Shown here one piece after another: positions 1-64,000 of a stretch of DNA of 64,000 bases. The DNA lies in the sequence record OZ346222.1; one strand, 5' to 3'. Numbering within the stretch: the first letter of the stretch is position 1; each line of letters begins with the position of its first letter. Position numbers and translations under genes: made by a program. Source of the DNA: a phage. The notes under the pieces were generated by a model. That model did not search any database and was not told the DNA's origin. It saw only the letters and a program-made list of their open reading frames with translations.

Positions 1-42
1 AAGTAATATAACTTTCCAACAAACTATTTAAGGCGGCGAGAT

Positions 43-729
43 ATGGCAGAGATTAAGTCGGATGTTAACCACATCCACACTCTGCCAGATTTTGTTCAGG
101 GAGGTCTTGACTACCTACCTGGAGATTTTCTGGCTGAGAAGGTTAATTTAGTCACATTCTTAACCGTATACCTTAAAAGGTTGGAGGATGTTGATAAGAT
201 GCTGGTAGGTTTGGCTGAAGGAAGATTGCTTAACAATGCCAGCGGAAGATACCTTGACGAAGTTGGTAATCAACTTGGTATTCTTAGGAATGGACTTTCA
301 GATGCTGATTTTCGTGCCACACTAATTATTCAGCAGGCCGCAGCATCAAGGGGCGGGACTCGCGAAGATGTCATCTCCACCTTGCGACAATTGTTCGGAA
401 GAGACAATTTCGATACGTGGAAAGGAGACAACTTCAGGTTTGACATAAATATTAGAAAAACTTGCTTTGACATATTGCAGTCTATCGATCAGATCTTAGA
501 TATGCTACCATTGCCTTGTCATTTGCGTCTTACAGAATCGCAAGGGCAAGCTTTTGGTTTTGAAGGGGACTCTACAGCTCTGGGCTTCGGATCAGTGTGG
601 GAAGAAAACCAATTCGGAGTTGGTGGGCTGGCTACTTTGCTATATGTTCCTGACGTAAGACCTGATTGGGACACCACAACCATTTATTGTGAAAGTATTA
701 CAGTAAACGCAACTAGACAGGAGGGTTAA
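43..729 (+). CDS. hypothetical virion protein (possible baseplate/tail component)
   Basis: 228-aa ORF at head of rightward structural gene block; stop overlaps start of next gene (TAATG at 727-731); no diagnostic motif recognised. Confidence 0.45.
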   Translation: MAEIKSDVNHIHTLPDFVQGGLDYLPGDFLAEKVNLVTFLTVYLKRLEDVDKMLVGLAEGRLLNNASGRYLDEVGNQLGILRNGLSDADFRATLIIQQAAASRGGTREDVISTLRQLFGRDNFDTWKGDNFRFDINIRKTCFDILQSIDQILDMLPLPCHLRLTESQGQAFGFEGDSTALGFGSVWEENQFGVGGLATLLYVPDVRPDWDTTTIYCESITVNATRQEG

Positions 730-2801
730 TGGCAACAGCTGTTTTTAAACCTTACCGTGATTACTCTACAATGGCTGCACAGTTTCATTACCGCACAGTT
801 CAGGATACTGCCGTTCCTGGTAGAGATTATGATCATGTTGAGGGCGATGTAACTATCCCAGTTGGGGCAACCAGTATTGAGATCCCAGTGGAAATTGTTG
901 ACAAATTACCCAACAGGTTGCCAAGAAGCTTCTTTATGGAGTTTTCATCAAAATCTCAAGGAGTGATGATTGGAACACAAAGGGCGAAATGTACAATAGT
1001 TTCAGATGAGAATCTTGACAGGATATCTTGGGATACTGTTGAGGAGAGAATGTTTCACCCAAGATATTGGGTTACAACCACTCAGCAGACTGAAAGTACC
1101 TGTATTGTTGCAGATAACAACTGTTGTATTAACCGTTTAGTGTCAAGAACATATGGAGGTATGGCTGGGTGCATTTGGGAAACAGTTGACAAGTATGACC
1201 ATTTCGGTATTGGGTTTGATGATCACTATGAGATGAGAAACACCAAGCTTTGGTTCAGAATGTCAATAACCAACGCCAGCAACTTCTCCACTCCTGAAAA
1301 GATGATTATGACTGTAGACCTTGTTGATGGCACAATCATCTATGTTCCTTTAGCTCAATATGCTGTCAGCATCTCAGAGGATAAAAATGTTGCAGAAATT
1401 CATATTGATTTTGAGGACTGCGTCGGGATGGACCAGAACAACAACATGATGGGTGTTGATCCTCGGCAGGTGAGAAGGATTTTAATACCACTTATGCCTA
1501 AAGACTGGGTAAGTAATAGCACAGATCCAAGAACGGAAAATGTAGAGTGTGAGTTGCGCCTAGATCTGCTTCAGCCAGACACAGGCTGGAAAATGATGCA
1601 ACTTAATAATATCCAGGTGAGAGAGCACGACGTTGGGATCTGCACCGCATATGACGATATGTGGAACGTGTCCCCTTTAAGGGTGTTGAACAATATCAAG
1701 CGTCTGGGCTATACCGGAACCATAAACCATTATGTTGGTATGAGTCATTATTATGACTACACATGGTCAGGAACCCAATGGTCTATAAACAGAACAGGAG
1801 CGCTAAACGCTGCAGCTTATAAATGGCATGATGATTTTATGTACAATGCCAAACGACATAACTTCGACGTTATGCAATCTGTAAGTTTTGAGCTTTTCAG
1901 CGATGCCTGCCCGTTGGAATGGACCCAAAGAGACTGGAACGATAACTACGCTAAAACAGGGTATACACCTTGTAGCTACCTCCTGTCTCCAACCATTGAA
2001 GAGGGTATGAATTTCCTTACTGCAGTATTTAAGAATTTTGCATCAGCCGCTATGAGAAACAACCTGCCAGTGATTATGCAGGTTGGTGAACCGTGGTGGT
2101 GGTACAATACCGATACTCGTAGACCTTGTATTTATGATTACCCTACAAAACAGGCGTTTTATGATGAGACAGGCGAGTATGCATTAGATATTGGGACTAT
2201 TGACGATCCTAAAACTGGCGGTGTTTACGATAAGTATGTAGCATTTTGTCGTGGTAAGCTTGGCGCTCGTATTGCGGCTATTTCAAAGGCAATAAAGGCA
2301 CACGCTGCATCAGCTCAGATGACAGCTCTGCTGTTTTTCCCAACCATTATGGAAACCGAGCTTACGCAAAAGCTTAACCTTGCTGACCAATATAAAAAGG
2401 AAGCAGGTGCTCTTGATTTCTTCTGCACCGAGTGCTACGATTGGGTGATGCAGGGAGGTATTGAAAAGGCAAAAGAGTCTGTAAACATACCTATCGTTAA
2501 GTTAGGTTGGCAACCGTCTGAAATACAATACCTTGCAGGGTTCGTTCCTAGTAAAGAGCTTGCTCCGGTATATGGTTACGACCCAACCAGGAATTACCAA
2601 GAATTTTTATGGAGATGTATTTGCGGAAACATGGCAACTATAGAGTATAGATATCCTGAGGTAAAACAGTATGTGTGGGCATACCCGCAAGTAATGTCTG
2701 ACAGCATCACTGTTACCGCTAGAGATTCTACCGTGCTTCATATGGGGCAGGTTGCTCTGAAAGGGTATGTAGAAGATGTTGTCCCGCCAGACTTCTCATA
2801 A
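729..2801 (+). CDS. hypothetical structural protein
   Basis: 690-aa ORF translationally coupled to upstream gene, immediately upstream of tail fiber genes; Trp/Tyr-rich, beta-rich composition. Confidence 0.5.
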   Translation: MATAVFKPYRDYSTMAAQFHYRTVQDTAVPGRDYDHVEGDVTIPVGATSIEIPVEIVDKLPNRLPRSFFMEFSSKSQGVMIGTQRAKCTIVSDENLDRISWDTVEERMFHPRYWVTTTQQTESTCIVADNNCCINRLVSRTYGGMAGCIWETVDKYDHFGIGFDDHYEMRNTKLWFRMSITNASNFSTPEKMIMTVDLVDGTIIYVPLAQYAVSISEDKNVAEIHIDFEDCVGMDQNNNMMGVDPRQVRRILIPLMPKDWVSNSTDPRTENVECELRLDLLQPDTGWKMMQLNNIQVREHDVGICTAYDDMWNVSPLRVLNNIKRLGYTGTINHYVGMSHYYDYTWSGTQWSINRTGALNAAAYKWHDDFMYNAKRHNFDVMQSVSFELFSDACPLEWTQRDWNDNYAKTGYTPCSYLLSPTIEEGMNFLTAVFKNFASAAMRNNLPVIMQVGEPWWWYNTDTRRPCIYDYPTKQAFYDETGEYALDIGTIDDPKTGGVYDKYVAFCRGKLGARIAAISKAIKAHAASAQMTALLFFPTIMETELTQKLNLADQYKKEAGALDFFCTECYDWVMQGGIEKAKESVNIPIVKLGWQPSEIQYLAGFVPSKELAPVYGYDPTRNYQEFLWRCICGNMATIEYRYPEVKQYVWAYPQVMSDSITVTARDSTVLHMGQVALKGYVEDVVPPDFS

Positions 2802-2813
2802 TCAGGAGATAAA

Positions 2814-3854
2814 ATGTCAAAACCTAGTTTTCCATTAGAGATTTGGGCAGAGGAGGATCAGGTTCTGCCTAACACCCACAGACAGAACAGGCTACGCCCG
2901 ATTGATGATTTGTGGAGAAAAGGTTGGGATCTTGGTCAAAAGCCCTCATGTGAAGAACTTAACTATATTTTCAATATGCTCGGGACTTGGGCAAAATACA
3001 TCGCTGACGAGCAGATCCCCGCTCAAGAAGGCCGTTATCTGGTACGTGATAATAACTTGAGTGATCTTTTGAACATTCCTGTTGCCCGTAGAAACCTTGG
3101 GATTATTACTAAGGAAGAGGCAGACGCCAGGTATGTAAAAGTTACAGGTGATACAATGACAGGCCCATTGGGTTTGCAACGTATCAACTTTAAAGCTGCC
3201 GAGTCAGATAAGGCTTGGATAGAGACAACTATTGGCCCAGATAAGACAACTCTCGACTTTGGGTTAAGTGATAATACCGGGTCGTTTGATGATGGTGGTA
3301 CATCTACAGTGGATGCGTTCCGTTGGAGATTCCAGCCAACTCAGCCGGATATTAATCCAGAGTTCACTTTGATGTACCTTAACGCGATCACGGCTAACCG
3401 TGCGCTGTTGAAAGTGGTAGGCAATGTTGAAGTTGTCGATAACATGAGGTGCAATAACCTTACTATCAGCAATACAGCGACATTCACCAACTGTAATGTG
3501 GCTAGTCAGTTGACGGCTGGGTCAGTGTATGTTAATGGTGGTGCAAGTTGTGACAGTATGGTTGTAAGAAGCCAGCACTGTGTTGTCGGTAACAGAAATG
3601 TGGTTCGCTCTGTGAACGGAGTGACGGCTAACGGTAACGGTGATGTAACGATCACTATCCCGCAGACAGGTGTGCAAGACATCAGAATCGGTGCAAGACT
3701 TGTGGACGGAGTTTCTGAATCTCCAATCCGCAACGGCTACGTTGTCACAGGCTGGCATTTCGGTGACAAAAAAGAGATGCGTGGTTCAACCTACTGGGCA
3801 GGACCTTTACAAAAACTTGTAAATGGTCAATGGATCACTGTTAATTATGCATAG
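2814..3854 (+). CDS. tail fiber protein (paralog A)
   Basis: 346 aa; GDTMTGPL tail-fibre motif, LNAITANRA, NRNVVRSVNG..NG.VTI repeats, C-terminus QKLVNGQWITVNYA shared with the 4866..5912 paralog; RBS AGGAGA upstream. Confidence 0.7.
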   Translation: MSKPSFPLEIWAEEDQVLPNTHRQNRLRPIDDLWRKGWDLGQKPSCEELNYIFNMLGTWAKYIADEQIPAQEGRYLVRDNNLSDLLNIPVARRNLGIITKEEADARYVKVTGDTMTGPLGLQRINFKAAESDKAWIETTIGPDKTTLDFGLSDNTGSFDDGGTSTVDAFRWRFQPTQPDINPEFTLMYLNAITANRALLKVVGNVEVVDNMRCNNLTISNTATFTNCNVASQLTAGSVYVNGGASCDSMVVRSQHCVVGNRNVVRSVNGVTANGNGDVTITIPQTGVQDIRIGARLVDGVSESPIRNGYVVTGWHFGDKKEMRGSTYWAGPLQKLVNGQWITVNYA

Positions 3855-3868
3855 ATCGGAGGACTAGC

Positions 3869-4453
3869 ATGAAAATACTTCAAGAGTTTAAACTTTACCA
3901 ACCGGGATCTGGCGAATACCGCACCAACAAGGAAACCAAGGAGCTGACCCCTCAAGAGGTTGAGGATTACACAGCATACACTGGGTATTTTTTACGTAAT
4001 GATGATGGCGATTGGTATGTGCAGTCACGAACATTACGACAAGAAAATCCGGGGTGTATCTTCCTACTTGTTGACGAGAAGGGAATTCTTAAGACATCTA
4101 CAGAAGAACCTGATGCCTTATGGCCTGCTCCAGGTCTTCGTGTGGTTATCGCCAAAAAAGAAGAGGTACCAGAAAACATTATGCTTCACCACGACGCTTT
4201 GCGTTTAGTTGGTGATGAATTTGTCACAGACAATGAATTCTTTGTTCAACAGGCAGAGGGTGTCATAGAGACAGAACTTGCTTGGGCTACTGCTAGAATT
4301 GGTGCCTATCAAGACATGATTGACCTTGAATATGATCTTACTGATGACCAGAAACGTAACATCAGAGATTTGAAAATGTACAGGGTAAAACTTCTTGAAA
4401 TAGATACATCTAAAGCCCCTGACATTTTCTTCCCGGAGCGACCTACCCTCTAA
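3869..4453 (+). CDS. hypothetical protein (tail-fiber-associated position)
   Basis: 194-aa ORF between the two fiber paralogs; acidic; RBS GGAGGA upstream. Confidence 0.45.
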   Translation: MKILQEFKLYQPGSGEYRTNKETKELTPQEVEDYTAYTGYFLRNDDGDWYVQSRTLRQENPGCIFLLVDEKGILKTSTEEPDALWPAPGLRVVIAKKEEVPENIMLHHDALRLVGDEFVTDNEFFVQQAEGVIETELAWATARIGAYQDMIDLEYDLTDDQKRNIRDLKMYRVKLLEIDTSKAPDIFFPERPTL

Positions 4454-4464
4454 GAGGAGGTGTT

Positions 4465-4779
4465 GTGGAGTTGGATTTGGCGGCATTGTACGGTATCTGC
4501 ATGGGTACCGTTGTCCCGATCTGTGTATGGGCTTTCAACCAGTGGCACACCAAATGGAAAGGCATTTCCAAGAGGTTGGATGAACTGGAGAAAGACCTCA
4601 TCTTAGTGAAAAACAGTATGGTTACAAAAGATAAACTTGATTCCGTTATCGAGACCCGGTTAAGTAAGCTAGAGGCCGATATTAACGACCTTAAGCAGGA
4701 TGTCAGGACAGATGTCTCCGGTATCCGAGCTGATGTACAAAAGATTTTGCACATGCTCGTAGAGCATAGTAAAAGGTAA
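4465..4779 (+). CDS. membrane-anchored coiled-coil protein (i-spanin-like topology)
   Basis: GTG start 4 nt after AAGAGGAGG; N-terminal hydrophobic segment (ALYGICMGTVVPICVWAF) followed by heptad-rich coiled coil; topology resembles Rz-type spanins but no homology was established. Confidence 0.35.
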   Translation: MELDLAALYGICMGTVVPICVWAFNQWHTKWKGISKRLDELEKDLILVKNSMVTKDKLDSVIETRLSKLEADINDLKQDVRTDVSGIRADVQKILHMLVEHSKR

Positions 4780-4865
4780 ACAAAGGTCAGAACGGAAAGG
4801 ACTCTGTTCTTGCATTTTGTTCCCTAAAGTGTTAAAATAGTCCTAAGGAATTTTCTCAGGAGAAC

Positions 4866-5912
4866 GTGATGACTAAACCAGTTATCCCTCTTGATATTTG
4901 GGCCAATCAGGATGTTGTGCTTGAAAATACGGGAGAGTTGAATAAGTCTCAACCAAAAAAAGAAGAGAGATTGAAAGGTTGGGATATGACACAAAGAGTG
5001 GCATGTGAAGTTGTTAACTTTGAACTTCACATGCTTTCTGCGTGGTTGAAGCATTTAACAGAAGATGTTGTCCCAGGATGGGATAATAGATTCTTAAGGG
5101 TCACTAATAATCTAGCAGACGTTCCAGACAAAGCTGCTGCACGTCAAGTTCTCAATGTATACTCACCTGAAGAAATGGACGATCTATATGTTGACAAGTC
5201 TGGAGACATAATGACTCAGACTCAAACTTTAGGTCTTCAAAGAATCGAGTTTGCATCTGCGTCAACAGACAGTGCGGCAATATATACCACCATAACTCCA
5301 GACAAGACGACGATGGATTTCTGGATTATGGACAACATCGGTGGTGCTGACGGCACAGACCTTGATGATCCTTCTCACCAAATAGATGGGTTCCGTTGGA
5401 GATTTCAACCTTCTGGTGGGCAGCCTGTGTTTTCAGCTATGAAGCTCAATGCTATAACTGCCAACCGTGCAAGACTGGCTATCCAAGGAAATCTTGAATG
5501 CAACGATGCAAAAAGTTCCTCTGCAAATGCCAATGCGGTCACGATACCAAGAGCCACTGTTAATGGACAACAATCCTGCGGAAGCGCTCAAATAGGTGGA
5601 AGAGTTGATTGTAACGATGAAACCGTCAGGGGCCAATATGCAACAGTTGGTGGAAGAAACGTGGTCCGCAGGGTAAATGGTAACGGCGCAGACAGTAGTG
5701 GTAACCTTACTATTCCTATGCCTAGCAGAGGGGTTGATGATGTAAGGATAGCAAACCGTTTCAAAACCACCTACAGAGAGTCAAGAGTCTACCCTGGACA
5801 TGTGATGTGCTCTGGTAACTACGCTTATAAACACCCTTATCAAGGTGATTACTGGACAGGTGCTATCCAAAAACTTGTAAATGGTCAATGGATCACTATA
5901 TCTTATGCTTAA
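4866..5912 (+). CDS. tail fiber protein (paralog B)
   Basis: 348 aa; same architecture as 2814..3854 (DGFRWRFQP, LNAITANRA, GRNVVRRVNGNG, C-terminal QKLVNGQWITISYA) with a divergent central region. Confidence 0.7.
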   Translation: MMTKPVIPLDIWANQDVVLENTGELNKSQPKKEERLKGWDMTQRVACEVVNFELHMLSAWLKHLTEDVVPGWDNRFLRVTNNLADVPDKAAARQVLNVYSPEEMDDLYVDKSGDIMTQTQTLGLQRIEFASASTDSAAIYTTITPDKTTMDFWIMDNIGGADGTDLDDPSHQIDGFRWRFQPSGGQPVFSAMKLNAITANRARLAIQGNLECNDAKSSSANANAVTIPRATVNGQQSCGSAQIGGRVDCNDETVRGQYATVGGRNVVRRVNGNGADSSGNLTIPMPSRGVDDVRIANRFKTTYRESRVYPGHVMCSGNYAYKHPYQGDYWTGAIQKLVNGQWITISYA

Positions 5913-5923
5913 AAAGAGGGTAA

Positions 5924-6190
5924 ATGAAACTAACTCAGTTTTTATGGGGACTGGTTGCGGCATCTGATGACCCTACGAAAGTATCCCAAACTAAGCTATG
6001 GTCGAACATAGGCATGGCGGTGATGACTGGGGTGTTTATTCATATGGGGTATAATGATACGCTTCCTGAATGGTATGCGTGGATATACGCGCCTTCAGTA
6101 GCTTGCCCCCAGCTTATTAGCAAATTCATCTCGCTCCGGTGGGGTTGCCAGCACCCTGACCACGTTAAAAACGAAGAGCAAAAAGCTTAA
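5924..6190 (+). CDS. small membrane protein (holin-like?)
   Basis: 88 aa with 2-3 hydrophobic segments and a charged C-terminus (KNEEQKA); location next to fiber genes; function inferred from topology only. Confidence 0.3.
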   Translation: MKLTQFLWGLVAASDDPTKVSQTKLWSNIGMAVMTGVFIHMGYNDTLPEWYAWIYAPSVACPQLISKFISLRWGCQHPDHVKNEEQKA

Positions 6191-6199
6191 GGAGAAATC

Positions 6200-7945
6200 A
6201 TGGCGCAAGACATGACAAGCTTTGAGCAGGCGGTAGATCAAGTAATTGTTGATTCTGAACGTTTGCACCTGATTGTCAACGGTAACGCTGTGGATGAAGT
6301 TGTCGTAGAGGATGGGACCACCATCCCTACGGTACGAAAAGCCATGCTTGACACCCTTTATTTTAAAACGCCACCGATCCCTTGGGCGTATGGTGCATCC
6401 ACAACAGTTTTTAACCAGCTGTACGAGTTTAAAGGGGACACAGGCCCTCAGTGGTGGTACGCTCCCGCAGCATCAAAATCTAACCCGGTTAGAATGCCAG
6501 CAGATCCTTCACAATCTCCAAACTGGAGATTATATACCGATTCTGCAGTAATGGCAAAATACTACGCAAAACTTAACAGTCCGAGGTTCGAAGGTGACCC
6601 GCGAGTACCTACGCCTCCAATGGACGACAAATCCGAGTCTATAGCAAACACAGAGTTTGTTGTTGACTATGTGGATAGCATATTTGAAGCCATGGAGGGA
6701 ATGAAAGTTACTGTAGGGTCTTTGGTGGTAAAAGGTCTTACAGAACTTGCTAACACTATAGTTGGTGGCACACTCACCTTACATGGGCCTGTTAATGGAG
6801 CAGATTCTACTGCACGCTTCAGGAACCTAATCCTCACGGCAAATACTTCTACACTTACTTTTGCGTGGAGTGATCCTAAGCATGCAGACTGGAGAAGCAC
6901 AGAGCTGCAACCTCATGAAGTGTCCACCCACAGGGTTATAGCTGACACTATAACTTCTGGGAAACCAGTGGCTAATAATAACGATGTGCATTTTGATGGT
7001 CTAGGTAATAACTTTTTTGACTACGTGTACATTCGTGGTAATGCCATGAAGGCAGCAACCGAACCGACATTGCAGGTAGATGGAACCACCAGGGTTAAGA
7101 ACCTTGAGGTGACAGGCACTGTTACAGGGATAACATACTCTGTCGATGGCACCATGATCTACCCTAGCTATATTGAAAGCACGGGTGATGCATTGATAAA
7201 TGGCGATTTGGAGGTTGGCGGGTCTGTAGTTATTCGAGGTACAGCCTCTATCCAAAATATAGCTCTGAATACTCTAAGAGTCAATGAGCGTGCAACTTTT
7301 GAAGGAGAAGGGCTTACAGCCAATAAAGGTACAATTACCGAGCTGACCACCACCACTTTAACTGCAACAACTGCAAACTCTGAAAACTGCAACATTACCA
7401 GAAACTTGCAGGTAAATGGAGATGTTAGTTTAAACGCCGCAGGGACTGGCACCACCTACCTTCACAATCTTGAAATATCCGGCACAGTGACCGGATGGCT
7501 GCCAGACTTCTCTAATGTCAACTTTGTCTGTAATGGCATTAACTCCAGTGGTAAGATAACCACCTCTCAAGAAATTGAGGCTGGTAAAACCATCACTGCC
7601 CCTACTTTCCACGCAGGAAAGGTAGATTTTGACTTAGAGGAGGTTGACGCGTCCAGTGGGACATGGACACCTAACGGGCAGGCCAGTATGTATGTTGTCC
7701 ACGCTAAAGGGGATTTTACAATAGGTCAGTGGCCTGGGACATCAGCGGAAGATAAACCTTATCCATTCACTGCAGTTATCTATGTCATTCAGGATGCTGT
7801 AGGTCACAACGTGACTTTGCACGATAAGTATGCTATCCTGTCGGCAACACCTGTTATTAACAACAGGGCTAACAGTGTTACCTTGCTGCAATTAACGTAT
7901 TGTGGTGTTGGTGATATTGTAGACGTAGTAATTGCACAACGTTAA
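6200..7945 (+). CDS. tail fiber / tailspike-like protein
   Basis: 581 aa; repeated G-T/S-rich beta-strand motifs (VTGTVTG, GDLEVGGSVVIRG, NLQVNGDVSLNAAGTG) typical of fibrous or beta-helical receptor-binding proteins; followed by hairpin terminator. Confidence 0.55.
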   Translation: MAQDMTSFEQAVDQVIVDSERLHLIVNGNAVDEVVVEDGTTIPTVRKAMLDTLYFKTPPIPWAYGASTTVFNQLYEFKGDTGPQWWYAPAASKSNPVRMPADPSQSPNWRLYTDSAVMAKYYAKLNSPRFEGDPRVPTPPMDDKSESIANTEFVVDYVDSIFEAMEGMKVTVGSLVVKGLTELANTIVGGTLTLHGPVNGADSTARFRNLILTANTSTLTFAWSDPKHADWRSTELQPHEVSTHRVIADTITSGKPVANNNDVHFDGLGNNFFDYVYIRGNAMKAATEPTLQVDGTTRVKNLEVTGTVTGITYSVDGTMIYPSYIESTGDALINGDLEVGGSVVIRGTASIQNIALNTLRVNERATFEGEGLTANKGTITELTTTTLTATTANSENCNITRNLQVNGDVSLNAAGTGTTYLHNLEISGTVTGWLPDFSNVNFVCNGINSSGKITTSQEIEAGKTITAPTFHAGKVDFDLEEVDASSGTWTPNGQASMYVVHAKGDFTIGQWPGTSAEDKPYPFTAVIYVIQDAVGHNVTLHDKYAILSATPVINNRANSVTLLQLTYCGVGDIVDVVIAQR

Positions 7946-7949
7946 TATA

Positions 7950-7982
7950 TCTAACCGCTCCTGACGGGGCGGTTTTCTTATC
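7950..7982 (+). terminator. rho-independent terminator
   Basis: CCGCTCC-TGAC-GGGGCGG hairpin (one G.U pair) followed by TTTTCTTAT directly after the 6200..7945 stop. Confidence 0.5.
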
Positions 7983-7993
7983 TGGAGAACACA

Positions 7994-10900
7994 ATGCTTC
8001 CAATCCCTTTGCTAAAACTTGGTCGTCATTTCCTCGATAAGAGGGGTGGAATTAAGGAACTTGCTGTTCTGTCATACCCAATAGACAACAGTGATGGTAC
8101 AAGCAACACAGTATCCTATGTAAATAGCTTGGCTATACTTTTTGATGATGGTCAGCTTAATATTACGGGCTATAACAAGTTCGGGGAGTGTCGCACTGGG
8201 GATCGTAACCCTATAAACTACCCAAGCGAAACAGCCTGGAATGTTGATCATGTGTGGAGAGCAGACCGTGCGTTTGTGATCCGGACTTTTGATAACCAGT
8301 TTTTCTACATCGGCTGCACTGCAGGTCTTATCGGATCCACTGCGGCAGGCGGTAATGATGTTTGCGTAAACGAGTGGACACCTCTTCCGGAACAGATTGT
8401 TAAAGGGTTGCACCTTGACACCCACCCAGAGCGCCTTATTGAGGTGATGGGTGGTATTAACAACACTGTCTGGGTTATTGCAGAGGCAGAAGGCACTGGC
8501 ATACTTAAACTATATGGATCTGGTAACAACACCTACGGATCTTTGCATGTAGATAAAAATCAGCATGCAACCCCTGTAAAGATTGGTGAGACATCGGAAA
8601 ATCCGGAAACAGGTCCTTGGAAAAACCCAAGCATCAACTGCGAGGTGCATGACAACTCTGTTATTTTCGGTGGTCCTAGAGGCTTCTGGATTGCTGGATA
8701 CGACTTTCTAAGAAATAACAGTAGAAACGACCTTGTTTGGCCTCCTGTGCAGATTACTCGTAACGATTTGAGGGGCATTCCTGCAGATGAAGAGTGGAAA
8801 GGGTTTATGTGCGGTCCTAACGGGGCAATAATTGCCACACAGAGGATGCACAAACCAAATGACCAGCAGCTTGTTAACGTATTCTACGGGCAAGACGTTT
8901 GGGGAGATGACACGTGGCGTTCCTTAAATATCACCTACACCCATGAGGTGATAATGGCTCGTGGATACGGCACAAGTGGCATTTTCTTCAATAATGGCAC
9001 TAAACAGTATCGTGGATTCTCTCGCAACTTGTGTAATGATATTGGTGCACAATCTGCAAACAATAGCCCTAGGGCTAATTTTATCCACTATCAGGCTCTT
9101 GCTACAGCTAAATATGTTGAGCAACGCCTGCCAGTTAGCTGGACAGAGAGTGTTTATTTCCAAGGCATCCACAGGGAAGGTTTCTTAGGAACCTTTACTG
9201 TTGTTAATGGCAAACTTTGGTGGTCAGGCATCCCAAGGGGGAGTTTTGCAGGATCTAACAACCTCTTTGGCGGCAGACTTAACAGCCAAGGGTTCACAGA
9301 GATTCCGGAGAATTGGTATAAAAATGTCCCGGTAGATAGCTGGGGTATCGAAGACATCTTTGATGTCAATGGTGTGAGCAATGTTAGCAACATTTACATC
9401 GGAGATACTGTCAAGATGAAATTGAAACCTCAGCCGGAGGGTGCTACGTTCATTATTGACAAGATTGAGTTGGTAAATGCTGCAGGCACTGTTGTTACAG
9501 ATGCAAACTATCAGTTCTCCACTAACTGGAACCATGGTGGTGCTAACGAAGTTGTGGTCACCCAGTATAACCGTAACATCAACAGACGTGGTTTGTATTC
9601 TATCAAGATCACCTACCATGACAAGCATGGCACTGGAAGAACCTATACGACAAGAACTTTGAACTGGAACACTATAGTTCCTGCGTATCCGTCCAACGGC
9701 AAGTGGCATACCGTTGGTAGAAACAAGCAGTTCCATGTTAACGATACTGTATACTTTGGGCTGAATGGGACCCAGCCTGCAGTAGAAGGGGATACATCGT
9801 ATATGGTCAGACTCCACAGAATGGATGCTGGATCAGTCACTTATGATGTGACCCAAGAGATCTACGATCAAAGACGTGCCACGTATGACAATATTGTAAA
9901 AACACAAGCCTTGTGGGAGTTCAATCCTAATGGCAAGGGTGGTAAAATGTTGCAGGTTAATGAGCAGAACGGAACGTCGTTGACTGTTCACGAACACCCA
10001 GACCCTTGGCCTGATCCTGGAAAACCTCGCCCGGGAGCTCGTACACTGAAAATTGTCAGCCATGATGCAGGATATTTCGGAATACGCTGGGAAGCTACAG
10101 TAAGATATGTCGACGGGACAACAAACAACATAGGGATTACACTTGGCGGCACTAGTGAAGATAACTCGCTGAAAATTGCCTACACGCCCAGAGGTATCTC
10201 TATTGATAGTATGGATGTTGTTCGCAATGGCTACGGCGATGTGAATGTCAAAGTTACTCTTGGCGAACATCTTGGTGGGGAAAGGATCATCATGTATACC
10301 TTTGATCATGATCCACGCACCAATGGAACTTATGCAAATCAGGCATGGAGTTACCTGATAAATGCACCTGAGCCGAATACTAAAGAGTTCTACTATGGTA
10401 TGAAGCGAGATGTGTGCAAGAAAACAGGAACACATGACTGGATTGCTATCTGCGTTAAAGATGAGCGCACAGCTTGGGATGAGCCTGTTAACAGATGGTT
10501 CATAGGTATTCCTACCAGAAGTGATAAGTATGTCGCAGAATATATTGTATGCATGGGCGGTACCAACCTAAACATGTGTTGGAACGAAGATGTAAACAAA
10601 TACTCTGATTATGACTATATGAGGGATTACTCTTGTAATTTGTGGTTTAACCAAACTACAGGTTACCCTCCAAGACAGGCGAGAGTAAACCCTGCAATCT
10701 TCACAGACACGCAGGTTTTCTTGACAAAACAGGCCAACGAGGTTCAGACCTTCAAGAATAAATACGCTCCTAACAAGTGGTTCTACAACTGTTACGGCGC
10801 ATTTTTCTGGGGACCTGGTGAGTTACCTGGTGGGGGATCTTGCTTGAATGAGGCAACTTACGCAAGTGACTACATCATGGGGCAGGTCAAGAAGTATAAG

Positions 10901-13630
10901 ATAATCCCCGGTCCTGAGACTTTGGGCAATGCCGTTGACCCTTATATCATCATGACTGCACTGAGATCAAACATGGATGGGACATCCATGTCCATGCAAA
11001 TTCCGGTAACAAACGGATACAAACGTGTTGTGATGATCATTAAGTGCGACCTGATAGGTAAACAAGTTCTTGCAGAAAACGGGACATCCACACATCCTTT
11101 TGAGATCGCTCTGCACTATCAGTTTGCTGACTCACCTTTTGCAGGGGATAAGAGAATATCTGATACAGACGCACAGCGTTGTAAGAAAGTATTGTTGGGT
11201 GCAGGTTGGTGGTGGTATGAGTTTGATTTAACAGACAAATTCACCGACACGTCTAAAGTTGTAACAGGACTTCGTCTAGACCTTGGCGAGAACATGCACA
11301 AAGCTGTTTGTGATGGCACCTATGGTGACCCTACAATATACCTAAAATATGTTTCTTTTGAGCATCCGGAAGATGTTGTCTACGGTCCAAAACTGAGATT
11401 GTTTGGCAGCTGGATTGCAAAAGATAGGGTAGGCATGGGTAAGAAGGTAAGAGGGCTCTTGGTTGATGCAGGAACAGAAGACATGCTGGTTAATGCAGTG
11501 TGGCCTGAATTACCTGGGACTCAGTGGGACAACTCAGCCAAATCTATAAACTGGTTTAACATTCATAGGGCCATGTGGACCACTAACTGCTACTTGTGGA
11601 GAGAGCTTAACGATCAGGCCTTTGGATTCAGCGATGGTAGAAGGATGGCGATCATTTGCTGGACAACACTGCAAAGATGTTATGACCATGACTATGAGAT
11701 TGGGGGCAGGGCATGGAAAAATATCAGGGATAGAATCATAACCAATTTTGCAGACGACAACGGTGGTGGAGCACATAACTTTGGCACAAGCCGACTCATC
11801 CATTTGAACGGATCCTCAGCCTACAAGAAAGAAGGTTACTCTGGGTCTATGATCGAGTGGGGTCTGGTGAAAGATGCTCGCGTATTGATGGGCCAGCAAC
11901 TTGCTGCCGCAATAGGTCCCAGCGCAGTGCAGTCGGTTAAACCAGCGTGGTTCGATATTCCATTGTGGTCACCCGGAACACCGGGAACTGCTGCAATCAA
12001 CCCTACCACTGGGGATCTAGAAATCTCCTGGGAGGACTTGAAGCAGGTCGGTGGTTGGGACAAAACAGGGTACCAGGTTCAGTGGTGGAGAGCTGATGGA
12101 TCTTTAGCTGCTGATGAGTTTGTTAAGGACAATTTCTACACTATGTCCTCTGCAAAAGCACAGCAATTATTTGGTCAGGCAACTCCGTCAACGATCACCA
12201 TGTCTATGTGCTGTAAAGACAACAGGACTGGAGCTTTGGGGCCAAGGGTTGCTAAAGTTTTCTCAGGTATTAAATGGAATCTACCTGTCCAAAGTATTTC
12301 ATGGAAGCAAATAGGTGATAACAAGCTGCTGGTTACCCCTGCCTGTCAGTTCAACGCAACTCTTAACGTTGATCCTGCTGTTGCGGCAAACTCAGCTAAA
12401 GCTTCTGACTTCTCTGTGTCTAACACTGCTATGGCAGATGTGAGGAAGATTGACACGCTGAACGCCAGAATTACCTGTAAAAACACTTATGGCACATTCC
12501 AGATCATCAACAACTTCACAGATGCTGATTCTAAGGTAGTGAGGACAGCAAGCCAGACTTTGAGTTTAGGAACTCTGGCCTATGCGGCCCTAATCACTGA
12601 ACAGTCGGCAACACTCCAAGGAGGTGGTGTAGGCAAGTCCATTACAACACCTGTGTGGAAGCCAAATGAGTGGGTTGTGTTTGATTTGACTGTGGACTTC
12701 TCCAGCGATAATAACTGGACATGGGTAAGGAATTGTTTGTCACAGTTGATGGGCGGTCCAAGCTCCGTTAGTGATAGTCACGACTCTACTGACCCGAGTG
12801 TGTTCCAGGTAGGTAAAACTCACCCAGAGACTGGAGAAACGTTGCCTGACAGGAAGTATGCTTTGGTTTGCATCTCTTACGGGAAGGCAGATGTCACCTT
12901 CTCAGGGACACACACTTATAACGGAACCTACAACTTCTCAAGGAAGTATAGTCTCAAAGCAGGGAACATTATAGACGAGGTTGGTGTGCTGTATAATCCG
13001 GGCAACGGCATAGGGATTGTTGGTGGTAAACTGCAGATGCAGGAACCTTCTATTACCCCTTCCAACGTATCCGGGATTAGAAAGACTTGGGAAAGTAGTA
13101 ATACCAACATTGCAACAGTGGATGCCACCACAGGACTGGTAACATTTAAAGCTACTGGGAATGTCACCATAAAGTTTGTAGTTACAGATGATGCAGGGCG
13201 CAAAACGTCTTCAACATCTTTTACTGTCAAACAGATGGCACCACAGTGGAGAATGTGGATAGGTACAGCAACAAACGGGGCATACCCTAATCCGGCAGGT
13301 ACTTCTGGTATGAAGACTTTCTCTACAAGCAAACCGATGGAGTACGGCAGCGGTCCTAAGGTAGGGCAGATGGTGTACTTTGGTGCGTATATTCCTGAAA
13401 TTATAGGGCTTCCGAGAAGTCAGCTTCAGTTGCTGTTTGGGGCTGGTGTTGACGATCTTGCCACTTTCGGGTATAGCGACAACATCGAGGCTGCAAGGAG
13501 TTCAGGATGGGTAGGGTTCAGAATGGAGTCTGGAAAGGAAGGCAGGATTCTAGGGACAGCCTCTATAGGTGTTATGTTCCCTGGTGACCAGCAGTATCGT
13601 CTAGAAGCCTACGCAACCTTTTCTCGTTAA
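7994..13630 (+). CDS. giant virion-associated protein with C-terminal Ig-like (Big_2-type) domain; putative adhesin/fiber
   Basis: 1878-aa uninterrupted ORF; Trp/Cys/Asn/Gly/Thr-rich, not the Ala/helix-rich profile of a tape measure; segment ATVDATTGLVTFKATGNVTIKFVVTDDAGRKTSSTSFTV matches bacterial Ig-like group 2 pattern. Confidence 0.55.
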   Translation: MLPIPLLKLGRHFLDKRGGIKELAVLSYPIDNSDGTSNTVSYVNSLAILFDDGQLNITGYNKFGECRTGDRNPINYPSETAWNVDHVWRADRAFVIRTFDNQFFYIGCTAGLIGSTAAGGNDVCVNEWTPLPEQIVKGLHLDTHPERLIEVMGGINNTVWVIAEAEGTGILKLYGSGNNTYGSLHVDKNQHATPVKIGETSENPETGPWKNPSINCEVHDNSVIFGGPRGFWIAGYDFLRNNSRNDLVWPPVQITRNDLRGIPADEEWKGFMCGPNGAIIATQRMHKPNDQQLVNVFYGQDVWGDDTWRSLNITYTHEVIMARGYGTSGIFFNNGTKQYRGFSRNLCNDIGAQSANNSPRANFIHYQALATAKYVEQRLPVSWTESVYFQGIHREGFLGTFTVVNGKLWWSGIPRGSFAGSNNLFGGRLNSQGFTEIPENWYKNVPVDSWGIEDIFDVNGVSNVSNIYIGDTVKMKLKPQPEGATFIIDKIELVNAAGTVVTDANYQFSTNWNHGGANEVVVTQYNRNINRRGLYSIKITYHDKHGTGRTYTTRTLNWNTIVPAYPSNGKWHTVGRNKQFHVNDTVYFGLNGTQPAVEGDTSYMVRLHRMDAGSVTYDVTQEIYDQRRATYDNIVKTQALWEFNPNGKGGKMLQVNEQNGTSLTVHEHPDPWPDPGKPRPGARTLKIVSHDAGYFGIRWEATVRYVDGTTNNIGITLGGTSEDNSLKIAYTPRGISIDSMDVVRNGYGDVNVKVTLGEHLGGERIIMYTFDHDPRTNGTYANQAWSYLINAPEPNTKEFYYGMKRDVCKKTGTHDWIAICVKDERTAWDEPVNRWFIGIPTRSDKYVAEYIVCMGGTNLNMCWNEDVNKYSDYDYMRDYSCNLWFNQTTGYPPRQARVNPAIFTDTQVFLTKQANEVQTFKNKYAPNKWFYNCYGAFFWGPGELPGGGSCLNEATYASDYIMGQVKKYKIIPGPETLGNAVDPYIIMTALRSNMDGTSMSMQIPVTNGYKRVVMIIKCDLIGKQVLAENGTSTHPFEIALHYQFADSPFAGDKRISDTDAQRCKKVLLGAGWWWYEFDLTDKFTDTSKVVTGLRLDLGENMHKAVCDGTYGDPTIYLKYVSFEHPEDVVYGPKLRLFGSWIAKDRVGMGKKVRGLLVDAGTEDMLVNAVWPELPGTQWDNSAKSINWFNIHRAMWTTNCYLWRELNDQAFGFSDGRRMAIICWTTLQRCYDHDYEIGGRAWKNIRDRIITNFADDNGGGAHNFGTSRLIHLNGSSAYKKEGYSGSMIEWGLVKDARVLMGQQLAAAIGPSAVQSVKPAWFDIPLWSPGTPGTAAINPTTGDLEISWEDLKQVGGWDKTGYQVQWWRADGSLAADEFVKDNFYTMSSAKAQQLFGQATPSTITMSMCCKDNRTGALGPRVAKVFSGIKWNLPVQSISWKQIGDNKLLVTPACQFNATLNVDPAVAANSAKASDFSVSNTAMADVRKIDTLNARITCKNTYGTFQIINNFTDADSKVVRTASQTLSLGTLAYAALITEQSATLQGGGVGKSITTPVWKPNEWVVFDLTVDFSSDNNWTWVRNCLSQLMGGPSSVSDSHDSTDPSVFQVGKTHPETGETLPDRKYALVCISYGKADVTFSGTHTYNGTYNFSRKYSLKAGNIIDEVGVLYNPGNGIGIVGGKLQMQEPSITPSNVSGIRKTWESSNTNIATVDATTGLVTFKATGNVTIKFVVTDDAGRKTSSTSFTVKQMAPQWRMWIGTATNGAYPNPAGTSGMKTFSTSKPMEYGSGPKVGQMVYFGAYIPEIIGLPRSQLQLLFGAGVDDLATFGYSDNIEAARSSGWVGFRMESGKEGRILGTASIGVMFPGDQQYRLEAYATFSR

Positions 13631-13639
13631 CAAGGGGGT

Positions 13640-13675
13640 AAATAAAAAGGGGCCAAACGGCCCCTTTCTTTTTAT
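13640..13675. terminator. bidirectional rho-independent terminator between convergent gene blocks
   Basis: AAAAAGGGGCC-AAAC-GGCCCCTTTCTTTTT: perfect GC hairpin with A-tract upstream and T-tract downstream, between + strand stop 13630 and - strand stop 13678. Confidence 0.7.
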
Positions 13676-13677
13676 AG

Positions 13678-13878
13678 TTAGTAATACTCCCAACATGCCC
13701 CATCTTCAGACGGCTTGACGCGCTTACCTTTATGGTCAACATAGGTATAGCCACAACCTTCACAAATAACAGGTGCTGCATAGCCTTCCTTCCACTGATC
13801 CTCAGTGATCAATCCTTTCAGATCTCCGCAGTCACGACCAAACAACTCTTCAGAACAGTCTTTACAAAAATCAGCCAT
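13678..13878 (-). CDS. small Cys-rich (zinc-ribbon-like) protein
   Basis: 66 aa with CxxC ... CxxC spacing (CKDC ... CEGC). Confidence 0.45.
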   Translation of the reverse strand: MADFCKDCSEELFGRDCGDLKGLITEDQWKEGYAAPVICEGCGYTYVDHKGKRVKPSEDGACWEYY

Positions 13879-13947
13879 CTCTATCAGTCTCCATATTTAA
13901 CCAATCTATATTACATATTGCCGAAGAAACAGTATTTCATTTCATCA

Positions 13948-14166
13948 TCACAGATCTCCAACAACTTCCCAAATACCCCAGTGAGCATCTATATCCTTGA
14001 TAAAGTATCTTTCTCCACGGTTTGTCCACACACCTATCCCAACTTTACCATCTATCCCATTGTATACATCTGCCTCATACTCTTTGCCCGGTGTAAAGTG
14101 TACACCCATCATAAGGGCTGTTATTCCATTAGGATTTTTAAATTTAACAAATTTTACTTTGCTCAT
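13948..14166 (-). CDS. hypothetical protein
   Basis: 72-aa ORF in leftward block; start/stop junction with upstream gene. Confidence 0.4.
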   Translation of the reverse strand: MSKVKFVKFKNPNGITALMMGVHFTPGKEYEADVYNGIDGKVGIGVWTNRGERYFIKDIDAHWGIWEVVGDL

Positions 14167-14167
14167 A

Positions 14168-14497
14168 TTACTTAATCCTTGCAGTTACAGTAGCGCTATA
14201 CCCCATGTAGTTATGAGACATAAAGAATGTAAGCCCTTTAAGTTCAGGATTCTTTCTAAGAAATCGTTTCAATTTTCGAATGCAATTAACACCATGATCA
14301 TAGTTTGAGAAATTAAATTTAATACCCTGCTCCATCATAGTGCACACTTCTCCATGGGTATGCCATTGTCTATCGTGGTCACAAAACCAGTAACCAATAC
14401 CTTCTTTTTCTTGGATATGCAATCCCCAAAATACTTTATGCATTGGATATTTTGGTTTTCTACCATGATAATGTAGTTTAATATTCACATGTGCCAT
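14168..14497 (-). CDS. hypothetical protein
   Basis: 109-aa ORF, His/Trp-rich. Confidence 0.45.
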   Translation of the reverse strand: MAHVNIKLHYHGRKPKYPMHKVFWGLHIQEKEGIGYWFCDHDRQWHTHGEVCTMMEQGIKFNFSNYDHGVNCIRKLKRFLRKNPELKGLTFFMSHNYMGYSATVTARIK

Positions 14498-14666
14498 TTT
14501 TTTGTTACTCCGTTCTGTATCTGTGATAATGAGAATAGCAAACTGGGGTGTGTGCTGTCAACAACATTTTTAAGCGTTTTGGGGAAGTTTTTTGAAAGGT
14601 GGGTGTAATCACAAGAGAGGGTGGAGTTATTGAAGGCACAGGCCTCTTTTGAGGCCTTAAAATCGA

Positions 14667-15047
14667 TTATGACACTTTGACGTAGCGCTCTGACAGAGCT
14701 GGAAAGCCAAAAGCAGTACCTATACTACCGTATGCTACCCACCATTGAAGTTCATCGTGACACCATTTTCCGATCAGGAAGGTGCTGGAGTAGCGGGTCA
14801 GTATTTTGGCATAAGCTTTAGGGTCTGCATCTTCTGGGATAATGATACTTGGAACATCTTTGTTATGGCCACAGCAGCAGTTTAGAGTTTTCAATCCTGC
14901 CGCCCATAGACTCATGATAGGCTTAGCCATGCACTTATCAAGGCACACACGTTTTTTGCCGTCACGGAGCTTTTTAGGCACATCAACGATAACATTTTGA
15001 TGCTTGGCACCTTTCACTTTCCAATTATAGGATTTACACTTGCACAT
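14667..15047 (-). CDS. hypothetical Cys-rich protein
   Basis: 126-aa ORF with multiple Cys clusters (CLDKC, CCCGH). Confidence 0.45.
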   Translation of the reverse strand: MCKCKSYNWKVKGAKHQNVIVDVPKKLRDGKKRVCLDKCMAKPIMSLWAAGLKTLNCCCGHNKDVPSIIIPEDADPKAYAKILTRYSSTFLIGKWCHDELQWWVAYGSIGTAFGFPALSERYVKVS

Positions 15048-15077
15048 TTAATCAGTCTCCATCTAGAAAGCAATACT

Positions 15078-15248
15078 TTACTTAAAATCTTTGTCACCTA
15101 TTACGATTGCACGAATCCACTCATTGTGATGTTCAATGGCGGTAAGGTGTAACATAATGCAGTGATTGTCATTACCAAACACGGTGCGGTAAGCTTTAGC
15201 AGCACCATGATATAACTTCCACATCAGGTAATGATATCTTCGCCTCAT
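15078..15248 (-). CDS. small hypothetical protein (sub-60 aa)
   Basis: About 56-aa ORF whose ATG overlaps the stop of the upstream 15245..15724 gene (ATGA); below the track length cutoff; coordinates hand-counted. Confidence 0.3.
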   Translation of the reverse strand: MRRRYHYLMWKLYHGAAKAYRTVFGNDNHCIMLHLTAIEHHNEWIRAIVIGDKDFK

Positions 15249-15724
15249 GGCTCTTTCTCCGGTTCAGGATCTGGGTAATCTTCAATAATAAAGGGCCATC
15301 CGTTCCGCTTAGCCTCAGACTTGTACTCAATCTCCTTCATTGCAAACTCTAACTGATTTTTAGCCGGAATACATGCCGGAGAATCATCAACCCAGATATC
15401 TGGGTAGATATCAAACTGCGCCAGGTAGGATGCCTTCTGAACACCGCCAGTATAAAACACACCAACATCGAGCTCCTTGCGCCAATACTCAATGTCCACA
15501 TTGTCTTGAGTAATGAATCGGAAAGTCACAAGGTATACTGTCCACCCCTCCTTCTTCAGGTCCCTGATCAGGCGGGAGAAGATGAACGGACTCGCATTGA
15601 ACGTTCCATCAAAGTCAATGGCAATGATGTGTGTGCCGTGGCGAGTCTCATATGGATTGCTTGTGGTAAGATTGCTGTAGTTAAAAGGAACTTCTTCCCC
15701 GCAGTAGCTGTAGTCCATATTCAC
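15245..15724 (-). CDS. HAD-superfamily phosphatase (nucleotidase / polynucleotide 3'-phosphatase-like)
   Basis: 159 aa; N-terminal IAIDFDGT matches HAD motif I (DxDGT) with a hydrophobic lead-in. Confidence 0.5.
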   Translation of the reverse strand: MNMDYSYCGEEVPFNYSNLTTSNPYETRHGTHIIAIDFDGTFNASPFIFSRLIRDLKKEGWTVYLVTFRFITQDNVDIEYWRKELDVGVFYTGGVQKASYLAQFDIYPDIWVDDSPACIPAKNQLEFAMKEIEYKSEAKRNGWPFIIEDYPDPEPEKEP

Positions 15725-15996
15725 ACCTTCTCGTTGATAAATTTACGGGCGGTTTGGTGAGTTGTTTCTGCTGTCTTCAGAATGATATTAATTTTATTGT
15801 CAAGATCATTCATCTCTGCAGTTAATTCAGGAATCTCTCCGGCATGCATAGTGAAATCATACATAGACATGCCCAGAATCTCATTGATGCGGCGGTTGCA
15901 TTCTGCAGCACGCTGGTTCATTTTCCAAGCTAACACCAAAGCCTCCTGCGTAGCCTCTAGTGCAAAATCTAATACATCGGCCTCTTCTTTCGTCAT
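15721..15996 (-). CDS. hypothetical protein
   Basis: 91-aa ORF, coupled to neighbours. Confidence 0.45.
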   Translation of the reverse strand: MTKEEADVLDFALEATQEALVLAWKMNQRAAECNRRINEILGMSMYDFTMHAGEIPELTAEMNDLDNKINIILKTAETTHQTARKFINEKV

Positions 15997-16051
15997 CTCA
16001 GTCTCTCCTGTTGTATTGTTGGTAGGTGCATGAACACCTTATATCTCACTT

Positions 16052-16618
16052 TTATTCAAACTGCAATAGTAAGTCCACCACCGCGCTAGGTCTGTCAACA
16101 AATTCCCCAGGTCCACATGCCCACAGAGGGTATCCGTCTACATACCGCCAAATCCAACCTGCAGTGTGGAGTTCGAGCAGGGCAGTACCGTCCTTACTGT
16201 CAACCACTCTTTCCCACAGTGTTGGGCAGCGAAGCTTGAGAATCGGATCACCTCCCTTATACCCGTCCATGTAGATACCCATTGCAAAGTTCAGCATCAT
16301 CTTTTTGTGCACTGATCTCTTACTGAGGGTGCTCATCACTTCCTCTTTGTGAATGTTTGTAAGCTTCTCTTTGGCTACCCGCAGATCGTTGCAACCATTG
16401 TTCAGCAGATCTTCCAGACACTTGATCCGGAGGTCGTGAATGTCTTTGTCGTGTACCGTTGGCACAGGGTCGTAGCGGTATAGCACTGTTGATACAAGGT
16501 TGCTCGGGTGTGGGTCTGACAGCAACCCATAACCCCAATACTCTTCTGTATCTGAAAGGACAAGACACCCAATGTCTCTGTCAAGCTTTCCTGTGTTGTA
16601 AGCCACATTGACCGCCAT
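16052..16618 (-). CDS. hypothetical protein
   Basis: 188-aa ORF. Confidence 0.5.
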   Translation of the reverse strand: MAVNVAYNTGKLDRDIGCLVLSDTEEYWGYGLLSDPHPSNLVSTVLYRYDPVPTVHDKDIHDLRIKCLEDLLNNGCNDLRVAKEKLTNIHKEEVMSTLSKRSVHKKMMLNFAMGIYMDGYKGGDPILKLRCPTLWERVVDSKDGTALLELHTAGWIWRYVDGYPLWACGPGEFVDRPSAVVDLLLQFE

Positions 16619-16620
16619 GA

Positions 16621-16866
16621 CTATAGCTCCACTAGCAAAGTGCTTTCAAAGTGCCGTTCATGCAGACCGTTGTAAGGGACCACTTCCACAACACCATCAC
16701 GGACATACGGGGCCATCATAGTGGTATAATCTCCAAACGGGTTGGTATTGTCACTAACCACAACCACCTTCTGCCCTTCCTTGGCAGAGTGCCAAATAGA
16801 TCTACACTTCATCAGGTGTTCGAGAGCTCCAGGTAAAATTTTGTTACGTTCTTTACGGGTCTTCAT
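16621..16866 (-). CDS. hypothetical protein
   Basis: 81-aa ORF, overlaps neighbour by 4 nt. Confidence 0.45.
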   Translation of the reverse strand: MKTRKERNKILPGALEHLMKCRSIWHSAKEGQKVVVVSDNTNPFGDYTTMMAPYVRDGVVEVVPYNGLHERHFESTLLVEL

Positions 16867-17312
16867 AACAGATATAGCTCCTTATGAAAGTGGTCTTTTA
16901 ATTTCTCACTGAGAAACTTCTTGATACCTTCCTCTAAAGTGTTTTCGATGTAGTCCAGCTTAACTGCTTCGATGGACATATCATAGATTGCCAGCTCTAA
17001 GCTGTCAAGTCCCATCATAGCATGAACCATAAGATTTTCATCTTCAGATACATTCAGGGGACTTCCTATAACATCTGGAGGCAGAATAGTTTCCCAATTA
17101 TTCTGGGTGGTAGTTCTCCCGCCATCTACTTTACGGCGCAGTTCGAATGTGTTCTTAGTGTAGAACACTTCATAAGAAACGATACGACTGTCACTCTCAT
17201 AATAAACGAAGTTCAGGTAGGAGCCTAGCCGCAGTCGGCAAACTTCCACCCCAAACCATTGTTTCTTATAAGAATTCAGGCTAATGCTGTCGCATTCACG
17301 TTTGCTCAACAC
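16863..17312 (-). CDS. hypothetical protein
   Basis: 149-aa ORF. Confidence 0.5.
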   Translation of the reverse strand: MLSKRECDSISLNSYKKQWFGVEVCRLRLGSYLNFVYYESDSRIVSYEVFYTKNTFELRRKVDGGRTTTQNNWETILPPDVIGSPLNVSEDENLMVHAMMGLDSLELAIYDMSIEAVKLDYIENTLEEGIKKFLSEKLKDHFHKELYLL

Positions 17313-17564
17313 GGCTATCTCCTTTTTGTTAATCTTCGTAAATCAGGATTTCTGCTTTAGGTTTTCGTGCTTTCAGGTCCAGCTCTATCCAGTGCACCAT
17401 AGCTGTTTCAAGAAAAACAGCTTGGATGCATCCGTCCTCAGCGTGCCCCCACCAACATAACGAGATCTTCACCTTCGTCATCTGCATCACGAACATAAAG
17501 AATCTCTCCAGATTCGAAGTCTTTCACAACCTGATTGCTAGATAATTTTCGAATTTTTGCCATA

Positions 17565-17828
17565 TCAGAAACCCTCTAAAAAGCTCTTGTAGAAAACAAT
17601 CTCAGTATCCACACCAGTCACAATCTTGTCGTTCCTGATTTCATCGGTAAGATAGGTGTCAAAACGCAGAACCTGTGTGGTGTTGTCACACATCCACTCA
17701 GCTGTGACCATTGCGAAAATCTTAGCATCTTCATTATCTGGTGTGAATGTTACCACCTCACCGCACTTAAACTTTTCGATAGGCTGAGTGTTAGCTTTCG
17801 GTTCTGCGATAGTGATTTTTGTGGTCAT
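17565..17828 (-). CDS. small protein, tandem paralog 3 of 3
   Basis: 87 aa; same length and shared pattern (basic N-terminus, C/PG-x-VV core) as the two upstream copies; junction overlaps. Confidence 0.5.
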   Translation of the reverse strand: MTTKITIAEPKANTQPIEKFKCGEVVTFTPDNEDAKIFAMVTAEWMCDNTTQVLRFDTYLTDEIRNDKIVTGVDTEIVFYKSFLEGF

Positions 17829-18091
17829 TATTCTCCTCCTTCTTTTGAATAGCTTGTCTCTCCAAGGATGGTAATTTTGGTGTCAAGCTCTGTAACTTTC
17901 ATGTTTGGCGGCAGATCGTACAACTCATTATTTTCTAAATCGAACCCCCACACACAATGTTCTCCTGTTTTGACAATCATAACTATGTTTTGAATGCCGT
18001 CTCCGTCGCAACTTACCACGGTCCCACACGGAAAACTGTCTGCACGCTTTTTGTTCTTCACCTTAGAATTGAATACAATGCTGGTAGCCAT
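17828..18091 (-). CDS. small protein, tandem paralog 2 of 3
   Basis: 87 aa; FPCGTVVSCDGDG core; ATG overlaps neighbour stop. Confidence 0.5.
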   Translation of the reverse strand: MATSIVFNSKVKNKKRADSFPCGTVVSCDGDGIQNIVMIVKTGEHCVWGFDLENNELYDLPPNMKVTELDTKITILGETSYSKEGGE

Positions 18092-18354
18092 TATTGTTCC
18101 TCCACCATAACTTCGCCAAGAATTTCTATGCAGGCATCCATTTCTGTAACAACCAAACTGTGAGGTAGTTCTACAAACACCTTTCTGAACAGGTCAAATA
18201 CCCCAACATATATGTTTGCAGGATGTGATTTTACAACAAGTGCTGTATTCACATCCCCAAGTTCATCAACAAACATCACCACAGTGCCCGGAGCTACTGA
18301 GGACAGATACTTCTTAGTTTTACGGTTTGATGCAAATTTTAACTCTGTTGCCAT
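18091..18354 (-). CDS. small protein, tandem paralog 1 of 3
   Basis: 87 aa; VAPGTVVMFVDELGD core; ATG overlaps neighbour stop. Confidence 0.5.
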   Translation of the reverse strand: MATELKFASNRKTKKYLSSVAPGTVVMFVDELGDVNTALVVKSHPANIYVGVFDLFRKVFVELPHSLVVTEMDACIEILGEVMVEEQ

Positions 18355-18369
18355 AAATAACCTCCTCTC

Positions 18370-19851
18370 TTACTTAGCGTACTCGATTAATTCCACAGTT
18401 TTCCCAAAGCTCGGGATATAATTTTTATTATACCCCTCAGTGAGGACCCATAGAGTATCGTACTTTTTCCACTTGTTGTCAACAACCTTTTGTTCAAAGT
18501 TATGCTCAAAGTATAGGTCGGTCAGGACGATGACATCTTTTGCATTAGGTATGTTGGCATCCAGATACTCGAACACGCAAGCAGCTGTTGTGCCCCATGT
18601 TGAGTGGACCTCATAGTTGATCATCTCGTCTATGTTGCCGCGAGTGTATACTTTAACCTCTCCAACCTCAGTTGACCAACAGAACATTGTAACCTTAAAC
18701 TCTTTATACAGATTGCACAATCCGGTGATTTCATTGAACATTTTCTTTAAAGTTCTTTGAGAGATCGAGCCAGAAACGTCTAAAGCCACCACAATATCTA
18801 TAGTGTTTTCCGGATTACGACCAGGAACAATAACGTGCTGGTTCTTGTTTATAGCCCCAACTTTTCGCATTGTGCTGGTCAAAGACCCAGATCGGCGACC
18901 AGGTTTTCTGTAGGTCAGTTCGGCCTTTCTTTTAGACAACATACGTTGCTTAATGATGTCTATATAGTTGATTACAGGCTTACCTCTGTTCTTGACAAAC
19001 TCACGCACCGCCTCAGGGCAACGGCCTCCGGACGCTTGCATTGCTGCCTCCAGCATATCACCAGAGTCCTGCATGGCCTGATCTTTATCAGATTGGCTGA
19101 TTACAGGTTGTGGCTGATCATACCCCATAGCCTTTCCAAGATTATCACTGGTGCCACCGTTCCCACTCATGTGATCATCGGTTTGTCGCTTATCACTTTG
19201 AGAGTTCTCACCTTTACCGTTCTTACTTTTACCGTTATTCTGATCTCTTTGCTTATCAAGAACTGCATAAACGTTCTCAGCAATCCATCCATGAAACTTC
19301 ATGTCGCAGTAGCAGCTGGCTAAGAAGCCAAAAGGCTTACCTTTCATGAACGTAGTGCTTTTCCCCTTCGGGAAGAAAACACAAGGAGGTTTGCTAAAGT
19401 CAACCACAAGGCCTGTGTTGATAACGTGATCACAAGCAATATTGAACAGTTCCGGCTCAAAGCTTTTACCACGGACTAGGTGATCACAGATAATATGCCC
19501 CACCTCATGTGACAGAAGGAAGGCCACCTCTTTCACAGATTTTGGGGAATAGAAAACTTCAGCCATCTCAAACTGCTCGTCAGTTAGAGAAGCCTTAAGA
19601 ATAGCCTTGCGTTCATCAGCCAATCCCATAATGAACTCAGGACTGTAATAGATGCGTTTATGGTCGGTTGCCATGGTGGAGCACCATGTGTGGTTTTCTA
19701 CGAACTGCAACCCTGACAGTAGTGTGCCATAAAACGGCAGCTTTTCAAGGAGATACATACGTGCAGCCTGCAACATTCTCAGGGCATCATCTTTCTGCGA
19801 GGCAATGATTTCTGAACTTCTGCTATCCATTAAAACTCCAGAAGGGGCCAT
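18370..19851 (-). CDS. vWA-domain protein with N-terminal HExxH metallopeptidase-like domain
   Basis: 493 aa; HEVGHIICDH (HExxH) in the N-terminal half; VVALDVSGSI (DxSxS MIDAS motif) in the C-terminal half; architecture typical of VWA partners of MoxR-type ATPases. Confidence 0.65.
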   Translation of the reverse strand: MAPSGVLMDSRSSEIIASQKDDALRMLQAARMYLLEKLPFYGTLLSGLQFVENHTWCSTMATDHKRIYYSPEFIMGLADERKAILKASLTDEQFEMAEVFYSPKSVKEVAFLLSHEVGHIICDHLVRGKSFEPELFNIACDHVINTGLVVDFSKPPCVFFPKGKSTTFMKGKPFGFLASCYCDMKFHGWIAENVYAVLDKQRDQNNGKSKNGKGENSQSDKRQTDDHMSGNGGTSDNLGKAMGYDQPQPVISQSDKDQAMQDSGDMLEAAMQASGGRCPEAVREFVKNRGKPVINYIDIIKQRMLSKRKAELTYRKPGRRSGSLTSTMRKVGAINKNQHVIVPGRNPENTIDIVVALDVSGSISQRTLKKMFNEITGLCNLYKEFKVTMFCWSTEVGEVKVYTRGNIDEMINYEVHSTWGTTAACVFEYLDANIPNAKDVIVLTDLYFEHNFEQKVVDNKWKKYDTLWVLTEGYNKNYIPSFGKTVELIEYAK

Positions 19852-19863
19852 TGGCCCCTGTCA

Positions 19864-20907
19864 TTATTTAACGTGTTTGAAAATACCTGCCAACTCGGTC
19901 ATTGTCATGCGGGTGGTCTTCATAAGATCTGTCATAGCTTTCTCCATAATTGGAGATACTACCATAAAGTTTCCTTTAGTGAAACCTTTATTCCAGTCGG
20001 TCACCAACAGGGGTTTAAGTCCAGCTCCAAGACGTTCACCAGTTAAAGCACAGCATTTGCGAATATACGAACTCTTAAATTGGCTGAACGACAGATCAAC
20101 TTTCATACCTACATCGTAGAACGTTTGACAATAGAAAGTGTAAGCTTTGGCAATCTCAACATCATCAGGTAGTGCAGGAACCTCTTCTGTAAGCTCCTCT
20201 TCGACCTCCTGAGTCTCTTTTTCCTCTTCATGCACCTGTTGCGTCATTTCTTCAATCTCTTCTGTGATAGGCTCGTTTACAATGTCGGAAATGTGCTTCT
20301 TGGGTGCACGATAAGTAACTTTAGACATCGGTAGCATATCTTCCTCCTCTTCTTCGTCAAAGAGTGCTAGTTTATCCTCTTCCGTTCCATATTGCAAGAT
20401 GAAATCTTCAAAAGTATAATCACCTTTCAATTTCTCCATACGCTCTTCGCTCAGGTGGAGCATCATCTGCTGGACAATTTTTCGATCAGTTTCGTCTTTA
20501 ATCAAGACTGCAGTCTTTTTATCTACCAGACAGTCCTTTAGAGAGTTGCATCTCAATCCCACCACACAACAGTTATCAACCGCATAAGGACCTTCATCAT
20601 CTATCCGCTCCAGAGATGGGTAGAAAGGATTCCCCAGCCCGTTTTCATCTGTGTGCATGTCAAAAGGTATAAGGGTATAGTCGCATACTCCATCTCCTAA
20701 AAGTTTTTTACCAAATAGGAGATATTCTTCCCATGACAGGTCGAACTCTATATCTCGTTTCCGTGCGTTATTCTGTTTGCGTCTATATTTTTTGAGCAAG
20801 CGCTCTAACTCTTCTGGTGTATAATATTTTTCAAGATTCATGAGTCGTCTCTCGTGCTCTGTAAGTGAAGAAATCGTATCAATTGTCTCAACAGATGTCA
20901 ACATCAA
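19864..20907 (-). CDS. hypothetical protein with Glu-rich acidic central region
   Basis: 347 aa; acidic stretch (EEEKETQEVEEELTEEV); contains the PMSKVTYRA peptide shared with gene 22172..22528. Confidence 0.5.
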   Translation of the reverse strand: MMLTSVETIDTISSLTEHERRLMNLEKYYTPEELERLLKKYRRKQNNARKRDIEFDLSWEEYLLFGKKLLGDGVCDYTLIPFDMHTDENGLGNPFYPSLERIDDEGPYAVDNCCVVGLRCNSLKDCLVDKKTAVLIKDETDRKIVQQMMLHLSEERMEKLKGDYTFEDFILQYGTEEDKLALFDEEEEEDMLPMSKVTYRAPKKHISDIVNEPITEEIEEMTQQVHEEEKETQEVEEELTEEVPALPDDVEIAKAYTFYCQTFYDVGMKVDLSFSQFKSSYIRKCCALTGERLGAGLKPLLVTDWNKGFTKGNFMVVSPIMEKAMTDLMKTTRMTMTELAGIFKHVK

Positions 20908-20914
20908 AAACGTG

Positions 20915-20943
20915 TTGACTTTACTCTAACTCCACAATATAGT
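20915..20943 (+). promoter_or_regulatory. sigma70-type promoter for rightward gene block
   Basis: TTGACT-17 nt-TATAGT in the divergent intergenic region about 40 nt upstream of the 20984 start. Confidence 0.5.
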
Positions 20944-20983
20944 GCACCCATTCGAAAGAAAACTAACATAGGAGCACTTACTT

Positions 20984-21883
20984 ATGGCAAATCTTAACAG
21001 TTTTAGTACGCGGTGGAAACAGGACATAACAACCAATCTTTCAGCTGGGGACATCCTTTCTGCAATTTACGAGGCTTTAGATGATAAAGCTACTTCAAAA
21101 GCGGTTTGTACCAACCCATTAATTCCTATAGTGATGAAGGTTATTGAGCGTAGATTGGTATCTGGGTCTGATAAGTGGACATATTTAGATAATGAAGGAC
21201 ACACCTATTCCAATGGGTATGTCGATATAAAAGTAGAATACGCGGTATCATACCGCCGGAGCGGTTCTGTAACTTTCAACTTCTCTGGAGGTTTTCGATC
21301 TCTGGCTACCTCACCTTTTGTTTCCTCAGAGGAGAAGTATGAGCTGCCATTTCTTTGGATGATGGCTAACGCGACAGGAAAAACCCCCGTTAGCATCCGA
21401 GTAAAATACAACTACAACGGATCTAGTAAGATCTATGCCGAAAGTGTCTCAGCAAGTTTTTATTTTGTGATGGGGGATGGAATCCTCAAACATATAAAGA
21501 TGTGCGATATGCATGATGTTATAAATGAAGTGACTGATAAGAATGTTCTAGTGAAAGACCTCAACAATTTTTATACACCCGGAGACTATTACGTCAGCCG
21601 TCCACTGTGCATCTTTAATGCCGCACACCCTCTAGGTGAGTATTTGATCGCCAATAGCGATATTGCCAATAACCGCTTCGAGGTAGCAAGAGTTCAGAAT
21701 GAGGTATTGACATCTTGCAAGAGCGGTGATAAGTTTACCGAAGAAGAGATGGGTGTTTTAGAAATGATGGGATATAAGTGTAGCCTTTGGGTAGATGAGG
21801 TGTTCAATGATTGCATCTATGGACAGGATATTTACCCATTAAAGAAGTATACTGATTCCAGTTTAATTTACGCGGAGATTTGA
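20984..21883 (+). CDS. hypothetical protein
   Basis: 299-aa ORF, first gene of rightward block; RBS AGGAG upstream. Confidence 0.55.
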   Translation: MANLNSFSTRWKQDITTNLSAGDILSAIYEALDDKATSKAVCTNPLIPIVMKVIERRLVSGSDKWTYLDNEGHTYSNGYVDIKVEYAVSYRRSGSVTFNFSGGFRSLATSPFVSSEEKYELPFLWMMANATGKTPVSIRVKYNYNGSSKIYAESVSASFYFVMGDGILKHIKMCDMHDVINEVTDKNVLVKDLNNFYTPGDYYVSRPLCIFNAAHPLGEYLIANSDIANNRFEVARVQNEVLTSCKSGDKFTEEEMGVLEMMGYKCSLWVDEVFNDCIYGQDIYPLKKYTDSSLIYAEI

Positions 21884-22158
21884 CTATGATGAAGTCATGT
21901 GGTAGTGTATATTATGTTGGTGAGAATGTTCAGGCAGATAGTGTGTGGAAATCCATTAAGTCCACCACCGATGATGCCTTTCTGAGCGGGTTATGTTTTC
22001 CCAGCCCAGGGGACACTCTCCCTTACCCTGGAGATTTTGTTGTCAACAAGATGGACGGTTATACCGTGTGCCTGATGGTTGAAAAAATCTTTTTAGACAC
22101 TAGACACAATCACCGTCTTGTGTTAAAATTTCAAGAATGTAAAATGACAATTGCCTAA
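21880..22158 (+). CDS. hypothetical protein
   Basis: 92-aa ORF overlapping upstream stop (ATGA). Confidence 0.45.
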   Translation: MTMMKSCGSVYYVGENVQADSVWKSIKSTTDDAFLSGLCFPSPGDTLPYPGDFVVNKMDGYTVCLMVEKIFLDTRHNHRLVLKFQECKMTIA

Positions 22159-22171
22159 GGAGACCTTGCCG

Positions 22172-22528
22172 ATGTCTAAAGTTACTTATCGTGCAGCTAT
22201 TTACTGCAATGAACACCCAATCAATAATGATGGTCACTGCCTTTTTAAAGAAAATCAATTGGGCTGTATTGTCCTCCCTGATGAAGGGGAAGGTTATCTG
22301 ATTGCGTTGACAGGGTTTGAACCTGAAGCTCTGGAAGCCAATCTTGACTACCTGGTAGAGGAGGGTGCTGCAGACCTGGTTGCCAATGGCCTCTCCATAA
22401 GCCTTGACGAAGTGGAGCGCTTCATGGGCAATTACCGTGTAGTGCGTGAGTTTACTATCGAGGTGGAAACTCCCGAGTGGGGTAGCCATGAAACTAATGC
22501 CGAAGAAAAAGAAGAGGAGGTAGAATAA
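22172..22528 (+). CDS. hypothetical acidic protein
   Basis: Start taken at first ATG (track ORF begins at TTG 22151) with TAAGGAG 9 nt upstream; acidic C-terminus. Confidence 0.45.
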   Translation: MSKVTYRAAIYCNEHPINNDGHCLFKENQLGCIVLPDEGEGYLIALTGFEPEALEANLDYLVEEGAADLVANGLSISLDEVERFMGNYRVVREFTIEVETPEWGSHETNAEEKEEEVE

Positions 22529-22785
22529 TGAAAGTGCAGATCTTGACTAATGCCGAGAAGATGTTTATTGAAGATACACCTTTTGAAGCTGGTGAGCTAC
22601 AGTTCGTTTATTTTGTTGACTTAGATAAGGTGTTTCCTGCACTGAATCTAGGTTTGGATGAAGTTCCTCATAAGGTTTTGTGCCAAGTTGTTCGTGCCTT
22701 AGCGGCAGAGGGGGAGTTCCACACCCTTCAAGATATCCAGACCTACGGGTATCTTGAACTACAACGAGAAGAAGAGGTGGACTGA
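22528..22785 (+). CDS. hypothetical protein
   Basis: 85-aa ORF; ATG overlaps upstream stop. Confidence 0.5.
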   Translation: MKVQILTNAEKMFIEDTPFEAGELQFVYFVDLDKVFPALNLGLDEVPHKVLCQVVRALAAEGEFHTLQDIQTYGYLELQREEEVD

Positions 22786-22787
22786 TA

Positions 22788-23168
22788 ATGGCTCAGTGGA
22801 AGACAACAGTTGACCTTCATGATCAGTGGTTAGGACGCATCACTGAAGACGGGAAGCTAGTGGAGTGGGACAATAAGCATGTTAGCGAGTTGGCAAGTAT
22901 TGTGGCTGGCAAGTTACGCTCCAAGTTCCCTGAACAACTGGATCCTGATAGTTCAAAGTTCGATCCTGAGTTAGAGGATGTTGTATACTACTTCGACACC
23001 GTTGATGACTACGACGCGTGGTTTGCAGCACGGGAGCTTTACCCACAAGGCTCTGCTATGCGCCAGATGGAAGAAGATTATCCTCCGTGTGAGCAATTCA
23101 ATAGTGCAATGACTTGCCTCTATGATTGGGCAGATAAGAACCTTGTCTGGATTCGGACTGCATTTTAG
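22788..23168 (+). CDS. hypothetical protein
   Basis: 126-aa ORF. Confidence 0.5.
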   Translation: MAQWKTTVDLHDQWLGRITEDGKLVEWDNKHVSELASIVAGKLRSKFPEQLDPDSSKFDPELEDVVYYFDTVDDYDAWFAARELYPQGSAMRQMEEDYPPCEQFNSAMTCLYDWADKNLVWIRTAF

Positions 23169-23212
23169 TGGGCAGGAATGGCGGCAAGGATGCTGCTTAA
23201 GGAGTAGTAGAG

Positions 23213-23482
23213 ATGTTATACCAGCAATATGAACTTCGTGCAGAAAAAGAGTTAAATTTTGACAAAGATATTCACAGATATTATTATGGGAAAGTTAGAG
23301 GGCAAGCAAGAAAGTGTACTCCAACACTCTTTTATGCCAGCAGACGACTAGCGCCAGAAGAGGCAACAGCAGAAAGGGTTGCGTACAACTGGAGAGTCAC
23401 GTATGATATTGACAGATTCGATGTGATATCTGTTTTGGAAAACTTTGAAAACACTTACACACAAGTAGAGGACTTTTACTAA
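23213..23482 (+). CDS. hypothetical protein
   Basis: 89-aa ORF, RBS GGAG upstream. Confidence 0.5.
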   Translation: MLYQQYELRAEKELNFDKDIHRYYYGKVRGQARKCTPTLFYASRRLAPEEATAERVAYNWRVTYDIDRFDVISVLENFENTYTQVEDFY

Positions 23483-24666
23483 TGTCAAGAAACGTATTCG
23501 AAAGTGGTCAAATCACTGTCCGTGAGTTGCCAGCTATTATTCAGTTTGCCCAACGTCATAGCCGATCTGTCCTAATTTTGGGACCAATGGGTGTGGGTAA
23601 AAGCCAGGTGATGAAGCAGATCGCTGATAATATGTTCGGTGAGCGAGATGACAACCTTGTTGACGTGCGACTGTCAGATAAAGATCCTGCCGACTTATCT
23701 GGGCTACCTATCCCTGTAGAAGCGGATGGAACTACACGTACAGTGTTTGCAATTCCAGAATTTTGGCCTGCGGATCCTGACTGGAGCGGAATTATCTTTC
23801 TGGATGAGCTCACTCATGCAGATAACTACCTGCAAAAGGTTGCAATGCAAATTATGCTTGACCACAAGTGCGGCACCTATGCATTCCCTAAGGGTTCTGT
23901 TTTTGTGGCTGCGGGTAACCGTTCTACAGATGGTGCGGTTCTTTCGGCGCTCGAAGCCCCTCTGGCTAACCGTTTTATCATTGTAGAGGTTACAAGCAAT
24001 GCAGAGGTGTTTATTGAGGACTACGCATTCCTCAACGGGGTTCACTCCTCTGTAATTGGGTATCTGAAAAGAGTTCCATCAGCTATTGATAATTATGAGG
24101 CTATGGCTGAGATTAATTGTCCATCTTTTGCCACACCACGATCTTGGGTTGCTGCATCTGACATCTTGCACGATTTTGACAGCGGTATTATTTCTGACGC
24201 TATGGCCCGTGTTCTTCTACAAGGTGCTATTGGTCACACTGCAGCGGTAGAGATCTGGACTTACCACACCAAGAAACGTAATTTACCGGAAATCGGTCGG
24301 ATTATGGCAGGTGGCTGCAAAGAATACGTAGGTCCTAAGCAGCCAGACATTTTGTGGATTCTTGGATCTGAAGGTTGTATCGCTATTCGCAATATGATGG
24401 AAAATGCAAGTATCTCCGACGAAGATCTTGTTAGCTGTGTGGCAAACTTCCTCGATTTCCTTTGGGAAAATTTCAAGGACGAGAACCGAGATTTTGTATT
24501 CTCAGTCTTTATGGCGATGATGAAACCTAACGCCTTAGGAAATGCCTTGCTTATCGGTAAAGGGCGTGACAAGATTGTTGCTCAGTTGATCAAAGCATAT
24601 CCAAACCTGATGAAGATTGTAAAAGAGTTTGGTGAAGAGTTTAGCGCCATTTTGGCTAAAGCTTAA
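23482..24666 (+). CDS. AAA+ ATPase, MoxR-like
   Basis: 394 aa; Walker A GPMGVGKS, Walker B IIFLDELTHA; size and motifs typical of MoxR/CbbQ-type ATPases that pair with vWA proteins. Confidence 0.65.
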   Translation: MSRNVFESGQITVRELPAIIQFAQRHSRSVLILGPMGVGKSQVMKQIADNMFGERDDNLVDVRLSDKDPADLSGLPIPVEADGTTRTVFAIPEFWPADPDWSGIIFLDELTHADNYLQKVAMQIMLDHKCGTYAFPKGSVFVAAGNRSTDGAVLSALEAPLANRFIIVEVTSNAEVFIEDYAFLNGVHSSVIGYLKRVPSAIDNYEAMAEINCPSFATPRSWVAASDILHDFDSGIISDAMARVLLQGAIGHTAAVEIWTYHTKKRNLPEIGRIMAGGCKEYVGPKQPDILWILGSEGCIAIRNMMENASISDEDLVSCVANFLDFLWENFKDENRDFVFSVFMAMMKPNALGNALLIGKGRDKIVAQLIKAYPNLMKIVKEFGEEFSAILAKA

Positions 24667-24675
24667 GGGGGTTGT

Positions 24676-25056
24676 ATGGCTAAAGTAGGTAAGCGGGGAA
24701 ACTACCTGGTGGTATTGACCGAGGAGCCGGAGAAGGAGTACGAGTGCAGCTCCACTTGCGTGATCGATATCCGAGAAAAGGATGTGGATGAAATCTGGTT
24801 TGAAATATTAGACGCTTGCGACAGCAGTGATTATTTCTTCATCTATGTCAACGATAAGGCTGGATTCTTCCATGACGACGGAGAGTTGCCGTATGAAATC
24901 TATGAACTTGTAGAGGCTTGCCATCGTGGAGATGCGGAGTTGTTTGGCCTACGGCTGAAAAGCGGTAAATTCTTCTATCAAGATGAGTGCATGAATCTTC
25001 ATAACTTTGTAGAGGGAACTTGCAACGATGGAGAGATTTTGGCACACTACGATTAA
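24676..25056 (+). CDS. hypothetical acidic protein
   Basis: 126-aa ORF, Asp/Glu-rich; RBS GGGGG upstream. Confidence 0.5.
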   Translation: MAKVGKRGNYLVVLTEEPEKEYECSSTCVIDIREKDVDEIWFEILDACDSSDYFFIYVNDKAGFFHDDGELPYEIYELVEACHRGDAELFGLRLKSGKFFYQDECMNLHNFVEGTCNDGEILAHYD

Positions 25057-25065
25057 TTTCTAAGA

Positions 25066-25096
25066 CCTCCCCCGCTTCGGCGGGGATTTTCTATTT
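25066..25096 (+). terminator. rho-independent terminator
   Basis: CCCCCGC-TTCG-GCGGGG hairpin followed by ATTTTCTATTT. Confidence 0.55.
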
Positions 25097-25105
25097 GGAG
25101 TCATT

Positions 25106-25606
25106 GTGAAAATTAAGATCTTTGCTATTATTTTGAGCGCACTTTTATCGCTGCCTGTTGTTGCAGCACCAAAACAAAAAGTATATCATACTTGCAAGCC
25201 ATCAGATACTAAGGAAAACATTCTGGCATGCAATATCTACAGGGAAGCTAGAGGAGATGGCACGATGGGTATGCTGGCATCTGGGTTTGCCACACTAAAC
25301 AGGAAATCCCACCCTAAATACCCAGACACTATAAGAAAGATTGTCTACCAACCTAACCAGTTTTCGTGGACAAACCACGGCAAAACTTTTAAGGTGACAG
25401 AAAAAGATTCATGGGATCACGCTAAAAGTCTTGCAAAGATGCTTCTAAAGGTCTATAATAACAACCATGTTGCATACATGGCTATGGACATAACAGGTGG
25501 AGCAACACACTACCATACAACCAAAGTACGACCGAAATGGGCAAAAAAGATGCAGAGGACAGCTCAATTCGGGAGCCATATCTACTACAAGGAGCGCAAT
25601 AAATGA
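25106..25606 (+). CDS. secreted cell-wall hydrolase, SleB/CwlJ-like
   Basis: GTG start 5 nt after GGAG; N-terminal signal peptide (MKIKIFAIILSALLSLPVVAAP); core YREARGDG...LNRKSHPKYPDTIRKIVYQPNQFSW resembles the SleB-type hydrolase signature. Confidence 0.55.
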   Translation: MKIKIFAIILSALLSLPVVAAPKQKVYHTCKPSDTKENILACNIYREARGDGTMGMLASGFATLNRKSHPKYPDTIRKIVYQPNQFSWTNHGKTFKVTEKDSWDHAKSLAKMLLKVYNNNHVAYMAMDITGGATHYHTTKVRPKWAKKMQRTAQFGSHIYYKERNK

Positions 25607-27585
25607 TCGTAAACAGTAATGAAACTAAAGCGGTACTAACCGGGAATATGGAGGTCACCAGGGGCTCAATTTCTCTGAACAAAGAGACTTTTGGGCTAAT
25701 CATTAAAGGGATTTACGAAGATAAGGTGCTGGCAAGCTGCCGTGAACCAATCTTCAATGCCGTGGACTCCCATGTTGAGTCTGGACGGGGTGATGTACCG
25801 ATCATTATTCACTCTCCTACAGACCTTGAACCATACTTCTTTGTGCAGGACGTTGGATTGGGCATGTCAGAAGAGATGGTCCGCAACACTTTCATGAACC
25901 TCGGGGAGTCAACCAAGCGCAACAGCAACGCTCTGGTAGGTAATAAAGGTGTTGGTTCAAAGGCTCCGTTCAGCATGGTGGACACTTTCGATGTTATCAG
26001 TGTGCACAATGGTGTTGAAAGCACATATCTATTGTTCTTGGATCAGGGTATCCCAAACGTTACCAAGATCCGTGAGCGGAAGACTGAAGAGCACAACGGG
26101 GTAAAAGTTCAGTTCCATGTTAAGAAAGAGCATGTCCTGAAATATCGCACTGCTATTGCATCGTGCTTACGCTATGCGAAGTTTCCGTTCATCGTCACCG
26201 ATCCTATGACCAGTAAGATGTTAGAAGGTGACAAGGTTGAGGCACAGTATCATTACGAGAAGGATGGCTGGAAAATGACCATCCTGAAAGGTTATACCAG
26301 TTCTGATGAGAGCCGTGTTGTGATGGGTCACCAACCTTACCGCTCCAAGTTCCTGGAGACATTGACCGATTACCCTGCAATCTGCGTGGAAATTCCTATT
26401 GGGGATTGCAATATTAACCCTGGGCGTGAATGGACCATAGAGGGCCATGACGACGGTGGATTCCAGGATCGCCTGGAGGCCTTTGTCAAAGAAGGTATAC
26501 GTCTTCGCGGGGCAGAAGTTGTTGCAGAACTGGAGACGGCAAAAACCTCCGCAGAAGCACGTGAAATGATGAAGAATAGTGGAGTGTTCGGACACATCTT
26601 CGGCAAAAACTTTATGTGGAACCGTTGGGAAGAAACAGGGCTTGGCGACTTAGGCGATTGTGAAATTTTCGCTGGCGGCTTAAATAAAGGCCGCATAGGC
26701 TATGCTCGTTACGGAAAGTCGGAGTTCTTACGAGGTGTATACCTTGTATTTAACGACGGAGACGGCAAATATAACCGGAATAAGTGTAACTACTTAAGCG
26801 AGATCACCGGACGCAACGTTTTCTATTGCCGGAACACGGATCTGGTGAAAGAGTTTAAAGAGGCGGCACACCATCCGTTCTTTGCAGATACGGTCAAATT
26901 GTTATCGGAGCTTCCACGCCGACCTGCGAAGAAAGGTGAAACCAAAACTCGTTACGAGCCAGGCTACTGGGTTAAGAAGCTTAGAGAGGATGGCTACTTC
27001 CATCGTGAGCGCCTCACGAAGGCAGAGTTCAAGAAGATTAAGCATTGCATCCCTTATGAGGGGGATATCCAACGGGGAAGCTGCTGGCTGGGCCAGATGA
27101 GTAACATCTACCAGCAAAATTATGACCGTGTGCGTGCGGCACTCCAGATTCCTGAAGGGGAAGACCTGTACCTGGTATCAGAATCCCGTCTGCTTTGGAC
27201 TGATCCTGATTGCCAGTATGTTACAGAGAAAAATGTGGAACATTTGTTGAAAGAGGACGCCTGGAAATTCTTACTGACTCGCGCAGCAAATGAAACTTCA
27301 TATGACAACCTGTATAGACAATTAGGGAAAATTATCCCCATGCAGGATTTTGGAAATTATCGGCCACATTTCCACAAGTGGGAAGGTAACACCGCGTGGA
27401 AGCACAGTGAGCTAAATCATCGTGCCAAAATCTTAATCGCCAACCGGGTTAAGTGCGGGAAGGCCTATATTGCAAGATTGGAAAAGAAATATCCACTTTT
27501 GAAGCATGTGGGCTTGAAATATTGGGACACTTCTGCTATGATTGAATACCGTGAACTGATCGATACAAAGAATAACATCAAATAA
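25603..27585 (+). CDS. rIIA-like protein with N-terminal GHKL-type ATPase fold
   Basis: 660 aa; FVQDVGLGMSEE (DxGxG box) and GNKGVGSKAPF (GxxGxG box) in N-terminal 130 aa match the Bergerat ATP-binding fold found in phage rIIA proteins. Confidence 0.45.
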   Translation: MIVNSNETKAVLTGNMEVTRGSISLNKETFGLIIKGIYEDKVLASCREPIFNAVDSHVESGRGDVPIIIHSPTDLEPYFFVQDVGLGMSEEMVRNTFMNLGESTKRNSNALVGNKGVGSKAPFSMVDTFDVISVHNGVESTYLLFLDQGIPNVTKIRERKTEEHNGVKVQFHVKKEHVLKYRTAIASCLRYAKFPFIVTDPMTSKMLEGDKVEAQYHYEKDGWKMTILKGYTSSDESRVVMGHQPYRSKFLETLTDYPAICVEIPIGDCNINPGREWTIEGHDDGGFQDRLEAFVKEGIRLRGAEVVAELETAKTSAEAREMMKNSGVFGHIFGKNFMWNRWEETGLGDLGDCEIFAGGLNKGRIGYARYGKSEFLRGVYLVFNDGDGKYNRNKCNYLSEITGRNVFYCRNTDLVKEFKEAAHHPFFADTVKLLSELPRRPAKKGETKTRYEPGYWVKKLREDGYFHRERLTKAEFKKIKHCIPYEGDIQRGSCWLGQMSNIYQQNYDRVRAALQIPEGEDLYLVSESRLLWTDPDCQYVTEKNVEHLLKEDAWKFLLTRAANETSYDNLYRQLGKIIPMQDFGNYRPHFHKWEGNTAWKHSELNHRAKILIANRVKCGKAYIARLEKKYPLLKHVGLKYWDTSAMIEYRELIDTKNNIK

Positions 27586-27595
27586 GGAGACCAAG

Positions 27596-28801
27596 ATGAT
27601 TTTCATCTACGAACATTTCAAAACCCGTAAAGAAGCACGAGACCGCCGTGCAGAACTTGAGAAGAAGGGTTTCACATGTGCCATTGAGAAAGGCGACACA
27701 ACCTGGACACTGGCAGTGGGTGCCCCAGAGTTGTTCGATCCTGACCGTGACAGCGTCTGCTACACCCGTGAGGATTTTGAAACCCGCGAAGAGGCCCGTT
27801 TATCCCGCTATGGATTGGAAGATAATGGTAAGTACGCCATGATCTTAGACTTAGGCGAAGGTTCCGTTAAACGTTGGGGCGTGGTATACCCACTGTGTGT
27901 TGTTCACGGTGTGGGGTTCACTGGGGTGGCAATCAAGTCAGAAGAACCTTTAGTAGAAGTTAAAGATCCGGTGCTGGAGGTGGTGAGCAGTGTGTCTCAG
28001 CAACAAACTCGAAGCATCGAGCCTTTGGTAGTTATTTGTGGGGAACTCCTCCAGATCACCTGCAACGAAGGCATTTTTGAAATTCGCCGCAGCGAAAGTG
28101 AGGAAGTTTACCAGAAAGTCTTCGACCATATCTCTGTTCAGGAATATGACGAGGCAATTGGTGAAATCCTTGTCTGGCTGGAACGCAAGAATGAGTTCAC
28201 CACACTTGCAGACAACCTGATCATGAAAGATGGTAAGCTCTACTACTACGGTGTAGAGATGCGATCCACCATTGCAAAGAAAATTGAGAAAGATTATGCA
28301 GACGGAACGCTGGATGACCGCTATGTGAAATTCCTCGTTCGCCTGCTACGCAATCCTTCTGCAAAATCTGTAAACATGCTCTACGATTTTATGCAGGCCA
28401 ATGATATTCAGATTGCAGAAGATGGTCGAATCATTTGCTACAAAGGGGTTCAGTTTAACGGTAGCAAGTGGGTGGATTGGCACAGTGGTAAAGTCCCACA
28501 ATACCAAGGTGCTTTTGTATCCATGCCTCGTAACTTTGTAGAGGATGATCCTGAAGCTGCGTGCTCCTATGGCTTACACTGCGCCAGCAAAGAGTATGCG
28601 AAGAGCTACGGCACTGTAATGCCTGTCATGGTTGACCCTGCAGATGTGGTTAGTGTGCCATACCAACACAATAGCGCTAAGTGCCGTGCATGCCGCTATG
28701 AGATTGTGGTAGCTCCGGAAGCACGCAAGGACGGAGACCCGATTGAATACGTGGTTGACCGAGACGGTAACACTATCGACATTCTTTACGAGGAGGCGTA
28801 A
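27596..28801 (+). CDS. hypothetical protein (position consistent with an rIIB-like partner)
   Basis: 401-aa ORF immediately downstream of rIIA-like gene, RBS AAGGAGA; no diagnostic motif, rIIB assignment is positional only. Confidence 0.35.
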   Translation: MIFIYEHFKTRKEARDRRAELEKKGFTCAIEKGDTTWTLAVGAPELFDPDRDSVCYTREDFETREEARLSRYGLEDNGKYAMILDLGEGSVKRWGVVYPLCVVHGVGFTGVAIKSEEPLVEVKDPVLEVVSSVSQQQTRSIEPLVVICGELLQITCNEGIFEIRRSESEEVYQKVFDHISVQEYDEAIGEILVWLERKNEFTTLADNLIMKDGKLYYYGVEMRSTIAKKIEKDYADGTLDDRYVKFLVRLLRNPSAKSVNMLYDFMQANDIQIAEDGRIICYKGVQFNGSKWVDWHSGKVPQYQGAFVSMPRNFVEDDPEAACSYGLHCASKEYAKSYGTVMPVMVDPADVVSVPYQHNSAKCRACRYEIVVAPEARKDGDPIEYVVDRDGNTIDILYEEA

Positions 28802-30171
28802 TGGAAAAAGGGCAGTATGATGTAGGCACAGATGCTGCCCTCGTTGCAATCATGAGCGGTGAGAATGTCTTCGTTTCAGGACCAGCAGGTTGTGGGAAGA
28901 CGTACCTCATCAACATGATCCAGTCAATGTATGGAGACTCTTGCATAACGGTTGCCCCGACAGGGGTAGCCGCTTTAAACGTTAATGGAGCAACAGCACA
29001 CCGAACCTTCGATCTTGCAGCAGGTGTGAGCATGGAGTCAGACTGGACCGCAATAAGGGCAAAAACAGCAAAGCCTTTGAAAAGCAAGGCATTTACCATC
29101 CTGATTATCGATGAAATCTCTATGATCCGTGCTGATAAGTTTATAGAGATGGATAGGAAACTTCGCTTCCTTCGAAAAAATGACAAACCTTTCGGAGGCA
29201 TACAGGTCATATTGTTTGGCGATTTTTACCAGGCACCTCCTGTTGTCTCTTCTATGGAGAAGGAAGCCTACTTCAACTTCTACCATACAGACCTGTGTTG
29301 CTATACCGAATCTTGGAAAGAGCTTGACCTCCACAACATAGCCCTAATAGATCAGTTCCGACAGGAGTCTATTCGATTTGCCACAATGCTCAACTGTGTT
29401 CGTGAGGGTCGTCGCATAAAAGAGGTTGTAGCAGAACTTAATGCTCGCTGTTACAAAGGCGGTGTACCAACAGACGCTCTCACAATTTGCGCCACCAACA
29501 AACAAGCAGAGGAAGTGAACAGAAGGTTCTATGATGCCATCAACGCCCCGGAGAAGGTATACACTGGGGAAATGAAGGGTAAGTTTCCCTCCACCCTGCC
29601 AGTTGAGCAGGAGATGAAGTTGAAAATTGGCATGAAAGTTATGATAACCGCCAACGATGTTGACCCGACGCACAAAGTACCTTATTATGTTAACGGAACA
29701 CGTGCCACAATTGTTAAATTTAAGAACAAGGCGGTGGTGGTAGAGCTTGAAGATGGAACACAGGTTGACATAGAGCAGAGGTTGTGGGAGAATAACGAGT
29801 ATAAGCCATCTCAGAGATACAACATTGCAGAAAGGAAGATGGAGAAGTTTATAGAGAGGGTAGTGATTGGGTCATACAAGCAACTTCCTCTGAAATCTGG
29901 GTACGCCGTAACATCTCATAAAAGTCAAGGACTTACGCTAGATTGTTACAACCTAGACCTTGGAAAGAACGGAGCTTTCTCTCCTGGGATGACGTATGTC
30001 GCTTTGAGCAGAGTTAAGACAATACAAGGAATAAACTTGTTGCGTCCACTAAGAGAAGTTGACATTATTGTTGACCCGCGAGTCGTAGAGTTTTACAATA
30101 CAACATTCCCTGACTTAGACAAAATTGTCAGGAAAGATTTTGAAACCAGAGCCGAAGAGGGGGGCGTATGA
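28801..30171 (+). CDS. Dda / PIF1-RecD-like superfamily 1 DNA helicase
   Basis: 456 aa; Walker A GPAGCGKTY, Walker B ILIIDEISM, C-terminal YVALSRVK motif characteristic of RecD/PIF1/Dda helicases. Confidence 0.7.
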   Translation: MEKGQYDVGTDAALVAIMSGENVFVSGPAGCGKTYLINMIQSMYGDSCITVAPTGVAALNVNGATAHRTFDLAAGVSMESDWTAIRAKTAKPLKSKAFTILIIDEISMIRADKFIEMDRKLRFLRKNDKPFGGIQVILFGDFYQAPPVVSSMEKEAYFNFYHTDLCCYTESWKELDLHNIALIDQFRQESIRFATMLNCVREGRRIKEVVAELNARCYKGGVPTDALTICATNKQAEEVNRRFYDAINAPEKVYTGEMKGKFPSTLPVEQEMKLKIGMKVMITANDVDPTHKVPYYVNGTRATIVKFKNKAVVVELEDGTQVDIEQRLWENNEYKPSQRYNIAERKMEKFIERVVIGSYKQLPLKSGYAVTSHKSQGLTLDCYNLDLGKNGAFSPGMTYVALSRVKTIQGINLLRPLREVDIIVDPRVVEFYNTTFPDLDKIVRKDFETRAEEGGV

Positions 30172-30509
30172 GTTTGTGGAGAAATATCGTTAACTACGTG
30201 TGTGGCAATCCAACTCCTGAAGAGAAGGATGTTGTGATTCACGATTTTACTAAAAGATCTCGTGAAAAAGATCTACTGCTAACAAAGGTGACTGATAAAG
30301 ATCCTGCAGTAGGGGACTGGGCAGGTTTTGCATTCACATCGGACAAATACACCTTTAACAAAGGTGACTACCTTGTTGTGGATTTTAACGAAGACATCGA
30401 GGGTGCTGAACCTTACTATCAGACCCTTATTGTTGCAGGGTGTGTTGATCTCTCTGCAGGCATGCACAGTTTGATTCTTTTTGAGCTTGACTCTGAAGAC
30501 CTTGAGTAG
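30168..30509 (+). CDS. hypothetical protein
   Basis: 113-aa ORF, overlaps upstream stop. Confidence 0.5.
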   Translation: MSLWRNIVNYVCGNPTPEEKDVVIHDFTKRSREKDLLLTKVTDKDPAVGDWAGFAFTSDKYTFNKGDYLVVDFNEDIEGAEPYYQTLIVAGCVDLSAGMHSLILFELDSEDLE

Positions 30510-30570
30510 TAAGATGTGAGTATAAAGGGGAGGCCTCCTCCCCACAAAAAACTAAGGAGAGCACCAAACG

Positions 30571-31899
30571 ATGAGCAAAACCAAATTAGAACTTACCTGG
30601 ATAGGTAAAAACGAGCGCAAAAAATTAGAGCCACACATTTTGTTAGAAGACCCGAGCAAGTCTTATCACGCCAGCCAAAAAGTGACCGAAAACGATATTT
30701 TTGATAATAAACTGATTTTTGGCGATAACTTATTAGCATTGAAGGCGCTAGAGCAAGAATATGCAGGCAAAGTGAAGTGTGTTTACATAGACCCACCATT
30801 CAACACCGGGAGGGCTTTTGAGCACTACGATGATAGTCTGGAGCATTCCATTTGGCTGGGCTTAATGAGGGATAGGTTAGAAATAATTCGTAATCTTCTA
30901 AGTGATGACGGGGTAATATTCGTTCACTTAGATGATTGCGAAATGGCGTATTTAAAAGTTTTGATGGACGAGATTTTTGGTCGTGCAAATCAGTTAAATA
31001 CCATATCGATGACCACAAATTCCCCTTCGGGATTTAAGGCAACAGGAGCCACAGTTTTCTCCACAGCAAACTTTTTGCTTGTATATGCAAAAGATCGCAC
31101 CCAGAAACCGCTTAACAAAATCTATATACCTAAAGGGTATGATACCGGATATAACAAATACCTATTAAACCCGGATGATCATTATAAAAATTGGACGTGG
31201 TGCGGTATTGCCGATGCGTTTGCAAAGGCCAATGGCTATAAAGATGCAAAAGAAGCCAAGAAAAAACTGCCTGACACATTCGATGATGAATTAGCACAAT
31301 TTGCAATTGATAATGCAGAACGTGTATTTCAATCTGTTGCAATTGGTGGTGGTGCTAAAATAAAGAGAAAAGAAACTATAGAGAAGTCAAAGAAAGATAG
31401 GGATAAGGTTTATGTACATCCAAATGAGGATGTTGAAGGATTTTATATCGCAAATGGTAGGCAAATGGTCTTTTACTCCAACAGGCTTTTGGAAATTGAC
31501 GGTGATATGCAACCTGCGGAACTAATAACTGATGTTTGGACAGACATTAGTTGGAATGGAATAGCAAATGAAGGCGGCGTTAGTTTCAAAAATGGGAAAA
31601 AACCAGAAGCGCTTTTGAAGCGGATTTTCGAAATGTGTACGCGAGAAGGTGATTTGGTATTGGATTCATTCGGTGGTTCGGGAACTACTGCCGCTGTAGC
31701 TCACAAGATGAAAAGACGTTGGATCTCCATCGAGATTGGTGATCATTGCCATACCCATATTATTCCGCGCTTGGAAAAAGTGATCGATGGGGAAGATCAA
31801 GGTGGTATTTCTAAGTCTGTAAACTGGCAAGGTGGTGGTGGCTTCCGTTATTACAAACTTGCCCCGACCTTAATTGCGAAAGATAAGTCTGATCAATAA
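30571..31899 (+). CDS. DNA methyltransferase, beta-class (N6-adenine or N4-cytosine)
   Basis: 442 aa; catalytic DPPF motif near N-terminus (YIDPPFNTG) and SAM-binding FGGSGTT near C-terminus; motif IV before motif I defines the beta-class amino-MTase order. Confidence 0.7.
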   Translation: MSKTKLELTWIGKNERKKLEPHILLEDPSKSYHASQKVTENDIFDNKLIFGDNLLALKALEQEYAGKVKCVYIDPPFNTGRAFEHYDDSLEHSIWLGLMRDRLEIIRNLLSDDGVIFVHLDDCEMAYLKVLMDEIFGRANQLNTISMTTNSPSGFKATGATVFSTANFLLVYAKDRTQKPLNKIYIPKGYDTGYNKYLLNPDDHYKNWTWCGIADAFAKANGYKDAKEAKKKLPDTFDDELAQFAIDNAERVFQSVAIGGGAKIKRKETIEKSKKDRDKVYVHPNEDVEGFYIANGRQMVFYSNRLLEIDGDMQPAELITDVWTDISWNGIANEGGVSFKNGKKPEALLKRIFEMCTREGDLVLDSFGGSGTTAAVAHKMKRRWISIEIGDHCHTHIIPRLEKVIDGEDQGGISKSVNWQGGGGFRYYKLAPTLIAKDKSDQ

Positions 31900-31912
31900 A
31901 GAGTACAATCAA

Positions 31913-32218
31913 ATGATGAAACGTTATAAACCATACACTTTTGAAATCGATTTCGAACTTGACGATATGTTCACTGTAGAAGCTCAGGCAGTTGTCCAGT
32001 TGCCAGACCCGGAGTGCCGTGATTCTGATGTTGACTATTACGGATTTAGACAGATCACTGATGTGCATGTTTACCACAACGGTGAAGAGGTGGACTTCCA
32101 CCAACTGCCAAACGATATTCGCCACTCAATTTACAAACGTGCAGCCCGTGAACTAGAGTCCTATCTGGATGCAGCGACGACAGCAGCTGCATTTGCCGAA
32201 GAAGTGGGAGGTTTCTGA
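31913..32218 (+). CDS. hypothetical protein
   Basis: Start chosen at first internal ATG of track ORF 31874..32218 to avoid overlap with the MTase gene; uncertain. Confidence 0.4.
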   Translation: MMKRYKPYTFEIDFELDDMFTVEAQAVVQLPDPECRDSDVDYYGFRQITDVHVYHNGEEVDFHQLPNDIRHSIYKRAARELESYLDAATTAAAFAEEVGGF

Positions 32219-32616
32219 TGATTACAGGTGTGAAGATTCTCCAATACCACTTAACCAAATTGGAAGATGCTGAAAAAGAGCTTGCAGAAGTTCTGAATAG
32301 TGGATATACTTTGCTATCATGCGCCTGCTCAGACACCTACGTTGTGTGGACACTTATCCGGAAGGAAGAGCCTGCAGGGATCTTGGTGCCAAACCCTAAG
32401 ATTATTAGTGAGGTGGATGACTATTCCCAGGACGGCCTGCCAGAAGGCTGGGAAGTATGGGAAGGTGGTGAAAACCCTGCACCAGGTAAGTGGGTAAAAT
32501 ATAAACTACGTAGTGGTGCACAGTACGCTGACTACTCTGATGACCTAGACTGGAGTCATTCTTCACCAGGATCGTCTGCAAGTTCATATGATATCGTTGC
32601 TTTTCAGGAAGAATAA
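32218..32616 (+). CDS. hypothetical protein
   Basis: 132-aa ORF; ATG overlaps upstream stop. Confidence 0.5.
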   Translation: MITGVKILQYHLTKLEDAEKELAEVLNSGYTLLSCACSDTYVVWTLIRKEEPAGILVPNPKIISEVDDYSQDGLPEGWEVWEGGENPAPGKWVKYKLRSGAQYADYSDDLDWSHSSPGSSASSYDIVAFQEE

Positions 32617-32628
32617 GGAGATAGTGTT

Positions 32629-33111
32629 ATGTCAGCTTTTATGTGGAAAGTAGGTTACGCAGCTCCTGAAATGTGTGAGGCTTGCTTTGTGAAAATAGGC
32701 CGCGAGGATATCGACAAAGTGATCCTTAAGTTTCGTGATGTGGCTGTGATCGGCAACCGAGTGCTTAAGCACTTAAAGAATTTGAAGCTCACCAAAAAGA
32801 AATTCTTCGGGCTTTTCGAAGAGAAAGTTGATGCTTGGACCCATTGCATTCAGGAAGCTAAATCTCACTACAGCGCTATCGTTACCCCAGAACGGGTAGC
32901 CAAGATGGAAGGATTCATCAACAGCACAGAGTTTGAGTGCCTGAAAGCTGCACTTGATAGTTATCCGAAATGCCTCAAGCACTTGGACAAGTATGTAGAA
33001 AAGGATGGGGAAATGTACCTAACCCTGGACGCATATTATGAGATGCAAGAAATTTTAAATTTAGATTTGACATTGGTATCCACCGAGTATACAATAGGTA
33101 TCCGGGTTTAA
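32629..33111 (+). CDS. hypothetical protein
   Basis: 160-aa ORF with RBS AGGAG; followed by terminator. Confidence 0.5.
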   Translation: MSAFMWKVGYAAPEMCEACFVKIGREDIDKVILKFRDVAVIGNRVLKHLKNLKLTKKKFFGLFEEKVDAWTHCIQEAKSHYSAIVTPERVAKMEGFINSTEFECLKAALDSYPKCLKHLDKYVEKDGEMYLTLDAYYEMQEILNLDLTLVSTEYTIGIRV

Positions 33112-33116
33112 CACTA

Positions 33117-33150
33117 GGCCCTGCCCGAAAGGGTGGGGCTTTTTGCATTA
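33117..33150 (+). terminator. rho-independent terminator (copy 1 of a duplicated terminator sequence)
   Basis: GCCCTGCCC-GAAA-GGGTGGGGC hairpin plus TTTTTG; identical hairpin recurs at about 43512. Confidence 0.55.
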
Positions 33151-33162
33151 GGAGACAGCAAA

Positions 33163-33927
33163 TTGAAATTTATCTACAAAGAACACTACCACAAAGGTGT
33201 TGTGTGGAGCCTGTTTGACGGATCTGGTGGTGCAGTCATTGACTGGGCAAAAGCTGGGTATCTGTGCCTGTGCTTTAATGCAGAAGGTGCTGATCACGGC
33301 AGTTATGCAGAGGTGATAACCGATCATCCCAACATTCACTATGTGGATTATTGGATTGACCCATGGTTCCCTCAGGAAACTTTTTGCATGTACCCAGCTC
33401 CAGACTTTATTCTTGCATTTCCTCCGTGCACGCATTTAGCGGTATCAGGTGCTGCACATTTTAAGAAAAAGCTGGCTAAGGATCCTTTGATCCAAATTAA
33501 TGCTGTAAAGGATGCTCGGGTTGCGGAAGAGTTGGGAGAGATTTACGATTGCCCGTGGCATGTAGAGAATCCTGTAGGGGTTATGTCCACACTGTGGCGA
33601 AAACCTGATTACCGTTTTCATCCTTCGGATTATGGTGGGTATTTACCGGAGGATGATGTAAACCCCTGGTTTCCTGAATTTATAGCTCCACGTGATGCCT
33701 ATCCAAAAATAACTTGCGGCTGGATAGGCAATGGATTTATAATCCCGGCCACAAAACCTGTCCCGCAAATAGTTGACGCGGTTAGCGGGTATTCCATGCA
33801 ACACGCCAAGCTGGGTGGAAAGAGTGCAAGAACGAAGATGATCCGAAGCCTCACGCCACGTGGCTGGGCAAAAGCCGTATTCTTAGCAAACGAGCCTGTA
33901 GTAAGGAGCAGAATTAATGGGAAGTAA
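33163..33927 (+). CDS. compact DNA (cytosine-5)-methyltransferase-like protein
   Basis: Motif I-like WSLFDGSGG, motif IV-like FPPCTHLAVSG (catalytic Pro-Cys) and motif VI-like HVENPVG in canonical order; protein only about 254 aa; start placed at TTG 33163 (GGAG 8 nt upstream) because the in-frame GTG at 33133 lies inside the terminator hairpin. Confidence 0.45.
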   Translation: MKFIYKEHYHKGVVWSLFDGSGGAVIDWAKAGYLCLCFNAEGADHGSYAEVITDHPNIHYVDYWIDPWFPQETFCMYPAPDFILAFPPCTHLAVSGAAHFKKKLAKDPLIQINAVKDARVAEELGEIYDCPWHVENPVGVMSTLWRKPDYRFHPSDYGGYLPEDDVNPWFPEFIAPRDAYPKITCGWIGNGFIIPATKPVPQIVDAVSGYSMQHAKLGGKSARTKMIRSLTPRGWAKAVFLANEPVVRSRINGK

Positions 33928-35995
33928 ATTTATGGCATCTGCATACAACCGTTTCGGTGAGCCAAACCCGAAAGCAACTAAGTATAAAAGTGGGGGAAGT
34001 GTGAAACGAGACTATCGTGATGAAAAAGAGGTTGAAACTGTAGAGACTGTTTTAGAAAATACTAAAATCGTCCCTGTCCCACAACAAAATATCGGTCTGA
34101 TGGCTGCACAATATTTTGGTGTGCGATCAGCATTATCCCAAGAAGATGGTGTGACAGTCACTGCAACATATTTCCCATATTACGACCGCTACGGAAATCT
34201 GTCCGGTTTCAAAAAGCGTGACTGGACGATTCCTAAAGAGCAAAGAGGCCATTTCTCCGTTGTTGGCATAGTAAAGGCTAACTCTCAGATGTTTGGTCAA
34301 AAGCTGTGTGCATCTTCCAACAACCGTAAGCAGATTAACGTTTGTGAGGGAGAAGGTGATGTTATTGCAGCATGGCAGGCTGCATATCAGATACAAGTAA
34401 AAGGGATTCTCACCAACGCTAAAGCCCCGGCAAAGGTGAAACAGTGGGCTAAAGAGGTCCAGGACGGGATCGATGCAGTTATCAACGGTGGCGATCTGGC
34501 AGGAAAACCATGCCTGCCTTTTGTTGGAATTAACTGTGGATGTGCAAACGCAGTAGATACTTTTGCAAACAATGAGAAGTTTATCCGTAGCTATGGAACA
34601 GTTGTGCTGGCAATGGATAACGATGCAGCTAACGAGGTAGAGAAGCAAAAACACGTCATTAAAGGTGTTGAGGCCACGCACAATATCGCAGCATTTTTGA
34701 TGGCTGATAACGTTTACCACGTAGAATACCCTGGTGAAGTAAATGACCCTGACGGGGTAAAAGATATCCGTGACATGCTGAAGGCTAAAAAGCTGGAAGA
34801 TATTGTCAACATGTTCCGGCACCCTGTTAAATATGTGCCTGATGCTGTGTCGGATTTAGAAGACTTCTCTATCGAGTCTTTGCGGAAAAAGACTTCCAAC
34901 GGGGTAGATATCAGCGCAGAGTTCCCAAAACTGCAAAAAATGCTAAAAGGCTTGCACAAAGGGACACTCGTAATGCTTACAGGGCCATCAGGGGGCGGTA
35001 AAACAACTGTAGCTAAAAAACTGGAACATTGTATTGCAAGATACCTAATGGACCCGACATGCCCGAAGGCTGATGACTATGAAGAGGATGATCGTCTATG
35101 TATGATCCATCTTGAGGAGGACCCGGAGGAAGCAATTAACTCCTTGTATGCAAACCAGTTAGGGTTTGATGTTAAAGAGTTTGTTGAAGATCCTAGCCAG
35201 TTTTTAACTGATCAAGAACACGCAGAGATTCACCAATCATGGGCAAAAGCTGGAAAAATCAAAGTGTTCAAACATTTCGGATCTATTCCGGTGGACGAGT
35301 TGATTACCAAGCTTAAGCAAATGGTTTGCCTGTACCATTGCCGTTATATTGTGCTGGATCACCTGTCCATGGTAATTTCAGGGCTTAATGTTAAGGATGA
35401 GCGAAAAGAACTGGACATGGCTATGACTCAGCTGGCTGCGTTTTGTAAGCAGTTTAACGTGTTTATCTTAGTGATCGCTCACCTCAAACGTACAGAGATT
35501 GTGCCTCCTAAGGACAAGGATGGTAACCCGTTACCTTTCTGGTATCCTGTGCGAAAAGAGAATTTGCGAGGATCGGCGGGGCTTGAACAGTTGAGTTGGG
35601 TAGTCATAGGTGTCGAGGCCGAAGAAATGGTGGATCGTTCTCGTGGACGTGTCCGTCTGGTAGGTCTTAAAAACCGTCCAGCAAAAACTTTAGGTATTGC
35701 TGACACTTTGGTTATGGACCCGCACACAGGTAAGTTCCATGATGCCAGTAATTGGTACTGGGACAAAGAAATGCAAATGTTTACAGACGGAGAAGGTGGG
35801 GAGGTTGTTTGGAGACCTCAGGCTATGTTTGAGGATCAGGAGCATGCAGTTGTAGAAACACCTATGGGCAAGGTTGTGGCTGATAAGGTTGTAACTCCTA
35901 CTGTTAAGCCTGTTGACACGCAGGAAGACCTCCAGTACGATGATCCATCCTCTGACCCGGTCCCTGGTTTTGAGGATGATGAAACGCCTTTTTAA
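33917..35995 (+). CDS. DNA primase-helicase (Toprim primase fused to DnaB-like helicase)
   Basis: 692 aa; Toprim-like EGEGD and MDNDAANE motifs in N-terminal half; Walker A GPSGGGKTT and Walker B IVLDHL in C-terminal half; RBS AAGGAG. Confidence 0.65.
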   Translation: MGSKFMASAYNRFGEPNPKATKYKSGGSVKRDYRDEKEVETVETVLENTKIVPVPQQNIGLMAAQYFGVRSALSQEDGVTVTATYFPYYDRYGNLSGFKKRDWTIPKEQRGHFSVVGIVKANSQMFGQKLCASSNNRKQINVCEGEGDVIAAWQAAYQIQVKGILTNAKAPAKVKQWAKEVQDGIDAVINGGDLAGKPCLPFVGINCGCANAVDTFANNEKFIRSYGTVVLAMDNDAANEVEKQKHVIKGVEATHNIAAFLMADNVYHVEYPGEVNDPDGVKDIRDMLKAKKLEDIVNMFRHPVKYVPDAVSDLEDFSIESLRKKTSNGVDISAEFPKLQKMLKGLHKGTLVMLTGPSGGGKTTVAKKLEHCIARYLMDPTCPKADDYEEDDRLCMIHLEEDPEEAINSLYANQLGFDVKEFVEDPSQFLTDQEHAEIHQSWAKAGKIKVFKHFGSIPVDELITKLKQMVCLYHCRYIVLDHLSMVISGLNVKDERKELDMAMTQLAAFCKQFNVFILVIAHLKRTEIVPPKDKDGNPLPFWYPVRKENLRGSAGLEQLSWVVIGVEAEEMVDRSRGRVRLVGLKNRPAKTLGIADTLVMDPHTGKFHDASNWYWDKEMQMFTDGEGGEVVWRPQAMFEDQEHAVVETPMGKVVADKVVTPTVKPVDTQEDLQYDDPSSDPVPGFEDDETPF

Positions 35996-36053
35996 TGTTT
36001 AACAAAGAGTGGGAGGGGTAGTACAACCGCCTCCCCTTTAAGGAGAACTGTAT

Positions 36054-38483
36054 ATGAGTATGTGGTCTTTCGATTTTGAGTCATCCGGTTTGCTGGAAGA
36101 CCCAGATCTTTATTATCACTGCGGTCTGTTTAAAGAGCTGAATAAGAACCGTTTTATGCTGTTCCTTCCTCTAAATGACCGCACACACTACTCCGAGGAG
36201 GATATAGAAAAGGCTAAGAACTTCATTCTGTCAAAGAAAACTCTTTATAAAGATTTTGAAGTTCGCATAGCAGATTTTTCGGAGTTGGAAGGTTGGCTTA
36301 CAGGCAATTCTGACTGGTCACCAACAGCTTTGAACTGCCATAACTGCTACAGTTATGACTTTATGCTAATGGAAAGATTATCCGGTATTCATTTTGATAT
36401 GTTCCGTGATCCTAAATGCATGGGGACTATCAACGACCACCAGGTTAACCTGTTTGATACGTTGGCTATGAGCCGAATCTTGTGGCCTGATCGCCCTTTA
36501 CCAAAAGGTTGTCCGGACGCTGTATTCAACCCGGTTACTAAGAAAATGCAACCTGTTGGTCCTCACGGCCTTATGGCATGGGGCTACGCCCTTGGTAACC
36601 AGAAAGTTCAAATTGATGACTGGCGCGATCTTCCGTTGTGGAAGTATGTGGATCGTGTATTCGAGGACGTTATCATCCAGGAGCTGCTCTGGAAAGAGCT
36701 GGTAGCGGAATCAAAAGGTGTATTCTACGGCAAATCTGACATGCAGAACTTTATGTACGATCCAGCCAAAGAGAAGCCGAAAGGGTTCAAGAAGATCACC
36801 TGGAAGAACGCATTACGTCGAGGCATGCTGCAGCACTTCCTGATGGAGCTGCAGGCCCGTCAGGGTGTATACTTCGACATAGATGGAGCTATTGCTTTAC
36901 GTGACCGTTGCGATGCGTGGATGAAAGAAATCGCTGATCGTGTTGAACCACAACTACCTTTAAAAGAGCTGTCAATGTCTCAGCGGCCCAAGTTCCCTGA
37001 AAAGCCGTTTAACCAAGACGGGACAATCTCTAATAATGGTTGGAAATGGTTAAAAGATAAGCTTGGCTATCCTGTAGACATGAGTGCTTTAGAGTTCAAA
37101 GCCCCGCCTAAGCGAGCATTTACCTCTACAGGAGATGTCAGCAAGATGGGGATAAAATGGTGTGAAGAGATGGGCTGCAAAGACCCCGATAAGATGGCTG
37201 ATTTCTTGAGAGGCTATATTAAGGGCACCTCCACACCACAACCCTTACCTAAAGAGCTGATGGATCAGGCAATAAGTGATCTGCAGCAGAAGCGAATGCC
37301 TGACTGCAAGATACCTATGAAAATCAGCAATCAGGACGACATCAAGCGATACCTAATCAGTGCTGGTTGGCTCCCAACAATGTGGAGAACTAAAGATGTA
37401 ACTAAAGACAGCAAGAAGAAAGCTTTACCTGATGCAGATGTTGATGCACGAGTATATGCATATATGGACGAGCTTTTGGAGTCAGAGTATTGTGACCTAA
37501 TTATCAACTTCTGGAACAAAACTGATGCTAAGTTCCAGACAACCGTGCACAAGTTCCGAAGCTTTCCTAACTCCGAAAGGATTAAAAAGGAAGTATTCGG
37601 GAAAATACGTAGAAAAGCCAGGGCACTTATTACTTCTCCGCAACTGAAAGATACGTTTGGACACCTATGCCCAAATCTTGAAAAATTGAACGGAGAGATG
37701 GCTAAAGATATCGTCTTGTGGTTATCATTGCGAAACCGCAGATCGGTCCTTGATCCAATCAAGGAGGATAAGGTTGATACTGGTCTTCTTAATCACCCAC
37801 GTTTGAAGATTGACCATAAGCTTCCTGCTAAAAGCTCTGGATTAACAAACACTTCCAGACAGAAACACAGTATTTGTGCAAACATGCCTAAACCATCTCC
37901 TAAAGTGGTTATGGGTAAAGAGATGCGTAGTCTGTGGGGTGTTCCTCCGGGATACTTTGAGATCGGTATTGACGGGTCCAACTTAGAGCAGCTTATCGGG
38001 GCTTGGGGTGCCTTTGAGTTCGACAACGGCCTGTATTATGATGTTGTAAGTAACGGAGACGCACACCAAAACAATGCTGAGGCATATACAAAAGTGGCAG
38101 GCAGAGAGGTGTCCCGTAACGACGGTAAACCTATCACGTATGGGGTTATGTACGGGGCACAAAAAGATAAAGTTGCAGATATGTTGGACATCTCCCCAGA
38201 GTTGGGACAAAGGGTAATCGATGCACTCTGGGATGCCAACCCAGGTCTTAAGGGGCGCAAAGAGGATCTGGAGAAATTCTGGGAAGCAACAGGTAAGAAG
38301 TTTATCTACTCTTTTGATGGTCATGCTATCTGGACCCGATCTAAACACTCTTTACTTAATGCATACCAACAAAATGGCGGTGCATCGTTGTGTGACTTAG
38401 TTGGAATACTCATGCACCACCAGATGGTGAAGCGTGGGTGGTACGATGAAGGTGTTCGTCGTATTATTTATTACCATAAATAA
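36054..38483 (+). CDS. DNA polymerase, family A: exon 1 (3'-5' exonuclease + polymerase through motif B)
   Basis: 809-aa ORF; Exo I-like FDFESSG at N-terminus; motif A-like IGIDGSNLEQL; motif B-like KPITYGVMYGAQ; ORF terminates ...RRIIYYH-K-stop exactly where motif C (HDE) is expected. Confidence 0.7.
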   Translation: MSMWSFDFESSGLLEDPDLYYHCGLFKELNKNRFMLFLPLNDRTHYSEEDIEKAKNFILSKKTLYKDFEVRIADFSELEGWLTGNSDWSPTALNCHNCYSYDFMLMERLSGIHFDMFRDPKCMGTINDHQVNLFDTLAMSRILWPDRPLPKGCPDAVFNPVTKKMQPVGPHGLMAWGYALGNQKVQIDDWRDLPLWKYVDRVFEDVIIQELLWKELVAESKGVFYGKSDMQNFMYDPAKEKPKGFKKITWKNALRRGMLQHFLMELQARQGVYFDIDGAIALRDRCDAWMKEIADRVEPQLPLKELSMSQRPKFPEKPFNQDGTISNNGWKWLKDKLGYPVDMSALEFKAPPKRAFTSTGDVSKMGIKWCEEMGCKDPDKMADFLRGYIKGTSTPQPLPKELMDQAISDLQQKRMPDCKIPMKISNQDDIKRYLISAGWLPTMWRTKDVTKDSKKKALPDADVDARVYAYMDELLESEYCDLIINFWNKTDAKFQTTVHKFRSFPNSERIKKEVFGKIRRKARALITSPQLKDTFGHLCPNLEKLNGEMAKDIVLWLSLRNRRSVLDPIKEDKVDTGLLNHPRLKIDHKLPAKSSGLTNTSRQKHSICANMPKPSPKVVMGKEMRSLWGVPPGYFEIGIDGSNLEQLIGAWGAFEFDNGLYYDVVSNGDAHQNNAEAYTKVAGREVSRNDGKPITYGVMYGAQKDKVADMLDISPELGQRVIDALWDANPGLKGRKEDLEKFWEATGKKFIYSFDGHAIWTRSKHSLLNAYQQNGGASLCDLVGILMHHQMVKRGWYDEGVRRIIYYHK

Positions 38484-38753
38484 CATTGTGGCTTCATAGA
38501 GTAATCTATGTCGAATAACCTCTTTAACTGCGGGAAGCCTAAACCTTATGGCAAGGTAATCCGCAACGAAGCGCTCAAAAGAGCGAACGCTCAGAGGCCA
38601 TTCCGAAAGGAAGTAGACCAGCAAGTGCGGTCGAAATGGGAGGATTCCTGTGGTTGCTTATCATAGGAATATGAGATGGTCCGATCCTACGTGAAAACGT
38701 ATGGCTATGCACGTAATGGTGCGGGGTAGCTTAACGACCTACCTGAACTATTG
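38478..38753 (+). other. putative group I intron (about 276 nt, no ORF) interrupting the DNA polymerase gene at motif C
   Basis: Exon 1 ends in U (CAU His codon); intervening sequence ends in G; downstream frame resumes with GAT GAG (DE) to complete HDE; intron-internal GUGG about 10 nt in can pair with exon-terminal CCAU (P1 with U.G at splice site); boundaries +/- 2 nt. Confidence 0.5.
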
Positions 38754-39107
38754 GATGAGTACCAACTTCAAGTGCCTGACACACCGAAGTATAAGACTGT
38801 GTACACCTTCGACACAATTGAAGAACTGGAAGCATTTAAGGCAGAGCAGGAAGCCAAACTTCATGTGTTCGACGGTCATAAGTACAAAAAGGCACGCAAG
38901 GATGAGGACGGAAACGAAGTGGTTGACAGAGACGGAAACACGGTGTACGATCCTATCCTGAACGATGACGGAAAGCTTGAACTTATCTGGAGCCCTGTGG
39001 GTGAAATGGTGGTACATTGCTTCTGGCAAGCTTCTAAAATGATGGGAGTCCCGTTCCAGATCACAGGTGAATACTTGTGTGGTCGTAATTGGGGTGATTG
39101 TCACTAA
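38754..39107 (+). CDS. DNA polymerase, family A: exon 2 (motif C aspartate through C-terminus)
   Basis: Frame of track ORF 38751..39107 read from codon 2: DEYQLQV... ending ...GVPFQITGEYLCGRNWGDCH, resembling the Pol I C-terminus (...VPLLVEVGSGENWDQAH); no RBS or ATG of its own. Confidence 0.5.
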   Translation, partial: DEYQLQVPDTPKYKTVYTFDTIEELEAFKAEQEAKLHVFDGHKYKKARKDEDGNEVVDRDGNTVYDPILNDDGKLELIWSPVGEMVVHCFWQASKMMGVPFQITGEYLCGRNWGDCH

Positions 39108-39156
39108 TGTAAACTATCAACACATGGAAGTGTTGTTGAGCAAAGAGGAGACTTTT

Positions 39157-39441
39157 ATGGTAGTAGAACCAACAAAAACATTTACATCCATGACTATCCC
39201 TGTTATTATGCAGGTGGAGTGTGTTCAGGTATCTCAAGTGTGGCCTGGCACCAAAATCCCAACAGGGCCTGATTTCTTTCAGGTTGGGAAAGTGTACAAT
39301 GTCTGGAAGGCACCAGATTGTTACCCTTTCATTAAAGATGACCGTGGGATGCTGTGGTATCTTGGAAATGACTTGACACTGCACCTTGGGAATGCTATTA
39401 TTGCAGTATTCAGACTTAACAAGAAGGAGACCGATCAATGA
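39157..39441 (+). CDS. small hypothetical protein (small-protein family member)
   Basis: Start at ATG with AAAGAGGAG upstream; Gly/aromatic-rich. Confidence 0.45.
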   Translation: MVVEPTKTFTSMTIPVIMQVECVQVSQVWPGTKIPTGPDFFQVGKVYNVWKAPDCYPFIKDDRGMLWYLGNDLTLHLGNAIIAVFRLNKKETDQ

Positions 39442-39665
39442 CGACTTTGGTTAAAGCCACCTTTGTAGAAGAAAAGATGACAGACATGTCATTCTTTAAA
39501 GAAGGAAAGACCTACGAGGTTTATTACGATAAAGCTCGTGCAAACAAAATGATTAAAGACGAGGAAGGGGTTGACTGGTATATCTCTCACCTGGCAAACG
39601 GTGAGTATCATATCTACGGAACCACTTTGCTTGCCAAGTTTGTAGTTGTTGAAGAGGACCTATGA
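39438..39665 (+). CDS. small hypothetical protein (small-protein family member)
   Basis: 75 aa; RBS AAGGAGA; ATGA overlap with upstream gene. Confidence 0.5.
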   Translation: MTTLVKATFVEEKMTDMSFFKEGKTYEVYYDKARANKMIKDEEGVDWYISHLANGEYHIYGTTLLAKFVVVEEDL

Positions 39666-39856
39666 AAGTAAAGTATCTTGCTGAAGGTATGAATAGGTAT
39701 TTTACCCTTGGTGAAGAATATTGGCCCTTTACAAACAACGGCGATGTCTACGTGAAAGATAATTTCGGCACGCCGTGGTTTCTGCACTCTAATGGGCTGG
39801 GATACTCCATTTACTGCGGTGCAGTGAACAACACAACTCTTGCAGAGTTCGTTTAG
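39662..39856 (+). CDS. small hypothetical protein (small-protein family member)
   Basis: 64 aa; RBS GAAGAGGA; ATGA overlap. Confidence 0.5.
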   Translation: MKVKYLAEGMNRYFTLGEEYWPFTNNGDVYVKDNFGTPWFLHSNGLGYSIYCGAVNNTTLAEFV

Positions 39857-39866
39857 AGGAGGTAGG

Positions 39867-40238
39867 ATGTTAGTAAAAGGTACCCACACAGTCAAACAAC
39901 GTATTGAAGTTGAGATTGATGATTGTGAGCTGAAGCATATTTTACGGTCATGCTCCAACGTTTTGCTCCTTAGTATTCTTCAGGAGCGAGCGGAGAACGA
40001 GTTCTTAAATGCATTGGCAGGCCGTCCCGGTGACTTCTGTGTGCGTAAGCGTGGTGACAACAAGTCGTGGTTGTGGGAGATCGATGCCGACTGGGATTAC
40101 CACAAAAATGAGGGTATAGATGAGCCTATTCGTGAACTGACGGACAAAGAGATTCAGATGTACAATGAAGTTTGTCATTGGGCAACACGCCAACAAATTT
40201 ACCTAGACCCTGTGTGGCTGATTGAAAATAGTCGTTGA
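39867..40238 (+). CDS. hypothetical protein
   Basis: Start at ATG with AGAGGAGG upstream (track ORF from 39840). Confidence 0.5.
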   Translation: MLVKGTHTVKQRIEVEIDDCELKHILRSCSNVLLLSILQERAENEFLNALAGRPGDFCVRKRGDNKSWLWEIDADWDYHKNEGIDEPIRELTDKEIQMYNEVCHWATRQQIYLDPVWLIENSR

Positions 40239-40263
40239 CAAGAAGTAAGGTTAGATGTAAGAT
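40235..40263 (+). promoter_or_regulatory. sigma70-type promoter
   Basis: TTGACA-17 nt-TAAGAT about 50 nt upstream of the 40315 gene. Confidence 0.45.
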
Positions 40264-40314
40264 ACTCCTCACAAACAGAGTATTGATTGTTAAATAATTA
40301 AGGAGACCTCTAAG

Positions 40315-40569
40315 ATGAAAATCATGTTGAAACCAGAATGCGTTGCAAACGACCGAGCTTTTAAAGATTGCACACTTGGCGCTACTTATGAAGCAGAGTT
40401 TTGTGAGAACCCTTTGGTAAAAGCCCTTTTGGAAGAAGGGGCCCCTCTATCACAAGAAGAGCTTGATGAGCTGGAAAACTCAGCACAGTGCCTTACCTTT
40501 AAAGATGATGAAGGAGACTCTGTCTGGTGCACTGTTAACGAAGTAGTTTTTGTAAAAACTGAACATTAA
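40315..40569 (+). CDS. small hypothetical acidic protein
   Basis: 84 aa; RBS TAAGGAGA. Confidence 0.5.
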   Translation: MKIMLKPECVANDRAFKDCTLGATYEAEFCENPLVKALLEEGAPLSQEELDELENSAQCLTFKDDEGDSVWCTVNEVVFVKTEH

Positions 40570-40573
40570 TACT

Positions 40574-40602
40574 TGACAACAGCGATAGGACCTAATACAA
40601 TG
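40574..40602 (+). promoter_or_regulatory. sigma70-type promoter overlapping an inverted repeat
   Basis: TTGACA-17 nt-TACAAT; AGGACC...GGTCCT inverted repeat overlaps the -10 element. Confidence 0.45.
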
Positions 40603-40632
40603 GTCCTATCAAAACGAAAGGGGACCACAGCA

Positions 40633-40893
40633 ATGACCAAACAATATCAACGAATTAAAGCCAAGGTTAAGCCAGACTATCTAGAGAAGGACTCTGCTTT
40701 TCGGGACTGCACAGCTGACAAAGTTTACACAGGGGCCGTCCTGTTGAACGATAAACTTGAAGTAGATGTGCTGGGTAAAGAGGCCGTTATCGAGGATGAC
40801 AACGGTGACTGTGTTTTCTGCACCACACGAGAGCTAGAAGTCTTAGAATATTTCGGTGAAATCTTCAACTCCTTAGACGACGAGGAAGCGTGA
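40633..40893 (+). CDS. small hypothetical protein
   Basis: Start at ATG after AAAGGGGA (track ORF from 40573 would include the promoter). Confidence 0.5.
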   Translation: MTKQYQRIKAKVKPDYLEKDSAFRDCTADKVYTGAVLLNDKLEVDVLGKEAVIEDDNGDCVFCTTRELEVLEYFGEIFNSLDDEEA

Positions 40894-41282
40894 TGAAAAA
40901 TATTTGGGATATCGATATCTTTGAAGCCTCTAAGCTTGACGGTGCTGATGGAGTGATTATGGTGTCTGATGGCAAGGCAACACTAACTTCCGGAGATATC
41001 ATCTATGCCTTGGACGAGCTGGCGCTTCTGAAATCTACCGGTAACACTTTGGAGGAGCGTCTTCAAGGATTCGCTTTCAAAGAAGGTACAAATACAGCCA
41101 TGATGTGCACCACACGGACAGTCCAGGTTGGTAACGGTGTCTATATGATTATTGCTGTGTGTCCTAAATTCAGCAACGTCAACAAAGATGATGCTGACGC
41201 GGTCAACGATGTGGTTGTTCTCTTCGTGGGTGACGCTATGGCAGATCTGATGAATGCAGGAGAAGCAGCAAATGAAGACTGA
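40890..41282 (+). CDS. hypothetical protein
   Basis: 130 aa; ATGA overlap with upstream gene. Confidence 0.5.
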   Translation: MMKNIWDIDIFEASKLDGADGVIMVSDGKATLTSGDIIYALDELALLKSTGNTLEERLQGFAFKEGTNTAMMCTTRTVQVGNGVYMIIAVCPKFSNVNKDDADAVNDVVVLFVGDAMADLMNAGEAANED

Positions 41283-41574
41283 AAACATCACCCCAGCAGG
41301 GTTCTTAAAAGTATACCGTGAACTGCTATATACTACAGAGGACAGTGTTCTAGAGTATCCAGAATATCTTTTGCTGTATAAGTATCTGCAGGAGGCTGGT
41401 GAAAATCTGCCAGTTAGTGCAGAAGGTGGTCCAAACTGGATATACAGCGCATGGAGAAAGGTTGACATTCTCCCAAACCCAGGTAAAGATATGGTAGTTT
41501 GGCAGCTTATCAACAACATCGGGATTCCAATCTTTGATGAAGCTGTTAAAATCTATTTTGAACTTGACGATTAA
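41272..41574 (+). CDS. hypothetical protein
   Basis: Start at ATG with AGGAGAAG upstream. Confidence 0.5.
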   Translation: MKTENITPAGFLKVYRELLYTTEDSVLEYPEYLLLYKYLQEAGENLPVSAEGGPNWIYSAWRKVDILPNPGKDMVVWQLINNIGIPIFDEAVKIYFELDD

Positions 41575-41591
41575 TATCAGGAGACCTTAAG

Positions 41592-41837
41592 ATGACTGAA
41601 GCAGTTGCTCGCGCAGGACAGAAAGTACGTTGTGTTGAAGTAGGTTTTGGTGGCAAAGGGTGTCAAAACTTGACTCAAGGCAAGGAATATGCTGTTATCT
41701 CTGGTGGTGGCGACGAAAGTATTGTGTTCGAGGGTCACATCCTGGATGCTGAAAACTTTGAAATCTTTGACGACGATGGGGATCCGATCACCTGCCTGCT
41801 GGACGGGAATTGGGGAACTTTCGAAGTGATTGGCTAA
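41592..41837 (+). CDS. small hypothetical protein
   Basis: 81 aa; RBS AGGAGA; Gly-rich. Confidence 0.5.
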   Translation: MTEAVARAGQKVRCVEVGFGGKGCQNLTQGKEYAVISGGGDESIVFEGHILDAENFEIFDDDGDPITCLLDGNWGTFEVIG

Positions 41838-41920
41838 CAAATACCTATTGTAATTTACAGAAGGGGATGCTAAAATAGTGTCTCCTTCTATGTTGTTCAA
41901 ATAAAATCGGAGATTCCATA

Positions 41921-42289
41921 ATGGAACAAATGAACGATCAAGAGTCGGTTGCGATGAACGAGCAAGAACAACCTCAAGAATTTTTCTTAGGGTTAAGTAA
42001 AGATCAAGTGTCTCTTTTGCTAGTGCTTTCTTCTTTCATGGGAAGACTTCAGGAGCTCACACAACAACCGGAGGCTGAACAATTATTTCAGGCTCTGCGT
42101 GAAGAAGAAAAATATCGTCGTTTGGACTATGCCTTAGGTTGGGTAGCTCAACAACGAGATATGCTGATGGCCCTCTCTGGGACCACAAGTTTTGCAATGG
42201 GCCTGTTGGCTCAAGTTCAGGACAAATTAATTCAAGCAGGGTTTGCACACACGGCAAACACTAACGAAGAACAAGGAGACAAAGAATGA
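41921..42289 (+). CDS. hypothetical protein
   Basis: 122 aa; RBS GGAG; possible TTGTAA-17-TAAAAT promoter about 40 nt upstream. Confidence 0.5.
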   Translation: MEQMNDQESVAMNEQEQPQEFFLGLSKDQVSLLLVLSSFMGRLQELTQQPEAEQLFQALREEEKYRRLDYALGWVAQQRDMLMALSGTTSFAMGLLAQVQDKLIQAGFAHTANTNEEQGDKE

Positions 42290-43500
42290 GCGTTATTCAA
42301 CAATTCGCTAACCCGATGAATCCGCGTGAAACTGTTTTACTGGCTCACGGCATGATTAAACGCGTCAGCATCAAGCCTATCAAAGGTGCTGATCCTACAA
42401 CAGGTATTAAAACCACTGTGTGGCAAGGTAAGAAAATTGAATCCAGCCACACCATCTCTTTACTGATTTCTGAACTGGATTCCTCTGATAACCTACTTCA
42501 AGGTGGTGAAGAAGTTTGGATCAGTATGGGCGATAAGCTGCTTAAACCGGGTCATCAAGACTCTGTCTCTGTTAAAATTGATGACAAGTGGGAAACCGTA
42601 ACGCCAGGATGGATCGTAAATATTCCTTTGAAGGCAAACGAGCATAACGGTAAGACCTATTACAAAGGCTCACTGGCTAAGATGGTTAAGCTGGGTGTAG
42701 GAGAGGCTCCAGCAGCGACTCAGCAGCAAAAACAGCAACAAGGTGTACAATCACAAGGCCAGAAGCAGAATGCCAATCAGGACGTTTTACGCATCTATGG
42801 CGATGTGACTCAGATTGTTGGCAACGTGGTTACTGTCAATGACCACAAGATTGGCGAAGGTGCTATGGTTGTCACCGATGAGCAGCTTAAAGATCTGGTG
42901 GTAGGTGGTCGTGTTGCAGCCATTGTTGACAAAGACACCGGAAACATTATCAGTGGTTTCAAAGCCTACCCCCCTAAGGCAGAGAACGGCACTCAAGGCT
43001 CCGGTGGCAAGCGTAAATCCTCTTACGACCCTATCGGTGTGGAAACGGGGCATAGCATCAATGCGTTGCAGATCATCCTGGATCGCGGGTTTAAGGTAGA
43101 CGACCCACTGGGCGTGGCTAAAACACTGCACGTAGTCACCATTGAGCTTAAGAAAGAGTATGCTCAGGCCACCAACCGAACTGAAGATGAAGTAGGTGCC
43201 AGTGTCGGTAATGCGGTGTTGAACGCTTGTCGCCGTATTGACAAGAAAACGAAAGTTGATGATTTTGCAGCGGCAATTACTGCAGAAGCAAAAGATGTCT
43301 TGACTAATCTGGCTGAGCCGTTGTACGATTGGATCAAGAACGGTGCTGGGTCAACTGACCATCAAGAACCTCAGGCTACCAAACAGGAAGCAGCTCCACA
43401 GCAAAACACTGTAGACGCTCCTCCTGTAAATGATGAGGAAGATGACCCAATGGATCAGAATCCAGCACAGTACTCCTTTGATGATGACATCCCTTTTTAA
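42286..43500 (+). CDS. ssb: single-stranded DNA-binding protein
   Basis: 404 aa; Gln/Gly-rich flexible central linker; C-terminus ...QYSFDDDIPF identical in its last six residues to the conserved acidic tip of E. coli SSB (DDDIPF); RBS AAGGAGA. Confidence 0.6.
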   Translation: MSVIQQFANPMNPRETVLLAHGMIKRVSIKPIKGADPTTGIKTTVWQGKKIESSHTISLLISELDSSDNLLQGGEEVWISMGDKLLKPGHQDSVSVKIDDKWETVTPGWIVNIPLKANEHNGKTYYKGSLAKMVKLGVGEAPAATQQQKQQQGVQSQGQKQNANQDVLRIYGDVTQIVGNVVTVNDHKIGEGAMVVTDEQLKDLVVGGRVAAIVDKDTGNIISGFKAYPPKAENGTQGSGGKRKSSYDPIGVETGHSINALQIILDRGFKVDDPLGVAKTLHVVTIELKKEYAQATNRTEDEVGASVGNAVLNACRRIDKKTKVDDFAAAITAEAKDVLTNLAEPLYDWIKNGAGSTDHQEPQATKQEAAPQQNTVDAPPVNDEEDDPMDQNPAQYSFDDDIPF

Positions 43501-43510
43501 CAATTAGTTA

Positions 43511-43545
43511 ACATAGCCCTGCCCGAAAGGGTGGGGCATTTTTAT
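43511..43545 (+). terminator. rho-independent terminator (copy 2 of duplicated terminator sequence)
   Basis: GCCCTGCCC-GAAA-GGGTGGGGC hairpin plus ATTTTTAT; same hairpin as at about 33117. Confidence 0.55.
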
Positions 43546-43562
43546 ATAAGGAGATCTGAAAA

Positions 43563-43979
43563 ATGACATTAGAAGATATCATTGTTAAACCTGAGAACTA
43601 TGACCAATACAACCTGTCAACTCAATCTGTAGACCTTGGATGCGCCACGGTCAGTGCGTGGCCGGTTAACGGAAAAGAGCTAGATAAATGCTTAGAAGCT
43701 CACATGTCTATTAACAAGTTTCTGGATGAAAATACTCACTGGCTTGAGGGTGCAGGAGTATATGCTTCATGGTTGGAGAGTATGGGATTCGACTACCAAT
43801 CTGAAGAAGGGTGGTGGAGCTATTTAGCTATCTGTCCAGAGACGCTACAATGCTTCATGAAATACTCTGAAGATTTAGAGTACCGGGCGGTGGTTGATAG
43901 TGCTATTGCCCGTTATAGCCGTAAACCTTTTTCCCACGACATTAAAACTGTGGAAGAGTTTGTTGAAGTTTTCTGTTGA
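43563..43979 (+). CDS. hypothetical protein
   Basis: 138 aa; RBS TAAGGAGA. Confidence 0.5.
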   Translation: MTLEDIIVKPENYDQYNLSTQSVDLGCATVSAWPVNGKELDKCLEAHMSINKFLDENTHWLEGAGVYASWLESMGFDYQSEEGWWSYLAICPETLQCFMKYSEDLEYRAVVDSAIARYSRKPFSHDIKTVEEFVEVFC

Positions 43980-44075
43980 CACAGGTTGAAAGGTGTGCAA
44001 TTATAACTTCATATGACTGGAGGACGTGATGAACGAAGAAAACTGGGATGTATAACTAACAGGAGGCCACTGCCC

Positions 44076-44273
44076 ATGATTTATCGAATCCGTGTAAGAG
44101 AAGATGCACCAGGCTGTTACTTTGACTGGCGTGGGTGGTGGTTTCTCCACCCAATGGATGGACTCACAGATAGAATGCTGGATGCTGCCCTTTATACAGA
44201 TACCGACATAGAGTATAATCTCTATCTGAAGGACGGTATAGATAACGGCCTGTTTGAAGCAATTCCTGTGTAA
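44076..44273 (+). CDS. small hypothetical protein
   Basis: Start at ATG after AGGAGG (track ORF from 44013); Trp/Arg-rich. Confidence 0.45.
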   Translation: MIYRIRVREDAPGCYFDWRGWWFLHPMDGLTDRMLDAALYTDTDIEYNLYLKDGIDNGLFEAIPV

Positions 44274-44341
44274 GAGACTGTGATAGCTATGTTTTATGAT
44301 CTTCCTGTAGCGCCACCACCTGTTGAACCCGGAGAACTAAG

Positions 44342-44767
44342 ATGATCTATGAAATGCCAAAACTGATTCGTGACGATGCCCAAAACGCTCACACCATTAT
44401 TATGGGCAAACGCATGGATATTATTTGTCATAAAGATTTCTGGGAAGGAAGTTACTTCACAGAGTATTTTGGTAAACTGGATAATGGTCTGCTGATCCAG
44501 TTCTACACCGATGCGGAAAACAACATTCCCTGGGAGTTCGAAACTGAAGATATTCATAAACTTTTCACCTTCCTCGATATTAAGGTTAAGGCCAAGTTTG
44601 AAGAGGGTGAGTGCGACGATTGTGGATTTTATGAGGTAACAGATTTCTATCTTCCAAGTGGTAAGAACCTTTACTATGAAAGCCACTTCGGTAACTCAAA
44701 TATGCCACAGTGCTGGACTGAGTTTTTTGAAATTGTGGAAGAGGAGCTGGCATATCGTGATTATTGA
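44342..44767 (+). CDS. hypothetical protein
   Basis: 141 aa; RBS GGAG. Confidence 0.5.
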   Translation: MIYEMPKLIRDDAQNAHTIIMGKRMDIICHKDFWEGSYFTEYFGKLDNGLLIQFYTDAENNIPWEFETEDIHKLFTFLDIKVKAKFEEGECDDCGFYEVTDFYLPSGKNLYYESHFGNSNMPQCWTEFFEIVEEELAYRDY

Positions 44768-45215
44768 TACTGTAGAGGGAGATTTAATCTCCCTTTTTAA
44801 GAGCGGTGCTGGTCACCTGATCCACGGTTGTAACTGCTTCCACACAATGGGTAAGGGTGTAGCAAAACAGATTGCCCGTGAGTTCCCTCAAGCATTGGAA
44901 GCTGATAAAATGACTATGCACGGTTGCCTAAGTAAACTGGGCGCGTTCTCCCGCTGGGAGCACTTATCTCCGAGAGGTATTGTCTACGGAATAAATCTGT
45001 ATACTCAGTTCTACCCAGGGCCTAATGCTGAATATTTCTCAATACTGAAAGGCTTTGAGCGAGTCAATGAAGTATTTGAGGGGTCGATTTTACCATTCTA
45101 CATCCCTAAGATCGGGTGCGGCATAGGTGGTTTGAAGTGGGAACATGTAGAGGACATTATTAACCTTGCCACTTTTGATATAGATATTATCGTGGTGGAG
45201 TACAAAGAGTGTTGA
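44757..45215 (+). CDS. macro-domain protein (ADP-ribose binding / ADP-ribosyl hydrolase-like)
   Basis: GTG start about 10 nt after GAGGAG (track ORF from 44658 overlaps upstream gene); motifs GHLIHGCNCFHTMGKGVAKQI and IPKIGCGIGGL resemble the macro-domain phosphate-binding loops (aligned by eye). Confidence 0.5.
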   Translation: MIIDTVEGDLISLFKSGAGHLIHGCNCFHTMGKGVAKQIAREFPQALEADKMTMHGCLSKLGAFSRWEHLSPRGIVYGINLYTQFYPGPNAEYFSILKGFERVNEVFEGSILPFYIPKIGCGIGGLKWEHVEDIINLATFDIDIIVVEYKEC

Positions 45216-45240
45216 CAGCTATATTTTAAGATGGTATAGT
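45212..45240 (+). promoter_or_regulatory. sigma70-type promoter
   Basis: TTGACA-17 nt-TATAGT upstream of the 45270 gene. Confidence 0.5.
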
Positions 45241-45269
45241 CGCCACAACGATTAAGACAGAGGAGCACT

Positions 45270-45464
45270 ATGGAGACTAAAATCTTAATTCTAGCTGTGA
45301 TAGATACAACAGAAGGAGCCATGTTTGAATCTGCAGGAGGGTATTTCTACCTGCCCTATGGAAAAAGAACTTCCGAGCCGAGTAAAGATTCAATCCTTAA
45401 AGTGTTCCCGTGTGCTTTCTGGCTGGAGATCTTGGTAGAAGATTGCAGAGGACTAGGGAGATAA
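45270..45464 (+). CDS. small hypothetical protein
   Basis: 64 aa; RBS AGAGGAG. Confidence 0.5.
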   Translation: METKILILAVIDTTEGAMFESAGGYFYLPYGKRTSEPSKDSILKVFPCAFWLEILVEDCRGLGR

Positions 45465-45466
45465 TT

Positions 45467-45661
45467 ATGAGAAACAAGAAAGAGCTTTACTCTGGTGAGT
45501 GGATAAACGATCAACAGGTAGGAGAGGTAACCTGCTTCCGGTGCTTTACTAGGTACAATCTTAAAACTGCACCAAAAAGTGTTCCAAAGACTGACGGTTA
45601 TTACATAAAAGAACCTCATTGCCCAAAATGCAAATGCCGATTATACTGGAGTAACCTGTAA
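45467..45661 (+). CDS. small zinc-ribbon protein
   Basis: Start at ATG after AGGGAG; CFRCFTRY ... CPKCKC Cys pairs. Confidence 0.45.
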   Translation: MRNKKELYSGEWINDQQVGEVTCFRCFTRYNLKTAPKSVPKTDGYYIKEPHCPKCKCRLYWSNL

Positions 45662-45665
45662 AAGA

Positions 45666-45693
45666 TTGACATCTGAAAACTGCGGTGTATAAT
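45666..45693 (+). promoter_or_regulatory. near-consensus sigma70 promoter
   Basis: TTGACA-16 nt-TATAAT upstream of the 45725 gene. Confidence 0.55.
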
Positions 45694-45724
45694 ATAAACA
45701 TAAACTAGCAGAGAGTGATATATT

Positions 45725-45916
45725 ATGGTAATTTTTAATCGAGACGGTATCATAGTTAGACAGCACCCATTCCTTGAATACTATCAAATTGAGCAATGGT
45801 GCTACGGGGATTGCAGTCACTCCTATGGGCAAAGTTGGGGATATCGCACAGTTTTTGAATCAACAGATCTTGATAAGGTAAGACAGAAAGTTTTAGAACT
45901 TATTAACAACAAGTGA
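45725..45916 (+). CDS. small hypothetical protein
   Basis: 63-aa ORF downstream of consensus promoter. Confidence 0.45.
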   Translation: MVIFNRDGIIVRQHPFLEYYQIEQWCYGDCSHSYGQSWGYRTVFESTDLDKVRQKVLELINNK

Positions 45917-45923
45917 GTATGAT

Positions 45924-46259
45924 ATGGTAACATTAGAAAGACGTAAAGCTATCGCCGCCACACTGGCAGACATCTTTTGGGAGTGCAATTTAAAAGATAC
46001 CCGATATTGTGGCGCATCTGTAGATGCATTATTCCCACGGCCCACTATTGTTGCAATGGGAAACCTGTCAAACGTGGTGTATGGAGCATGGGACAAAGAA
46101 GGTGGATTTTATATCTGGCAACCTGACTACGGGACCTGGAAAGAGGTAAGGGGTGCGGATGACTTTGGGCCTGCAGTTGCCAAAACGATGGATGGCTGGA
46201 AAATCTATGTCGGTAACGACATGAAGCTGAAAGGCGAGATTGTTTACTGGTTACCTTAA
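45924..46259 (+). CDS. hypothetical protein
   Basis: 111-aa ORF. Confidence 0.5.
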   Translation: MVTLERRKAIAATLADIFWECNLKDTRYCGASVDALFPRPTIVAMGNLSNVVYGAWDKEGGFYIWQPDYGTWKEVRGADDFGPAVAKTMDGWKIYVGNDMKLKGEIVYWLP

Positions 46260-46280
46260 TAAAACGCAGGAGATAAAGTT

Positions 46281-46526
46281 ATGAACAAAGGGTGGACATT
46301 TGTAGACGGCGTTAAAAACATGCCTCTAGGAAAGTATATTGTAGCCATGGCAGATGAGAATGGCAAGGTGGATTTCGGAGTTTGCGAGGTTGTTCTTGCA
46401 GGATCTGGTGACTATGCTCACAAAACTGGGATAATTAACGGTCATTTCTACTTTGATTACAACCCTGTTGTGGCGTATATGGCTATGCCAGAGTTCGAGC
46501 TCCCAAAGGAGGGTGCGGATGTTTAA
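46281..46526 (+). CDS. small hypothetical protein
   Basis: 81 aa; RBS AGGAGA. Confidence 0.5.
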   Translation: MNKGWTFVDGVKNMPLGKYIVAMADENGKVDFGVCEVVLAGSGDYAHKTGIINGHFYFDYNPVVAYMAMPEFELPKEGADV

Positions 46527-46716
46527 GCTTAAATCTGCATGGAACATCGCTGTGGGGGACGAGATCCGCATCCCAGGTGGAAAGACCATTATGAAGATAT
46601 CTCGTATCGAGTACGAAGGTGATCGTGTATTTCATATCTTTGCAGAAGATGGTCGAGAAATTTATATACAGGCAGGCTCTCACATCTATATTCGTAAGAA
46701 AGGGGACGACAAATGA
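46519..46716 (+). CDS. small hypothetical protein
   Basis: Start at ATG with AAGGAGGG upstream; overlaps upstream gene end by 8 nt. Confidence 0.45.
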   Translation: MFKLKSAWNIAVGDEIRIPGGKTIMKISRIEYEGDRVFHIFAEDGREIYIQAGSHIYIRKKGDDK

Positions 46717-47042
46717 CAGAGATCATCATTTCAACTGCAGGGTATGTGTTCCTGACAATCATTGCACTGACCATTCTGGTGGTGGTATATGGAATTGTTA
46801 TTCTCCCTATTCTTGAGACAATTAGTTTGTGTCGGTGTTGGAGAAAGGCTTACGGTCCACAGCCGTGGAAGGACTGGCCCCACCTGGTGCACATAGCGTT
46901 CTCTTATGCTTATGATCACGCCAGCAGTGCATGCATAACCGGGTATCACGCCCACAACTGGAGCTGGGAAGGGTTGAGGAAATGGAATGTTACAAAGACC
47001 ATACCTCTGCGCATGTACAAACCTAAAAACAAAGACAGCTGA
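46713..47042 (+). CDS. membrane protein
   Basis: 109 aa; ATGA overlap; N-terminal hydrophobic span (YVFLTIIALTILVVVYGIVILPIL). Confidence 0.5.
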   Translation: MTEIIISTAGYVFLTIIALTILVVVYGIVILPILETISLCRCWRKAYGPQPWKDWPHLVHIAFSYAYDHASSACITGYHAHNWSWEGLRKWNVTKTIPLRMYKPKNKDS

Positions 47043-47355
47043 TACTTGAAAATCCCTGGCATATCAAGTGTAAGGAGGATTTCTAAAATGGATTTCCTCC
47101 TTTTGATATTTCACCGGGCCAGATATTTTAAAATTCTTAGAAAATCAGAAAATGGATCGAAAACTAAAATGGATTTTTCAAGACAGGCACGATAAGATGT
47201 GCTGCTCATTCTATCGTTCGCACCGTACTTTAAGTCACTATTCCAGATTTTTCCGCACATACTCTCACCCTTCTACCAGAACTTTCCCAGCTTACCTCTG
47301 ACCTTTTATAACAATAAGTCCATTATTATCAGAAAGTTTCGGCACATCTCTTTCG

Positions 47356-47550
47356 GTACTCGATCTGTTTTTCATTTCAAAGACCTGATTTTCTGAAAAT
47401 TTTTCTCGATAAATTTCTTAGTACTCGATCTGTTTTTCATTTCAAAGACCTGATTTTCTGAAAATTTTTCTCGATAAATTTCTTAGTACTCGATCTGTTT
47501 TTCGTTTTCTGAATCGGATTTTCTGGAAATCGTTCCAGCTCTCGACCTGA
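47356..47550. repeat. tandem direct repeat, 65-bp unit, about 3 copies (third degenerate)
   Basis: Unit GTACTCGATCTGTTTTTCATTTCAAAGACCTGATTTTCTGAAAATTTTTCTCGATAAATTTCTTA starts at about 47356, 47421 and 47486 in an ORF-poor AT-rich region; AAATGGAT and GATTTTCTG sub-motifs recur on both sides. Confidence 0.7.
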
Positions 47551-47744
47551 AATTTTTGGGGACGAAATCGATTTTTCGTTTTCAGAAATGGATTTTTAAA
47601 ATTTCTATATGGGAATATTTTATGGGATACTGTTTTATAGGAAATTGTTACGGAGGGTAATTAGCATGCTAATTAAATTTATTAAATGCGAGGAGTTCTC
47701 ATTTAGAATTTTGAATGATAATCATTCTCGTTTGCAGAATAACG

Positions 47745-47767
47745 GGCAGGCCCGGTGATTGTCTCCC
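47745..47767. repeat. conserved 23-nt GC-rich motif, copy A (GGCAGGCCCGGTGATTGTCTCCC)
   Basis: Near-identical copy in inverted orientation at about 57523..57547; related variant CCGGTGGTTGTCTCCCCC at about 47887. Confidence 0.55.
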
Positions 47768-48124
47768 GGCCCCTACTGCCCCGGCTTGTTATTATAGTAT
47801 CACACAGGACAAAGAAAGCAAGGATTTTTTGCATAAATTTTTAAATGATAATGATAACCGTTCTCATTTTATGCAGCGCCCATCCCCGGTGGTTGTCTCC
47901 CCCGTCACCGGTGCCTGCCGTCCTTTCGATAGGTATATCGTGCCACCTGGCGGGGCCGCTGTCAACACTTTTCAAAAAATTTTTCTAACCTGATGCGCTA
48001 ACCGCTGCAACCTGGCGGGGTCAGCCTGGCAGGACCTAACTGACCGGGTAGGAGAGAATGAAGGCTTGTAAACCTGGTGGGCCTATGCTACAGGATAGGT
48101 AACAATTGAAGAGGAGGTACAAAA

Positions 48125-48292
48125 ATGAAAGGTAATATGATCCCCCTAGAAAATGTAGCTATTAATGACGCTGAGGCTATCGCCCTGGTTGAAAAGGCTA
48201 TGGCGGGAGCGTTGGAACATAAAGAAGAGTACGAAAAATGGTGGTTAACCTGGCGGGGGCGGCAGGTGGATTCTATCATAAAAATAATTTAA
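48125..48292 (+). CDS. small hypothetical protein (about 55 aa)
   Basis: ATG 5 nt after strong RBS GAAGAGGAGG; below track cutoff; coordinates hand-counted. Confidence 0.4.
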   Translation: MKGNMIPLENVAINDAEAIALVEKAMAGALEHKEEYEKWWLTWRGRQVDSIIKII

Positions 48293-48301
48293 AATAGTCG
48301 T

Positions 48302-48329
48302 TGACAACAAGGTTAATCATGGTATTATT
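48302..48329 (+). promoter_or_regulatory. sigma70-type promoter
   Basis: TTGACA-16 nt-TATTAT upstream of the 48379 gene. Confidence 0.5.
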
Positions 48330-48378
48330 ACCCTACAAGGTGAACAACACCGCACTAACCAGTAAAGAGGATAAATTT

Positions 48379-48576
48379 ATGAACGCATACGGGATCAAAG
48401 TACGTCGCAACACTCGCCAGGTGGTCACCAATCAAGTGATTTGCCGGGTGGATGTAACCATCAACAACGGGCAAGGCCTTTATAAATTTCGTCGCGGTCA
48501 TAGCTATACCCTGCAACAGCTTAATCGTTGCGCCCTGACAAAAGGTCAGATCAACCATTGGTTTAATAAAAAATAA
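48379..48576 (+). CDS. small basic protein
   Basis: Start at ATG after AAAGAGGA (track ORF from 48301 would cover the promoter); Arg/Lys-rich. Confidence 0.5.
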   Translation: MNAYGIKVRRNTRQVVTNQVICRVDVTINNGQGLYKFRRGHSYTLQQLNRCALTKGQINHWFNKK

Positions 48577-48640
48577 GTATTGACATACAGTCCGACACCA
48601 AATACACTAAAAGCACAAAAGACACTAAGAGGATAAAATC

Positions 48641-49039
48641 ATGAAAACCACTACCTTTAATTTTGATAATGCAGACTTTTCTTTTTCTGATGTCAAGAAC
48701 TGCCGCCGTGATCGTGGATTTTACAAGGCTTATAATCTGGTGGGCCTGGACGATGACAATAATTTGCACGAAGTAGCTGAGATCCGGTATTATGCCGCCG
48801 CCAGCGGTAACACTAACTACTGCGTTTTTTGGATACACGACAACAAGAACAATAAGTACGGTTATACTGGTGGCAAGGCGAGCGGTCACGGTTACGATAA
48901 AGCTAATGCAGCACTTGAGAGCGCATTAAATGCTATGGGGATCACTGCCAACGGCTGGATCTATGAAGAAGAGTTTTTGTCGGCACTTGCTGACCACCTG
49001 GGCTATAAAAAGCACATTGTAACATGCGCCCACGAATAA
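48641..49039 (+). CDS. hypothetical protein
   Basis: 132 aa; RBS AAGAGGA; TTGACA-17-TACACT promoter about 60 nt upstream. Confidence 0.55.
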   Translation: MKTTTFNFDNADFSFSDVKNCRRDRGFYKAYNLVGLDDDNNLHEVAEIRYYAAASGNTNYCVFWIHDNKNNKYGYTGGKASGHGYDKANAALESALNAMGITANGWIYEEEFLSALADHLGYKKHIVTCAHE

Positions 49040-49121
49040 AAATTGTTGACACGCTGCAAAATTCAAGTAAACTAGTCACAAAAGGCGGGAATGTTTCCCG
49101 CCAACACAAAGGAAAAAGATC

Positions 49122-49526
49122 ATGAATAAGAACGTACGCCGCATCATGAACGAACTGGCAAACGATGAAAAAATTATTGACATGCATTTGATCAACATTT
49201 GCCGCCGTTGTGTAACATACAACAACCGCGCCGCAAAAGCGCGTGAGATGAACGCAAAAGGCACCTTAAAGCCATTCCAGGTGGTGGTAAAGGCCATTAA
49301 AGATGTAACTAATACGGCAAACCAGGTACAGGGGAACACCAACGAGAGTACCAATATTGATCCGGCTTACATCATGAAACGGATCCGGACCTGCAAGAAC
49401 AAAGAGCAAGTGTATAATGTCATAGACTGGTTGGATTCTATGGGCGATGTGGTGTACAATAGATTCTCGGCAGCTATTGAGATCCAGCTTGACAGGTTAG
49501 ACGGTAAAGTACTTAAAACTTACTAA
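49122..49526 (+). CDS. hypothetical protein
   Basis: 134 aa; promoter TTGACA...TAAACT, leader hairpin GGCGGGAA-TGT-TTCCCGCC, CA-rich spacer, RBS. Confidence 0.55.
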   Translation: MNKNVRRIMNELANDEKIIDMHLINICRRCVTYNNRAAKAREMNAKGTLKPFQVVVKAIKDVTNTANQVQGNTNESTNIDPAYIMKRIRTCKNKEQVYNVIDWLDSMGDVVYNRFSAAIEIQLDRLDGKVLKTY

Positions 49527-49537
49527 ATTTATTTTTA

Positions 49538-49561
49538 GATGGCCTTGACTCCAGGGCCATC
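49538..49561. promoter_or_regulatory. dyad-symmetric element GATGGCC-N10-GGCCATC with TTGACT in the spacer (copy 1 of 3)
   Basis: Part of a roughly 44-nt block TTATTTTTAGATGGCCTTGACTCCAGGGCCATCAATAAAGTAAA repeated at about 50159 and 53897, each directly after a gene stop. Confidence 0.5.
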
Positions 49562-49726
49562 AATAAAGTAAATTAATCTCAGCTAAGCGAAAAAGGGGGC
49601 TTTAAGATGAGCACTACACGCCAATACACAAAGGTAACTATTATCGCCTGCGTTGTCGGTTACATCCTGGCGCAAATGTTAATGAGTAGCGCTAACAGTT
49701 TTGCAAAATTTTTCTTAAATTTTTAA

Positions 49727-49754
49727 TTGACAAGCTAACTTAGATTGATATACT
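49727..49754 (+). promoter_or_regulatory. sigma70-type promoter
   Basis: TTGACA-16 nt-TATACT, followed by leader hairpin GGGAA-AAC-TTCCC and CA-rich spacer. Confidence 0.5.
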
Positions 49755-49805
49755 TAAACACGTAAACGGGAAAACTTCCCAGAACACACAAAAGGAGAAA
49801 ACACC

Positions 49806-50147
49806 ATGACTACTATGGCCGCCGCAGAAAAAGCTATTCAGATCGCCGCACTGAAAAAACAGATCGCAGACCTTGAGAACAAGATCGATAACTTTGAAAT
49901 CGACGAGGACAAGTACGACGAAAACTATGATGAATGGTTAGACGAGATCTACGGCGAAATTATGATCGGAAACATTTCTTTTCTTCCGTCGCGTATCCTC
50001 AAGGAGCTAGATCCTATCGCTTACCGCTGCGGATTTAGCGACTACATCGACAGCCTGGATATTGAGGACGATGAAGAATACCAGGAATTACAGACAGAGT
50101 TAGAAGAAGCAAAAGAAGAGCTTGCAGAACTGGAAGAAAACGAGTAA
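49806..50147 (+). CDS. highly acidic coiled-coil protein
   Basis: 113 aa, strongly Asp/Glu-rich; RBS AAAGGAGAAA. Confidence 0.55.
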   Translation: MTTMAAAEKAIQIAALKKQIADLENKIDNFEIDEDKYDENYDEWLDEIYGEIMIGNISFLPSRILKELDPIAYRCGFSDYIDSLDIEDDEEYQELQTELEEAKEELAELEENE

Positions 50148-50158
50148 GATTATTTTTA

Positions 50159-50182
50159 GATGGCCTTGACTCCAGGGCCATC
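50159..50182. promoter_or_regulatory. dyad-symmetric element GATGGCC-N10-GGCCATC (copy 2 of 3)
   Basis: Identical to copy 1 including flanks. Confidence 0.5.
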
Positions 50183-50236
50183 AATAAAGTAAACTTTATA
50201 CTGTTAACACTGAACTAATGCATAGGAGTTAAAACC

Positions 50237-50482
50237 ATGGCAGCACTAATCACCAAATATTATGCCCCTACCAACACCAAAAGCGCCCGTATCATGGTAA
50301 AAGGCTTCGGACGTAAAAAGGTGTACACCTGGGATTATGCCTTAGACACGGAAGACAACTACACCAACGCGATGACCGATTTTATTAATGATCTGAACAC
50401 GCGGATCTTGACAAATTATAAAATTACCGATATTGCCTATATAGGGGAAGGCGGGATCTGTTTTGTCGGTATCGTCAAATAA
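50237..50482 (+). CDS. small hypothetical protein
   Basis: 81 aa; RBS TAGGAG. Confidence 0.5.
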   Translation: MAALITKYYAPTNTKSARIMVKGFGRKKVYTWDYALDTEDNYTNAMTDFINDLNTRILTNYKITDIAYIGEGGICFVGIVK

Positions 50483-50557
50483 GCTGTTTTTTCGGTGGTC
50501 CTGGTAGCAGGGCCATCTATAAAGATAGTTTATCAATACAATGAAAGGAGAAAGTAC

Positions 50558-50911
50558 ATGATCAGCGGGGCAAGTTTTATTATTGGCGCTATTGCTACGG
50601 CTTTAATTGTAAACAAGATCCAATCTAAAAACGAAAAAGATAGCAACGCCCTTACAGAATACCCGTTTTGGGTATTCAACGACAATGAAGACTATATTAT
50701 CAAGTACAAGAATGAGAAGGGCGACCAGGTAACACCGCGACCGATCCCGGCTTACAAGATGCAAGAAACACTATACCGCCTAAAGGCTGGAGGCGCAAAA
50801 ATCGTAGACTTTTGGGGATACGATCACACAGATCAGGAAGTTATAAAGCGCCGTATCCGGGCTATTCAGGCCAATATTGAAGTTAGCAAGGGGGGAATAT
50901 ATGAAGATTAA
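50558..50911 (+). CDS. membrane-anchored protein
   Basis: Start at ATG after AAAGGAGAAAG; N-terminal hydrophobic span (ASFIIGAIATALIV). Confidence 0.5.
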   Translation: MISGASFIIGAIATALIVNKIQSKNEKDSNALTEYPFWVFNDNEDYIIKYKNEKGDQVTPRPIPAYKMQETLYRLKAGGAKIVDFWGYDHTDQEVIKRRIRAIQANIEVSKGGIYED

Positions 50912-51098
50912 TTTTGAGAAGATTGTAAAGCGATCTCATGCTTCCGAAGAGCTGCCGGAACGCCGCCAGCGCAACAATAAACTGAATAAGCCAAAAAGAT
51001 TTGGGAAGATCTGGCGGAATCATTATGATCGCAAATTACCGGGCCTGCTTTTGGAACGTGAACGACAGGCGGAACGATACCGCCACAAAGGCAAATAA
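50901..51098 (+). CDS. small basic protein
   Basis: Start at internal ATG of track ORF 50877..51098 after a G-rich RBS; Arg/Lys-rich; followed by terminator. Confidence 0.45.
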   Translation: MKINFEKIVKRSHASEELPERRQRNNKLNKPKRFGKIWRNHYDRKLPGLLLERERQAERYRHKGK

Positions 51099-51106
51099 CA
51101 ACCAAC

Positions 51107-51137
51107 GCCCCGCCATTGTGCGGGGCTTTTTATTTCT
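51107..51137 (+). terminator. rho-independent terminator
   Basis: GCCCCGC-CATTGT-GCGGGGC hairpin followed by TTTTTATTTC. Confidence 0.6.
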
Positions 51138-51279
51138 ATCCTACGAATAGCGCCCCTGGTTGGCCCTGTAAGCGCCAAAAAGGCCCCACCTATGCAATCG
51201 CCCACCTTTAACCTGAAAACATCGCTTAGGGCCGTTTTATGGCGTTAAAAATATCATTGACAGTGATTTTATTTAAAGC

Positions 51280-51308
51280 TTGACATCTTAAACAGGTTAG
51301 CTATACTA
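51280..51308 (+). promoter_or_regulatory. sigma70-type promoter with AT-rich upstream element
   Basis: TTGACA-16 nt-TATACT with A/T-rich upstream sequence and a second TTGACA about 22 nt upstream. Confidence 0.5.
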
Positions 51309-51341
51309 ACCACATCAAAGAGAGAGAAAGGAGTAAACGCC

Positions 51342-51602
51342 ATGCGTAAATTAAAAAATTTTGATAAAGTTGATGTTGTCCTGAATAATTTTTACTACTG
51401 CAACAACAAGGCCATTTGGTGGCGTGATAGTTCCACCGATAAAGTCAAGGCGCGCTTTCTCCAGGGGCACTGGCAAGGCCGCCCAGTGATTAAAATCATG
51501 GGGCAATTGGTAGCGTTTAAAAATTGCCGCCGTGTTGATGACGTTGAAGAGATCTTGAATATTTTACGCCACAATAATTTAAAAAATAGTGTTGACAAGT
51601 AA
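51342..51602 (+). CDS. hypothetical protein
   Basis: 86 aa; RBS AAAGGAG. Confidence 0.55.
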   Translation: MRKLKNFDKVDVVLNNFYYCNNKAIWWRDSSTDKVKARFLQGHWQGRPVIKIMGQLVAFKNCRRVDDVEEILNILRHNNLKNSVDK

Positions 51603-51620
51603 ATCTCAATAAGTATACTT
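51592..51620 (+). promoter_or_regulatory. sigma70-type promoter
   Basis: TTGACA-16 nt-TATACT, then hairpin GGCGGGAA-GTT-TTCCCGCC, CA-rich spacer and RBS. Confidence 0.5.
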
Positions 51621-51676
51621 AAGCACACAGGCGGGAAGTTTTCCCGCCACTAACAAAGAAAATAGGAGAAAATATC

Positions 51677-52300
51677 ATGACCACCGTTAACATTACCACA
51701 GGTTGCAATTTATCTTTCGACGTGCTGACCGACGAACAAAAAGAAAAAGCTGTTGAAATGGTCCGCGAAAGAGAAGAACACAGCGGGGATAACTTTTTTG
51801 CAGAAAGTGTAATTGAATACTATAAAGAATATGTTTTTCCAGAGTACGGGCTTGAAGATACCAAGGTACAGTGGTCCGGCTTTTGGTGTCAAGGCGACGG
51901 CGCATCAATTAGCGCTGAAAATGTAAACTTAGAAAAATTCTTGCGTAAGGTTAAAGCGCTTACAAAATTTCGCTCAATTAGACACTTGTTCGGCACAATG
52001 CACGATGGCGAACTATCAGCCAGCGTTGAACGTATCCCGTTTAGCCATTATCATCACGAAAACACAATAGGCGGGTGCATCGATACCAACTGGCTAGACC
52101 TGACCACCAAGCAAGAGGATAAAATTGAAGAGCTGGAAGAGCTGATCACCGAGACGGTACGGGAGCTATCCCGCAAGGTTTACGTAGACCTGGAGCAGGC
52201 CTATCTTGAACAATTCACTACCGAAAACCTGATCGGCCTTATCGAGGCCAATGATTGGCGGTTTGATGTGGATGAGTATGGCGAGATGACTTTTTCATAA
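51677..52300 (+). CDS. hypothetical protein
   Basis: 207 aa; RBS TAGGAGAAAA. Confidence 0.55.
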   Translation: MTTVNITTGCNLSFDVLTDEQKEKAVEMVREREEHSGDNFFAESVIEYYKEYVFPEYGLEDTKVQWSGFWCQGDGASISAENVNLEKFLRKVKALTKFRSIRHLFGTMHDGELSASVERIPFSHYHHENTIGGCIDTNWLDLTTKQEDKIEELEELITETVRELSRKVYVDLEQAYLEQFTTENLIGLIEANDWRFDVDEYGEMTFS

Positions 52301-52389
52301 ATAAAGTGTTGCAATAACCTAAAAACCTGCTATATTAAAACTCAAGGGGCAAGACGTTTGCCCCCACACAAAACAAAGAGGAAAACATC

Positions 52390-52770
52390 ATGAAAAACAC
52401 TACTAAAGCTATTGACACCGTTATGTTTAACCTGGTTACCTTTCGCGAGGATATGAAAGATCTTCCACGTGAAACAGTGTGCGATCACATTGAAAACTAT
52501 CGCAAACTAATCAAAGAGTTGCCTTTAAAACGTGACCAGTATGCGGCTAACGCCATGCTTAATGCCATGATCAAAAAGATGATTCAGTGTGATTTAACTC
52601 TGGCCTATGACTATGCGGGTGGTCGTTTTGCAGTATACAATCAGCCCGTGCCCGGTATGGGCACCACCGAAGAATTGCACGCGCTCAATCTAAAACAAGA
52701 CGTATGGGATAACATGCCCCGCGTGGTGGTGTGGGCAGAAAGCGGAAAGATTTACGGCGATAATTTTTAA
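52390..52770 (+). CDS. hypothetical protein
   Basis: 126 aa; promoter TTGCAA...TATATT, hairpin GGGGCAA-GACG-TTGCCCC, CA-rich spacer, RBS AAAGAGGAAAA. Confidence 0.55.
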   Translation: MKNTTKAIDTVMFNLVTFREDMKDLPRETVCDHIENYRKLIKELPLKRDQYAANAMLNAMIKKMIQCDLTLAYDYAGGRFAVYNQPVPGMGTTEELHALNLKQDVWDNMPRVVVWAESGKIYGDNF

Positions 52771-52780
52771 TCAGGTAACA

Positions 52781-52810
52781 GGCGGCATATTTGCCGCCTT
52801 ATTGTTAAAC
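52781..52810 (+). terminator. rho-independent terminator
   Basis: GGCGGCA-TATT-TGCCGCC hairpin followed by TTATTGTT. Confidence 0.5.
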
Positions 52811-52834
52811 AGAGTTGCAAAAGAGGTACATAGA

Positions 52835-53206
52835 ATGGAATTTATTATTTTGGCTGTAGTAGTTGCCTTGTTCAACGCCTGGATCGCTGGCAAGATGGGT
52901 AGATCCGCCTTTTTATGGTTTATTATATCTATTTTCCTGGGGGTGGTTGCAACTATTGTACTTGTTATCCTTGCAATTGTTGACAAGGGGAATAATAGAA
53001 AGGGTAAAGTATTTTCAGACCTGTACGACGCTCAAACGTTTGTCAACGCCTATTATAGTGATCTTCCAGTCTCCCTACGCTGCAGCCTGGCACAACAAGT
53101 TTTCGATGAGGCTAAAACCAGAGATCAAGCCCATGAGATATGTTTAACTGAGGCGGATCGCCTATTTGAGAGGAATAGAAAATATGTGGGCCAACCGTTT
53201 AAATAA
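52835..53206 (+). CDS. membrane protein (two predicted TM helices)
   Basis: Start at ATG after AAAGAGG; hydrophobic spans FIILAVVVALFNAWIAG and FLWFIISIFLGVVATIVLVILAIV. Confidence 0.5.
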   Translation: MEFIILAVVVALFNAWIAGKMGRSAFLWFIISIFLGVVATIVLVILAIVDKGNNRKGKVFSDLYDAQTFVNAYYSDLPVSLRCSLAQQVFDEAKTRDQAHEICLTEADRLFERNRKYVGQPFK

Positions 53207-53429
53207 TGCCACGTTAATTAATCCCTTTAGTGAAGATTTGAAGCCAGCCGCCTGGCGTGATGGATTCAATAACGAACGCTTTATTTTCAAGCCTGATCTT
53301 GAGGAATTTTATAACAATGGATCGAACAACAGCGGAGATAATTTTTCTTGGGATGTGCGTGGTGATGGTACTCCTGGGGGCCATTGTAAACCACGTCACT
53401 ACTACCAGGAGGAAAGAGGGAGACGATGA
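53184..53429 (+). CDS. small hypothetical protein
   Basis: Start at ATG after GAGGAA; overlaps upstream gene end by about 23 nt, so start is uncertain. Confidence 0.4.
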   Translation: MWANRLNNATLINPFSEDLKPAAWRDGFNNERFIFKPDLEEFYNNGSNNSGDNFSWDVRGDGTPGGHCKPRHYYQEERGRR

Positions 53430-53545
53430 CAACCAAGGATAAGCCCCGTACCGATAAGGCGCGCCGGGTTATGGTATGGCTTGAGATCATCGCCCTTGAA
53501 ATATTGCTAGGCGTAGGGATGTACTTTATCGCTGTAAGTAACTAA

Positions 53546-53580
53546 GAGCGGCCCCCGATCATGGGGGCCTATCTTTTAAA
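53546..53580 (+). terminator. rho-independent terminator
   Basis: GGCCCCC-GATCAT-GGGGGCC hairpin followed by TATCTTTT. Confidence 0.6.
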
Positions 53581-53683
53581 AAATTTTTCTTCCGGGGTGT
53601 TGCAATCCGGTCCGGAATGTGGATAATAACAATCAACGGGGAGCTAATCCCCACCACCACAAAAACCAGAAAGGAGAAACAAA

Positions 53684-53884
53684 ATGAGCAACAATATCCG
53701 CGTTATTAACTTCAAAAAAGAAGAAAAAATTGCCGTGCTGATTGACGGTCAAGAAATCTTCAAGGGCGACTATGAAGATCATCAAACGGCGATTAGTATC
53801 ACTCGCGTGATTGGTTATCATAATTTCTACCCCCAAGGCGCTGAGGCAGCAGTTAAACGAATCAAAGAGATTGTAGGCCTGTAA
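53684..53884 (+). CDS. small hypothetical protein
   Basis: 66 aa; promoter TTGCAA-17-ATAATA, hairpin GGGGA-GCTAA-TCCCC, CA-rich spacer ACCACCACAAAAACC, RBS AAAGGAGAAA. Confidence 0.55.
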   Translation: MSNNIRVINFKKEEKIAVLIDGQEIFKGDYEDHQTAISITRVIGYHNFYPQGAEAAVKRIKEIVGL

Positions 53885-53896
53885 AATTTATTTTTA

Positions 53897-53920
53897 GATG
53901 GCCTTGACTTCAGGGCCATC
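53897..53920. promoter_or_regulatory. dyad-symmetric element GATGGCC-N10-GGCCATC (copy 3 of 3)
   Basis: Two substitutions relative to copies 1-2 (TTGACTTCAG, CGATAAAG); directly after the 53684..53884 stop. Confidence 0.5.
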
Positions 53921-53977
53921 GATAAAGTAAATTTAAACCCTGTTAAAATACCACGCAGTTAACAAGGAGTGATAGAC

Positions 53978-54277
53978 ATGTTTATCCAGGCTAATAATCT
54001 TTATTTCTTTGATGGTCAGATCGTAGATGGTGTGGAAGTGGAGATCACCGGGTGCCCTGGCGGTCAGGCTATGACTTTTCGGAATAATGCCTTTGATGAT
54101 TCTCATATCGTTATGAGAATGGAAGTTACGAAGCTGGACGACAAGAAAACACTTATTGACTATTCTGTGAAAGATCATCCAGACTACCGCATGATCCATG
54201 GTGATTTGTGCATTGTTGACCGTGACAAGGTGGGCGGCATTGTGATCGCTATTGTGAACGATGTTTTCTCAAACTAA
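53978..54277 (+). CDS. hypothetical protein
   Basis: Start at ATG after AAGGAG (track ORF from 53969). Confidence 0.5.
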   Translation: MFIQANNLYFFDGQIVDGVEVEITGCPGGQAMTFRNNAFDDSHIVMRMEVTKLDDKKTLIDYSVKDHPDYRMIHGDLCIVDRDKVGGIVIAIVNDVFSN

Positions 54278-54294
54278 TTTCAGCAGGCGATTTT

Positions 54295-54645
54295 ATGAAA
54301 GTCAAACTATATTACCTTAATGAGCTTAACCCCCTTGCCCAGGTCCGCGCCCTAGCTAATACCTTGATTTGTGAGAAATCTGTATATTGTGTTGAGCTTA
54401 ACGCCATGCGTGAACGTCTCAAAGGTGGTTACTTTGACATCCATGCTGCAATCAACGGCCTGAATATGGAATTTATACGCTTACGTAACAGCCGCCGGAA
54501 TCTGGCAAGAATGGAACAAGATCCGGCCCACCTTCGTAAGCTGGTTATTGAAAATCATCTGATGTTTAATGCCGAGGGTGATTATTACCATTTTCACCGC
54601 AAACGCTGGTACCGTGGCGGCAATACAGGCAAGAATGCAAAATAA
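54295..54645 (+). CDS. hypothetical protein
   Basis: 116-aa ORF; weak RBS. Confidence 0.45.
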   Translation: MKVKLYYLNELNPLAQVRALANTLICEKSVYCVELNAMRERLKGGYFDIHAAINGLNMEFIRLRNSRRNLARMEQDPAHLRKLVIENHLMFNAEGDYYHFHRKRWYRGGNTGKNAK

Positions 54646-54847
54646 GGCCCCTAGCAGGGCCTGCAGCAATATAATCACATAAAGGCCATGCGGTTGCATG
54701 GCCTTTATTATTTTGGCGTTACAACGGCATACGGGGCGCTTAAAAAATTTTTAAAGAAGTACTTGCATCATTCCCGACAATATGGATAATAAGAGTTGTC
54801 GAGGGGGAGGCCCCCAATCGTTGACCAGATAGATAGGAGTTAAAATC

Positions 54848-55132
54848 ATGGCTATTGTTACCGCTGGCGATGTAGTAGAAATGGAAGCAAAATACTTAAA
54901 AGCGGGTATGCACATCCTACGGAATGATCAAGAGCTATTATTAACGATGGTTGACTATAATCACGGCCAGGATTATCCAAGCATCGACTACTTTTTTGAG
55001 TATGTTGATGAAGAGTTGAAAGAGGATGAGGCCTATTGCGGTGAGTTCTGCAACTTCTTTTGTCCTGATGAGGTTGTAAAGGTTATTTATCAACCTGGCG
55101 TAGCTTTCCCGCTGCACGCTATCAATAAATAA
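54848..55132 (+). CDS. hypothetical acidic protein
   Basis: 94 aa; promoter TTGCAT-17-ATAATA, leader hairpin GGGGGAGGCCCCC, RBS TAGGAG. Confidence 0.55.
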   Translation: MAIVTAGDVVEMEAKYLKAGMHILRNDQELLLTMVDYNHGQDYPSIDYFFEYVDEELKEDEAYCGEFCNFFCPDEVVKVIYQPGVAFPLHAINK

Positions 55133-55187
55133 ACCTGGCGGGGCCGAAAAGGCCCCCAATTATGAAAATAAAGAGAGGCAAATCATC

Positions 55188-55421
55188 ATGATGGAACAAA
55201 TTAAACGCGCCGAGGCTATTAATGGCAACGTGATCTATTTTGTCAGCAAAAACGAAAAAGGCGTACCATATGCGGCAGTAATAGTACAACCTGACGGCGA
55301 TTATTGGTTTACTGTGTACGGCGCTTATTCTTTTGGGCGTCCAGTGCATGATAAAATTTTGAAAGTAGCGAACCCTACCGGGAAGAATATCACAGCAGAA
55401 AAATTTTTTGAAAATAGTTGA
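55188..55421 (+). CDS. small hypothetical protein
   Basis: 77 aa; RBS AAAGAGAGG. Confidence 0.5.
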   Translation: MMEQIKRAEAINGNVIYFVSKNEKGVPYAAVIVQPDGDYWFTVYGAYSFGRPVHDKILKVANPTGKNITAEKFFENS

Positions 55422-55446
55422 CATGACCATATAAGACTGTAATATA
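55418..55446 (+). promoter_or_regulatory. sigma70-type promoter
   Basis: TTGACA-16 nt-TAATAT, then G/C hairpin, CA-rich spacer and RBS. Confidence 0.5.
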
Positions 55447-55497
55447 TAAATCAAAGGGGGCAACGAACCCCACCAACTACAAAGAGGATAAAAATCA

Positions 55498-55677
55498 TGG
55501 CTATTATTGCAAAGACTGAGATCATAGGCTTAGATTCTATTCTCCTCGCATATGAGGAAGCTATAGAAATGTATGTGGTTTCCTATGGTGAGTATATCCG
55601 TGAATATAAATCTATTGATCTGGCTTTTGAATGTTATATCCGCCAGGTTAATAAAGCGTACGATGATTATCGTTAAA
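55498..55677 (+). CDS. small hypothetical protein (about 59 aa)
   Basis: ATG after AAAGAGGATAAAAATC; below track cutoff; coordinates hand-counted. Confidence 0.45.
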
Positions 55678-55682
55678 ATAGT

Positions 55683-55711
55683 TTGACAACAGCCATCTTA
55701 CAAAGCATAAT
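55683..55711 (+). promoter_or_regulatory. sigma70-type promoter
   Basis: TTGACA-18 nt-ATAATA, then hairpin GGCGG...CCGCC and RBS. Confidence 0.45.
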
Positions 55712-55763
55712 ACATAAGGCGGTGGAATGGTCCGCCACCTGGAACAAAGAAGAGGTAAACACC

Positions 55764-56009
55764 ATGAAAAGCAATAAAGGTTATAACGGTTACAAAAACA
55801 AAACTCATTGGAATGTAAGCCTTTGGATTAATAACGATGAGTCATTGTACCGGTTGGCCCAAGGCTTTATTAACGCCAATGCTAATCGTAATGATGCGGC
55901 GCGGGATATGATGCTTTTTCTGGAGCTAACCGGACAAGATAAGACCCTGGACGGCTTCAAGTACAGCACTACGGCGATCCGTGCCGCGATGGTTGGAATG
56001 AAACACTAA
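55764..56009 (+). CDS. small hypothetical protein
   Basis: Start at ATG after AAAGAAGAGG (track ORF from 55683 would cover the promoter). Confidence 0.5.
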   Translation: MKSNKGYNGYKNKTHWNVSLWINNDESLYRLAQGFINANANRNDAARDMMLFLELTGQDKTLDGFKYSTTAIRAAMVGMKH

Positions 56010-56200
56010 AAGCACATAGCTGCCTTACCCTGGGGCTGTGGTAGCGGCCCCATGAATAAGGTTACTAACAGAAGAGAATAAACACCATGAAACAGAAATT
56101 AATCGATGCAGTGATCTTGGTTATTGCCCTGGGTATTGGCCTGATTGCAACCATGTCTAATATGATCTTGTCTTCCAACGGTATCGGGTGAGGTTGGCAA

Positions 56201-56416
56201 ATGATCACTAACAAAACAGGCAAAACGGAATTTTTACGCAACTTACAGATCGGCAAGCCTGAGATCTGGTACTGCACTAAAACACCGCGTGACGAAATGA
56301 AAGACTTCACCGCCACGCTGCAACGGGTAAAGATATCTATCACGCAGAAAAAGGCCTTACTAGTGGTGGAAGGGGAGATCCCCCAAACCGTTGTTATAGT
56401 TGATCGTACAGCATAG
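56201..56416 (+). CDS. small hypothetical protein
   Basis: 71-aa ORF; weak RBS. Confidence 0.45.
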   Translation: MITNKTGKTEFLRNLQIGKPEIWYCTKTPRDEMKDFTATLQRVKISITQKKALLVVEGEIPQTVVIVDRTA

Positions 56417-56507
56417 TTTAATTTATACAGATACCTGAAAATTAACCAACAAAGCATAAACAGGCGGTTACCGCCGCCTTAAACGTAGCAGAAAGAGGAT
56501 AGGCACA

Positions 56508-56792
56508 ATGAAAAAGATGATCGCAGTGGTTACCCTGGTTGTTGGACTTAATGCGCCTGTAATGGCTAAAGAGCTGGCAAAAGAGGTTAATCTAACGGAT
56601 ATTCATGCCGTCAATCAAATCGGGGTTACTTATCGCTTATGCCTTGCCGCTAAAACTTTTAAGGACGGCACAACAGAGTACTACGGATTCGAGGGTATCC
56701 GGTGCGGTGAGCTTGCTCGCGACCTTAAGGAAGATCCAGACCTGGAGGATCTGCCCATAACCGTGAACGGGAAAACTTACGTGAACCGTTAA
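56508..56792 (+). CDS. small secreted/periplasmic protein
   Basis: 94 aa; N-terminal signal peptide MKKMIAVVTLVVGLNAPVMA; RBS AAAGAGGATAGG. Confidence 0.55.
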   Translation: MKKMIAVVTLVVGLNAPVMAKELAKEVNLTDIHAVNQIGVTYRLCLAAKTFKDGTTEYYGFEGIRCGELARDLKEDPDLEDLPITVNGKTYVNR

Positions 56793-56937
56793 CCATGAGA
56801 AAGATAATTATTACCATGGGGATCGTGGCGGCAATGTTGGCGATCTTTCCCTTTATGGTTAGGTATGTGCTGATTAATGTTGTCCTGGTAGTCAGCGATC
56901 TGGTGTTATATATTAACTCATTGTTTTAGGCGCGATA

Positions 56938-57129
56938 ATGACAGCGGAAGAAGTTAAAAAAGTACTGGCGGTACTGCGTTATCATAATCATTGCAAGGTG
57001 AAGAATGATCCTGATTATCTTGATTCATCCCTTGAAGAGGATACACTACAAGCCATAAGCAACATGCAAGAATTGCTTAAGCGTATGACAGAGAAAAACC
57101 GACCGGACTACATAGGGGGTAAAATATGA
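56938..57129 (+). CDS. small hypothetical protein
   Basis: 63-aa ORF. Confidence 0.45.
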   Translation: MTAEEVKKVLAVLRYHNHCKVKNDPDYLDSSLEEDTLQAISNMQELLKRMTEKNRPDYIGGKI

Positions 57130-57437
57130 TCGCTATTACGCCAACCGTTTTAGATTGGTATCGGCAACGCATAGCGCCTCCGCTGGCTATCTTCAAAGAT
57201 GCGGAAGCAAAACAACGCCGGATCTCAATACATGAGATCATCAACCTTAACGCTGGAGGCACACCATACCGCCCAGGACCTGGCCGTGAGATGGACAATA
57301 CATTGGCGATCCTGAAGATACGCCGTAAACGGTCCTCCCTTACGCTGGATTCATTACACACAATGCAGTCTCCGTTCCAGGTGACTGGGAAACGGATCGC
57401 CAGGTCCTGGACAAAGGCCAATGACCGGACCGTATAA
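57126..57437 (+). CDS. hypothetical basic protein
   Basis: 103 aa; ATGA overlap with upstream gene; preferred over the overlapping minus-strand ORF because it continues the co-directional coupled gene series. Confidence 0.45.
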   Translation: MIAITPTVLDWYRQRIAPPLAIFKDAEAKQRRISIHEIINLNAGGTPYRPGPGREMDNTLAILKIRRKRSSLTLDSLHTMQSPFQVTGKRIARSWTKANDRTV

Positions 57438-57522
57438 ATAAAAAGTGTTTTGGTACTGATTTTGGGGTTGACTTGTTCGGCCCCTTTTGCTATTCTTATT
57501 AAACGGGCGGCACTTGGGAACA

Positions 57523-57547
57523 GGGGGAGACAATCACCAGGCCTGCC
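57523..57547. repeat. conserved 23-nt GC-rich motif, copy B (inverted relative to copy A at about 47745)
   Basis: GGGGGAGACAATCACCAGGCCTGCC is the reverse complement of GGCAGGCC(C/T)GGTGATTGTCTCCC at about 47745. Confidence 0.55.
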
Positions 57548-57572
57548 TGTCATATAAGAACTATAAAAACCG

Positions 57573-57601
57573 TTGACATCTGCCAGGGGGTGGGGTAACA
57601 T
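57573..57601 (+). promoter_or_regulatory. sigma70-type promoter
   Basis: TTGACA-17 nt-TAACAT, then hairpin GGGCA...TGCCC, CA-rich spacer CACACAACAACC, RBS. Confidence 0.5.
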
Positions 57602-57655
57602 TTATCTTGAAGGGGCAAAGGTGCCCACACAACAACCAGAAGAGAGGAAAACACT

Positions 57656-57928
57656 ATGTCAAGCTGGATTAATCAAGAAGTCGAATCACGTTTTAATGCT
57701 ATTTGGGATCTCATCGAAAAAGAAGACGGCACATCAAGCCCCTACCTCAACAATTTGGAATTCCATTTTGTGGAAGCGATGAACGCAGAACATGATCACG
57801 AAGGTGGTGCGGACGAGTTCGCTAAAGGGTATGGCTTCAACAATGCCAACGAAATGATCGAGGCGGTTGTACTCCAGGCTGAGGAAGATTATCAATTAAA
57901 AACGCTTGAATTCTGCCGCCGCAAGTAA
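57656..57928 (+). CDS. hypothetical acidic protein
   Basis: 90 aa; RBS AGAGAGGAAAA. Confidence 0.55.
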   Translation: MSSWINQEVESRFNAIWDLIEKEDGTSSPYLNNLEFHFVEAMNAEHDHEGGADEFAKGYGFNNANEMIEAVVLQAEEDYQLKTLEFCRRK

Positions 57929-57988
57929 TAAGATAATGACACGGGCCGGGAGGCCCACTAATCAGAACCACACAAAGAGGTAAACATC

Positions 57989-58252
57989 ATGAAACGTCTT
58001 GATCAGCTTAAACTAGTTCAGTACATGGCCTACAAAGTTCTTGAAGTCCAAAAAGGTAGCAAAAAAGAGGTTTGCGAGAAAGCGTACAAGATCTTTACCC
58101 GTAAAAAAGATGATTGGATGTTACGCCAGACCAAAAAAGCCGATATCTTGGGGTACCTGGAAGAAGAGATCCGACTTGAAGAGCAAGAAGAGATCCGCCG
58201 CAGTGAGGCAGATTATCAGGCAGCCTGGGAAAACTGGATGAGCAACAAATAA
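57989..58252 (+). CDS. hypothetical protein
   Basis: 87 aa; leader hairpin GGGCC-GGGA-GGCCC, CA-rich spacer, RBS AAAGAGG. Confidence 0.55.
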   Translation: MKRLDQLKLVQYMAYKVLEVQKGSKKEVCEKAYKIFTRKKDDWMLRQTKKADILGYLEEEIRLEEQEEIRRSEADYQAAWENWMSNK

Positions 58253-58319
58253 TACAACAAGTTGCACGATCAGGGGGCAATAAAGCCCCTTGATCACATA
58301 AAAATTATGCTATCCTTGG

Positions 58320-58348
58320 TTGACAAGGATCGGCAGTTTTGCTATATT
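58320..58348 (+). promoter_or_regulatory. sigma70-type promoter
   Basis: TTGACA-17 nt-TATATT upstream of the 58397 gene. Confidence 0.5.
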
Positions 58349-58396
58349 CTTTTTGAAGGGAAGTTGTAAGAAAATTAACTAAGAGGTAAAAACACC

Positions 58397-58816
58397 ATGA
58401 ACATTAAATCTAATAATCCGGCATATAGCTTTGATAACGCTTTTTGTCACGGTCCGGCGGCGAAAGGATTCGAAATCGATGGTAAACTAATTATTGTCAA
58501 TGTTGACGGGGAAGAGGTTGCAGTATATCCGGTGGCAGACGTAAAAAGCCGTTTACAATGCCGCATGGATGTTACCGCCTATCAGCTTGATCCGGTCCGC
58601 ATAGTTGCCCTGGTCCTGGAAGAAGAAATTAAAGCCATGCACCATAGCAACAGATTTATTGGTGACGCGCAGGATAATATGAAAGTATGCCGCCATAAAG
58701 TTAATGAAGTGCTTAAAGAGTACGGCTATAAAGATCTTATGATCAAACGTGAGGAAAAATTCCGCTACCGTAACGACCTGGCAAATCGGATTTTTGAAAT
58801 ATACGAATCATTATAA
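58397..58816 (+). CDS. hypothetical protein
   Basis: 139 aa; RBS TAAGAGG; followed by terminator. Confidence 0.55.
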   Translation: MNIKSNNPAYSFDNAFCHGPAAKGFEIDGKLIIVNVDGEEVAVYPVADVKSRLQCRMDVTAYQLDPVRIVALVLEEEIKAMHHSNRFIGDAQDNMKVCRHKVNEVLKEYGYKDLMIKREEKFRYRNDLANRIFEIYESL

Positions 58817-58832
58817 TTTTTTAACTGAATTA

Positions 58833-58860
58833 TCAAGGGGCTTAGGCCCCTTTCTTTTTG
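58833..58860 (+). terminator. rho-independent terminator
   Basis: AGGGGC-TTAG-GCCCCT hairpin followed by TTCTTTTTG; closes the rightward small-gene block. Confidence 0.6.
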
Positions 58861-59299
58861 TCTGCTCTTCCCCCTACCATAAACGGCCCTACCTGGCAAG
58901 TGGAATAATTGACGAGCCATCAATCCCACACACTGTACAAATATACATGTAAAATAACTATTGCATAACCTTTCATTGTGTGGTAGCGGTGCTATTTTTT
59001 ACCTGTTTTCCTTCCAAAATTGCACGTAATGCAGCTATTGCACAAAATTTAACCTGATGCACATCTCCAATATCCTGTCAACAACTAAAAATCTTTATAA
59101 GTCATACACTTACACAGCATCGAAAGCGTGTTCTACGCGAAAAATCGAGTATAACTATAGCCGCCAGATCTCAGAATTCACGTACGCACGCCATTCTATA
59201 GCCTGCAAAGTATTTATTCCAACCACAGAATAACGGAATAGTCAATACCTGAATAAAATAATTATTCGTTTAAACTGCATAACATAAATCAGCTCAGGT

Positions 59300-60830
59300 G
59301 TCAACATTTTTCGTAAACAGTCTGAAATTGTCACTGTGAGTTATCATAAACAGAGAAATCTTTAGTCGTATAATGTTTACTGTACGTTACTATACTGACT
59401 GGAATCATTAGATGACTAATAGAAAGATAAGAAATAATTAACAATACAATTATTTTACCTGTAACAATAAGACAACTATGCAAACGAATGGCATGGCGCG
59501 ACGGAGTCGCGACATAATATAAAAGCAGTAACCATCACCCCCGTGATGGTTTGTCTGCAATCTATTAATCAGATCATAGTTGCCTTGTATTCAGTTAATC
59601 ATGACATAATAAGCAAGGCAACTATAGATCTGCTAATAGTTGCCCTGCTTTTATATTATGTCATATATTATTAACTTGTTAATTGTTAACTTGCTAATTG
59701 TTTTCATGCAAACGAATGTCATGGCTTATCCTATCTGTGTAAACAGTTAAGGTGTAAACTATCCAGGCGTAAACAGTCTATGCGGGAACAATCTATACGT
59801 GAACAGTGAAACATGAAATAATAACAGTCGTTATTGTGTCGAAAGTGTATAAGGTGTCAGACAAGTTTTTCTCCTCTTTGTCAAGTGCTGCATGAAAAAT
59901 TTACAAGCTTGTATGGTAGCATTTTTGCGGCCCTGTTTACATTCAGCGATGTATGTATAATCCTTGTTGTGTGGGCGTTTAGACGTCTAGACGGTCAGAA
60001 GTCTGCAGGTTAATACCTAATCTATCGGCTGCTAACTATATCCCACACAAATAGTAAGAAATATAATTGTTATGTGCGTAAACAGTAACTCATGTTATCA
60101 ATCCCTGTATGTATCGCCAGTGGTGCGCATAATGGGTATTATGTTAAATTGCCCGTAATGATAACTATTCTCACAATGATAGGTATTCTCATTCACTCCC
60201 ACAAGATAGGTTGCAAATGTTGTGCCACTGTGTGAACGGCCTAACCTATTAATTTGCCTCACTGCCTCGATATTTGAGAATTGTTATAAGAATGAGAAGT
60301 ATTCCCATTTCGTCCGCCTGGCAGCACTCCAGTCGCTACCGCTCATGACAGGGCAGAACTAGACCCTCTTCAGATATTTCTGGCTGACTCTTCAGGTCTG
60401 TGTGGGAAAAGCCAACCTCTCCGGCGGCGGGGAGGGGGTCAATTAAAAAAAATTACGTGGTGCATGAAGCGCTCTTCAGGTAAGGCATGTGTTATGGGAT
60501 GAAACCCTCTTCAGGCAATGATATTTGTGGGTGTGATATTTGCTGGAAAGCCAGATATGACGGGACTCCTGGCGGGGCAGGGGTAGTACAGACAGGGAAA
60601 ATATGGGGGATGTAGTTGGGGAAATTGATCAGACAGGTAGAGTATGGAATATGTTACAAGTATGTTAAATAGGGAGGATGAATATCTGCAGGATTTGTGT
60701 GTAAAATCAAAGACTTAAGTGGTGTTGTGGTATTTTCTATAAATAATTCAAGTTTAATAGGTAATATTTGTCTCTATCCACTTTGTGTGGTAAACAGATT
60801 CAGATGAAATTGGTTTACAAGTGTATACAT
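59300..60830. repeat. iteron-like dispersed repeats (GTAAACAG family) and palindromes in an ORF-free region
   Basis: At least 7 copies of (G)TAAACAG in both orientations, five within about 90 bp near 59.74-59.83 kb; 12-bp inverted repeat ATAGTTGCCTTG/CAAGGCAACTAT near 59.58-59.62 kb; TGCAAACGAATG(G/T)CATGGC twice. Confidence 0.55.
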
Positions 60831-61281
60831 AATATACAAATTAAAGATACAAGAAACCCCCCTCCCCCTTCGGCTACCATTCACCTTTTCCTCTGACTGG
60901 TACTTAAACACTTATTCAGACTCTTCAGGTTATCACCCATATATCATATGGCAGTGACTGGTGTCCTCCGGCCCCTCTTTCGTCACCCGTCCGCTTCGCC
61001 ATGCTAATGCCATAGCCAATGGTTCGGTTGTTCACTCTGTTCACTCAGGTGTATCTCCATACCCCTTCAAACCGAAGAGAACAGAAAACCCGAATTACTC
61101 GGTAAAAGAAAAGAGAAGAACTTAATTTTATCAGGATAGGCAAGAATGTCAAGGCATGACTGCTCACTAAACAAGCAAACAGTCATGTGTGGAAGGTAAG
61201 TGATTGTGGTGGTGGGAAATTTAGTTGAAAGATGTGTTATAGGTGCGCTTCCAGCACTTTGGCCGGGCAGCTAATTGTGTG

Positions 61282-61497
61282 TCAGTCCAGCGGTTCATCC
61301 TCTACTTCACTGAAATCAATGTTCATGGTCTCCTCCCAACCATCGATCTCAGCACAAGAGTGGAGTTCTTTAGGGTTTACTCCCAAAGCCTCAGCAACAG
61401 AGTCTATATTTAACACCTCTGGCAGGTATGATTCATCGAATTCAAGGTAAATCAGGCCACGAGTGTTGTCAGCTCCACCAAATATCTCTATCTTCAT
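61282..61497 (-). CDS. small hypothetical acidic protein
   Basis: 71-aa ORF, first of leftward small-gene block. Confidence 0.45.
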   Translation of the reverse strand: MKIEIFGGADNTRGLIYLEFDESYLPEVLNIDSVAEALGVNPKELHSCAEIDGWEETMNIDFSEVEDEPLD

Positions 61498-61618
61498 GAA
61501 ATCTCCTCTGGAAATGAGAGTGTGAACAGGGTTTTATACGTTCTAATGCACAGGAATTATACACGTTTGCCTCTTCAGGCCATGCTTTAGCATGAGGAAC
61601 CTGTGTGGGCTCGGTGCT

Positions 61619-61831
61619 TCATAGTCTACCACCTCTGAACTCTTCGTGCTCAGGCATAATAGAGAACCAGATATCTACGATGTCCTCCCACGTCAGGTCA
61701 TCAGCCTCAGGATCTGTCTGGGACGAAGATGAAGAGTCCTCAGAATCTAAGTTTTCCTCTTTAACTGGCTCATCCAAGGGACATATGGTCACTCCTTCGG
61801 ATGTCTCTTCAGATGCATGTGTGTTGATCAT
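61619..61831 (-). CDS. small hypothetical acidic protein
   Basis: 70 aa, Asp/Glu/Ser-rich; its ATG overlaps the stop of an upstream about 34-aa hydrophobic ORF. Confidence 0.45.
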   Translation of the reverse strand: MINTHASEETSEGVTICPLDEPVKEENLDSEDSSSSSQTDPEADDLTWEDIVDIWFSIMPEHEEFRGGRL

Positions 61832-62191
61832 GTTCCCCCCGTGAGTATTCCGGCAACAGCCGCTATGGAAGTAATGATCATCAGGATCACCACTAAAACT
61901 TCAGACAATGTTCTCATTGTGTATTCCATATTCTCCAAACTGTGTGTGGATACTATCACGGGAGCGGTAATGTGTCAACAGCAACGCCGCGAGGGTTTGG
62001 TTAAAATCCGAGCGTATGGTGATTTGGGTCAAAACGGACGTGCGTTCTCGCTACGCTCGAAAGAGAGACTTGTTTGTAGAAAGCTCTTAAACGCTCTGTA
62101 ACGAGATTATCTGTCCAAGGTATGCAATCGTGCACCAGATAAAGAAAAGGACGCCACAGAGCGTCCTAGGTGTCTTAAATTTGATATTTTG

Positions 62192-62503
62192 CTATACCCA
62201 TGAGGGCTTATCAAGGTTGGAGTAGCTGAAAGGTGTCAAAAGGTGACTGTCAAAATCCCTCAAACTATCCAAATCTTTTTCCTCGTCCTGACACCATCTG
62301 TGCCTACATTTATTGTTGTAGTGCATAGAATGCATAGCGTTCTGCAACTTAACAGGTACAAGTGATTCAGGAGTAGATAGTATTGTTGGGTATGCCAGAA
62401 TCACCTCAAACAGTGGAAACACATCGAAACTAAAGTCTATCTCTGCAGAGGTTGATGGCATATAGGAGTATTTAGCCGCCTTTGTAGACATAATCCACCT
62501 CAC
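62192..62503 (-). CDS. hypothetical protein
   Basis: 103-aa ORF. Confidence 0.4.
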   Translation of the reverse strand: MRWIMSTKAAKYSYMPSTSAEIDFSFDVFPLFEVILAYPTILSTPESLVPVKLQNAMHSMHYNNKCRHRWCQDEEKDLDSLRDFDSHLLTPFSYSNLDKPSWV

Positions 62504-62617
62504 ACAGGTTTGATAATACCTTTACCGAATAATTCTTCGTATCTAATCTTATCCGGATCCCACTCTTGGATAATTTCGAAGACAATATCCAACCCAGGGA
62601 TAATCACTTCTCCAGTG

Positions 62618-62827
62618 TCAAGTTTGGCAAGAACAAAACCAGAAGGCTGAATGGTTTCCCAGTTGTGCTTCATTGGAATAGAAGACCTCGAAAATATCGC
62701 CGACCTTTATCTGTTGATCAAGATGTTCAAGATTCTCTTTCATATAGACGCAGCGGATTTTTCGTGCAGGCCAGAGACCACCTGCATCACGTTCATTTAG
62801 CTCTTTTACAGTAATCGGTATACCCAT
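62618..62827 (-). CDS. small hypothetical protein
   Basis: 69-aa ORF. Confidence 0.45.
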   Translation of the reverse strand: MGIPITVKELNERDAGGLWPARKIRCVYMKENLEHLDQQIKVGDIFEVFYSNEAQLGNHSAFWFCSCQT

Positions 62828-62847
62828 CTCAAATCTCCTTCATAGAT

Positions 62848-62880
62848 AGTAAAAAGAGGGGCCCAAGCCCCCCTCTTTGT
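62848..62880 (-). terminator. rho-independent terminator (leftward)
   Basis: GC hairpin (AGAGGGGCCCAAGCCCCCCTCT on + strand) followed by a T-run on the minus strand, just downstream of the 62883..63188 gene. Confidence 0.45.
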
Positions 62881-62882
62881 CA

Positions 62883-63188
62883 TTATTCTACAGAGCGTTT
62901 GAACAGAATGTCTGCCTCAGACATGTGCTCAACCTCTTCTTCGATTTTAGCGCGACGTTTTTCAGCCTCATAGCGAATATCGAACTCGGTAGCCACCAGA
63001 GATTTGATGAATTTAGGAGAATACAGGTGATCCTGCTTCTCAACGAGAATGATATCCTTAATGGCATCTTTCAGATCTTTAATCTGAAGTTGGAGTTCTA
63101 CCAGTTCTTCGATTGTTTTGCGAAGGCGATCACGCTCTGCAGTGTCAGAAGGAAGAGAGGTGAACAGTTCAACTTTAGATTTAGCCAT
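62883..63188 (-). CDS. coiled-coil protein
   Basis: 101 aa; Lys/Glu-rich heptad pattern. Confidence 0.5.
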   Translation of the reverse strand: MAKSKVELFTSLPSDTAERDRLRKTIEELVELQLQIKDLKDAIKDIILVEKQDHLYSPKFIKSLVATEFDIRYEAEKRRAKIEEEVEHMSEADILFKRSVE

Positions 63189-63216
63189 AGTAAGAGTCTC
63201 CTTATGTTGTTTTAAA

Positions 63217-63534
63217 TTAACGTTCTACAAAAATACCGTTCAGTTCAATAACCAGGAATTTCTGGTCTTCACTATCGTCTCGTGCCAGCACCTCACAGAC
63301 GTATCGGTCATCCCCATCATCATCGCAGTCAAATACAAGACTGAGGACTTTATCATGGTAAACCTTCGCCACTACCGCCTCGTAAGTATTGCCGATTGTG
63401 AATCCAAGATAATCTCCGATGCATTTGACAACAACATGGTCTCCAGCATTTAAGTCAATCTTCGTCATTACTGCGCTCCTTGGGTAATAATACTGTATGT
63501 AAAACTTTAACCAGAGATGTGAATAACGCCCCAA
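63217..63534 (-). CDS. hypothetical protein
   Basis: 105-aa ORF. Confidence 0.5.
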   Translation of the reverse strand: MGRYSHLWLKFYIQYYYPRSAVMTKIDLNAGDHVVVKCIGDYLGFTIGNTYEAVVAKVYHDKVLSLVFDCDDDGDDRYVCEVLARDDSEDQKFLVIELNGIFVER

Positions 63535-63623
63535 AACACACCGATAGCGCTAAAACAGACAAGGCCATCATTAAAGCTTCAGTAAAATCAGTCATTCCTC
63601 ACCTCTTGTTAGTCACTGTACTA

Positions 63624-63887
63624 TCATTTATCCTTGTCGTCAAGAACTTTTTTAAATCTTTCAGGGATATCTCCCGTTCTTAGATAGTTCATGACCTCGC
63701 AAGGTTCCCACTTGAATTTCTTACAGAGCAGGGCGGCTGAGATTGTTTCATTGCGAAAAGAAAGGATATTAATATCCCACTCTGAGAACCCCAACTTCCG
63801 AAGGGTAGCTACAGAAATCCTCACCGCAACCCAGCAGCAAAAACATGCAACAAACGCCACTGCTACAACCCACATCAGGATGTTCAT
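63624..63887 (-). CDS. membrane-anchored small protein
   Basis: 87 aa; N-terminal hydrophobic span WVVAVAFVACFCCWVAV. Confidence 0.45.
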   Translation of the reverse strand: MNILMWVVAVAFVACFCCWVAVRISVATLRKLGFSEWDINILSFRNETISAALLCKKFKWEPCEVMNYLRTGDIPERFKKVLDDKDK

Positions 63888-64000
63888 ATAAGCACCTTAC
63901 TGAAATACAAGACACAGTGTTAAGGTTACTGACCAGCAAATAATTAACAGTGCCGTTGCAACCTTTGCAAGATTTATCATAGTGCCTCTAAGATTTCATA

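Follow-up and report, generated by a model that had tools for sequence, protein, structure and literature searches.

The window analysed here is a 64,000-nucleotide stretch of phage DNA (OZ346222.1) from a Vequintavirus, an rV5-like E. coli phage with 98.7% identity to Escherichia phage JES2013 and close to other Vequintavirus genomes. We observed two methyltransferase genes in its replication module, ORF A (30571..31899) and ORF B (33163..33927), both on the + strand, as are all features described below. We established the gene boundaries, family membership, fold and catalytic-residue conservation of these genes. The original prediction of two DNA methyltransferase genes inside the replication module held, with a match to a methyltransferase profile for ORF A and a predicted C5-cytosine methyltransferase (C5-MTase) fold for ORF B. 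Both genes are already labelled methyltransferases in the GenBank records of sister phages; this part is routine annotation and already known.

ORF A begins with ATG and encodes a 442-aa orphan beta-class (type III Mod-like) DNA amino-methyltransferase. It matched Pfam PF01555 (N6_N4_Mtase) at 146.4 bits, above the curated threshold of 26.7 (E = 1.6e-42), and phrog_67 (E = 3.7e-63). Motif IV, DPPF (30790..30801, aa 74-77), is the catalytic loop binding the target amino group and aligns with the DPPY of Mod subunits. The SAM-binding motif I, FGGSGTT (31669..31689, aa 367-373), lies downstream of it, the order in which beta-class enzymes place the recognition region between the two. This order and the PF01555 match agree with the beta class assigned to ORF A in the original prediction. 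The closest solved relatives were type III Mod subunits, 6k0w (E = 1.8e-28) and EcoP15I Mod (E = 1.2e-23). ORF A resembles these subunits in its beta-class order and in the DPP[FY] and FxGSGTT motifs (E of 1e-23 to 1e-28), but it falls ~180-200 residues short of their length, lacks a Res partner and forms a stand-alone phage cassette. We found no Res-like (helicase-nuclease) gene beside ORF A, the flanks of which hold a small hypothetical gene and small ORFs; the helicases near it are Pif1/Dda-like and DnaB-like replication proteins, not Res. The ORF A product would be a type III Mod-like beta-class enzyme that works without Res, most likely forming N6-methyladenine at its own short site. The DPPF motif and the Mod-like relatives favour N6-adenine as the target, with N4-cytosine as the alternative.

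As an accessory cassette, ORF A is not universal: Bas59 and about a quarter of the sister genomes lack it. Upstream of it, a promoter-like site (TTGACT-17-TAAGAT) and a G+C-rich palindromic hairpin, consensus matches only, occupy 30487..30543. Phages without ORF A keep this promoter-like/hairpin unit, RBS and ATG included. The ORF A orthologue in Bas51 is bas51_0070 (99% identity). One automatic annotation names ORF A after M.BamHI, an N4-cytosine enzyme.

ORF B starts with TTG rather than ATG and encodes 254 aa. These boundaries agree with the GenBank annotation of sister phages, and a recorded protein is identical over all 254 aa. A ribosome-binding site (AGGAGA, 33150..33155) lies 7 nt 5' of the start codon. 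Further upstream, a sigma-70-like promoter site (TTGACA-17-TACAAT, 33067..33095) matches the consensus at 11 of 12 positions; because the total of promoter sites in the region was no higher than in shuffled sequence, we treat this site as a lead and not as a demonstrated promoter. Between it and the ribosome-binding site lies a hairpin of 11 pairs followed by a T run (33116..33141). The primase/helicase gene begins at 33917, within the last 11 nt of ORF B. This overlap makes joint expression of ORF B with the replication genes probable, and the ORF B product would then act on newly made phage DNA.

The three C5-MTase motifs originally reported for ORF B are present. Motif I, SLFDGSGG (33208..33231, aa 16-23), is the SAM-binding loop and aligned with motif I of DNMT3B and M.HaeIII. 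Motif IV, FPPCTHLAVSG (33418..33450, aa 86-96), contains Cys89, the predicted catalytic nucleophile, and motif VI, HVENPVG (33559..33579, aa 133-139), contains Glu135, the predicted proton donor to cytosine N3. Among 62 diverse relatives (~35-55% identity), C89, G96, E135 and P137 were invariant (62/62) and N136 was shared by 59; the ENP of ORF B (aa 135-137) aligns with the ENV of M.HhaI. Motif I reads LFDGSGG in ORF B, whereas the wider family is degenerate here and keeps only [FY]-D-x-[TS]-G. The acidic position of motif II is N39 in ORF B, compared to D in 58 of the 62 relatives.

Canonical motif VIII (QxRxR) and motif X (GN) were not recognisable in the ORF B sequence. We tentatively assigned a motif VIII-like segment, PRDAYPKITCGW (33688..33723), to the place of QxRxR; its D178, Y180, K182, T184 and W187 are near-invariant among the 62 relatives. 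The roles of QxRxR and GN may be filled by RDAYPKxT (aa 177-184) and by the C-terminal helix. A variable segment of ~31 aa (33748..33840, aa 196-226), which belongs to a sequence class with the signature GYSxQH, is followed by a motif IX-like segment, IRSLTPRGWAKAV (33841..33879), which leads into the C-terminal helix. R228, P232, G234 and A238 of the latter are near-invariant in the same 62 relatives. Judged by eye, IRSLTPRGWAKAV resembles RKLHPRECARV of M.HhaI, the sequence of which was verified.

ORF B gave a full-length match to phrog_757 (E = 5e-87, profile positions 3-226 of 247). It had no Pfam match and fell below all C5-MTase thresholds, with no PF00145 match at E ≤ 0.1 and no NCBIfam match at E ≤ 1, and PF00145 was matched weakly by 5 of the 62 relatives (best E = 0.0067). 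PDB sequences searched with the profile of the ORF B family returned DNMT3B and M.HaeIII at E = 0.16-0.27, and hhalign placed this profile on M.HhaI at E = 0.21. Motifs I, IV and VI line up in these alignments, none of which is significant by itself, so a fold search was needed. The structure model of ORF B (pLDDT 88, pTM 0.88) has a predicted fold that matches C5-MTases, with DNMT3A/B as the best matches. The structural comparison supports the relationship to C5-MTases that had been proposed for ORF B.

The ORF B family is large, with 3,546 homologues of ~220-260 aa. Its clusters number >3,500 at 90% identity and 1,018 at 50% identity. It is present in 1,504 of 50,697 phage records (~3%). GenBank names these proteins 'Dcm-like C5 cytosine methyltransferase', and the Vequintavirinae gene has been interpreted as a cytosine methylase, via HHpred, both there and in two papers.

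ORF B had been described as unusually compact and too short for a typical target-recognition domain. It is short compared to M.HhaI (327 aa), with only ~30 residues at the position of the target-recognition domain, but this is the norm for its family and not unusual. At 254 aa it is slightly long against the median of 233 aa among 173 full-length relatives, and its motif VIII-IX segment has about 31-32 residues, compared to a family median of 28. ORF B shares the fold, the order of motifs I, IV and VI, the Pro-Cys and the Glu with type II C5-MTases and E. coli Dcm (PF00145; M.HhaI, M.HaeIII). It differs from these enzymes in being 70-220 residues shorter, in lacking the recognition domain of 80-100 residues and in being an orphan without a restriction partner. 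Between motifs VIII and IX we saw no target-recognition domain of its own; the ~30 residues found there (aa 196-226) are the least conserved and lowest-confidence part of ORF B, mostly loop, and the only room for a recognition element. This segment and a conserved loop (aa 155-183) would take the place of the recognition domain. Together, the two elements presumably recognise a short DNA site, much as CpG is recognised by the DNMT3 catalytic domain, which is similarly small. The catalytic domains of DNMT3A and DNMT3B are only 12-16% identical to ORF B, and DNMT3 acts as a dimer/tetramer with regulatory domains. Because at least one retron defence is triggered by this compact family, which ~3% of sequenced phage genomes carry, there is modest value in learning how a C5-methyltransferase of 230-250 residues picks its DNA site without a recognition domain.

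A member of this family has been studied in K42, a KarlJaspers-like phage. K42 Dcm is the trigger of retron Ec86/Eco1 and raised 5mC on Ec86 msDNA in vivo, as measured by LC-MS, whereas its C82A/E128A/K175A/K176A mutant did not (bioRxiv 10.1101/2023.08.16.553469). ORF B is 54% identical to bas06_0055 (E = 2e-86), the 236-aa Dcm of phage KarlJaspers (Bas06). C82, E128 and K175 of Bas06 Dcm align with C89, E135 and K182 of ORF B at identical spacing, and K176 aligns with I183. The K42/KarlJaspers Dcm is like ORF B in family, architecture, size (~230-250 aa) and in having DNMT3 as its best structural match. By analogy, we infer that ORF B forms 5-methylcytosine. The chemistry would be that of every C5-cytosine methyltransferase: once the cytosine has been flipped out, its C6 is attacked by Cys89 in the FPPC loop, Glu135 in the ENP loop donates a proton to N3, and the SAM methyl group is transferred to C5. 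Beta-elimination would then free the enzyme, leaving 5-methylcytosine.

The two proteins also differ. K42/KarlJaspers is a T1-like siphovirus, whereas ORF B comes from an rV5-like phage and is known from sequence. The variable segment of the K42/KarlJaspers Dcm is of an NPGW class and that of ORF B of the GYSxQH class, with 3 of 21 residues identical there compared to 54% identity overall. Because this segment belongs to another class than that of the studied Dcm, the target site of ORF B may differ. The CCWGG specificity of K42 Dcm is itself assumed, not mapped. We think it rather unlikely, although worth considering, that the ~30-residue variable segment is a true minimal recognition module with several sequence classes and that the GYSxQH class of this phage reads a site other than CCWGG.

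The original prediction had also raised minimal specificity, or another chemistry such as cytosine hypermodification. Neither found support, because the 54%-identical K42 Dcm makes 5mC and its catalytic mutant does not; two marks of CmoX, its SPPC motif and annotated partner genes, are also absent. ORF B could in principle combine a C5-MTase fold with another transfer, either carboxymethylation from carboxy-SAM, as in CmoX (PDB 8yf3), a phage DNA cytosine C5-carboxymethyltransferase, or the first step of a cytosine hypermodification. The CmoX signature consists of SPPC and a carboxyl-binding Arg in motif X that replaces Asn304 of M.HhaI, usually with a phage cmoA and an amide ligase gene nearby. 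ORF B, in contrast, has FPPC, and no CmoA or amide-ligase gene is annotated in Bas51, a fully annotated sister genome with 99% identity. The K42 enzyme gave 5mC in E. coli, where carboxy-SAM is available. Vequintavirinae are also readily restricted, which argues against a bulky hypermodification. We consider another transfer by ORF B extremely improbable.

We also weighed whether ORF B is no DNA methyltransferase in this phage, being either an inactive DNA-binding relic or an RNA enzyme such as Dnmt2, which acts on tRNA. Across the 62 relatives, little or no variation is seen at the catalytic Cys and Glu and at many further positions, a pattern expected of an enzyme under selection, and the gene is kept at ≥95% identity in 116 phage records. 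DNA enzymes outscored Dnmt2, and the studied relative, K42 Dcm, acts on the DNA part of msDNA. A relic or an RNA enzyme is therefore very unlikely. Overall, our data suggest that the replication module probably carries two independent orphan SAM-dependent DNA methyltransferase genes, with ORF B a working compact member of the phage Dcm-like family.

Reading the activity, target sites and biological role of both window proteins from sequence, we find it plausible that they protect particular sites against host restriction. This anti-restriction role is well established for most orphan methyltransferases of phages. Such protection would come at a cost, as methylation can set off retron defences. 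In the BASEL study, Vequintavirinae were 'exceptionally susceptible' to the tested restriction systems, so any protective role must be narrow. The sites of those systems need not overlap the sites modified by these enzymes, and site-specific protection is possible.

The same susceptibility would also fit active enzymes whose main role lies outside anti-restriction: in replicating or packaging the phage genome, in timing its genes or in countering another defence. Both genes lie amid replication genes, with ORF B overlapping the primase/helicase start, and the T1-like phages of the BASEL study showed no pattern tying methyltransferase genes to restriction resistance. Phage methyltransferases are moreover a liability against retrons, yet they are retained. 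On the other hand, ORF A is dispensable in nature, given its absence from Bas59 and from some of the sister genomes, which suits an accessory gene against restriction better than one with a core function in replication; the systems tested in BASEL may also target other sites than those modified here. We hold a main role outside anti-restriction to be a minority possibility and favour site-specific protection. These broad-host-range phages are used in therapy, and a map of the sites methylated would make it easier to foresee which restriction systems and retrons they evade or trigger.

We compared these genes with published nanopore data for Bas51, the 99%-identical phage, in which ~99% of GTAC sites carry a modification on both strands that does not depend on the phage's GATC enzyme. 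We counted 258 GTAC sites in Bas51, equal to 516 adenines, compared to 509 and 511 published calls, and 703 GATC sites, equal to 1,406 adenines, compared to 1,405 published calls. The GTAC mark could be written by ORF A, or by ORF B if a modified cytosine beside the called adenine led to miscalling. The candidate writers are the ORF A-type bas51_0070, bas51_0200, which is of the gamma class like the GTAC enzyme M.HpyAXII, and ORF B by miscalling. ORF B is probably the least likely of these, because McrBC cuts R-5mC and Bas51 plates on MG1655. Word counts were 0.69 of expectation for CCWGG and 0.59 for GTAC; both values are compatible with several explanations and are not decisive. Tracing the complete GTAC mark to one of the four methyltransferase-like genes found in rV5-like phages would be a further goal of modest value. 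Separately, we considered bas51_0070 as the carrier of the published mutations D69G, D79G and T83P and rejected it, as its residue 69 is Cys; the three mutations fit bas51_0176, a 177-aa NPPY enzyme encoded outside the window.

We observed that the two methyltransferase genes named in the original prediction, ORF A (30571..31899, forward strand, 442 aa) and ORF B (33163..33927, forward strand, 254 aa), were both present with the motifs described for them, as judged by translation and motif positions. Sequence comparison of the surrounding region (30000..36000) gave 98.7% identity to Escherichia phage JES2013 along the entire stretch, and 97-98% to many further Vequintavirus (rV5-like) genomes, several BASEL phages among them. 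The gene order was rIIB, a Pif1/Dda-like helicase, a small ORF, ORF A, three small ORFs, ORF B, a primase/helicase and the DNA polymerase; it agreed with the GenBank annotation of the sister phage MaxBurger. The ORF B-type gene is labelled ‘Dcm-like C5 cytosine methyltransferase’ in the BASEL GenBank records, and two further papers on Vequintavirinae had already interpreted it as a cytosine methylase via HHpred. The feature is known and annotated, and the residual interest lies in the specificities of the two enzymes and in how one as small as ORF B reads DNA.

ORF B starts at a TTG codon with AGGAGA 7 nt before it, carries the motifs SLFDGSGG, FPPCTHLAVSG and HVENPVG, and overlaps the start of the primase/helicase gene by 11 nt at its 3' end. 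The region upstream (33067..33141) contains a sigma-70-like promoter site close to consensus (TTGACA-17-TACAAT) and, at most 20 nt further on, a strong hairpin and its T run; the ORF B ribosome-binding site (RBS) comes directly after these. A further promoter-like site lay 5' of the polymerase gene (35913..35941). Searches of Pfam and NCBIfam with ORF B gave no match in either; phrog_757, ‘DNA methyltransferase’, matched it over its whole length (E 5e-87). The family comprised 3,546 clusters at 90% identity and 1,018 at 50% identity. By tblastn it was found in 1,504 of 50,697 phage records, with hosts mostly Escherichia, Klebsiella and Salmonella, and its carriers included T1-like, Dhillonvirus-like and Jersey-like phages and large myoviruses. 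Because almost every member was 220-260 aa long (median 233), the short length is the family norm and not an oddity of this gene, which had been described as unusually compact.

An AlphaFold model of ORF B that drew on 27 relatives was confident (pLDDT 88, pTM 0.88). Its first 50 Foldseek matches were all DNMT3A/B/C (E about 1e-6, TM about 0.5). Across 62 relatives (33-55% identity), Cys89 of FPPC, Gly96, and Glu135 and Pro137 of ENP were invariant, and K103, D178, Y180, K182, T184, W187, P195, R228, P232 and G234 were nearly so. Compared to classical C5 enzymes, the QxRxR and GN motifs were not recognisable in ORF B, the motif II Asp was replaced by Asn, and motif I was degenerate across the wider family. 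Where classical enzymes have a recognition domain, ORF B has only some 31 residues (aa 196-226), largely loop, which form the least conserved part of the protein.

A relative of ORF B has been studied experimentally in K42, a phage with 95% identity to KarlJaspers (Bas06) of the BASEL collection. All K42 mutants that escaped retron Ec86/Eco1 mapped to a 711-bp ‘Dcm-like C5 cytosine methyltransferase’ gene, whose modelled product had DNMT3A as structural match and C82, E128, K175 and K176 as named active-site residues (bioRxiv 10.1101/2023.08.16.553469). By LC-MS, 5mC in msDNA rose with wild-type K42 Dcm and not with the quadruple alanine mutant (bioRxiv 10.1101/2023.08.16.553469). The product of the KarlJaspers gene bas06_0055 (711 bp, 236 aa) shared 54% identity with ORF B (E 2e-86), and C82, E128 and K175 of Bas06 Dcm aligned with C89, E135 and K182 of ORF B. 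By this identity and these aligned residues, ORF B belongs to a family in which 5mC formation has been demonstrated. An alternative is that ORF B uses the C5 fold for another transfer, either carboxymethylation, as in the phage DNA cytosine C5-carboxymethyltransferase CmoX, or hypermodification. We consider this very improbable: ORF B has FPPC where CmoX has SPPC, neither CmoA nor amide-ligase genes are annotated in Bas51, a sister genome with 99% identity and complete annotation, and the K42 enzyme formed 5mC in E. coli, a host that supplies carboxy-SAM. The original prediction of two methyltransferases, one of a compact C5 type, was borne out, and its more adventurous suggestions were not supported.

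The CCWGG specificity of K42 Dcm was assumed by analogy with host Dcm, and the preprint showed only that defence was lost when the CC of a CCTGG in the stem of the msDNA was altered (bioRxiv 10.1101/2023.08.16.553469). In the variable segment, K42/Bas06 Dcm and ORF B shared 3 of 21 residues, compared to 54% identity overall. At least three segment classes were counted among 173 full-length ORF B relatives: GYSxQH (82), which includes ORF B, NPGW (31), which includes K42/Bas06 Dcm, and other (60).

ORF A scored 146 bits on Pfam N6_N4_Mtase (cut-off 26.7), and DPPF (aa 74-77) lay upstream of FGGSGTT (aa 367-373), which confirmed the predicted beta-class amino-methyltransferase. Its best solved relatives were type III Mod subunits (6k0w, E 1.8e-28; EcoP15I Mod, E 1.2e-23; Mbo45V, E 5.8e-19); unlike these, ORF A has no Res partner and is about 180-200 residues shorter. 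A promoter-like site and a hairpin precede the gene (30487..30543). The sister phage Bas59 (EduardKellenberger) lacks ORF A. When 30440..31915 was aligned with Bas59 (sequence L006, 2127..2330), the promoter-like site, hairpin, RBS and ATG were shared, and the next gene then followed immediately; in phages without ORF A, these shared elements serve that gene (MKRYKPYTF...). The G+C content of ORF A was 0.40, against 0.44-0.47 in most adjacent genes, and at ≥90% identity ORF A occurred in 88 phage records and ORF B in 117. The nearest outside relatives of ORF A were in Campylobacter phages (37-42% identity). By these comparisons, ORF A is an accessory cassette with clean presence or absence. 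The small ORF directly 3' of it (31874..32218) belongs to the function-unknown family phrog_4240 and weakly matched C-terminal parts of ‘DNA methyltransferase’ PHROGs (phrog_1573, E 3.6e-5; phrog_2060, E 0.009).

Bas51 (WalterGehring) carries orthologues of ORF A (99% identity) and ORF B (99.6%), and four methyltransferase-like genes in all (0070, 0074, 0176, 0200). We rejected the ORF A orthologue as the retron-triggering GATC enzyme of this phage, since it does not match the mutations published for that enzyme (D69G, D79G and T83P). D69, D79 and T83 fit bas51_0176, a 177-aa NPPY enzyme (L012 8091..8624) encoded outside the window. The GATC ‘N6 adenine methyltransferase’ of PMC12548924 is bas51_0176, not the 441-aa ORF A counterpart. 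Three genes of the Bas51 record carry this one product name, which invites confusion.

We compared published nanopore 6mA source data with our own site counts in the Bas51 genome (MZ501111; L010-L012). At 703 GATC sites (1,406 adenines, both strands), 6mA was called at 1,405 adenines in the wild type and 35 in the T83P mutant; at 258 GTAC sites (516 adenines, both strands), the calls were 509 and 511; other motifs had 576 and 349. In both motifs, virtually every adenine on either strand was marked, and GTAC marking (~99% of adenines) was independent of the GATC enzyme. E. coli K-12 is not known to have a GTAC methyltransferase, and therefore a phage gene must write this mark. Candidates are the ORF A type and bas51_0200, which is of the gamma class like the GTAC adenine methylase M.HpyAXII. 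ORF B, acting through a modified cytosine adjoining the called adenine, is less likely, because McrBC would recognise GTA-5mC as an R-5mC site, yet Bas51 plates on MG1655. Observed-to-Markov-expected word counts in Bas51 were 0.59 for GTAC and 0.69 for CCWGG, a depletion that is suggestive, not diagnostic. The window contains 134 GTAC and 318 GATC sites.

Orphan phage methyltransferases are by default expected to protect particular sites from restriction. The sites of the BASEL restriction panel are not known to overlap GATC, GTAC or CCWGG, and the window methyltransferases may therefore give narrow protection. In the BASEL work, Vequintavirinae were ‘exceptionally susceptible’ to the restriction systems of the panel, and in T1-like phages resistance did not follow simply from the methyltransferase genes present. 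Triggering of retron defences is a known cost of phage methyltransferases (bioRxiv 10.1101/2023.08.16.553469).

Dozens of GenBank records named ‘Campylobacter phage’ (MG065635, MG065647, MG065662, MG065677 and others), with Campylobacter jejuni as stated host, were 98-99% identical to the window phage in both ORF A and ORF B; these are probably contaminating coliphages or carry a mislabelled host. The DNA polymerase gene (36054..38483 and about 38751..39107) was split by an ORF-less group I intron (38468..38703; Rfam RF00028, 64.7 bits with the gathering score at 50, E 3.8e-16). The polymerase gene of MaxBurger is uninterrupted at this exact point, and that of Bas51 has different insertions, with homing endonucleases.

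Follow-up and report, generated by a model that had tools for sequence, protein, structure and literature searches.

The window, i.e. the whole stretch of 64,000 nt analysed here (OZ346222.1), derives from an rV5-like Vequintavirus with 99% identity to rV5 / O157 typing phage 5. On its plus strand it carries a family A DNA polymerase gene in two parts that are separated by an insert:

36054..38477, plus strand: DNA polymerase exon 1, 808 codons, ending in YYH with U38477 as last base (ORF list; Pfam DNA_pol_A and T7 gp5 matches; collinear with intron-less alleles)
38478..38753, plus strand: 276-nt group I intron of IA2 type lacking a homing-endonuclease ORF (Rfam RF00028; missing from intron-less alleles; covariation)
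38754..39107, plus strand: DNA polymerase exon 2, 117 codons plus stop, opening with the Asp-Glu of motif C and reading DEYQLQV...GRNWGDCH (stop)

The intron opens with AAA UAA, so that the exon-1 frame stops after one additional codon and the unspliced ORF (36054..38483) codes for 809 amino acids with the C-terminus RRIIYYHK; this ORF and the downstream DEYQLQV frame both read as an earlier note on this DNA had them. When 38477 is joined to 38754, a 2778-nt ORF of 925 amino acids is obtained (...YYH/DEYQL), with ...UAUUACCAU/GAUGAGUAC as the predicted ligated-exon junction (38477/38754) and ...IIYYHDEYQLQVPDTPK as the junction peptide. As claimed in that note, the joining restores H-D-E: ...IYYHDEYQL aligns with ...AWVHDEIQV of T7 gp5 (H653-D654-E655), and the alignment spans the junction. 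The match to the Pfam profile DNA_pol_A extends from positions 137-261 before splicing to 137-348 after it, with a score for the spliced 925-aa protein of 31.8 bits that is still below the curated cut-off of 34.3. Exon 2 has neither an ATG nor an RBS, in agreement with the initial description. The sole in-frame start candidate after TAG 38727 is TTG 38751, and no Shine-Dalgarno-like purine run was seen by eye in the 14 nt preceding it; the next candidate, a GTG seven codons into exon 2, would lose the catalytic Asp-Glu. Independent translation start signals, as expected of a naturally split polymerase, were thus not found for the downstream fragment.

Intron boundaries and intron-less alleles

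In four intron-less alleles (rV5_ev158, GCA_012488735.1 and two ENA metagenome scaffolds), the polymerase is a single uninterrupted gene of 2778 nt. The protein encoded by these alleles is of the same length as the spliced 925-aa construct, collinear with it and 100% identical, and moving the boundary by one base in either direction no longer reproduces the intron-less sequence. Since intron-less sister genomes encode exactly the protein obtained by the joining of 38477 to 38754, the boundaries of the intron are unambiguous, and the alignment with intron-less relatives, which had been proposed as a check, places the junction to the base. Excision restores the intact 925-aa reading frame, as is typical of a group I intron. 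Exon 1 ends in U (U38477) and the insert in G (G38753), as had been noticed. The start of exon 2 differs between the two kinds of alleles (CAT/GACGAATATCAG in the intron-less allele versus CAT/GATGAGTACCAA at the intron-plus exon junction), with five synonymous changes clustered within its first 20 nt.

Two features ascribed to the insert in the earlier note required correction. Its GC content of 46.4% does not exceed that of both flanks (44.9% upstream, 47.1% downstream), and 26% of the 276-nt tiles of the window are equally or more GC-rich. The statement that the insert holds no ORF stands for conserved ORFs only, as two ORFs touch it: one of 52 amino acids lies entirely within it (38508..38666) and one of 86 amino acids has only its start there (38701..38961). 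The rV5 record lists both as hypothetical proteins. Homologues lack the ATG of the 52-aa ORF, which belongs to the covarying 3' strand of P2, and we therefore treated both ORFs as spurious.

Secondary structure and covariation

The covariance-model search suggested for this region was positive: the Rfam family Intron_gpI (RF00028) matches 38478..38753 over the full length of the model (positions 1-253 of 253) with 64.7 bits, compared to a gathering score of 50, and an E-value of 4e-14. The scores of ORF-less homologues at the same site were 72.5-91.2 bits, and four ORF-bearing same-site introns gave no match in the Rfam search. In the whole window no other Rfam match was obtained, even at permissive E-values of up to 0.1, and a tRNA scan was likewise empty. 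The rV5 genome paper reports introns in the terminase gene only; as the window has no further Rfam match, these terminase introns do not lie in it. The structural elements are as follows:

38474..38491, plus strand: P1, CCAU/AA (38474-38479) with the internal guide UUGUGG (38486-38491); Rfam alignment
38484..38487, plus strand: P10 guide bases CAUU, candidate partner GAUG at the start of exon 2 (38754-38757); read from the sequence
38495..38510, plus strand: P2 hairpin with GUAA tetraloop; compensatory double changes in 6/6 pairs
38519..38524, plus strand: P3 5' strand, partner 38638-38643; compensatory changes in 3/6 pairs
38529..38565, plus strand: P4-P5 domain (P4 38529-38534/38560-38565, P5 38537-38539/38555-38557); Rfam alignment, MFE fold
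38572..38585, plus strand: P6 hairpin CGCUC-AAAA-GAGCG; MFE fold, with a complementary P6 stem seen by eye in each homologue, outside the counted alignment
38596..38600, plus strand: P7 5' strand GGCCA, partner UGGUC (38677-38681), pseudoknot with P3; 13-sequence covariation alignment
38601..38632, plus strand: P7.1 (UUCC-GAAA-GGAA), GUA linker and P7.2 (38616-38632, GACCAGCAAGUGCGGUC); MFE fold, covariation of P7.2
38638..38643, plus strand: P3 3' strand; 13-sequence covariation alignment
38644..38670, plus strand: P8 hairpin; 4/6 counted pairs compensatory, lengthened to 11 bp in the MFE fold
38677..38681, plus strand: P7 3' strand UGGUC; 13-sequence covariation alignment
38686..38704, plus strand: P9 hairpin with GAAA loop; 5/7 pairs compensatory
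38709..38744, plus strand: two 3'-terminal hairpins (38709-38722 and 38724-38744), P9-peripheral and beyond the Rfam model; 2/4 and 4/6 pairs compensatory
38753, plus strand: terminal guanosine (omega-G) at the 3' splice site; G in 15/15 same-site introns examined

The P1-like helix that had been proposed between GUGG 38488-38491 and CCAU 38474-38477 is found as P1 in the Rfam alignment, with the pairs C38474-G38491, C38475-G38490, A38476-U38489, U38477·G38488, A38478-U38487 and A38479-U38486, and the U38477·G38488 wobble marks the 5' splice site. P1 is invariant in 13/13 homologues, so that covariation gives no information there, and the Tyr-His codons constrain it as well. Exon 2 opens with GAUGA in 14/15 of the same-site introns examined. 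The MFE structure predicted from this sequence alone comprises P1, P2, P3, P4-P5, P6, P7.1, P7.2, P8, P9 and the two 3' hairpins (z = -2.74). Introns of subgroup IA2 have P7.1 and P7.2 between P7 and P3', connected by G-U-A (PMC3428280). This arrangement is present at 38601-38632, with covariation support from P7.2, P7.1 being outside the counted alignment.

For the covariation analysis, 13 same-site homologues from five phage groups were aligned by MAFFT with their ORF loops trimmed to NNNN; the counted structure excludes P6, P7.1, the P5 extension and the two central P4 pairs, which MAFFT misaligned. Across the 13 homologues, 98.8% of the paired cells can pair (slid controls: 34-41%), and double (compensatory) changes are seen in 29 of the 59 pairs (slid controls: 3-10). 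The covariation score of 0.483 (controls 0.05-0.11) was reached by none of 500 shuffles, and unguided RNAalifold found compensatory changes in 28/59 pairs. Covariation is strong in P2, P3, P7, P7.2, P8, P9 and the two 3' hairpins, and thus includes the P3/P7 pseudoknot. The four outer P4 pairs that were counted are all invariant and hence uninformative, and one P5 pair covaries. In P7, all cells (100%) are paired in the 13 homologues, one pair being compensatory and another changed on one side; the second pair is G·U in the 276-nt copy and also in SSE121, A-U in 10/13 aligned sequences, and A-U combined with a C-G fourth pair in SPA01. Both the MFE fold and RNAalifold also give an invariant alternative in which GUCCGA (38679-38684) pairs with the 3' splice site, in competition with P7. 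The group I core, on which the earlier note had staked its reading, was thus recovered by Rfam, by the MFE fold and by covariation of 13 sequences. Compensatory evolution throughout the ribozyme core indicates selection on the RNA structure, which is not expected of a dead insert.

Distribution of the intron and its relatives

Introns lie at the H/DE site in Vequintavirus, Certrevirus, Seunavirus, Avunavirus, K412/qdvp001-like Vibrio phages and the Pakpunavirus SPA01. Of 60 Vequintavirus records in a spread sample, 27 were intron-less (approximately 45%), 14 had the 276-nt form, 2 a form of approximately 328 nt and 17 a larger insert. Among close relatives the intron is therefore present or absent at a single site, as is characteristic of mobile introns; a conserved ORF for a homing endonuclease, the other characteristic, was not found within 38478..38753. 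Such genes are found in relatives, with an HNH gene in the P6 loop of APECc02, SSE121, CR9, A5-4 and SPA01 and a LAGLIDADG ORF inside P7.1 of the same-site intron of PVP-SE1. Pfam matches back the HNH (APECc02, CB7) and LAGLIDADG (PVP-SE1) assignments, with the HNH_3 match of APECc02 (19.8 bits) being below the curated cut-off of 24.8. In the phage navn, a free-standing HNH gene adjoins the polymerase gene.

In an intron-only search, 23 deposited records had the 276-nt form at 99% identity or more. Its P5 extension and P7.1 are far smaller than in the ORF-less variants of 317-329 nt, and the homologues of Vibrio phages are shorter still (253-254 nt), with higher Rfam scores. Members of one mobile intron family are found at this site in many phages, the 276-nt copy being a minimal one without ORF.

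Relation to known introns

The intron is real but already known, and its novelty was rated too high at first, as public records and one paper already name it. The same element, a 276-nt insert with identical ends and position, is present in LL12 (MH491969) and RudolfGeigy/Bas52 (MZ501102, BASEL collection), and the RudolfGeigy intron is 100% identical to that of the window over 276 nt. In both records the polymerase is a two-piece joined CDS, in LL12 with the note 'intron-interrupted gene; intron splice site predicted based on homology', and according to the LL12 paper, predicted intron sequences interrupt the polymerase gene. The two records name no RNA class, secondary structure or experiment, and nothing structural differs. 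In CB7, the intron CB7_50 lies at the same site, with CB7_51 ending in RRIIYYHK and CB7_49 containing DEYQLEV. This intron was removed from mRNA in vivo, as demonstrated by RT-PCR and Sanger sequencing of the cDNA-derived products (PMC7344957). Its 5' end (AAGUAACAUUGUGGCU) and 3' domain are homologous to the 276-nt intron, but it comprises 687 nt, with a 127-aa HNH ORF from L5 through P6 and a long P5 extension, whereas the 276-nt copy is ORF-less. The CB7 polymerase gene has a second intron farther upstream.

Motif C of E. coli Pol I is His881-Asp882-Glu883, with Asp654 as the T7 counterpart. PMC3428280 places the gene 5 introns of the T7-like coliphages ΦI and W31 at 'site 881 (E. coli numbering)' and describes them as IA2 with an HNH ORF in P6a. 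We likened these introns (AY769989/AY769990) to the present one by reported site, subgroup and ORF position, and the HNH-bearing relatives found here likewise have their ORF in P6. Since site 881 is the motif C His in Pol I numbering, the H/DE site is apparently the same. The ΦI and W31 introns are said to self-splice in vitro, in work by Bonocora and Shub of 2004. They contain an endonuclease gene (I-TslI in W31), unlike the 276-nt copy.

The IA2-type introns of SPO1, SP82, Bastille and Pf-WMP3 also interrupt a conserved functional region of family A polymerase genes, with an in-frame stop at or just past the 5' splice site, and encode HNH nicking endonucleases (PMC3428280). Their site is a different one, at 674 in E. 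coli numbering in the fingers subdomain (676 in phiL7), and all of them contain an endonuclease ORF (PMC3428280), in contrast to the 276-nt copy. Taken as one family, the introns at the H/DE boundary of motif C span at least five phage groups and three kinds of cargo (none, HNH, LAGLIDADG); as a conserved homing site, this is a tidy example and no new principle. The practical consequence is one of annotation, as the entries of the type genome rV5 (RefSeq NC_011041) and of many relatives show, in place of one spliced 925-aa gene, a truncated polymerase, a further fragment called 'DNA polymerase' or hypothetical, and the two spurious ORFs.

Proposed splicing and alternative readings

With a probability of about 0.93, 38478..38753 is a 276-nt ORF-less group IA2 intron that separates the His codon from the Asp codon of motif C in the family A DNA polymerase gene, and its splicing is proposed to proceed as follows. 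Transcription would run through the intron in the polymerase gene, and the intron RNA would form the P1-P9 ribozyme. Exogenous guanosine would attack after U38477, positioned by the U·G wobble of P1, and the 3'-OH of exon 1 would then attack after G38753, with exon 2 being aligned by P10 (GAUG with CAUU). The resulting mRNA would code for one 925-aa polymerase with the HDE catalytic triad whole, and ribosomes on unspliced RNA would be halted by the UAA two codons into the intron.

It is highly improbable that the 276-nt form, albeit a genuine group I intron, splices poorly or depends on host factors or on particular nucleotide or translation states, and in this way throttles or times the polymerase instead of leaving the phenotype unaffected. 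Its peripheral elements are shortened relative to the 317-329-nt variants, the second P7 pair is G·U, the P7 3' strand is predicted to pair alternatively with the 3' splice site, and a 'molecular on-switch' has been discussed for phage introns of Bastillevirinae (PMC11878797). However, the form is at least 99% identical in 23 records and present in approximately 14/60 sampled Vequintavirus records, and thus compatible with good fitness, and the even shorter Vibrio homologues have higher Rfam scores.

We regard it as highly improbable that the insert is derived from an intron but splicing-dead, and that the 809-aa protein ending in YYHK assembles non-covalently with a C-terminal polypeptide, comparable to the HNH-split NrdA of Aeh1. 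The frame of exon 1 does end at a stop, the second codon of the insert, and several public records show two separate polymerase CDSs. In addition, the CB7 paper describes one HNH-associated insert that is not spliced and cites the split NrdA of Aeromonas phage Aeh1 as precedent (PMC7344957), both of which favour two polypeptides. On the other hand, the same-site CB7 intron does splice (PMC7344957), exon 2 has no ATG or Shine-Dalgarno-like sequence, with TTG 38751 as the only upstream in-frame start, the ribozyme core is still under compensatory evolution, and the split would part His from Asp-Glu inside one catalytic motif. An intein was rejected as the exon-1 frame meets UAA after one codon, and an assembly artefact as dozens of independent genomes share the insert. 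A naturally split two-subunit polymerase was likewise rejected, since exon 2 lacks a credible start signal and His would be divided from Asp-Glu.

Possible mobility of the ORF-less form

The HNH or LAGLIDADG endonucleases of relatives presumably spread the intron to intron-less alleles. A more specific proposal, which we consider doubtful, is that the 276-nt variant is no decaying relic and persists through mobilisation in trans. The HNH endonucleases would come from co-infecting relatives, encoded either in the 842-nt form or free-standing as in navn; the synonymous cluster in exon 2 would then be a signature of co-conversion or nuclease immunity that also optimises P10. If this were true, the genus would provide a natural system of the homing cycle with four coexisting alleles, i.e. 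the empty site, two ORF-less ribozymes and the intron bearing an endonuclease gene. As a separate observation, the polymerase genes of 241Ecol014PP and JEP1 contain a candidate intein at another place.

Polymerase gene and boundaries of the insert

The polymerase region of the window (36054..39107) is 99.0% identical to those of Escherichia coli O157 typing phage 5 and phage V5/rV5, all of the genus Vequintavirus, and is matched by >100 related records. The features concerned are:

33917..35995, primase/helicase gene upstream of the polymerase (DnaB_C and AAA_25 domains)
36054..38477, exon 1 of the family A DNA polymerase gene
38478..38753, 276-nt insert
38754..39107, exon 2

The 809-aa ORF 36054..38483 ends in ...RRIIYYHK and a stop codon, and ORF 38751..39107 reads DEYQLQV...GRNWGDCH-stop from its second codon onward. 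Joining 38477 to 38754 in silico yields a 2778-nt ORF of 925 codons with ...YYH/DEYQL at the junction, and extends the Pfam DNA_pol_A match from profile positions 137-261 to 137-348. Since the alignment with T7 DNA polymerase spans the junction (...AWVHDEIQV, ending at residue 658, over ...IYYHDEYQL), the Asp-Glu pair corresponds to T7 D654/E655, the catalytic pair of motif C. The ORF and this alignment bear out the proposal of the earlier note that the gene is interrupted in motif C and that joining restores H-D-E.

The boundaries follow from intron-less alleles. The phage rV5_ev158 carries a single uninterrupted 2778-nt polymerase gene, collinear with the spliced construct (nucleotide identity 96.9%). 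The intron is therefore 38478..38753 (276 nt), exactly as had been proposed; a shift by one base in either direction destroys the match. The 925-aa protein was also found, exact, as a single called gene in public data (EFF5076588.1), and three further assemblies encode it contiguously. All 87 nucleotide differences between the intron-less alleles and the window are silent.

Group I identity and fold

From end to end, the Rfam group I intron model aligns to 38468..38703 with 64.7 bits (E 4e-14; gathering score 50), thus recovering the core that the covariance-model search was meant to reveal; the window gave no other Rfam hit (E up to 0.1). As had been read from the sequence, exon 1 ends in U (U38477), the insert ends in G (G38753), and GUGG (38488-38491) pairs with the exon-terminal CCAU (38474-38477); the Rfam alignment places the U38477·G38488 wobble in P1. 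The single-sequence minimum-free-energy fold gives P1, P2, P3, P4-P5, P6, P7.1, P7.2, P8 and P9 (z = -2.74), plus two further 3' hairpins past P9. GUA joins P7.1 (UUCC-GAAA-GGAA) to P7.2, which agrees with the linkage quoted for subgroup IA2 in PMC3428280. P10 may form by pairing of CAUU 38484-38487 with GAUG, the four bases that open exon 2. Both the minimum-free-energy fold and RNAalifold also pair GUCCGA (38679-38684), which overlaps the P7 3' strand, with UUG/GAU at the 3' splice site (38750-38755). This pairing is invariant in 13/13 sequences, so covariation is no guide to it; it could represent a competing conformer or chance.

Two other claims about the insert fared less well. It is not GC-richer than its flanks (46.4% versus 44.9% and 47.1%), and 26% of equal-sized window tiles are as rich. 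Nor is it strictly free of ORFs, as it holds one of 52 aa and the beginning of another of 86 aa, both annotated in rV5; the ATG of the former, within the covarying P2 3' strand, is missing from homologues. These ORFs (38508-38666 and 38701-38961), listed in rV5 as gp222 and gp221 ('hypothetical protein'), lie across the ribozyme core and the intron/exon-2 boundary, and almost certainly they are artefacts of annotation. For rV5 gp220 the start lies within exon 2, at a GTG seven codons in.

Same-site homologues and covariation

An intron-only search found relatives in 118 phage records. All 15 introns extracted lie between the His codon and the Asp-Glu of the same motif and end in G. The HNH and LAGLIDADG assignments are backed by Pfam, and the ORF-less introns score 72.5-91.2 bits on the Rfam group I model.

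Table. Introns at the polymerase site (phage; group; length; cargo).
Window (= rV5, LL12, RudolfGeigy, navn); Vequintavirus; 276 nt; none
JLBYU08 / JEP1; Vequintavirus; 329 / 328 nt; none
APECc02; Vequintavirus; 842 nt; HNH in P6
18-1-2; Avunavirus; 317 nt; none
CB7 / CR9; Certrevirus; 687 / 772 nt; HNH
A5-4; Vequintavirinae (record gives no genus); 772 nt; HNH
SSE121; Seunavirus; 771 nt; HNH
PVP-SE1; Seunavirus; 919 nt; LAGLIDADG in P7.1
K412, 424E50-1, 10AMN, qdvp001; Vibrio phages; 253-254 nt; none
SPA01; Pakpunavirus (Pseudomonas); 792 nt; HNH

In PVP-SE1 (L019 659-1578), P7.1 holds a LAGLIDADG_2 endonuclease (61 bits) and the HNH gene found in P6 elsewhere is absent, so a single ribozyme scaffold carries different endonuclease families in different loops. 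In Vibrio phage 1.161.O (L020 1501-1584), a 3' domain of this family (~80% identity over 83 nt) is flanked by two ribonucleotide reductase small-subunit CDS fragments, and therefore belongs to a related intron in a different host gene.

In an alignment of 13 of the extracted introns with ORF loops masked, unguided RNAalifold recovered P1, P2, P3, P7.2, P8, P9 and the 3' hairpins, with 28/59 pairs compensatory. A hand-drawn group I topology including the P3/P7 pseudoknot was then counted against slid-partner controls: 98.8% of cells were standard pairs (controls 34-41%), 29/59 pairs changed on both sides (3-10), and the covariation score was 0.483 (0.05-0.11). None of 500 shuffles matched the observed values for four of five measures; for the fifth, further standard pair types, 199/500 did. 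Covariation says nothing on P1 and the four counted P4 pairs, none of which varies, and P6 and P7.1 were assessed by eye only because their lengths are too variable for MAFFT.

Proposed splicing and alternative explanations

The Rfam match, the fold, the covariation and the intron-less alleles agree in supporting a group I intron. Transcription would pass through it, its RNA would fold as a ribozyme, guanosine would attack after U38477 and the exon-1 3'-OH after G38753, and the ligated mRNA would encode a single 925-aa polymerase. Fold, boundaries and homology are observed for the window copy, and its catalysis we infer. The closest experimental support comes from the CB7_50 intron, for which RT-PCR on infected cells, with Sanger sequencing of the cDNA-derived products, showed excision from the mRNA (PMC7344957). 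Its site is identical to that in the window: CB7_51 ends in RRIIYYHK-stop and CB7_49 contains DEYQLEV. A non-splicing insert, with the polymerase made in two pieces, is unlikely because exon 2 is without a start signal, the cut would fall inside a catalytic motif, and compensatory evolution over the whole core would not persist in a dead insert. The intron opens with AAA UAA, which halts ribosomes nearly immediately. That the group I intron is splicing-impaired or regulatory we regard as very improbable.

Distribution and exon 2 differences

From the 117 Vequintavirus records matching the exon junction, a spread sample of 60 was taken, which includes some RefSeq/GenBank duplicates.

Table. Forms of the site in sampled Vequintavirus records.
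Intron-less; 27/60
276 nt; 14/60
~328 nt; 2/60
Larger insert; 17/60

The 276-nt and 329-nt introns share only 69% identity, against ~96-97% between the polymerase exons of these phages and those of the window (JEP1 flanking exons 97.5%); the intron variants therefore appear to be separate lineages swapped at a single site. Of the 87 silent differences from the four intron-less alleles, five lie in the opening 20 nt of exon 2 (38754-38773; GATGAGTACCAACTTCAAGTG in the intron-plus window versus GACGAATATCAGCTTCAAGTC). The rate is 16.7% in the first 30 nt versus 3.1% overall, ~5x gene-wide; a co-conversion tract, immunity to a homing endonuclease or P10 optimisation are possible reasons. About 16 unannotated MG0656xx records, titled 'Campylobacter phage' with C. 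jejuni as host, share 96-98% identity with the window in the polymerase region and have the same forms of the intron; they appear to be Vequintavirus genomes whose host label is doubtful.

Known introns and other inserts

The intron is not new but an ordinary, previously annotated member of a known family. The LL12 record gives the polymerase as a joined CDS and remarks 'intron-interrupted gene; intron splice site predicted based on homology', that of RudolfGeigy (BASEL collection) is likewise joined, and the LL12 announcement states that predicted intron sequences disrupt the polymerase gene (PMC6658697). The rV5 genome paper gives introns in the terminase gene only and a 775-aa polymerase (PMC3606486), and the rV5 RefSeq record still has two polymerase CDSs plus spurious ORFs. 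The main use of the present analysis is thus to correct the annotation of rV5-type records.

In E. coli Pol I, Asp882-Glu883 come directly after His881, so the ΦI and W31 introns of T7-like phages, going by their reported site number, apparently occupy the same site. These are described as IA2 introns that carry an HNH gene in P6a and lie at 'site 881 (E. coli numbering)', and the polymerase introns of SPO1, Bastille and Pf-WMP3 are placed at site 674, unlike that of the window (PMC3428280).

A second, ORF-bearing interruption lies upstream in the polymerase genes of CB7 (L009 1957-2671), SSE121 (L012 18-538) and 18-1-2 (L011 436-1156); the window has no insert at this site. Its ORF is labelled HNH in CB7 and SSE121, whereas the 18-1-2 record calls it a 'hypothetical protein', and in CB7 the following exon starts MYGAQ..., near motif B. 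In navn, a putative free-standing HNH endonuclease gene (L007 1-504), absent from the corresponding window position, ends 4 nt inside the polymerase gene start. In two Vequintaviruses, 241Ecol014PP (L003 1486-4884) and JEP1 (L013), exon 1 encodes 1132 aa rather than 809, with an in-frame insertion of ~320 aa and a weak Hint_2 match (residues 672-706); the intron-bearing gene thus probably contains an intein as well.

Follow-up and report, generated by a model that had tools for sequence, protein, structure and literature searches.

A dense block of small genes downstream of the DNA polymerase

What do the many small genes that follow the DNA polymerase gene of an rV5-like phage encode, and are they related to one another? 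The stretch of DNA analysed here (the window, 64,000 nt) comes from a Vequintavirus, an rV5-like E. coli myophage (OZ346222.1); AlexBoehm is 96.5% identical to this phage at the DNA level and 122 phage records match. The initial annotation had described about 20 translationally coupled genes of 60-140 aa at 39157-46716. We counted 22 genes on the + strand at 39157-47042, 21 of which fall within those limits. The dense one-strand block, which runs from the DNA polymerase to about 47.0 kb, was thus recovered, but the size range was not, as g11, which had not been singled out before, encodes 404 aa; the other genes encode 63-152 aa. GGAG-type ribosome-binding sites precede most of the 22 genes, and 19 of the 22 proteins have a pI below 6.6, in agreement with the acidic proteins noted before. 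Comparison with six related phages gave dN/dS values of 0.01-0.25 for all 22 genes, which indicates purifying selection; with every value well below 1, there was no signature of strong diversifying selection. The block is kept in more than 110 sequenced phages. Published transposon data for phage Bas54 on K-12 score 18 of the 22 orthologues as non-essential, two as reduced in fitness, one as intermediate and the g11 orthologue as essential. The locus is a mostly dispensable early-gene block, and its earlier description as an accessory, uncharacterised region fits these data.

Three consecutive genes encode predicted six-stranded β-barrels

The first three genes were said to share a loose Gly/aromatic motif (starts at 39157, 39438 and 39662) and to encode small β-barrels. 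We refer to them as family A:

g01, 39157..39441, + strand: 94 aa, predicted small β-barrel with an N-terminal insertion; orthologue bas54_0077
g02, 39438..39665, + strand: 75 aa, predicted six-stranded β-barrel like Gp54 of phage Bas11; ATGA overlap with g01
g03, 39662..39856, + strand: 64 aa, predicted β-barrel; ATGA overlap with g02

The three genes are paralogues. Using phmmer, g01 was linked to g02 (E 4e-6) and g02 to g03 (E 0.002-0.007), and the three orthologue groups share F20, G23, Y26, D41, G44 and W47 without exception. The pattern [FYW]..G..Y…D..G..[WFY] matched exactly g01-g03 among the 721 ORFs of the window, compared with 0.09 matches expected from shuffled sequences. An AF2 model of g02 had a pLDDT of 92.4 and shows a six-stranded small β-barrel with a prominent β1-β2 loop. 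The shared motif is therefore genuine, and the proposed fold is borne out by structure prediction for family A: as modelled, the tandem genes g01-g03 form a triplet that shares the rare six-stranded fold of Gp54 (Bas11). The dN/dS of g01 is 0.03, and bas54_0077 to bas54_0079 were scored non-essential in the Bas54 transposon map.

A Cys-bearing family and its probable link to the triplet

Cys-bearing variants of the motif had been reported at 40315, 40633 and 41592. They correspond to three genes, here called family B:

g05, 40315..40569, + strand: 84 aa, Cys-bearing; predicted SH3-like barrel that contains a helical insertion
g06, 40600..40893, + strand: 97 aa, or 86 aa if the ATG at 40633 is the start
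g09, 41592..41837, + strand: 81 aa, the family B member with the strongest link to the family A module

All three share an invariant C19, Y25, DD.GD and C72, confirming that they form a family, and g05 matched g06 at an E of about 1e-7 in phmmer. The structure model of family B is of moderate confidence (pLDDT 69) and matches generic SH3 domains, not the Gp54 structure 9AXB, so that family B looks like an SH3-like fold with an insertion. An HMM made only from remote, non-Vequintavirus repeats detected g02 (1.5e-12), g03 (2e-10), g01 (2e-9), g09 (4e-5) and g06 (0.005). In a separate run over the 721 ORFs, an independent profile of remote relatives recovered g01-g03 at E 1e-7 to 6e-11. With hhalign, the probability of a match to the module was 91% for g09 (E 1e-6), 69% for family B as a whole and a weak 20-52% for g05/g06 alone. 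The orthologues of g04-g06, g08 and g09 are non-essential in the Bas54 map.

Related proteins are found in other phages. A Foldseek search of BFVD returned dozens of uncharacterised small proteins with a TM of 0.7-0.8, mostly from Drexlerviridae and often several per phage. The module HMM matched bas11_0048 and bas11_0047, which lie in the same operon as gp54, and the remote relatives are encoded in phage early or replication regions.

The shared motif could in principle reflect chance or compositional resemblance of unrelated short ORFs, as Gly/aromatic patterns arise easily in short β-rich proteins and the link of g05/g06 to the module is weak when taken alone. The three pattern matches against 0.09 expected, the recovery of g01-g03 by a profile of remote relatives, the purifying selection on the genes and the confident g02 model all oppose this explanation. 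It is already contradicted for g01-g03 and g09, and we give it very little credence. Collectively, these results suggest that the six small genes g01-g03, g05, g06 and g09 are probably diverged copies belonging to one tiny β-barrel superfamily that expanded by local duplication.

Comparison with Gp54 and with DUF7244 proteins

The only studied structural relative of family A is Gp54 of Escherichia phage Bas11, the trigger of a bacterial immune sensor. Gp54 (PDB 9AXB) is a non-essential six-stranded barrel of rare topology whose function is unknown (Zhang et al., Nature 2024, PMC11578894). It binds CapRelSJ46 directly through its β1-β2 loop and strands β2-β5, and activation is exquisitely sequence-specific among close homologues as well; even Gp54 homologues that differ at three residues fail to activate (PMC11578894). 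Gp54 (66 aa) and family A (64-94 aa) are alike in that both are non-essential standalone proteins from an operon of densely packed, abutting small early genes that includes other module members. By eye, the F..G and G..W spacings are common to both, and Gp54 G24, the site of a CapRel escape mutation, aligns with the invariant G23 of family A. They differ in that Gp54 comes from a Drexlerviridae siphovirus and family A from a Vequintavirus myovirus, and in that the latter carries a tandem triplet and a Cys-bearing variant family. Sequence homology between Gp54 and family A was not detected (module HMM E 0.66, hhalign probability 0.2%, 16% identity), and 9AXB was not among the matches when PDB sequences were searched with a profile. 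Since the agreement consists of the fold and of the F..G and G..W spacings seen by eye, the resemblance may be convergent.

A second comparison is with DUF7244, a family of the SH3 clan that comprises standalone SH3 proteins of Drexlerviridae (T1-like) lysis modules (PMC13164509). These proteins, and by prediction the block barrels, are small standalone SH3-like barrels of enterobacterial phages, but family A is predicted to have six strands and DUF7244 has five. The barrels could in principle be cell-wall-binding SH3 proteins of this kind that help in lysis. The Pfam model gave weak matches to g09 (14.5 bits, E 0.039) and to the remote relative P0092 (E 2e-4), both below the gathering threshold of 27 bits, and no match to g01-g03, g05 or g06. 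DUF7244 genes are tied to T1-like lysis cassettes, whereas the block barrels are encoded in the early region with no lysis genes nearby and are driven by early-type promoters; an N-terminal signal sequence was not seen by eye in their translations. A role in lysis is thus highly improbable.

An SSB-tip protein, a macrodomain and the remaining genes

The block also contains a gene pair that differs from its neighbours:

g10, 41921..42289, + strand: 122 aa, acidic; ATGA overlap with g11; Bas54 orthologue scored 'Intermediate'
g11, 42286..43500, + strand: 404 aa; C-terminus PMD…FDDDIPF, matching the C-terminal tip of host SSB

The arrangement of a small gene followed by g11 is positionally conserved in other Vequintavirinae genera. 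The g11 orthologue, bas54_0087, is essential (insertions at 8 of 57 TA sites), and g11 occurs in 359 phage records, a few of which annotate it as SSB. Its only matches among PDB sequences are the tails of E. coli SSB (…PMDFDDDIPF; PDB 1EQQ, 7F2N). The acidic tip …DDDIPF lies at the extreme C-terminus and is kept in the Seunavirus, Certrevirus and Phapecoctavirus orthologues, so that the proteins of four genera end PMD…(F/W)DDD(I/V)PF. As in E. coli SSB, the tip is preceded by an acidic tail that is putatively disordered by its composition. In contrast, g11 is far larger than SSB and has a helical C-terminal domain as well as Q-rich and G-rich linkers; sequence searches revealed no OB fold and no Pfam, NCBIfam or PDB match outside the tail. 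We suggest that g11 is probably a non-canonical phage SSB or a recruiter of SSB-partner proteins, acting at the replication fork. We distinguish the pair g10-g11, taken as conserved and essential, from the roughly twenty small, mostly acidic, laboratory-dispensable genes around it.

The previously noted macro-domain gene was identified as follows:

g15, 44757..45215, + strand: 152 aa, GTG start, macrodomain

It matches Pfam Macro (E 1.3e-7, 32 bits, cut-off 22) and NCBIfam DarG (E 2e-12, model positions 3-143). The alignment covers the macrodomain of DarG; the C-terminal DarT-binding domain of DarG is absent. The protein is 41-47% identical to T-even genes adjoining vs, including RB43 'tk.4', and its orthologue is non-essential on K-12 (Bas54). 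Judged by sequence, homology to T-even Tk.4/AdfM and to the DarG macrodomain spans the full length of g15. The T4 Tk.4/AdfM macrodomain is reported to counter DarTG2 (HIDEN-SEQ preprint, bioRxiv 10.1101/2025.11.20.689424), and homology to AdfM suggests that g15 may remove DarT2-type ADP-ribose from DNA. A PADLOC scan of ten block proteins gave zero matches. The idea that the region serves host takeover and anti-defence is consistent with g15 but does not extend to g11, which is essential, widespread and SSB-tipped.

The remaining genes lie outside the barrel families:

g04, 39867..40238, + strand: 123 aa, acidic, phrog_6273
g07, 40893..41282, + strand: 129 aa, acidic; reduced fitness for the Bas54 orthologue
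g08, 41272..41574, + strand: 100 aa, DUF7238 (Pfam PF23885, E 1.6e-7, 31.8 bits, cut-off 27)
g12, 43563..43979, + strand: 138 aa, acidic
g13, 44076..44273, + strand: 65 aa
g14, 44342..44767, + strand: 141 aa, very acidic (net charge -17)
g16, 45270..45464, + strand: 64 aa
g17, 45467..45661, + strand: 64 aa, basic, zinc ribbon CxxC…CxxC
g18, 45725..45916, + strand: 63 aa; reduced fitness for the Bas54 orthologue
g19, 45924..46259, + strand: 111 aa
g20, 46281..46526, + strand: 81 aa
g21, 46519..46716, + strand: 65 aa, basic, β-rich by eye
g22, 46713..47042, + strand: 109 aa, hydrophobic N-terminus, just beyond the end first given for the block; probably a membrane protein

The zinc ribbon predicted at 45467 is supported by a match of g17 to Phage_zn_bind_2 (E 8e-23, 80.5 bits, gathering threshold 27); phage Aya lacks this gene. 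No significant link was found between g21 and the barrel module HMM (E 0.07-0.16).

Several promoter-like sites divide the block

Coupling through ATGA/TAATG junctions had been proposed for the block. Of the 21 junctions, only 8 overlap: four are ATGA, one is TGATG, and three span 8, 11 and 11 nt. Gaps of 2-96 nt separate the genes at the remaining 13. Promoter-like sigma-70 sites numbered 37, compared with 19 +/- 4.9 expected, and near-consensus sites lie in five intergenic gaps; two terminator-like hairpins were also found:

40235-40263: promoter-like site, 5' of g05
40573-40601: sigma-70-like promoter (11/12), before g06
41859..41889, + strand: terminator-like hairpin, 3' of g09; an annotated terminator in phage HdK5
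43516..43537, + strand: terminator-like hairpin, 3' of g11; 9-bp stem with 7 GC pairs and a T-run
43976-44004: promoter-like site, upstream of g13
45212-45240: promoter-like site (11/12), upstream of g16
45666..45693, + strand: sigma-70 promoter with a perfect 12/12 consensus (TTGACA, 16-nt spacer, TATAAT), upstream of g18

Because the 11/12 site occupies 40573-40601, the start of g06 at 40633 is favoured. Translational coupling was thus overstated. Host RNA polymerase would start at several sigma-70 promoters and read the region in no fewer than five or six short transcription units, rather than as a single coupled operon. Overall, the initial observation is partly confirmed and its interpretation partly supported.

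What the barrels may bind

Apart from g01 (pI 6.5), the barrels have an acidic pI of 4.1-5.0 and a net charge of -2 to -12. The variable sites of g02 are concentrated in residues 17-52, where 22 of 36 positions vary; the flanking stretches vary at 5 of 16 and 8 of 23. The acidic pI and this focused variability together argue for binding of protein rather than nucleic acid. SH3-like small barrels frequently bind RNA or DNA, and this together with the early location of the genes would suit small regulators of the Sm, KOW, Tudor or SH3-like type that control early-to-middle transcription or translation of phage or host. The charge of the barrels, their non-essential genes and the protein-binding activity of their only characterised fold relative make such regulators improbable.

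The barrels might instead be replisome accessory adaptors that bind the phage polymerase, helicase or SSB-like g11 and tune replication. Genomic context is compatible with this: g01-g03 begin 50 nt past the DNA polymerase gene on the same strand, DnaB and a Toprim primase flank a five-repeat relative (P0088), with RecA and a DEAD helicase close by, a Prim-Pol gene is found not far from P0087, and the operon of Bas11 gp54, 0047 and 0048 includes a helicase and a Dcm methylase. Such context is weak evidence, however, since early accessory genes commonly adjoin replication genes. None of the six barrel genes is required in Bas54, in contrast to the essential polymerase, primase-helicase and g11 genes. 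In Certrevirus CB7 and Seunavirus GEC_vB_MG the syntenic regions keep the polymerase and g11, but the module was not detected there. We therefore consider replisome adaptors unlikely.

We favour the binding of host proteins: each barrel would be a stoichiometric module for a different host protein, defence or housekeeping, with a binding face formed by the long β1-β2 loop and strands β2-β4. Against this, none of the barrel genes was significantly depleted in one Bas54 comparison of K-12 with a clinical isolate (adjusted p of at least 0.9), and dN/dS shows no mark of strong diversifying selection. Taken as a whole, at a probability of about 0.6 that includes the common origin of the six genes, the locus is an accessory early arm placed after the replication genes, with a superfamily of protein-binding barrels, an SSB-like g11 and an AdfM-like g15. 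By analogy with Gp54, the barrels could also be sensed by bacterial immune sensors. Together, these findings are a modest extension of known biology.

A conserved block of small genes downstream of the DNA polymerase

Over the 8-kb stretch that follows the DNA polymerase gene, identity to Escherichia phage AlexBoehm (Bas56) is 96.5%. The stretch matched 122 phage records, of which 111 had a query coverage of 80% or more. Every match with a taxonomy was Vequintavirus (rV5-like E. coli myophages), a well-sequenced genus in which this conserved block is already known. Also ~96% identical to the window across the block were 16-21 records (MG0656xx) named 'Campylobacter phage' (host C. jejuni), which probably have mislabelled hosts or are contaminating coliphages. 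In annotated records the block genes are labelled 'hypothetical protein' throughout, the sole exception being 'macro domain protein' in HdK5, and their PHROG families are of 'unknown function' for all but g15, in keeping with the initial annotation of the region as mostly uncharacterised. NCBIfam returned nothing for the block proteins except DarG for g15, PADLOC gave no match among the ten block proteins scanned, Rfam found no RNA family within the block, and literature searches on Vequintavirus anti-defence genes and on CapRel versus Vequintavirinae retrieved nothing relevant to the block genes.

The block comprises 22 genes on the + strand (g01-g22; 39157-47042), most with GGAG-type ribosome-binding sites and all encoding 63-152 aa apart from g11 (404 aa). 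Pooled dN/dS values against six related phages were 0.01-0.25 across all 22 (g02 and g20, 0.25; g06, 0.17; g15, 0.16; polymerase, 0.03). This indicates purifying selection on every gene, and thus that all are real; there was no sign of positive selection in this comparison. The zinc-ribbon gene g17 is missing from the otherwise collinear Vequintavirinae sp. EcoIv14a_Aya, so within the genus the presence of at least one block gene varies.

The initial annotation described the genes as translationally coupled. Overlaps were found at 8 of the 21 junctions (ATGA at g01/g02, g02/g03, g10/g11 and g21/g22; TGATG at g06/g07; 11, 11 and 8 nt at the other three), the remaining 13 being gaps of 2-96 nt. 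Sigma-70-like sites were enriched (37 observed vs 19 ± 4.9 in shuffles), and the best five on the + strand lie in intergenic gaps. Both terminator-like hairpins were also annotated by HdK5's authors.

Predicted transcription signals of the block (window coordinates)
40235-40263, + strand, promoter-like site
40573-40601, + strand, promoter-like site (11/12)
41859-41889, terminator-like hairpin 3' of g09
43516-43537, terminator-like hairpin 3' of g11
43976-44004, + strand, promoter-like site
45212-45240, + strand, promoter-like site (11/12)
45666-45693, + strand, promoter-like site (12/12)

The gaps, predicted promoters and hairpins suggest that the block consists of several short early-type transcription units rather than one coupled operon. 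The predicted promoter at 40573 favours the originally proposed g06 start at 40633 over 40600.

Upstream, a group I intron without a homing endonuclease, at 38468-38703 on the + strand (Rfam RF00028, 64.7 bits, E = 7e-15), divides the polymerase gene into 36054-38483 and 38751-39107. Bas56 and Bas49 have an endonuclease ORF at this site, and the polymerase is uninterrupted in HdK5 and Bas54.

g01-g03 are paralogues and predicted small β-barrel proteins

All-against-all phmmer comparison related g01 to g02 (E = 4e-6), g02 to g03 (0.002-0.007) and g05 to g06 (about 1e-7), all other pairs being noise. The glycine/aromatic motif of the initial annotation, written as a regular expression, matched g01-g03 (family A) and no others among the 721 stop-to-stop ORFs of the window, against a mean of 0.09 and a maximum of 2 matches in shuffles. 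The motif families of the initial annotation are real, and as an observation that annotation was largely right. F20, G23, Y26, D41, G44 and W47 (g02 numbering) are invariant in the three orthologue groups. AlphaFold2 modelled g02 from a 23-sequence alignment with pLDDT 92.4 and pTM 0.80 as six strands with a long β1-β2 loop containing a short helix, and the small β-barrel first proposed is well supported for g01-g03. As further barrels, g13 and g19-g21 were considered and set aside (E = 0.07 or higher).

The characterised protein of this fold class is Gp54 of phage Bas11 (PDB 9AXB), a 66-aa, non-essential protein of unknown function and very rare topology, which binds the pseudo-zinc-finger of CapRelSJ46 directly with a Kd of 800 nM (Zhang et al. 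2024, PMC11578894). Contact is made by the β1-β2 loop and strands β2-β5 while β1 and β6 unfold, and G24D is a CapRel escape mutation (PMC11578894). Comparison of Gp54 (from MZ501085) with family A showed no connection by sequence (HMM E = 0.66; hhalign 0.2%). A search of PDB sequences with the family A profile gave noise alone (CRP, E about 0.3) and missed 9AXB, which places the link at the level of fold only. By eye, and not on a structural alignment, F21..G24 and G40..W43 of Gp54 correspond to F20..G23 and G44..W47 of family A.

The gp54 gene is one of several small genes that abut one another. Two others of this leftward operon, bas11_0047 and bas11_0048 (9337-9944 of the Bas11 locus, - strand), carry the sequence module described below (…IKCT…FKAGKRYQI…YVFDEDGDRF…) and matched its HMM at E = 3e-3 and 4e-4, respectively (set of 8). 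Bas11 may therefore carry several superfamily members beside the CapRel trigger.

The module occurs in remote phage proteins

Word-index searches with family A, family B (g05, g06 and g09) and the broad module returned only Vequintavirus orthologues at ≥69% identity (most ≥74%) and one 99-aa fragment. Likewise, a tblastn search of 50,697 phage records with g02 gave Vequintavirus only, plus Cronobacter phage CR9 at E = 0.9. An exhaustive profile search yielded credible remote relatives, of which P0085, P0086 and P0093 are standalone proteins and P0087, P0088, P0090, P0091 and P0092 contain 2-5 repeats; their consensus is 'v.C…(F/W)T.GKEY.V…(I/V).DD.G'. P0090 has two copies fused to DUF3310, a family that includes the lactococcal SaV protein, an AbiV trigger; this offers no more than a lead. 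Two further matches, the giant surface proteins P0089 and P0094, were rejected as spurious, their Pfam domains being β-helix, Ig and fn3 repeats. At the structural level, Foldseek against BFVD returned dozens of uncharacterised phage proteins of 60-170 aa (TM 0.7-0.8), mostly from T1-like Drexlerviridae, where a single phage often has several (NBD2 has four), and one from Cronobacter phage CR9. In Certrevirus CB7 and Seunavirus GEC_vB_MG, the module HMMs had no match in the syntenic stretch between the polymerase and g11, nor did they match in the ESCO5 locus.

The Cys-bearing family B was assessed with an HMM built from the remote repeats alone, no Vequintavirus sequence being included. Among the 22 block proteins this HMM detected g02 (1.5e-12), g03 (2e-10) and g01 (2e-9), and then g09 (4e-5), g06 (0.005) and g05 (0.27). 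Profile-profile comparison, a check proposed with the initial annotation, failed to connect Gp54 but related the g09 group to the module with 91% probability and the g05+g06 group with 20-52%; the whole of family B matched the broad module at 69% (E = 4e-5) over β1-β4, skipping the insertion. C19, Y25, D64, D65, G67, D68 and C72 are invariant in the three proteins, and g09 has a sub-threshold match to Pfam DUF7244, of the SH3 clan. The AlphaFold2 model of g05 is of only moderate confidence (pLDDT 69, pTM 0.49); its five strands follow the expected order, and two helices are inserted. We read g09 as very probably belonging to the same superfamily as family A, and g05 and g06 as probable SH3-like variants of that superfamily.

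An 84-aa ORF at 63217-63471 on the - strand (MTKIDLNAGDHVVVKCIGDYLGFTIGNTYEAVV…LSLVFDCDDDGDDRYV…) carries the module 'v.C…G..Y…DDDGD' as in g09. It matches the motif regular expression and scored E = 0.14 with the remote-only HMM (721 ORFs). From its sequence it is a probable seventh member, in a separate early region and on the opposite strand.

Dispensability of most block orthologues in Bas54

Transposon essentiality has been mapped in Bas54 by HIDEN-SEQ (bioRxiv 10.1101/2025.11.20.689424). Bas54 is phage MaxBurger, as matched by locus tags and coordinates, and its proteins share 80-100% identity with their counterparts in the window.

Essentiality of Bas54 orthologues
bas54_0076, DNA polymerase: essential
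bas54_0077-0082, 0084 and 0085, g01-g06, g08 and g09: non-essential
bas54_0083, g07: reduced fitness
bas54_0086, g10: intermediate
bas54_0087, g11: essential (8/57 TA sites hit)
bas54_0089-0094, g12-g17: non-essential
bas54_0095, g18: reduced fitness
bas54_0096-0099, g19-g22: non-essential

In the part of the dataset considered here, one strain comparison (K-12 vs a clinical isolate), significant depletion was seen for none of the block genes; for the g10 orthologue, log2FC was -3.81 (adjusted p 0.16). Directly downstream of the block is a gene-poor stretch (window ~47100-48300; bas54_0100 to bas54_0102), presumably the 'repeat region' of the initial annotation. Here bas54_0101 (105 nt) is essential (0/11 TA sites hit) and bas54_0102 shows a strong fitness defect. 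No Rfam family matched this stretch, which may be an important non-coding element.

Other genes of the block

g15 passes Pfam Macro and matches the DarG antitoxin macrodomain (E = 2e-12, model positions 3-143). It has homologues in 2,810 phage records, and its full-length identity to the T-even gene adjoining vs (tk.4 in RB43) is 41-47%. T4 Tk.4, recently named AdfM, protects T4 against DarTG2 (bioRxiv 10.1101/2025.11.20.689424), and we annotate g15 as a putative AdfM-type anti-DarT2 macrodomain. g17 is a zinc ribbon (Phage_zn_bind_2, 8e-23) and g08 a DUF7238 protein.

g11 is conserved in 359 phage records (Vequintavirinae, Justusliebigvirus and Phapecoctavirus), a few of which annotate it as SSB. 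Its orthologues in four genera end in PMD…(F/W)DDD(I/V)PF, and the only matches of its profile to PDB sequences were enterobacterial SSB C-terminal tails (1EQQ and 7F2N); no OB fold was detectable by sequence. In Certrevirus and Seunavirus a small gene and then g11 end the rightward early arm, a likeness of position. A homing endonuclease gene lies directly 3' of g11 in Bas54 (11861-13727 of its locus) and Bas49 (4787-6653), comparable to window 43480-43560. In both, annotated g11 runs 15 residues beyond the …DDIPF tip (…CDDIPFAPVGLQYGKSRIHAL). SSB-tip binding normally needs a free C-terminal Phe; the extension would bury it, yet the Bas54 gene scored essential. Both g15 and g11 would have ordinary explanations.

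The barrels as candidate protein-binding modules

Since the only characterised relative by fold binds a protein, we infer that the barrels may be protein-binding modules directed at host proteins. The barrels are acidic (pI 4.1-5.0; g01, 6.5), which argues against nucleic-acid binding. Among 29 g02 orthologues, variable sites are concentrated in residues 17-52 (22/36, vs 5/16 and 8/23 in the flanks), the region of the binding face in Gp54, which supports a protein binder. That the module is duplicated, and present in multiple copies in several phage groups, is consistent with a diversification of targets. Against this count the absence of a phenotype and of positive selection, and a rival reading drawn from replication-gene context. 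The genes for the remote relatives are on phage contigs, with early or replication genes around them: between DnaB and primase, close to a Prim-Pol, beside a dNMP kinase and ArdA, or within a phi29-like podovirus.

Taking the binder reading further, we give a probability of roughly 15% to the Gp54-like barrel being the fold that founded a large superfamily of early phage 'adaptors', one that has so far gone unrecognised. Its members would occur as standalone proteins, as tandem paralogues or as proteins of 4-5 repeats across Drexlerviridae, Vequintavirus and uncultured phages, and each would bind a host immune or housekeeping protein through the variable β1-β2 loop and the β2-β4 face. CapRel-type sensors would have evolved to detect this class of fold. 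The triplet and the Cys-variant copies in Vequintavirus would serve as a diversified arsenal against defence systems, retained because each paralogue has targets of its own.

New here is that the duplicated families are placed in the Gp54(Bas11)/SH3-like barrel class. The sole known fact about the Gp54 fold was that one member triggers CapRelSJ46 defence. The same fold is now predicted for a duplicated family in the unrelated, therapeutically used rV5-like group, with relatives detectable by sequence among multi-repeat proteins and gp54's own neighbours, which turns a single oddity into a family open to comparative study. For a block labelled 'hypothetical' in more than 120 GenBank records, the analysis also offers concrete annotations: a predicted AdfM-type macrodomain, a predicted essential SSB-tip protein and a zinc ribbon.
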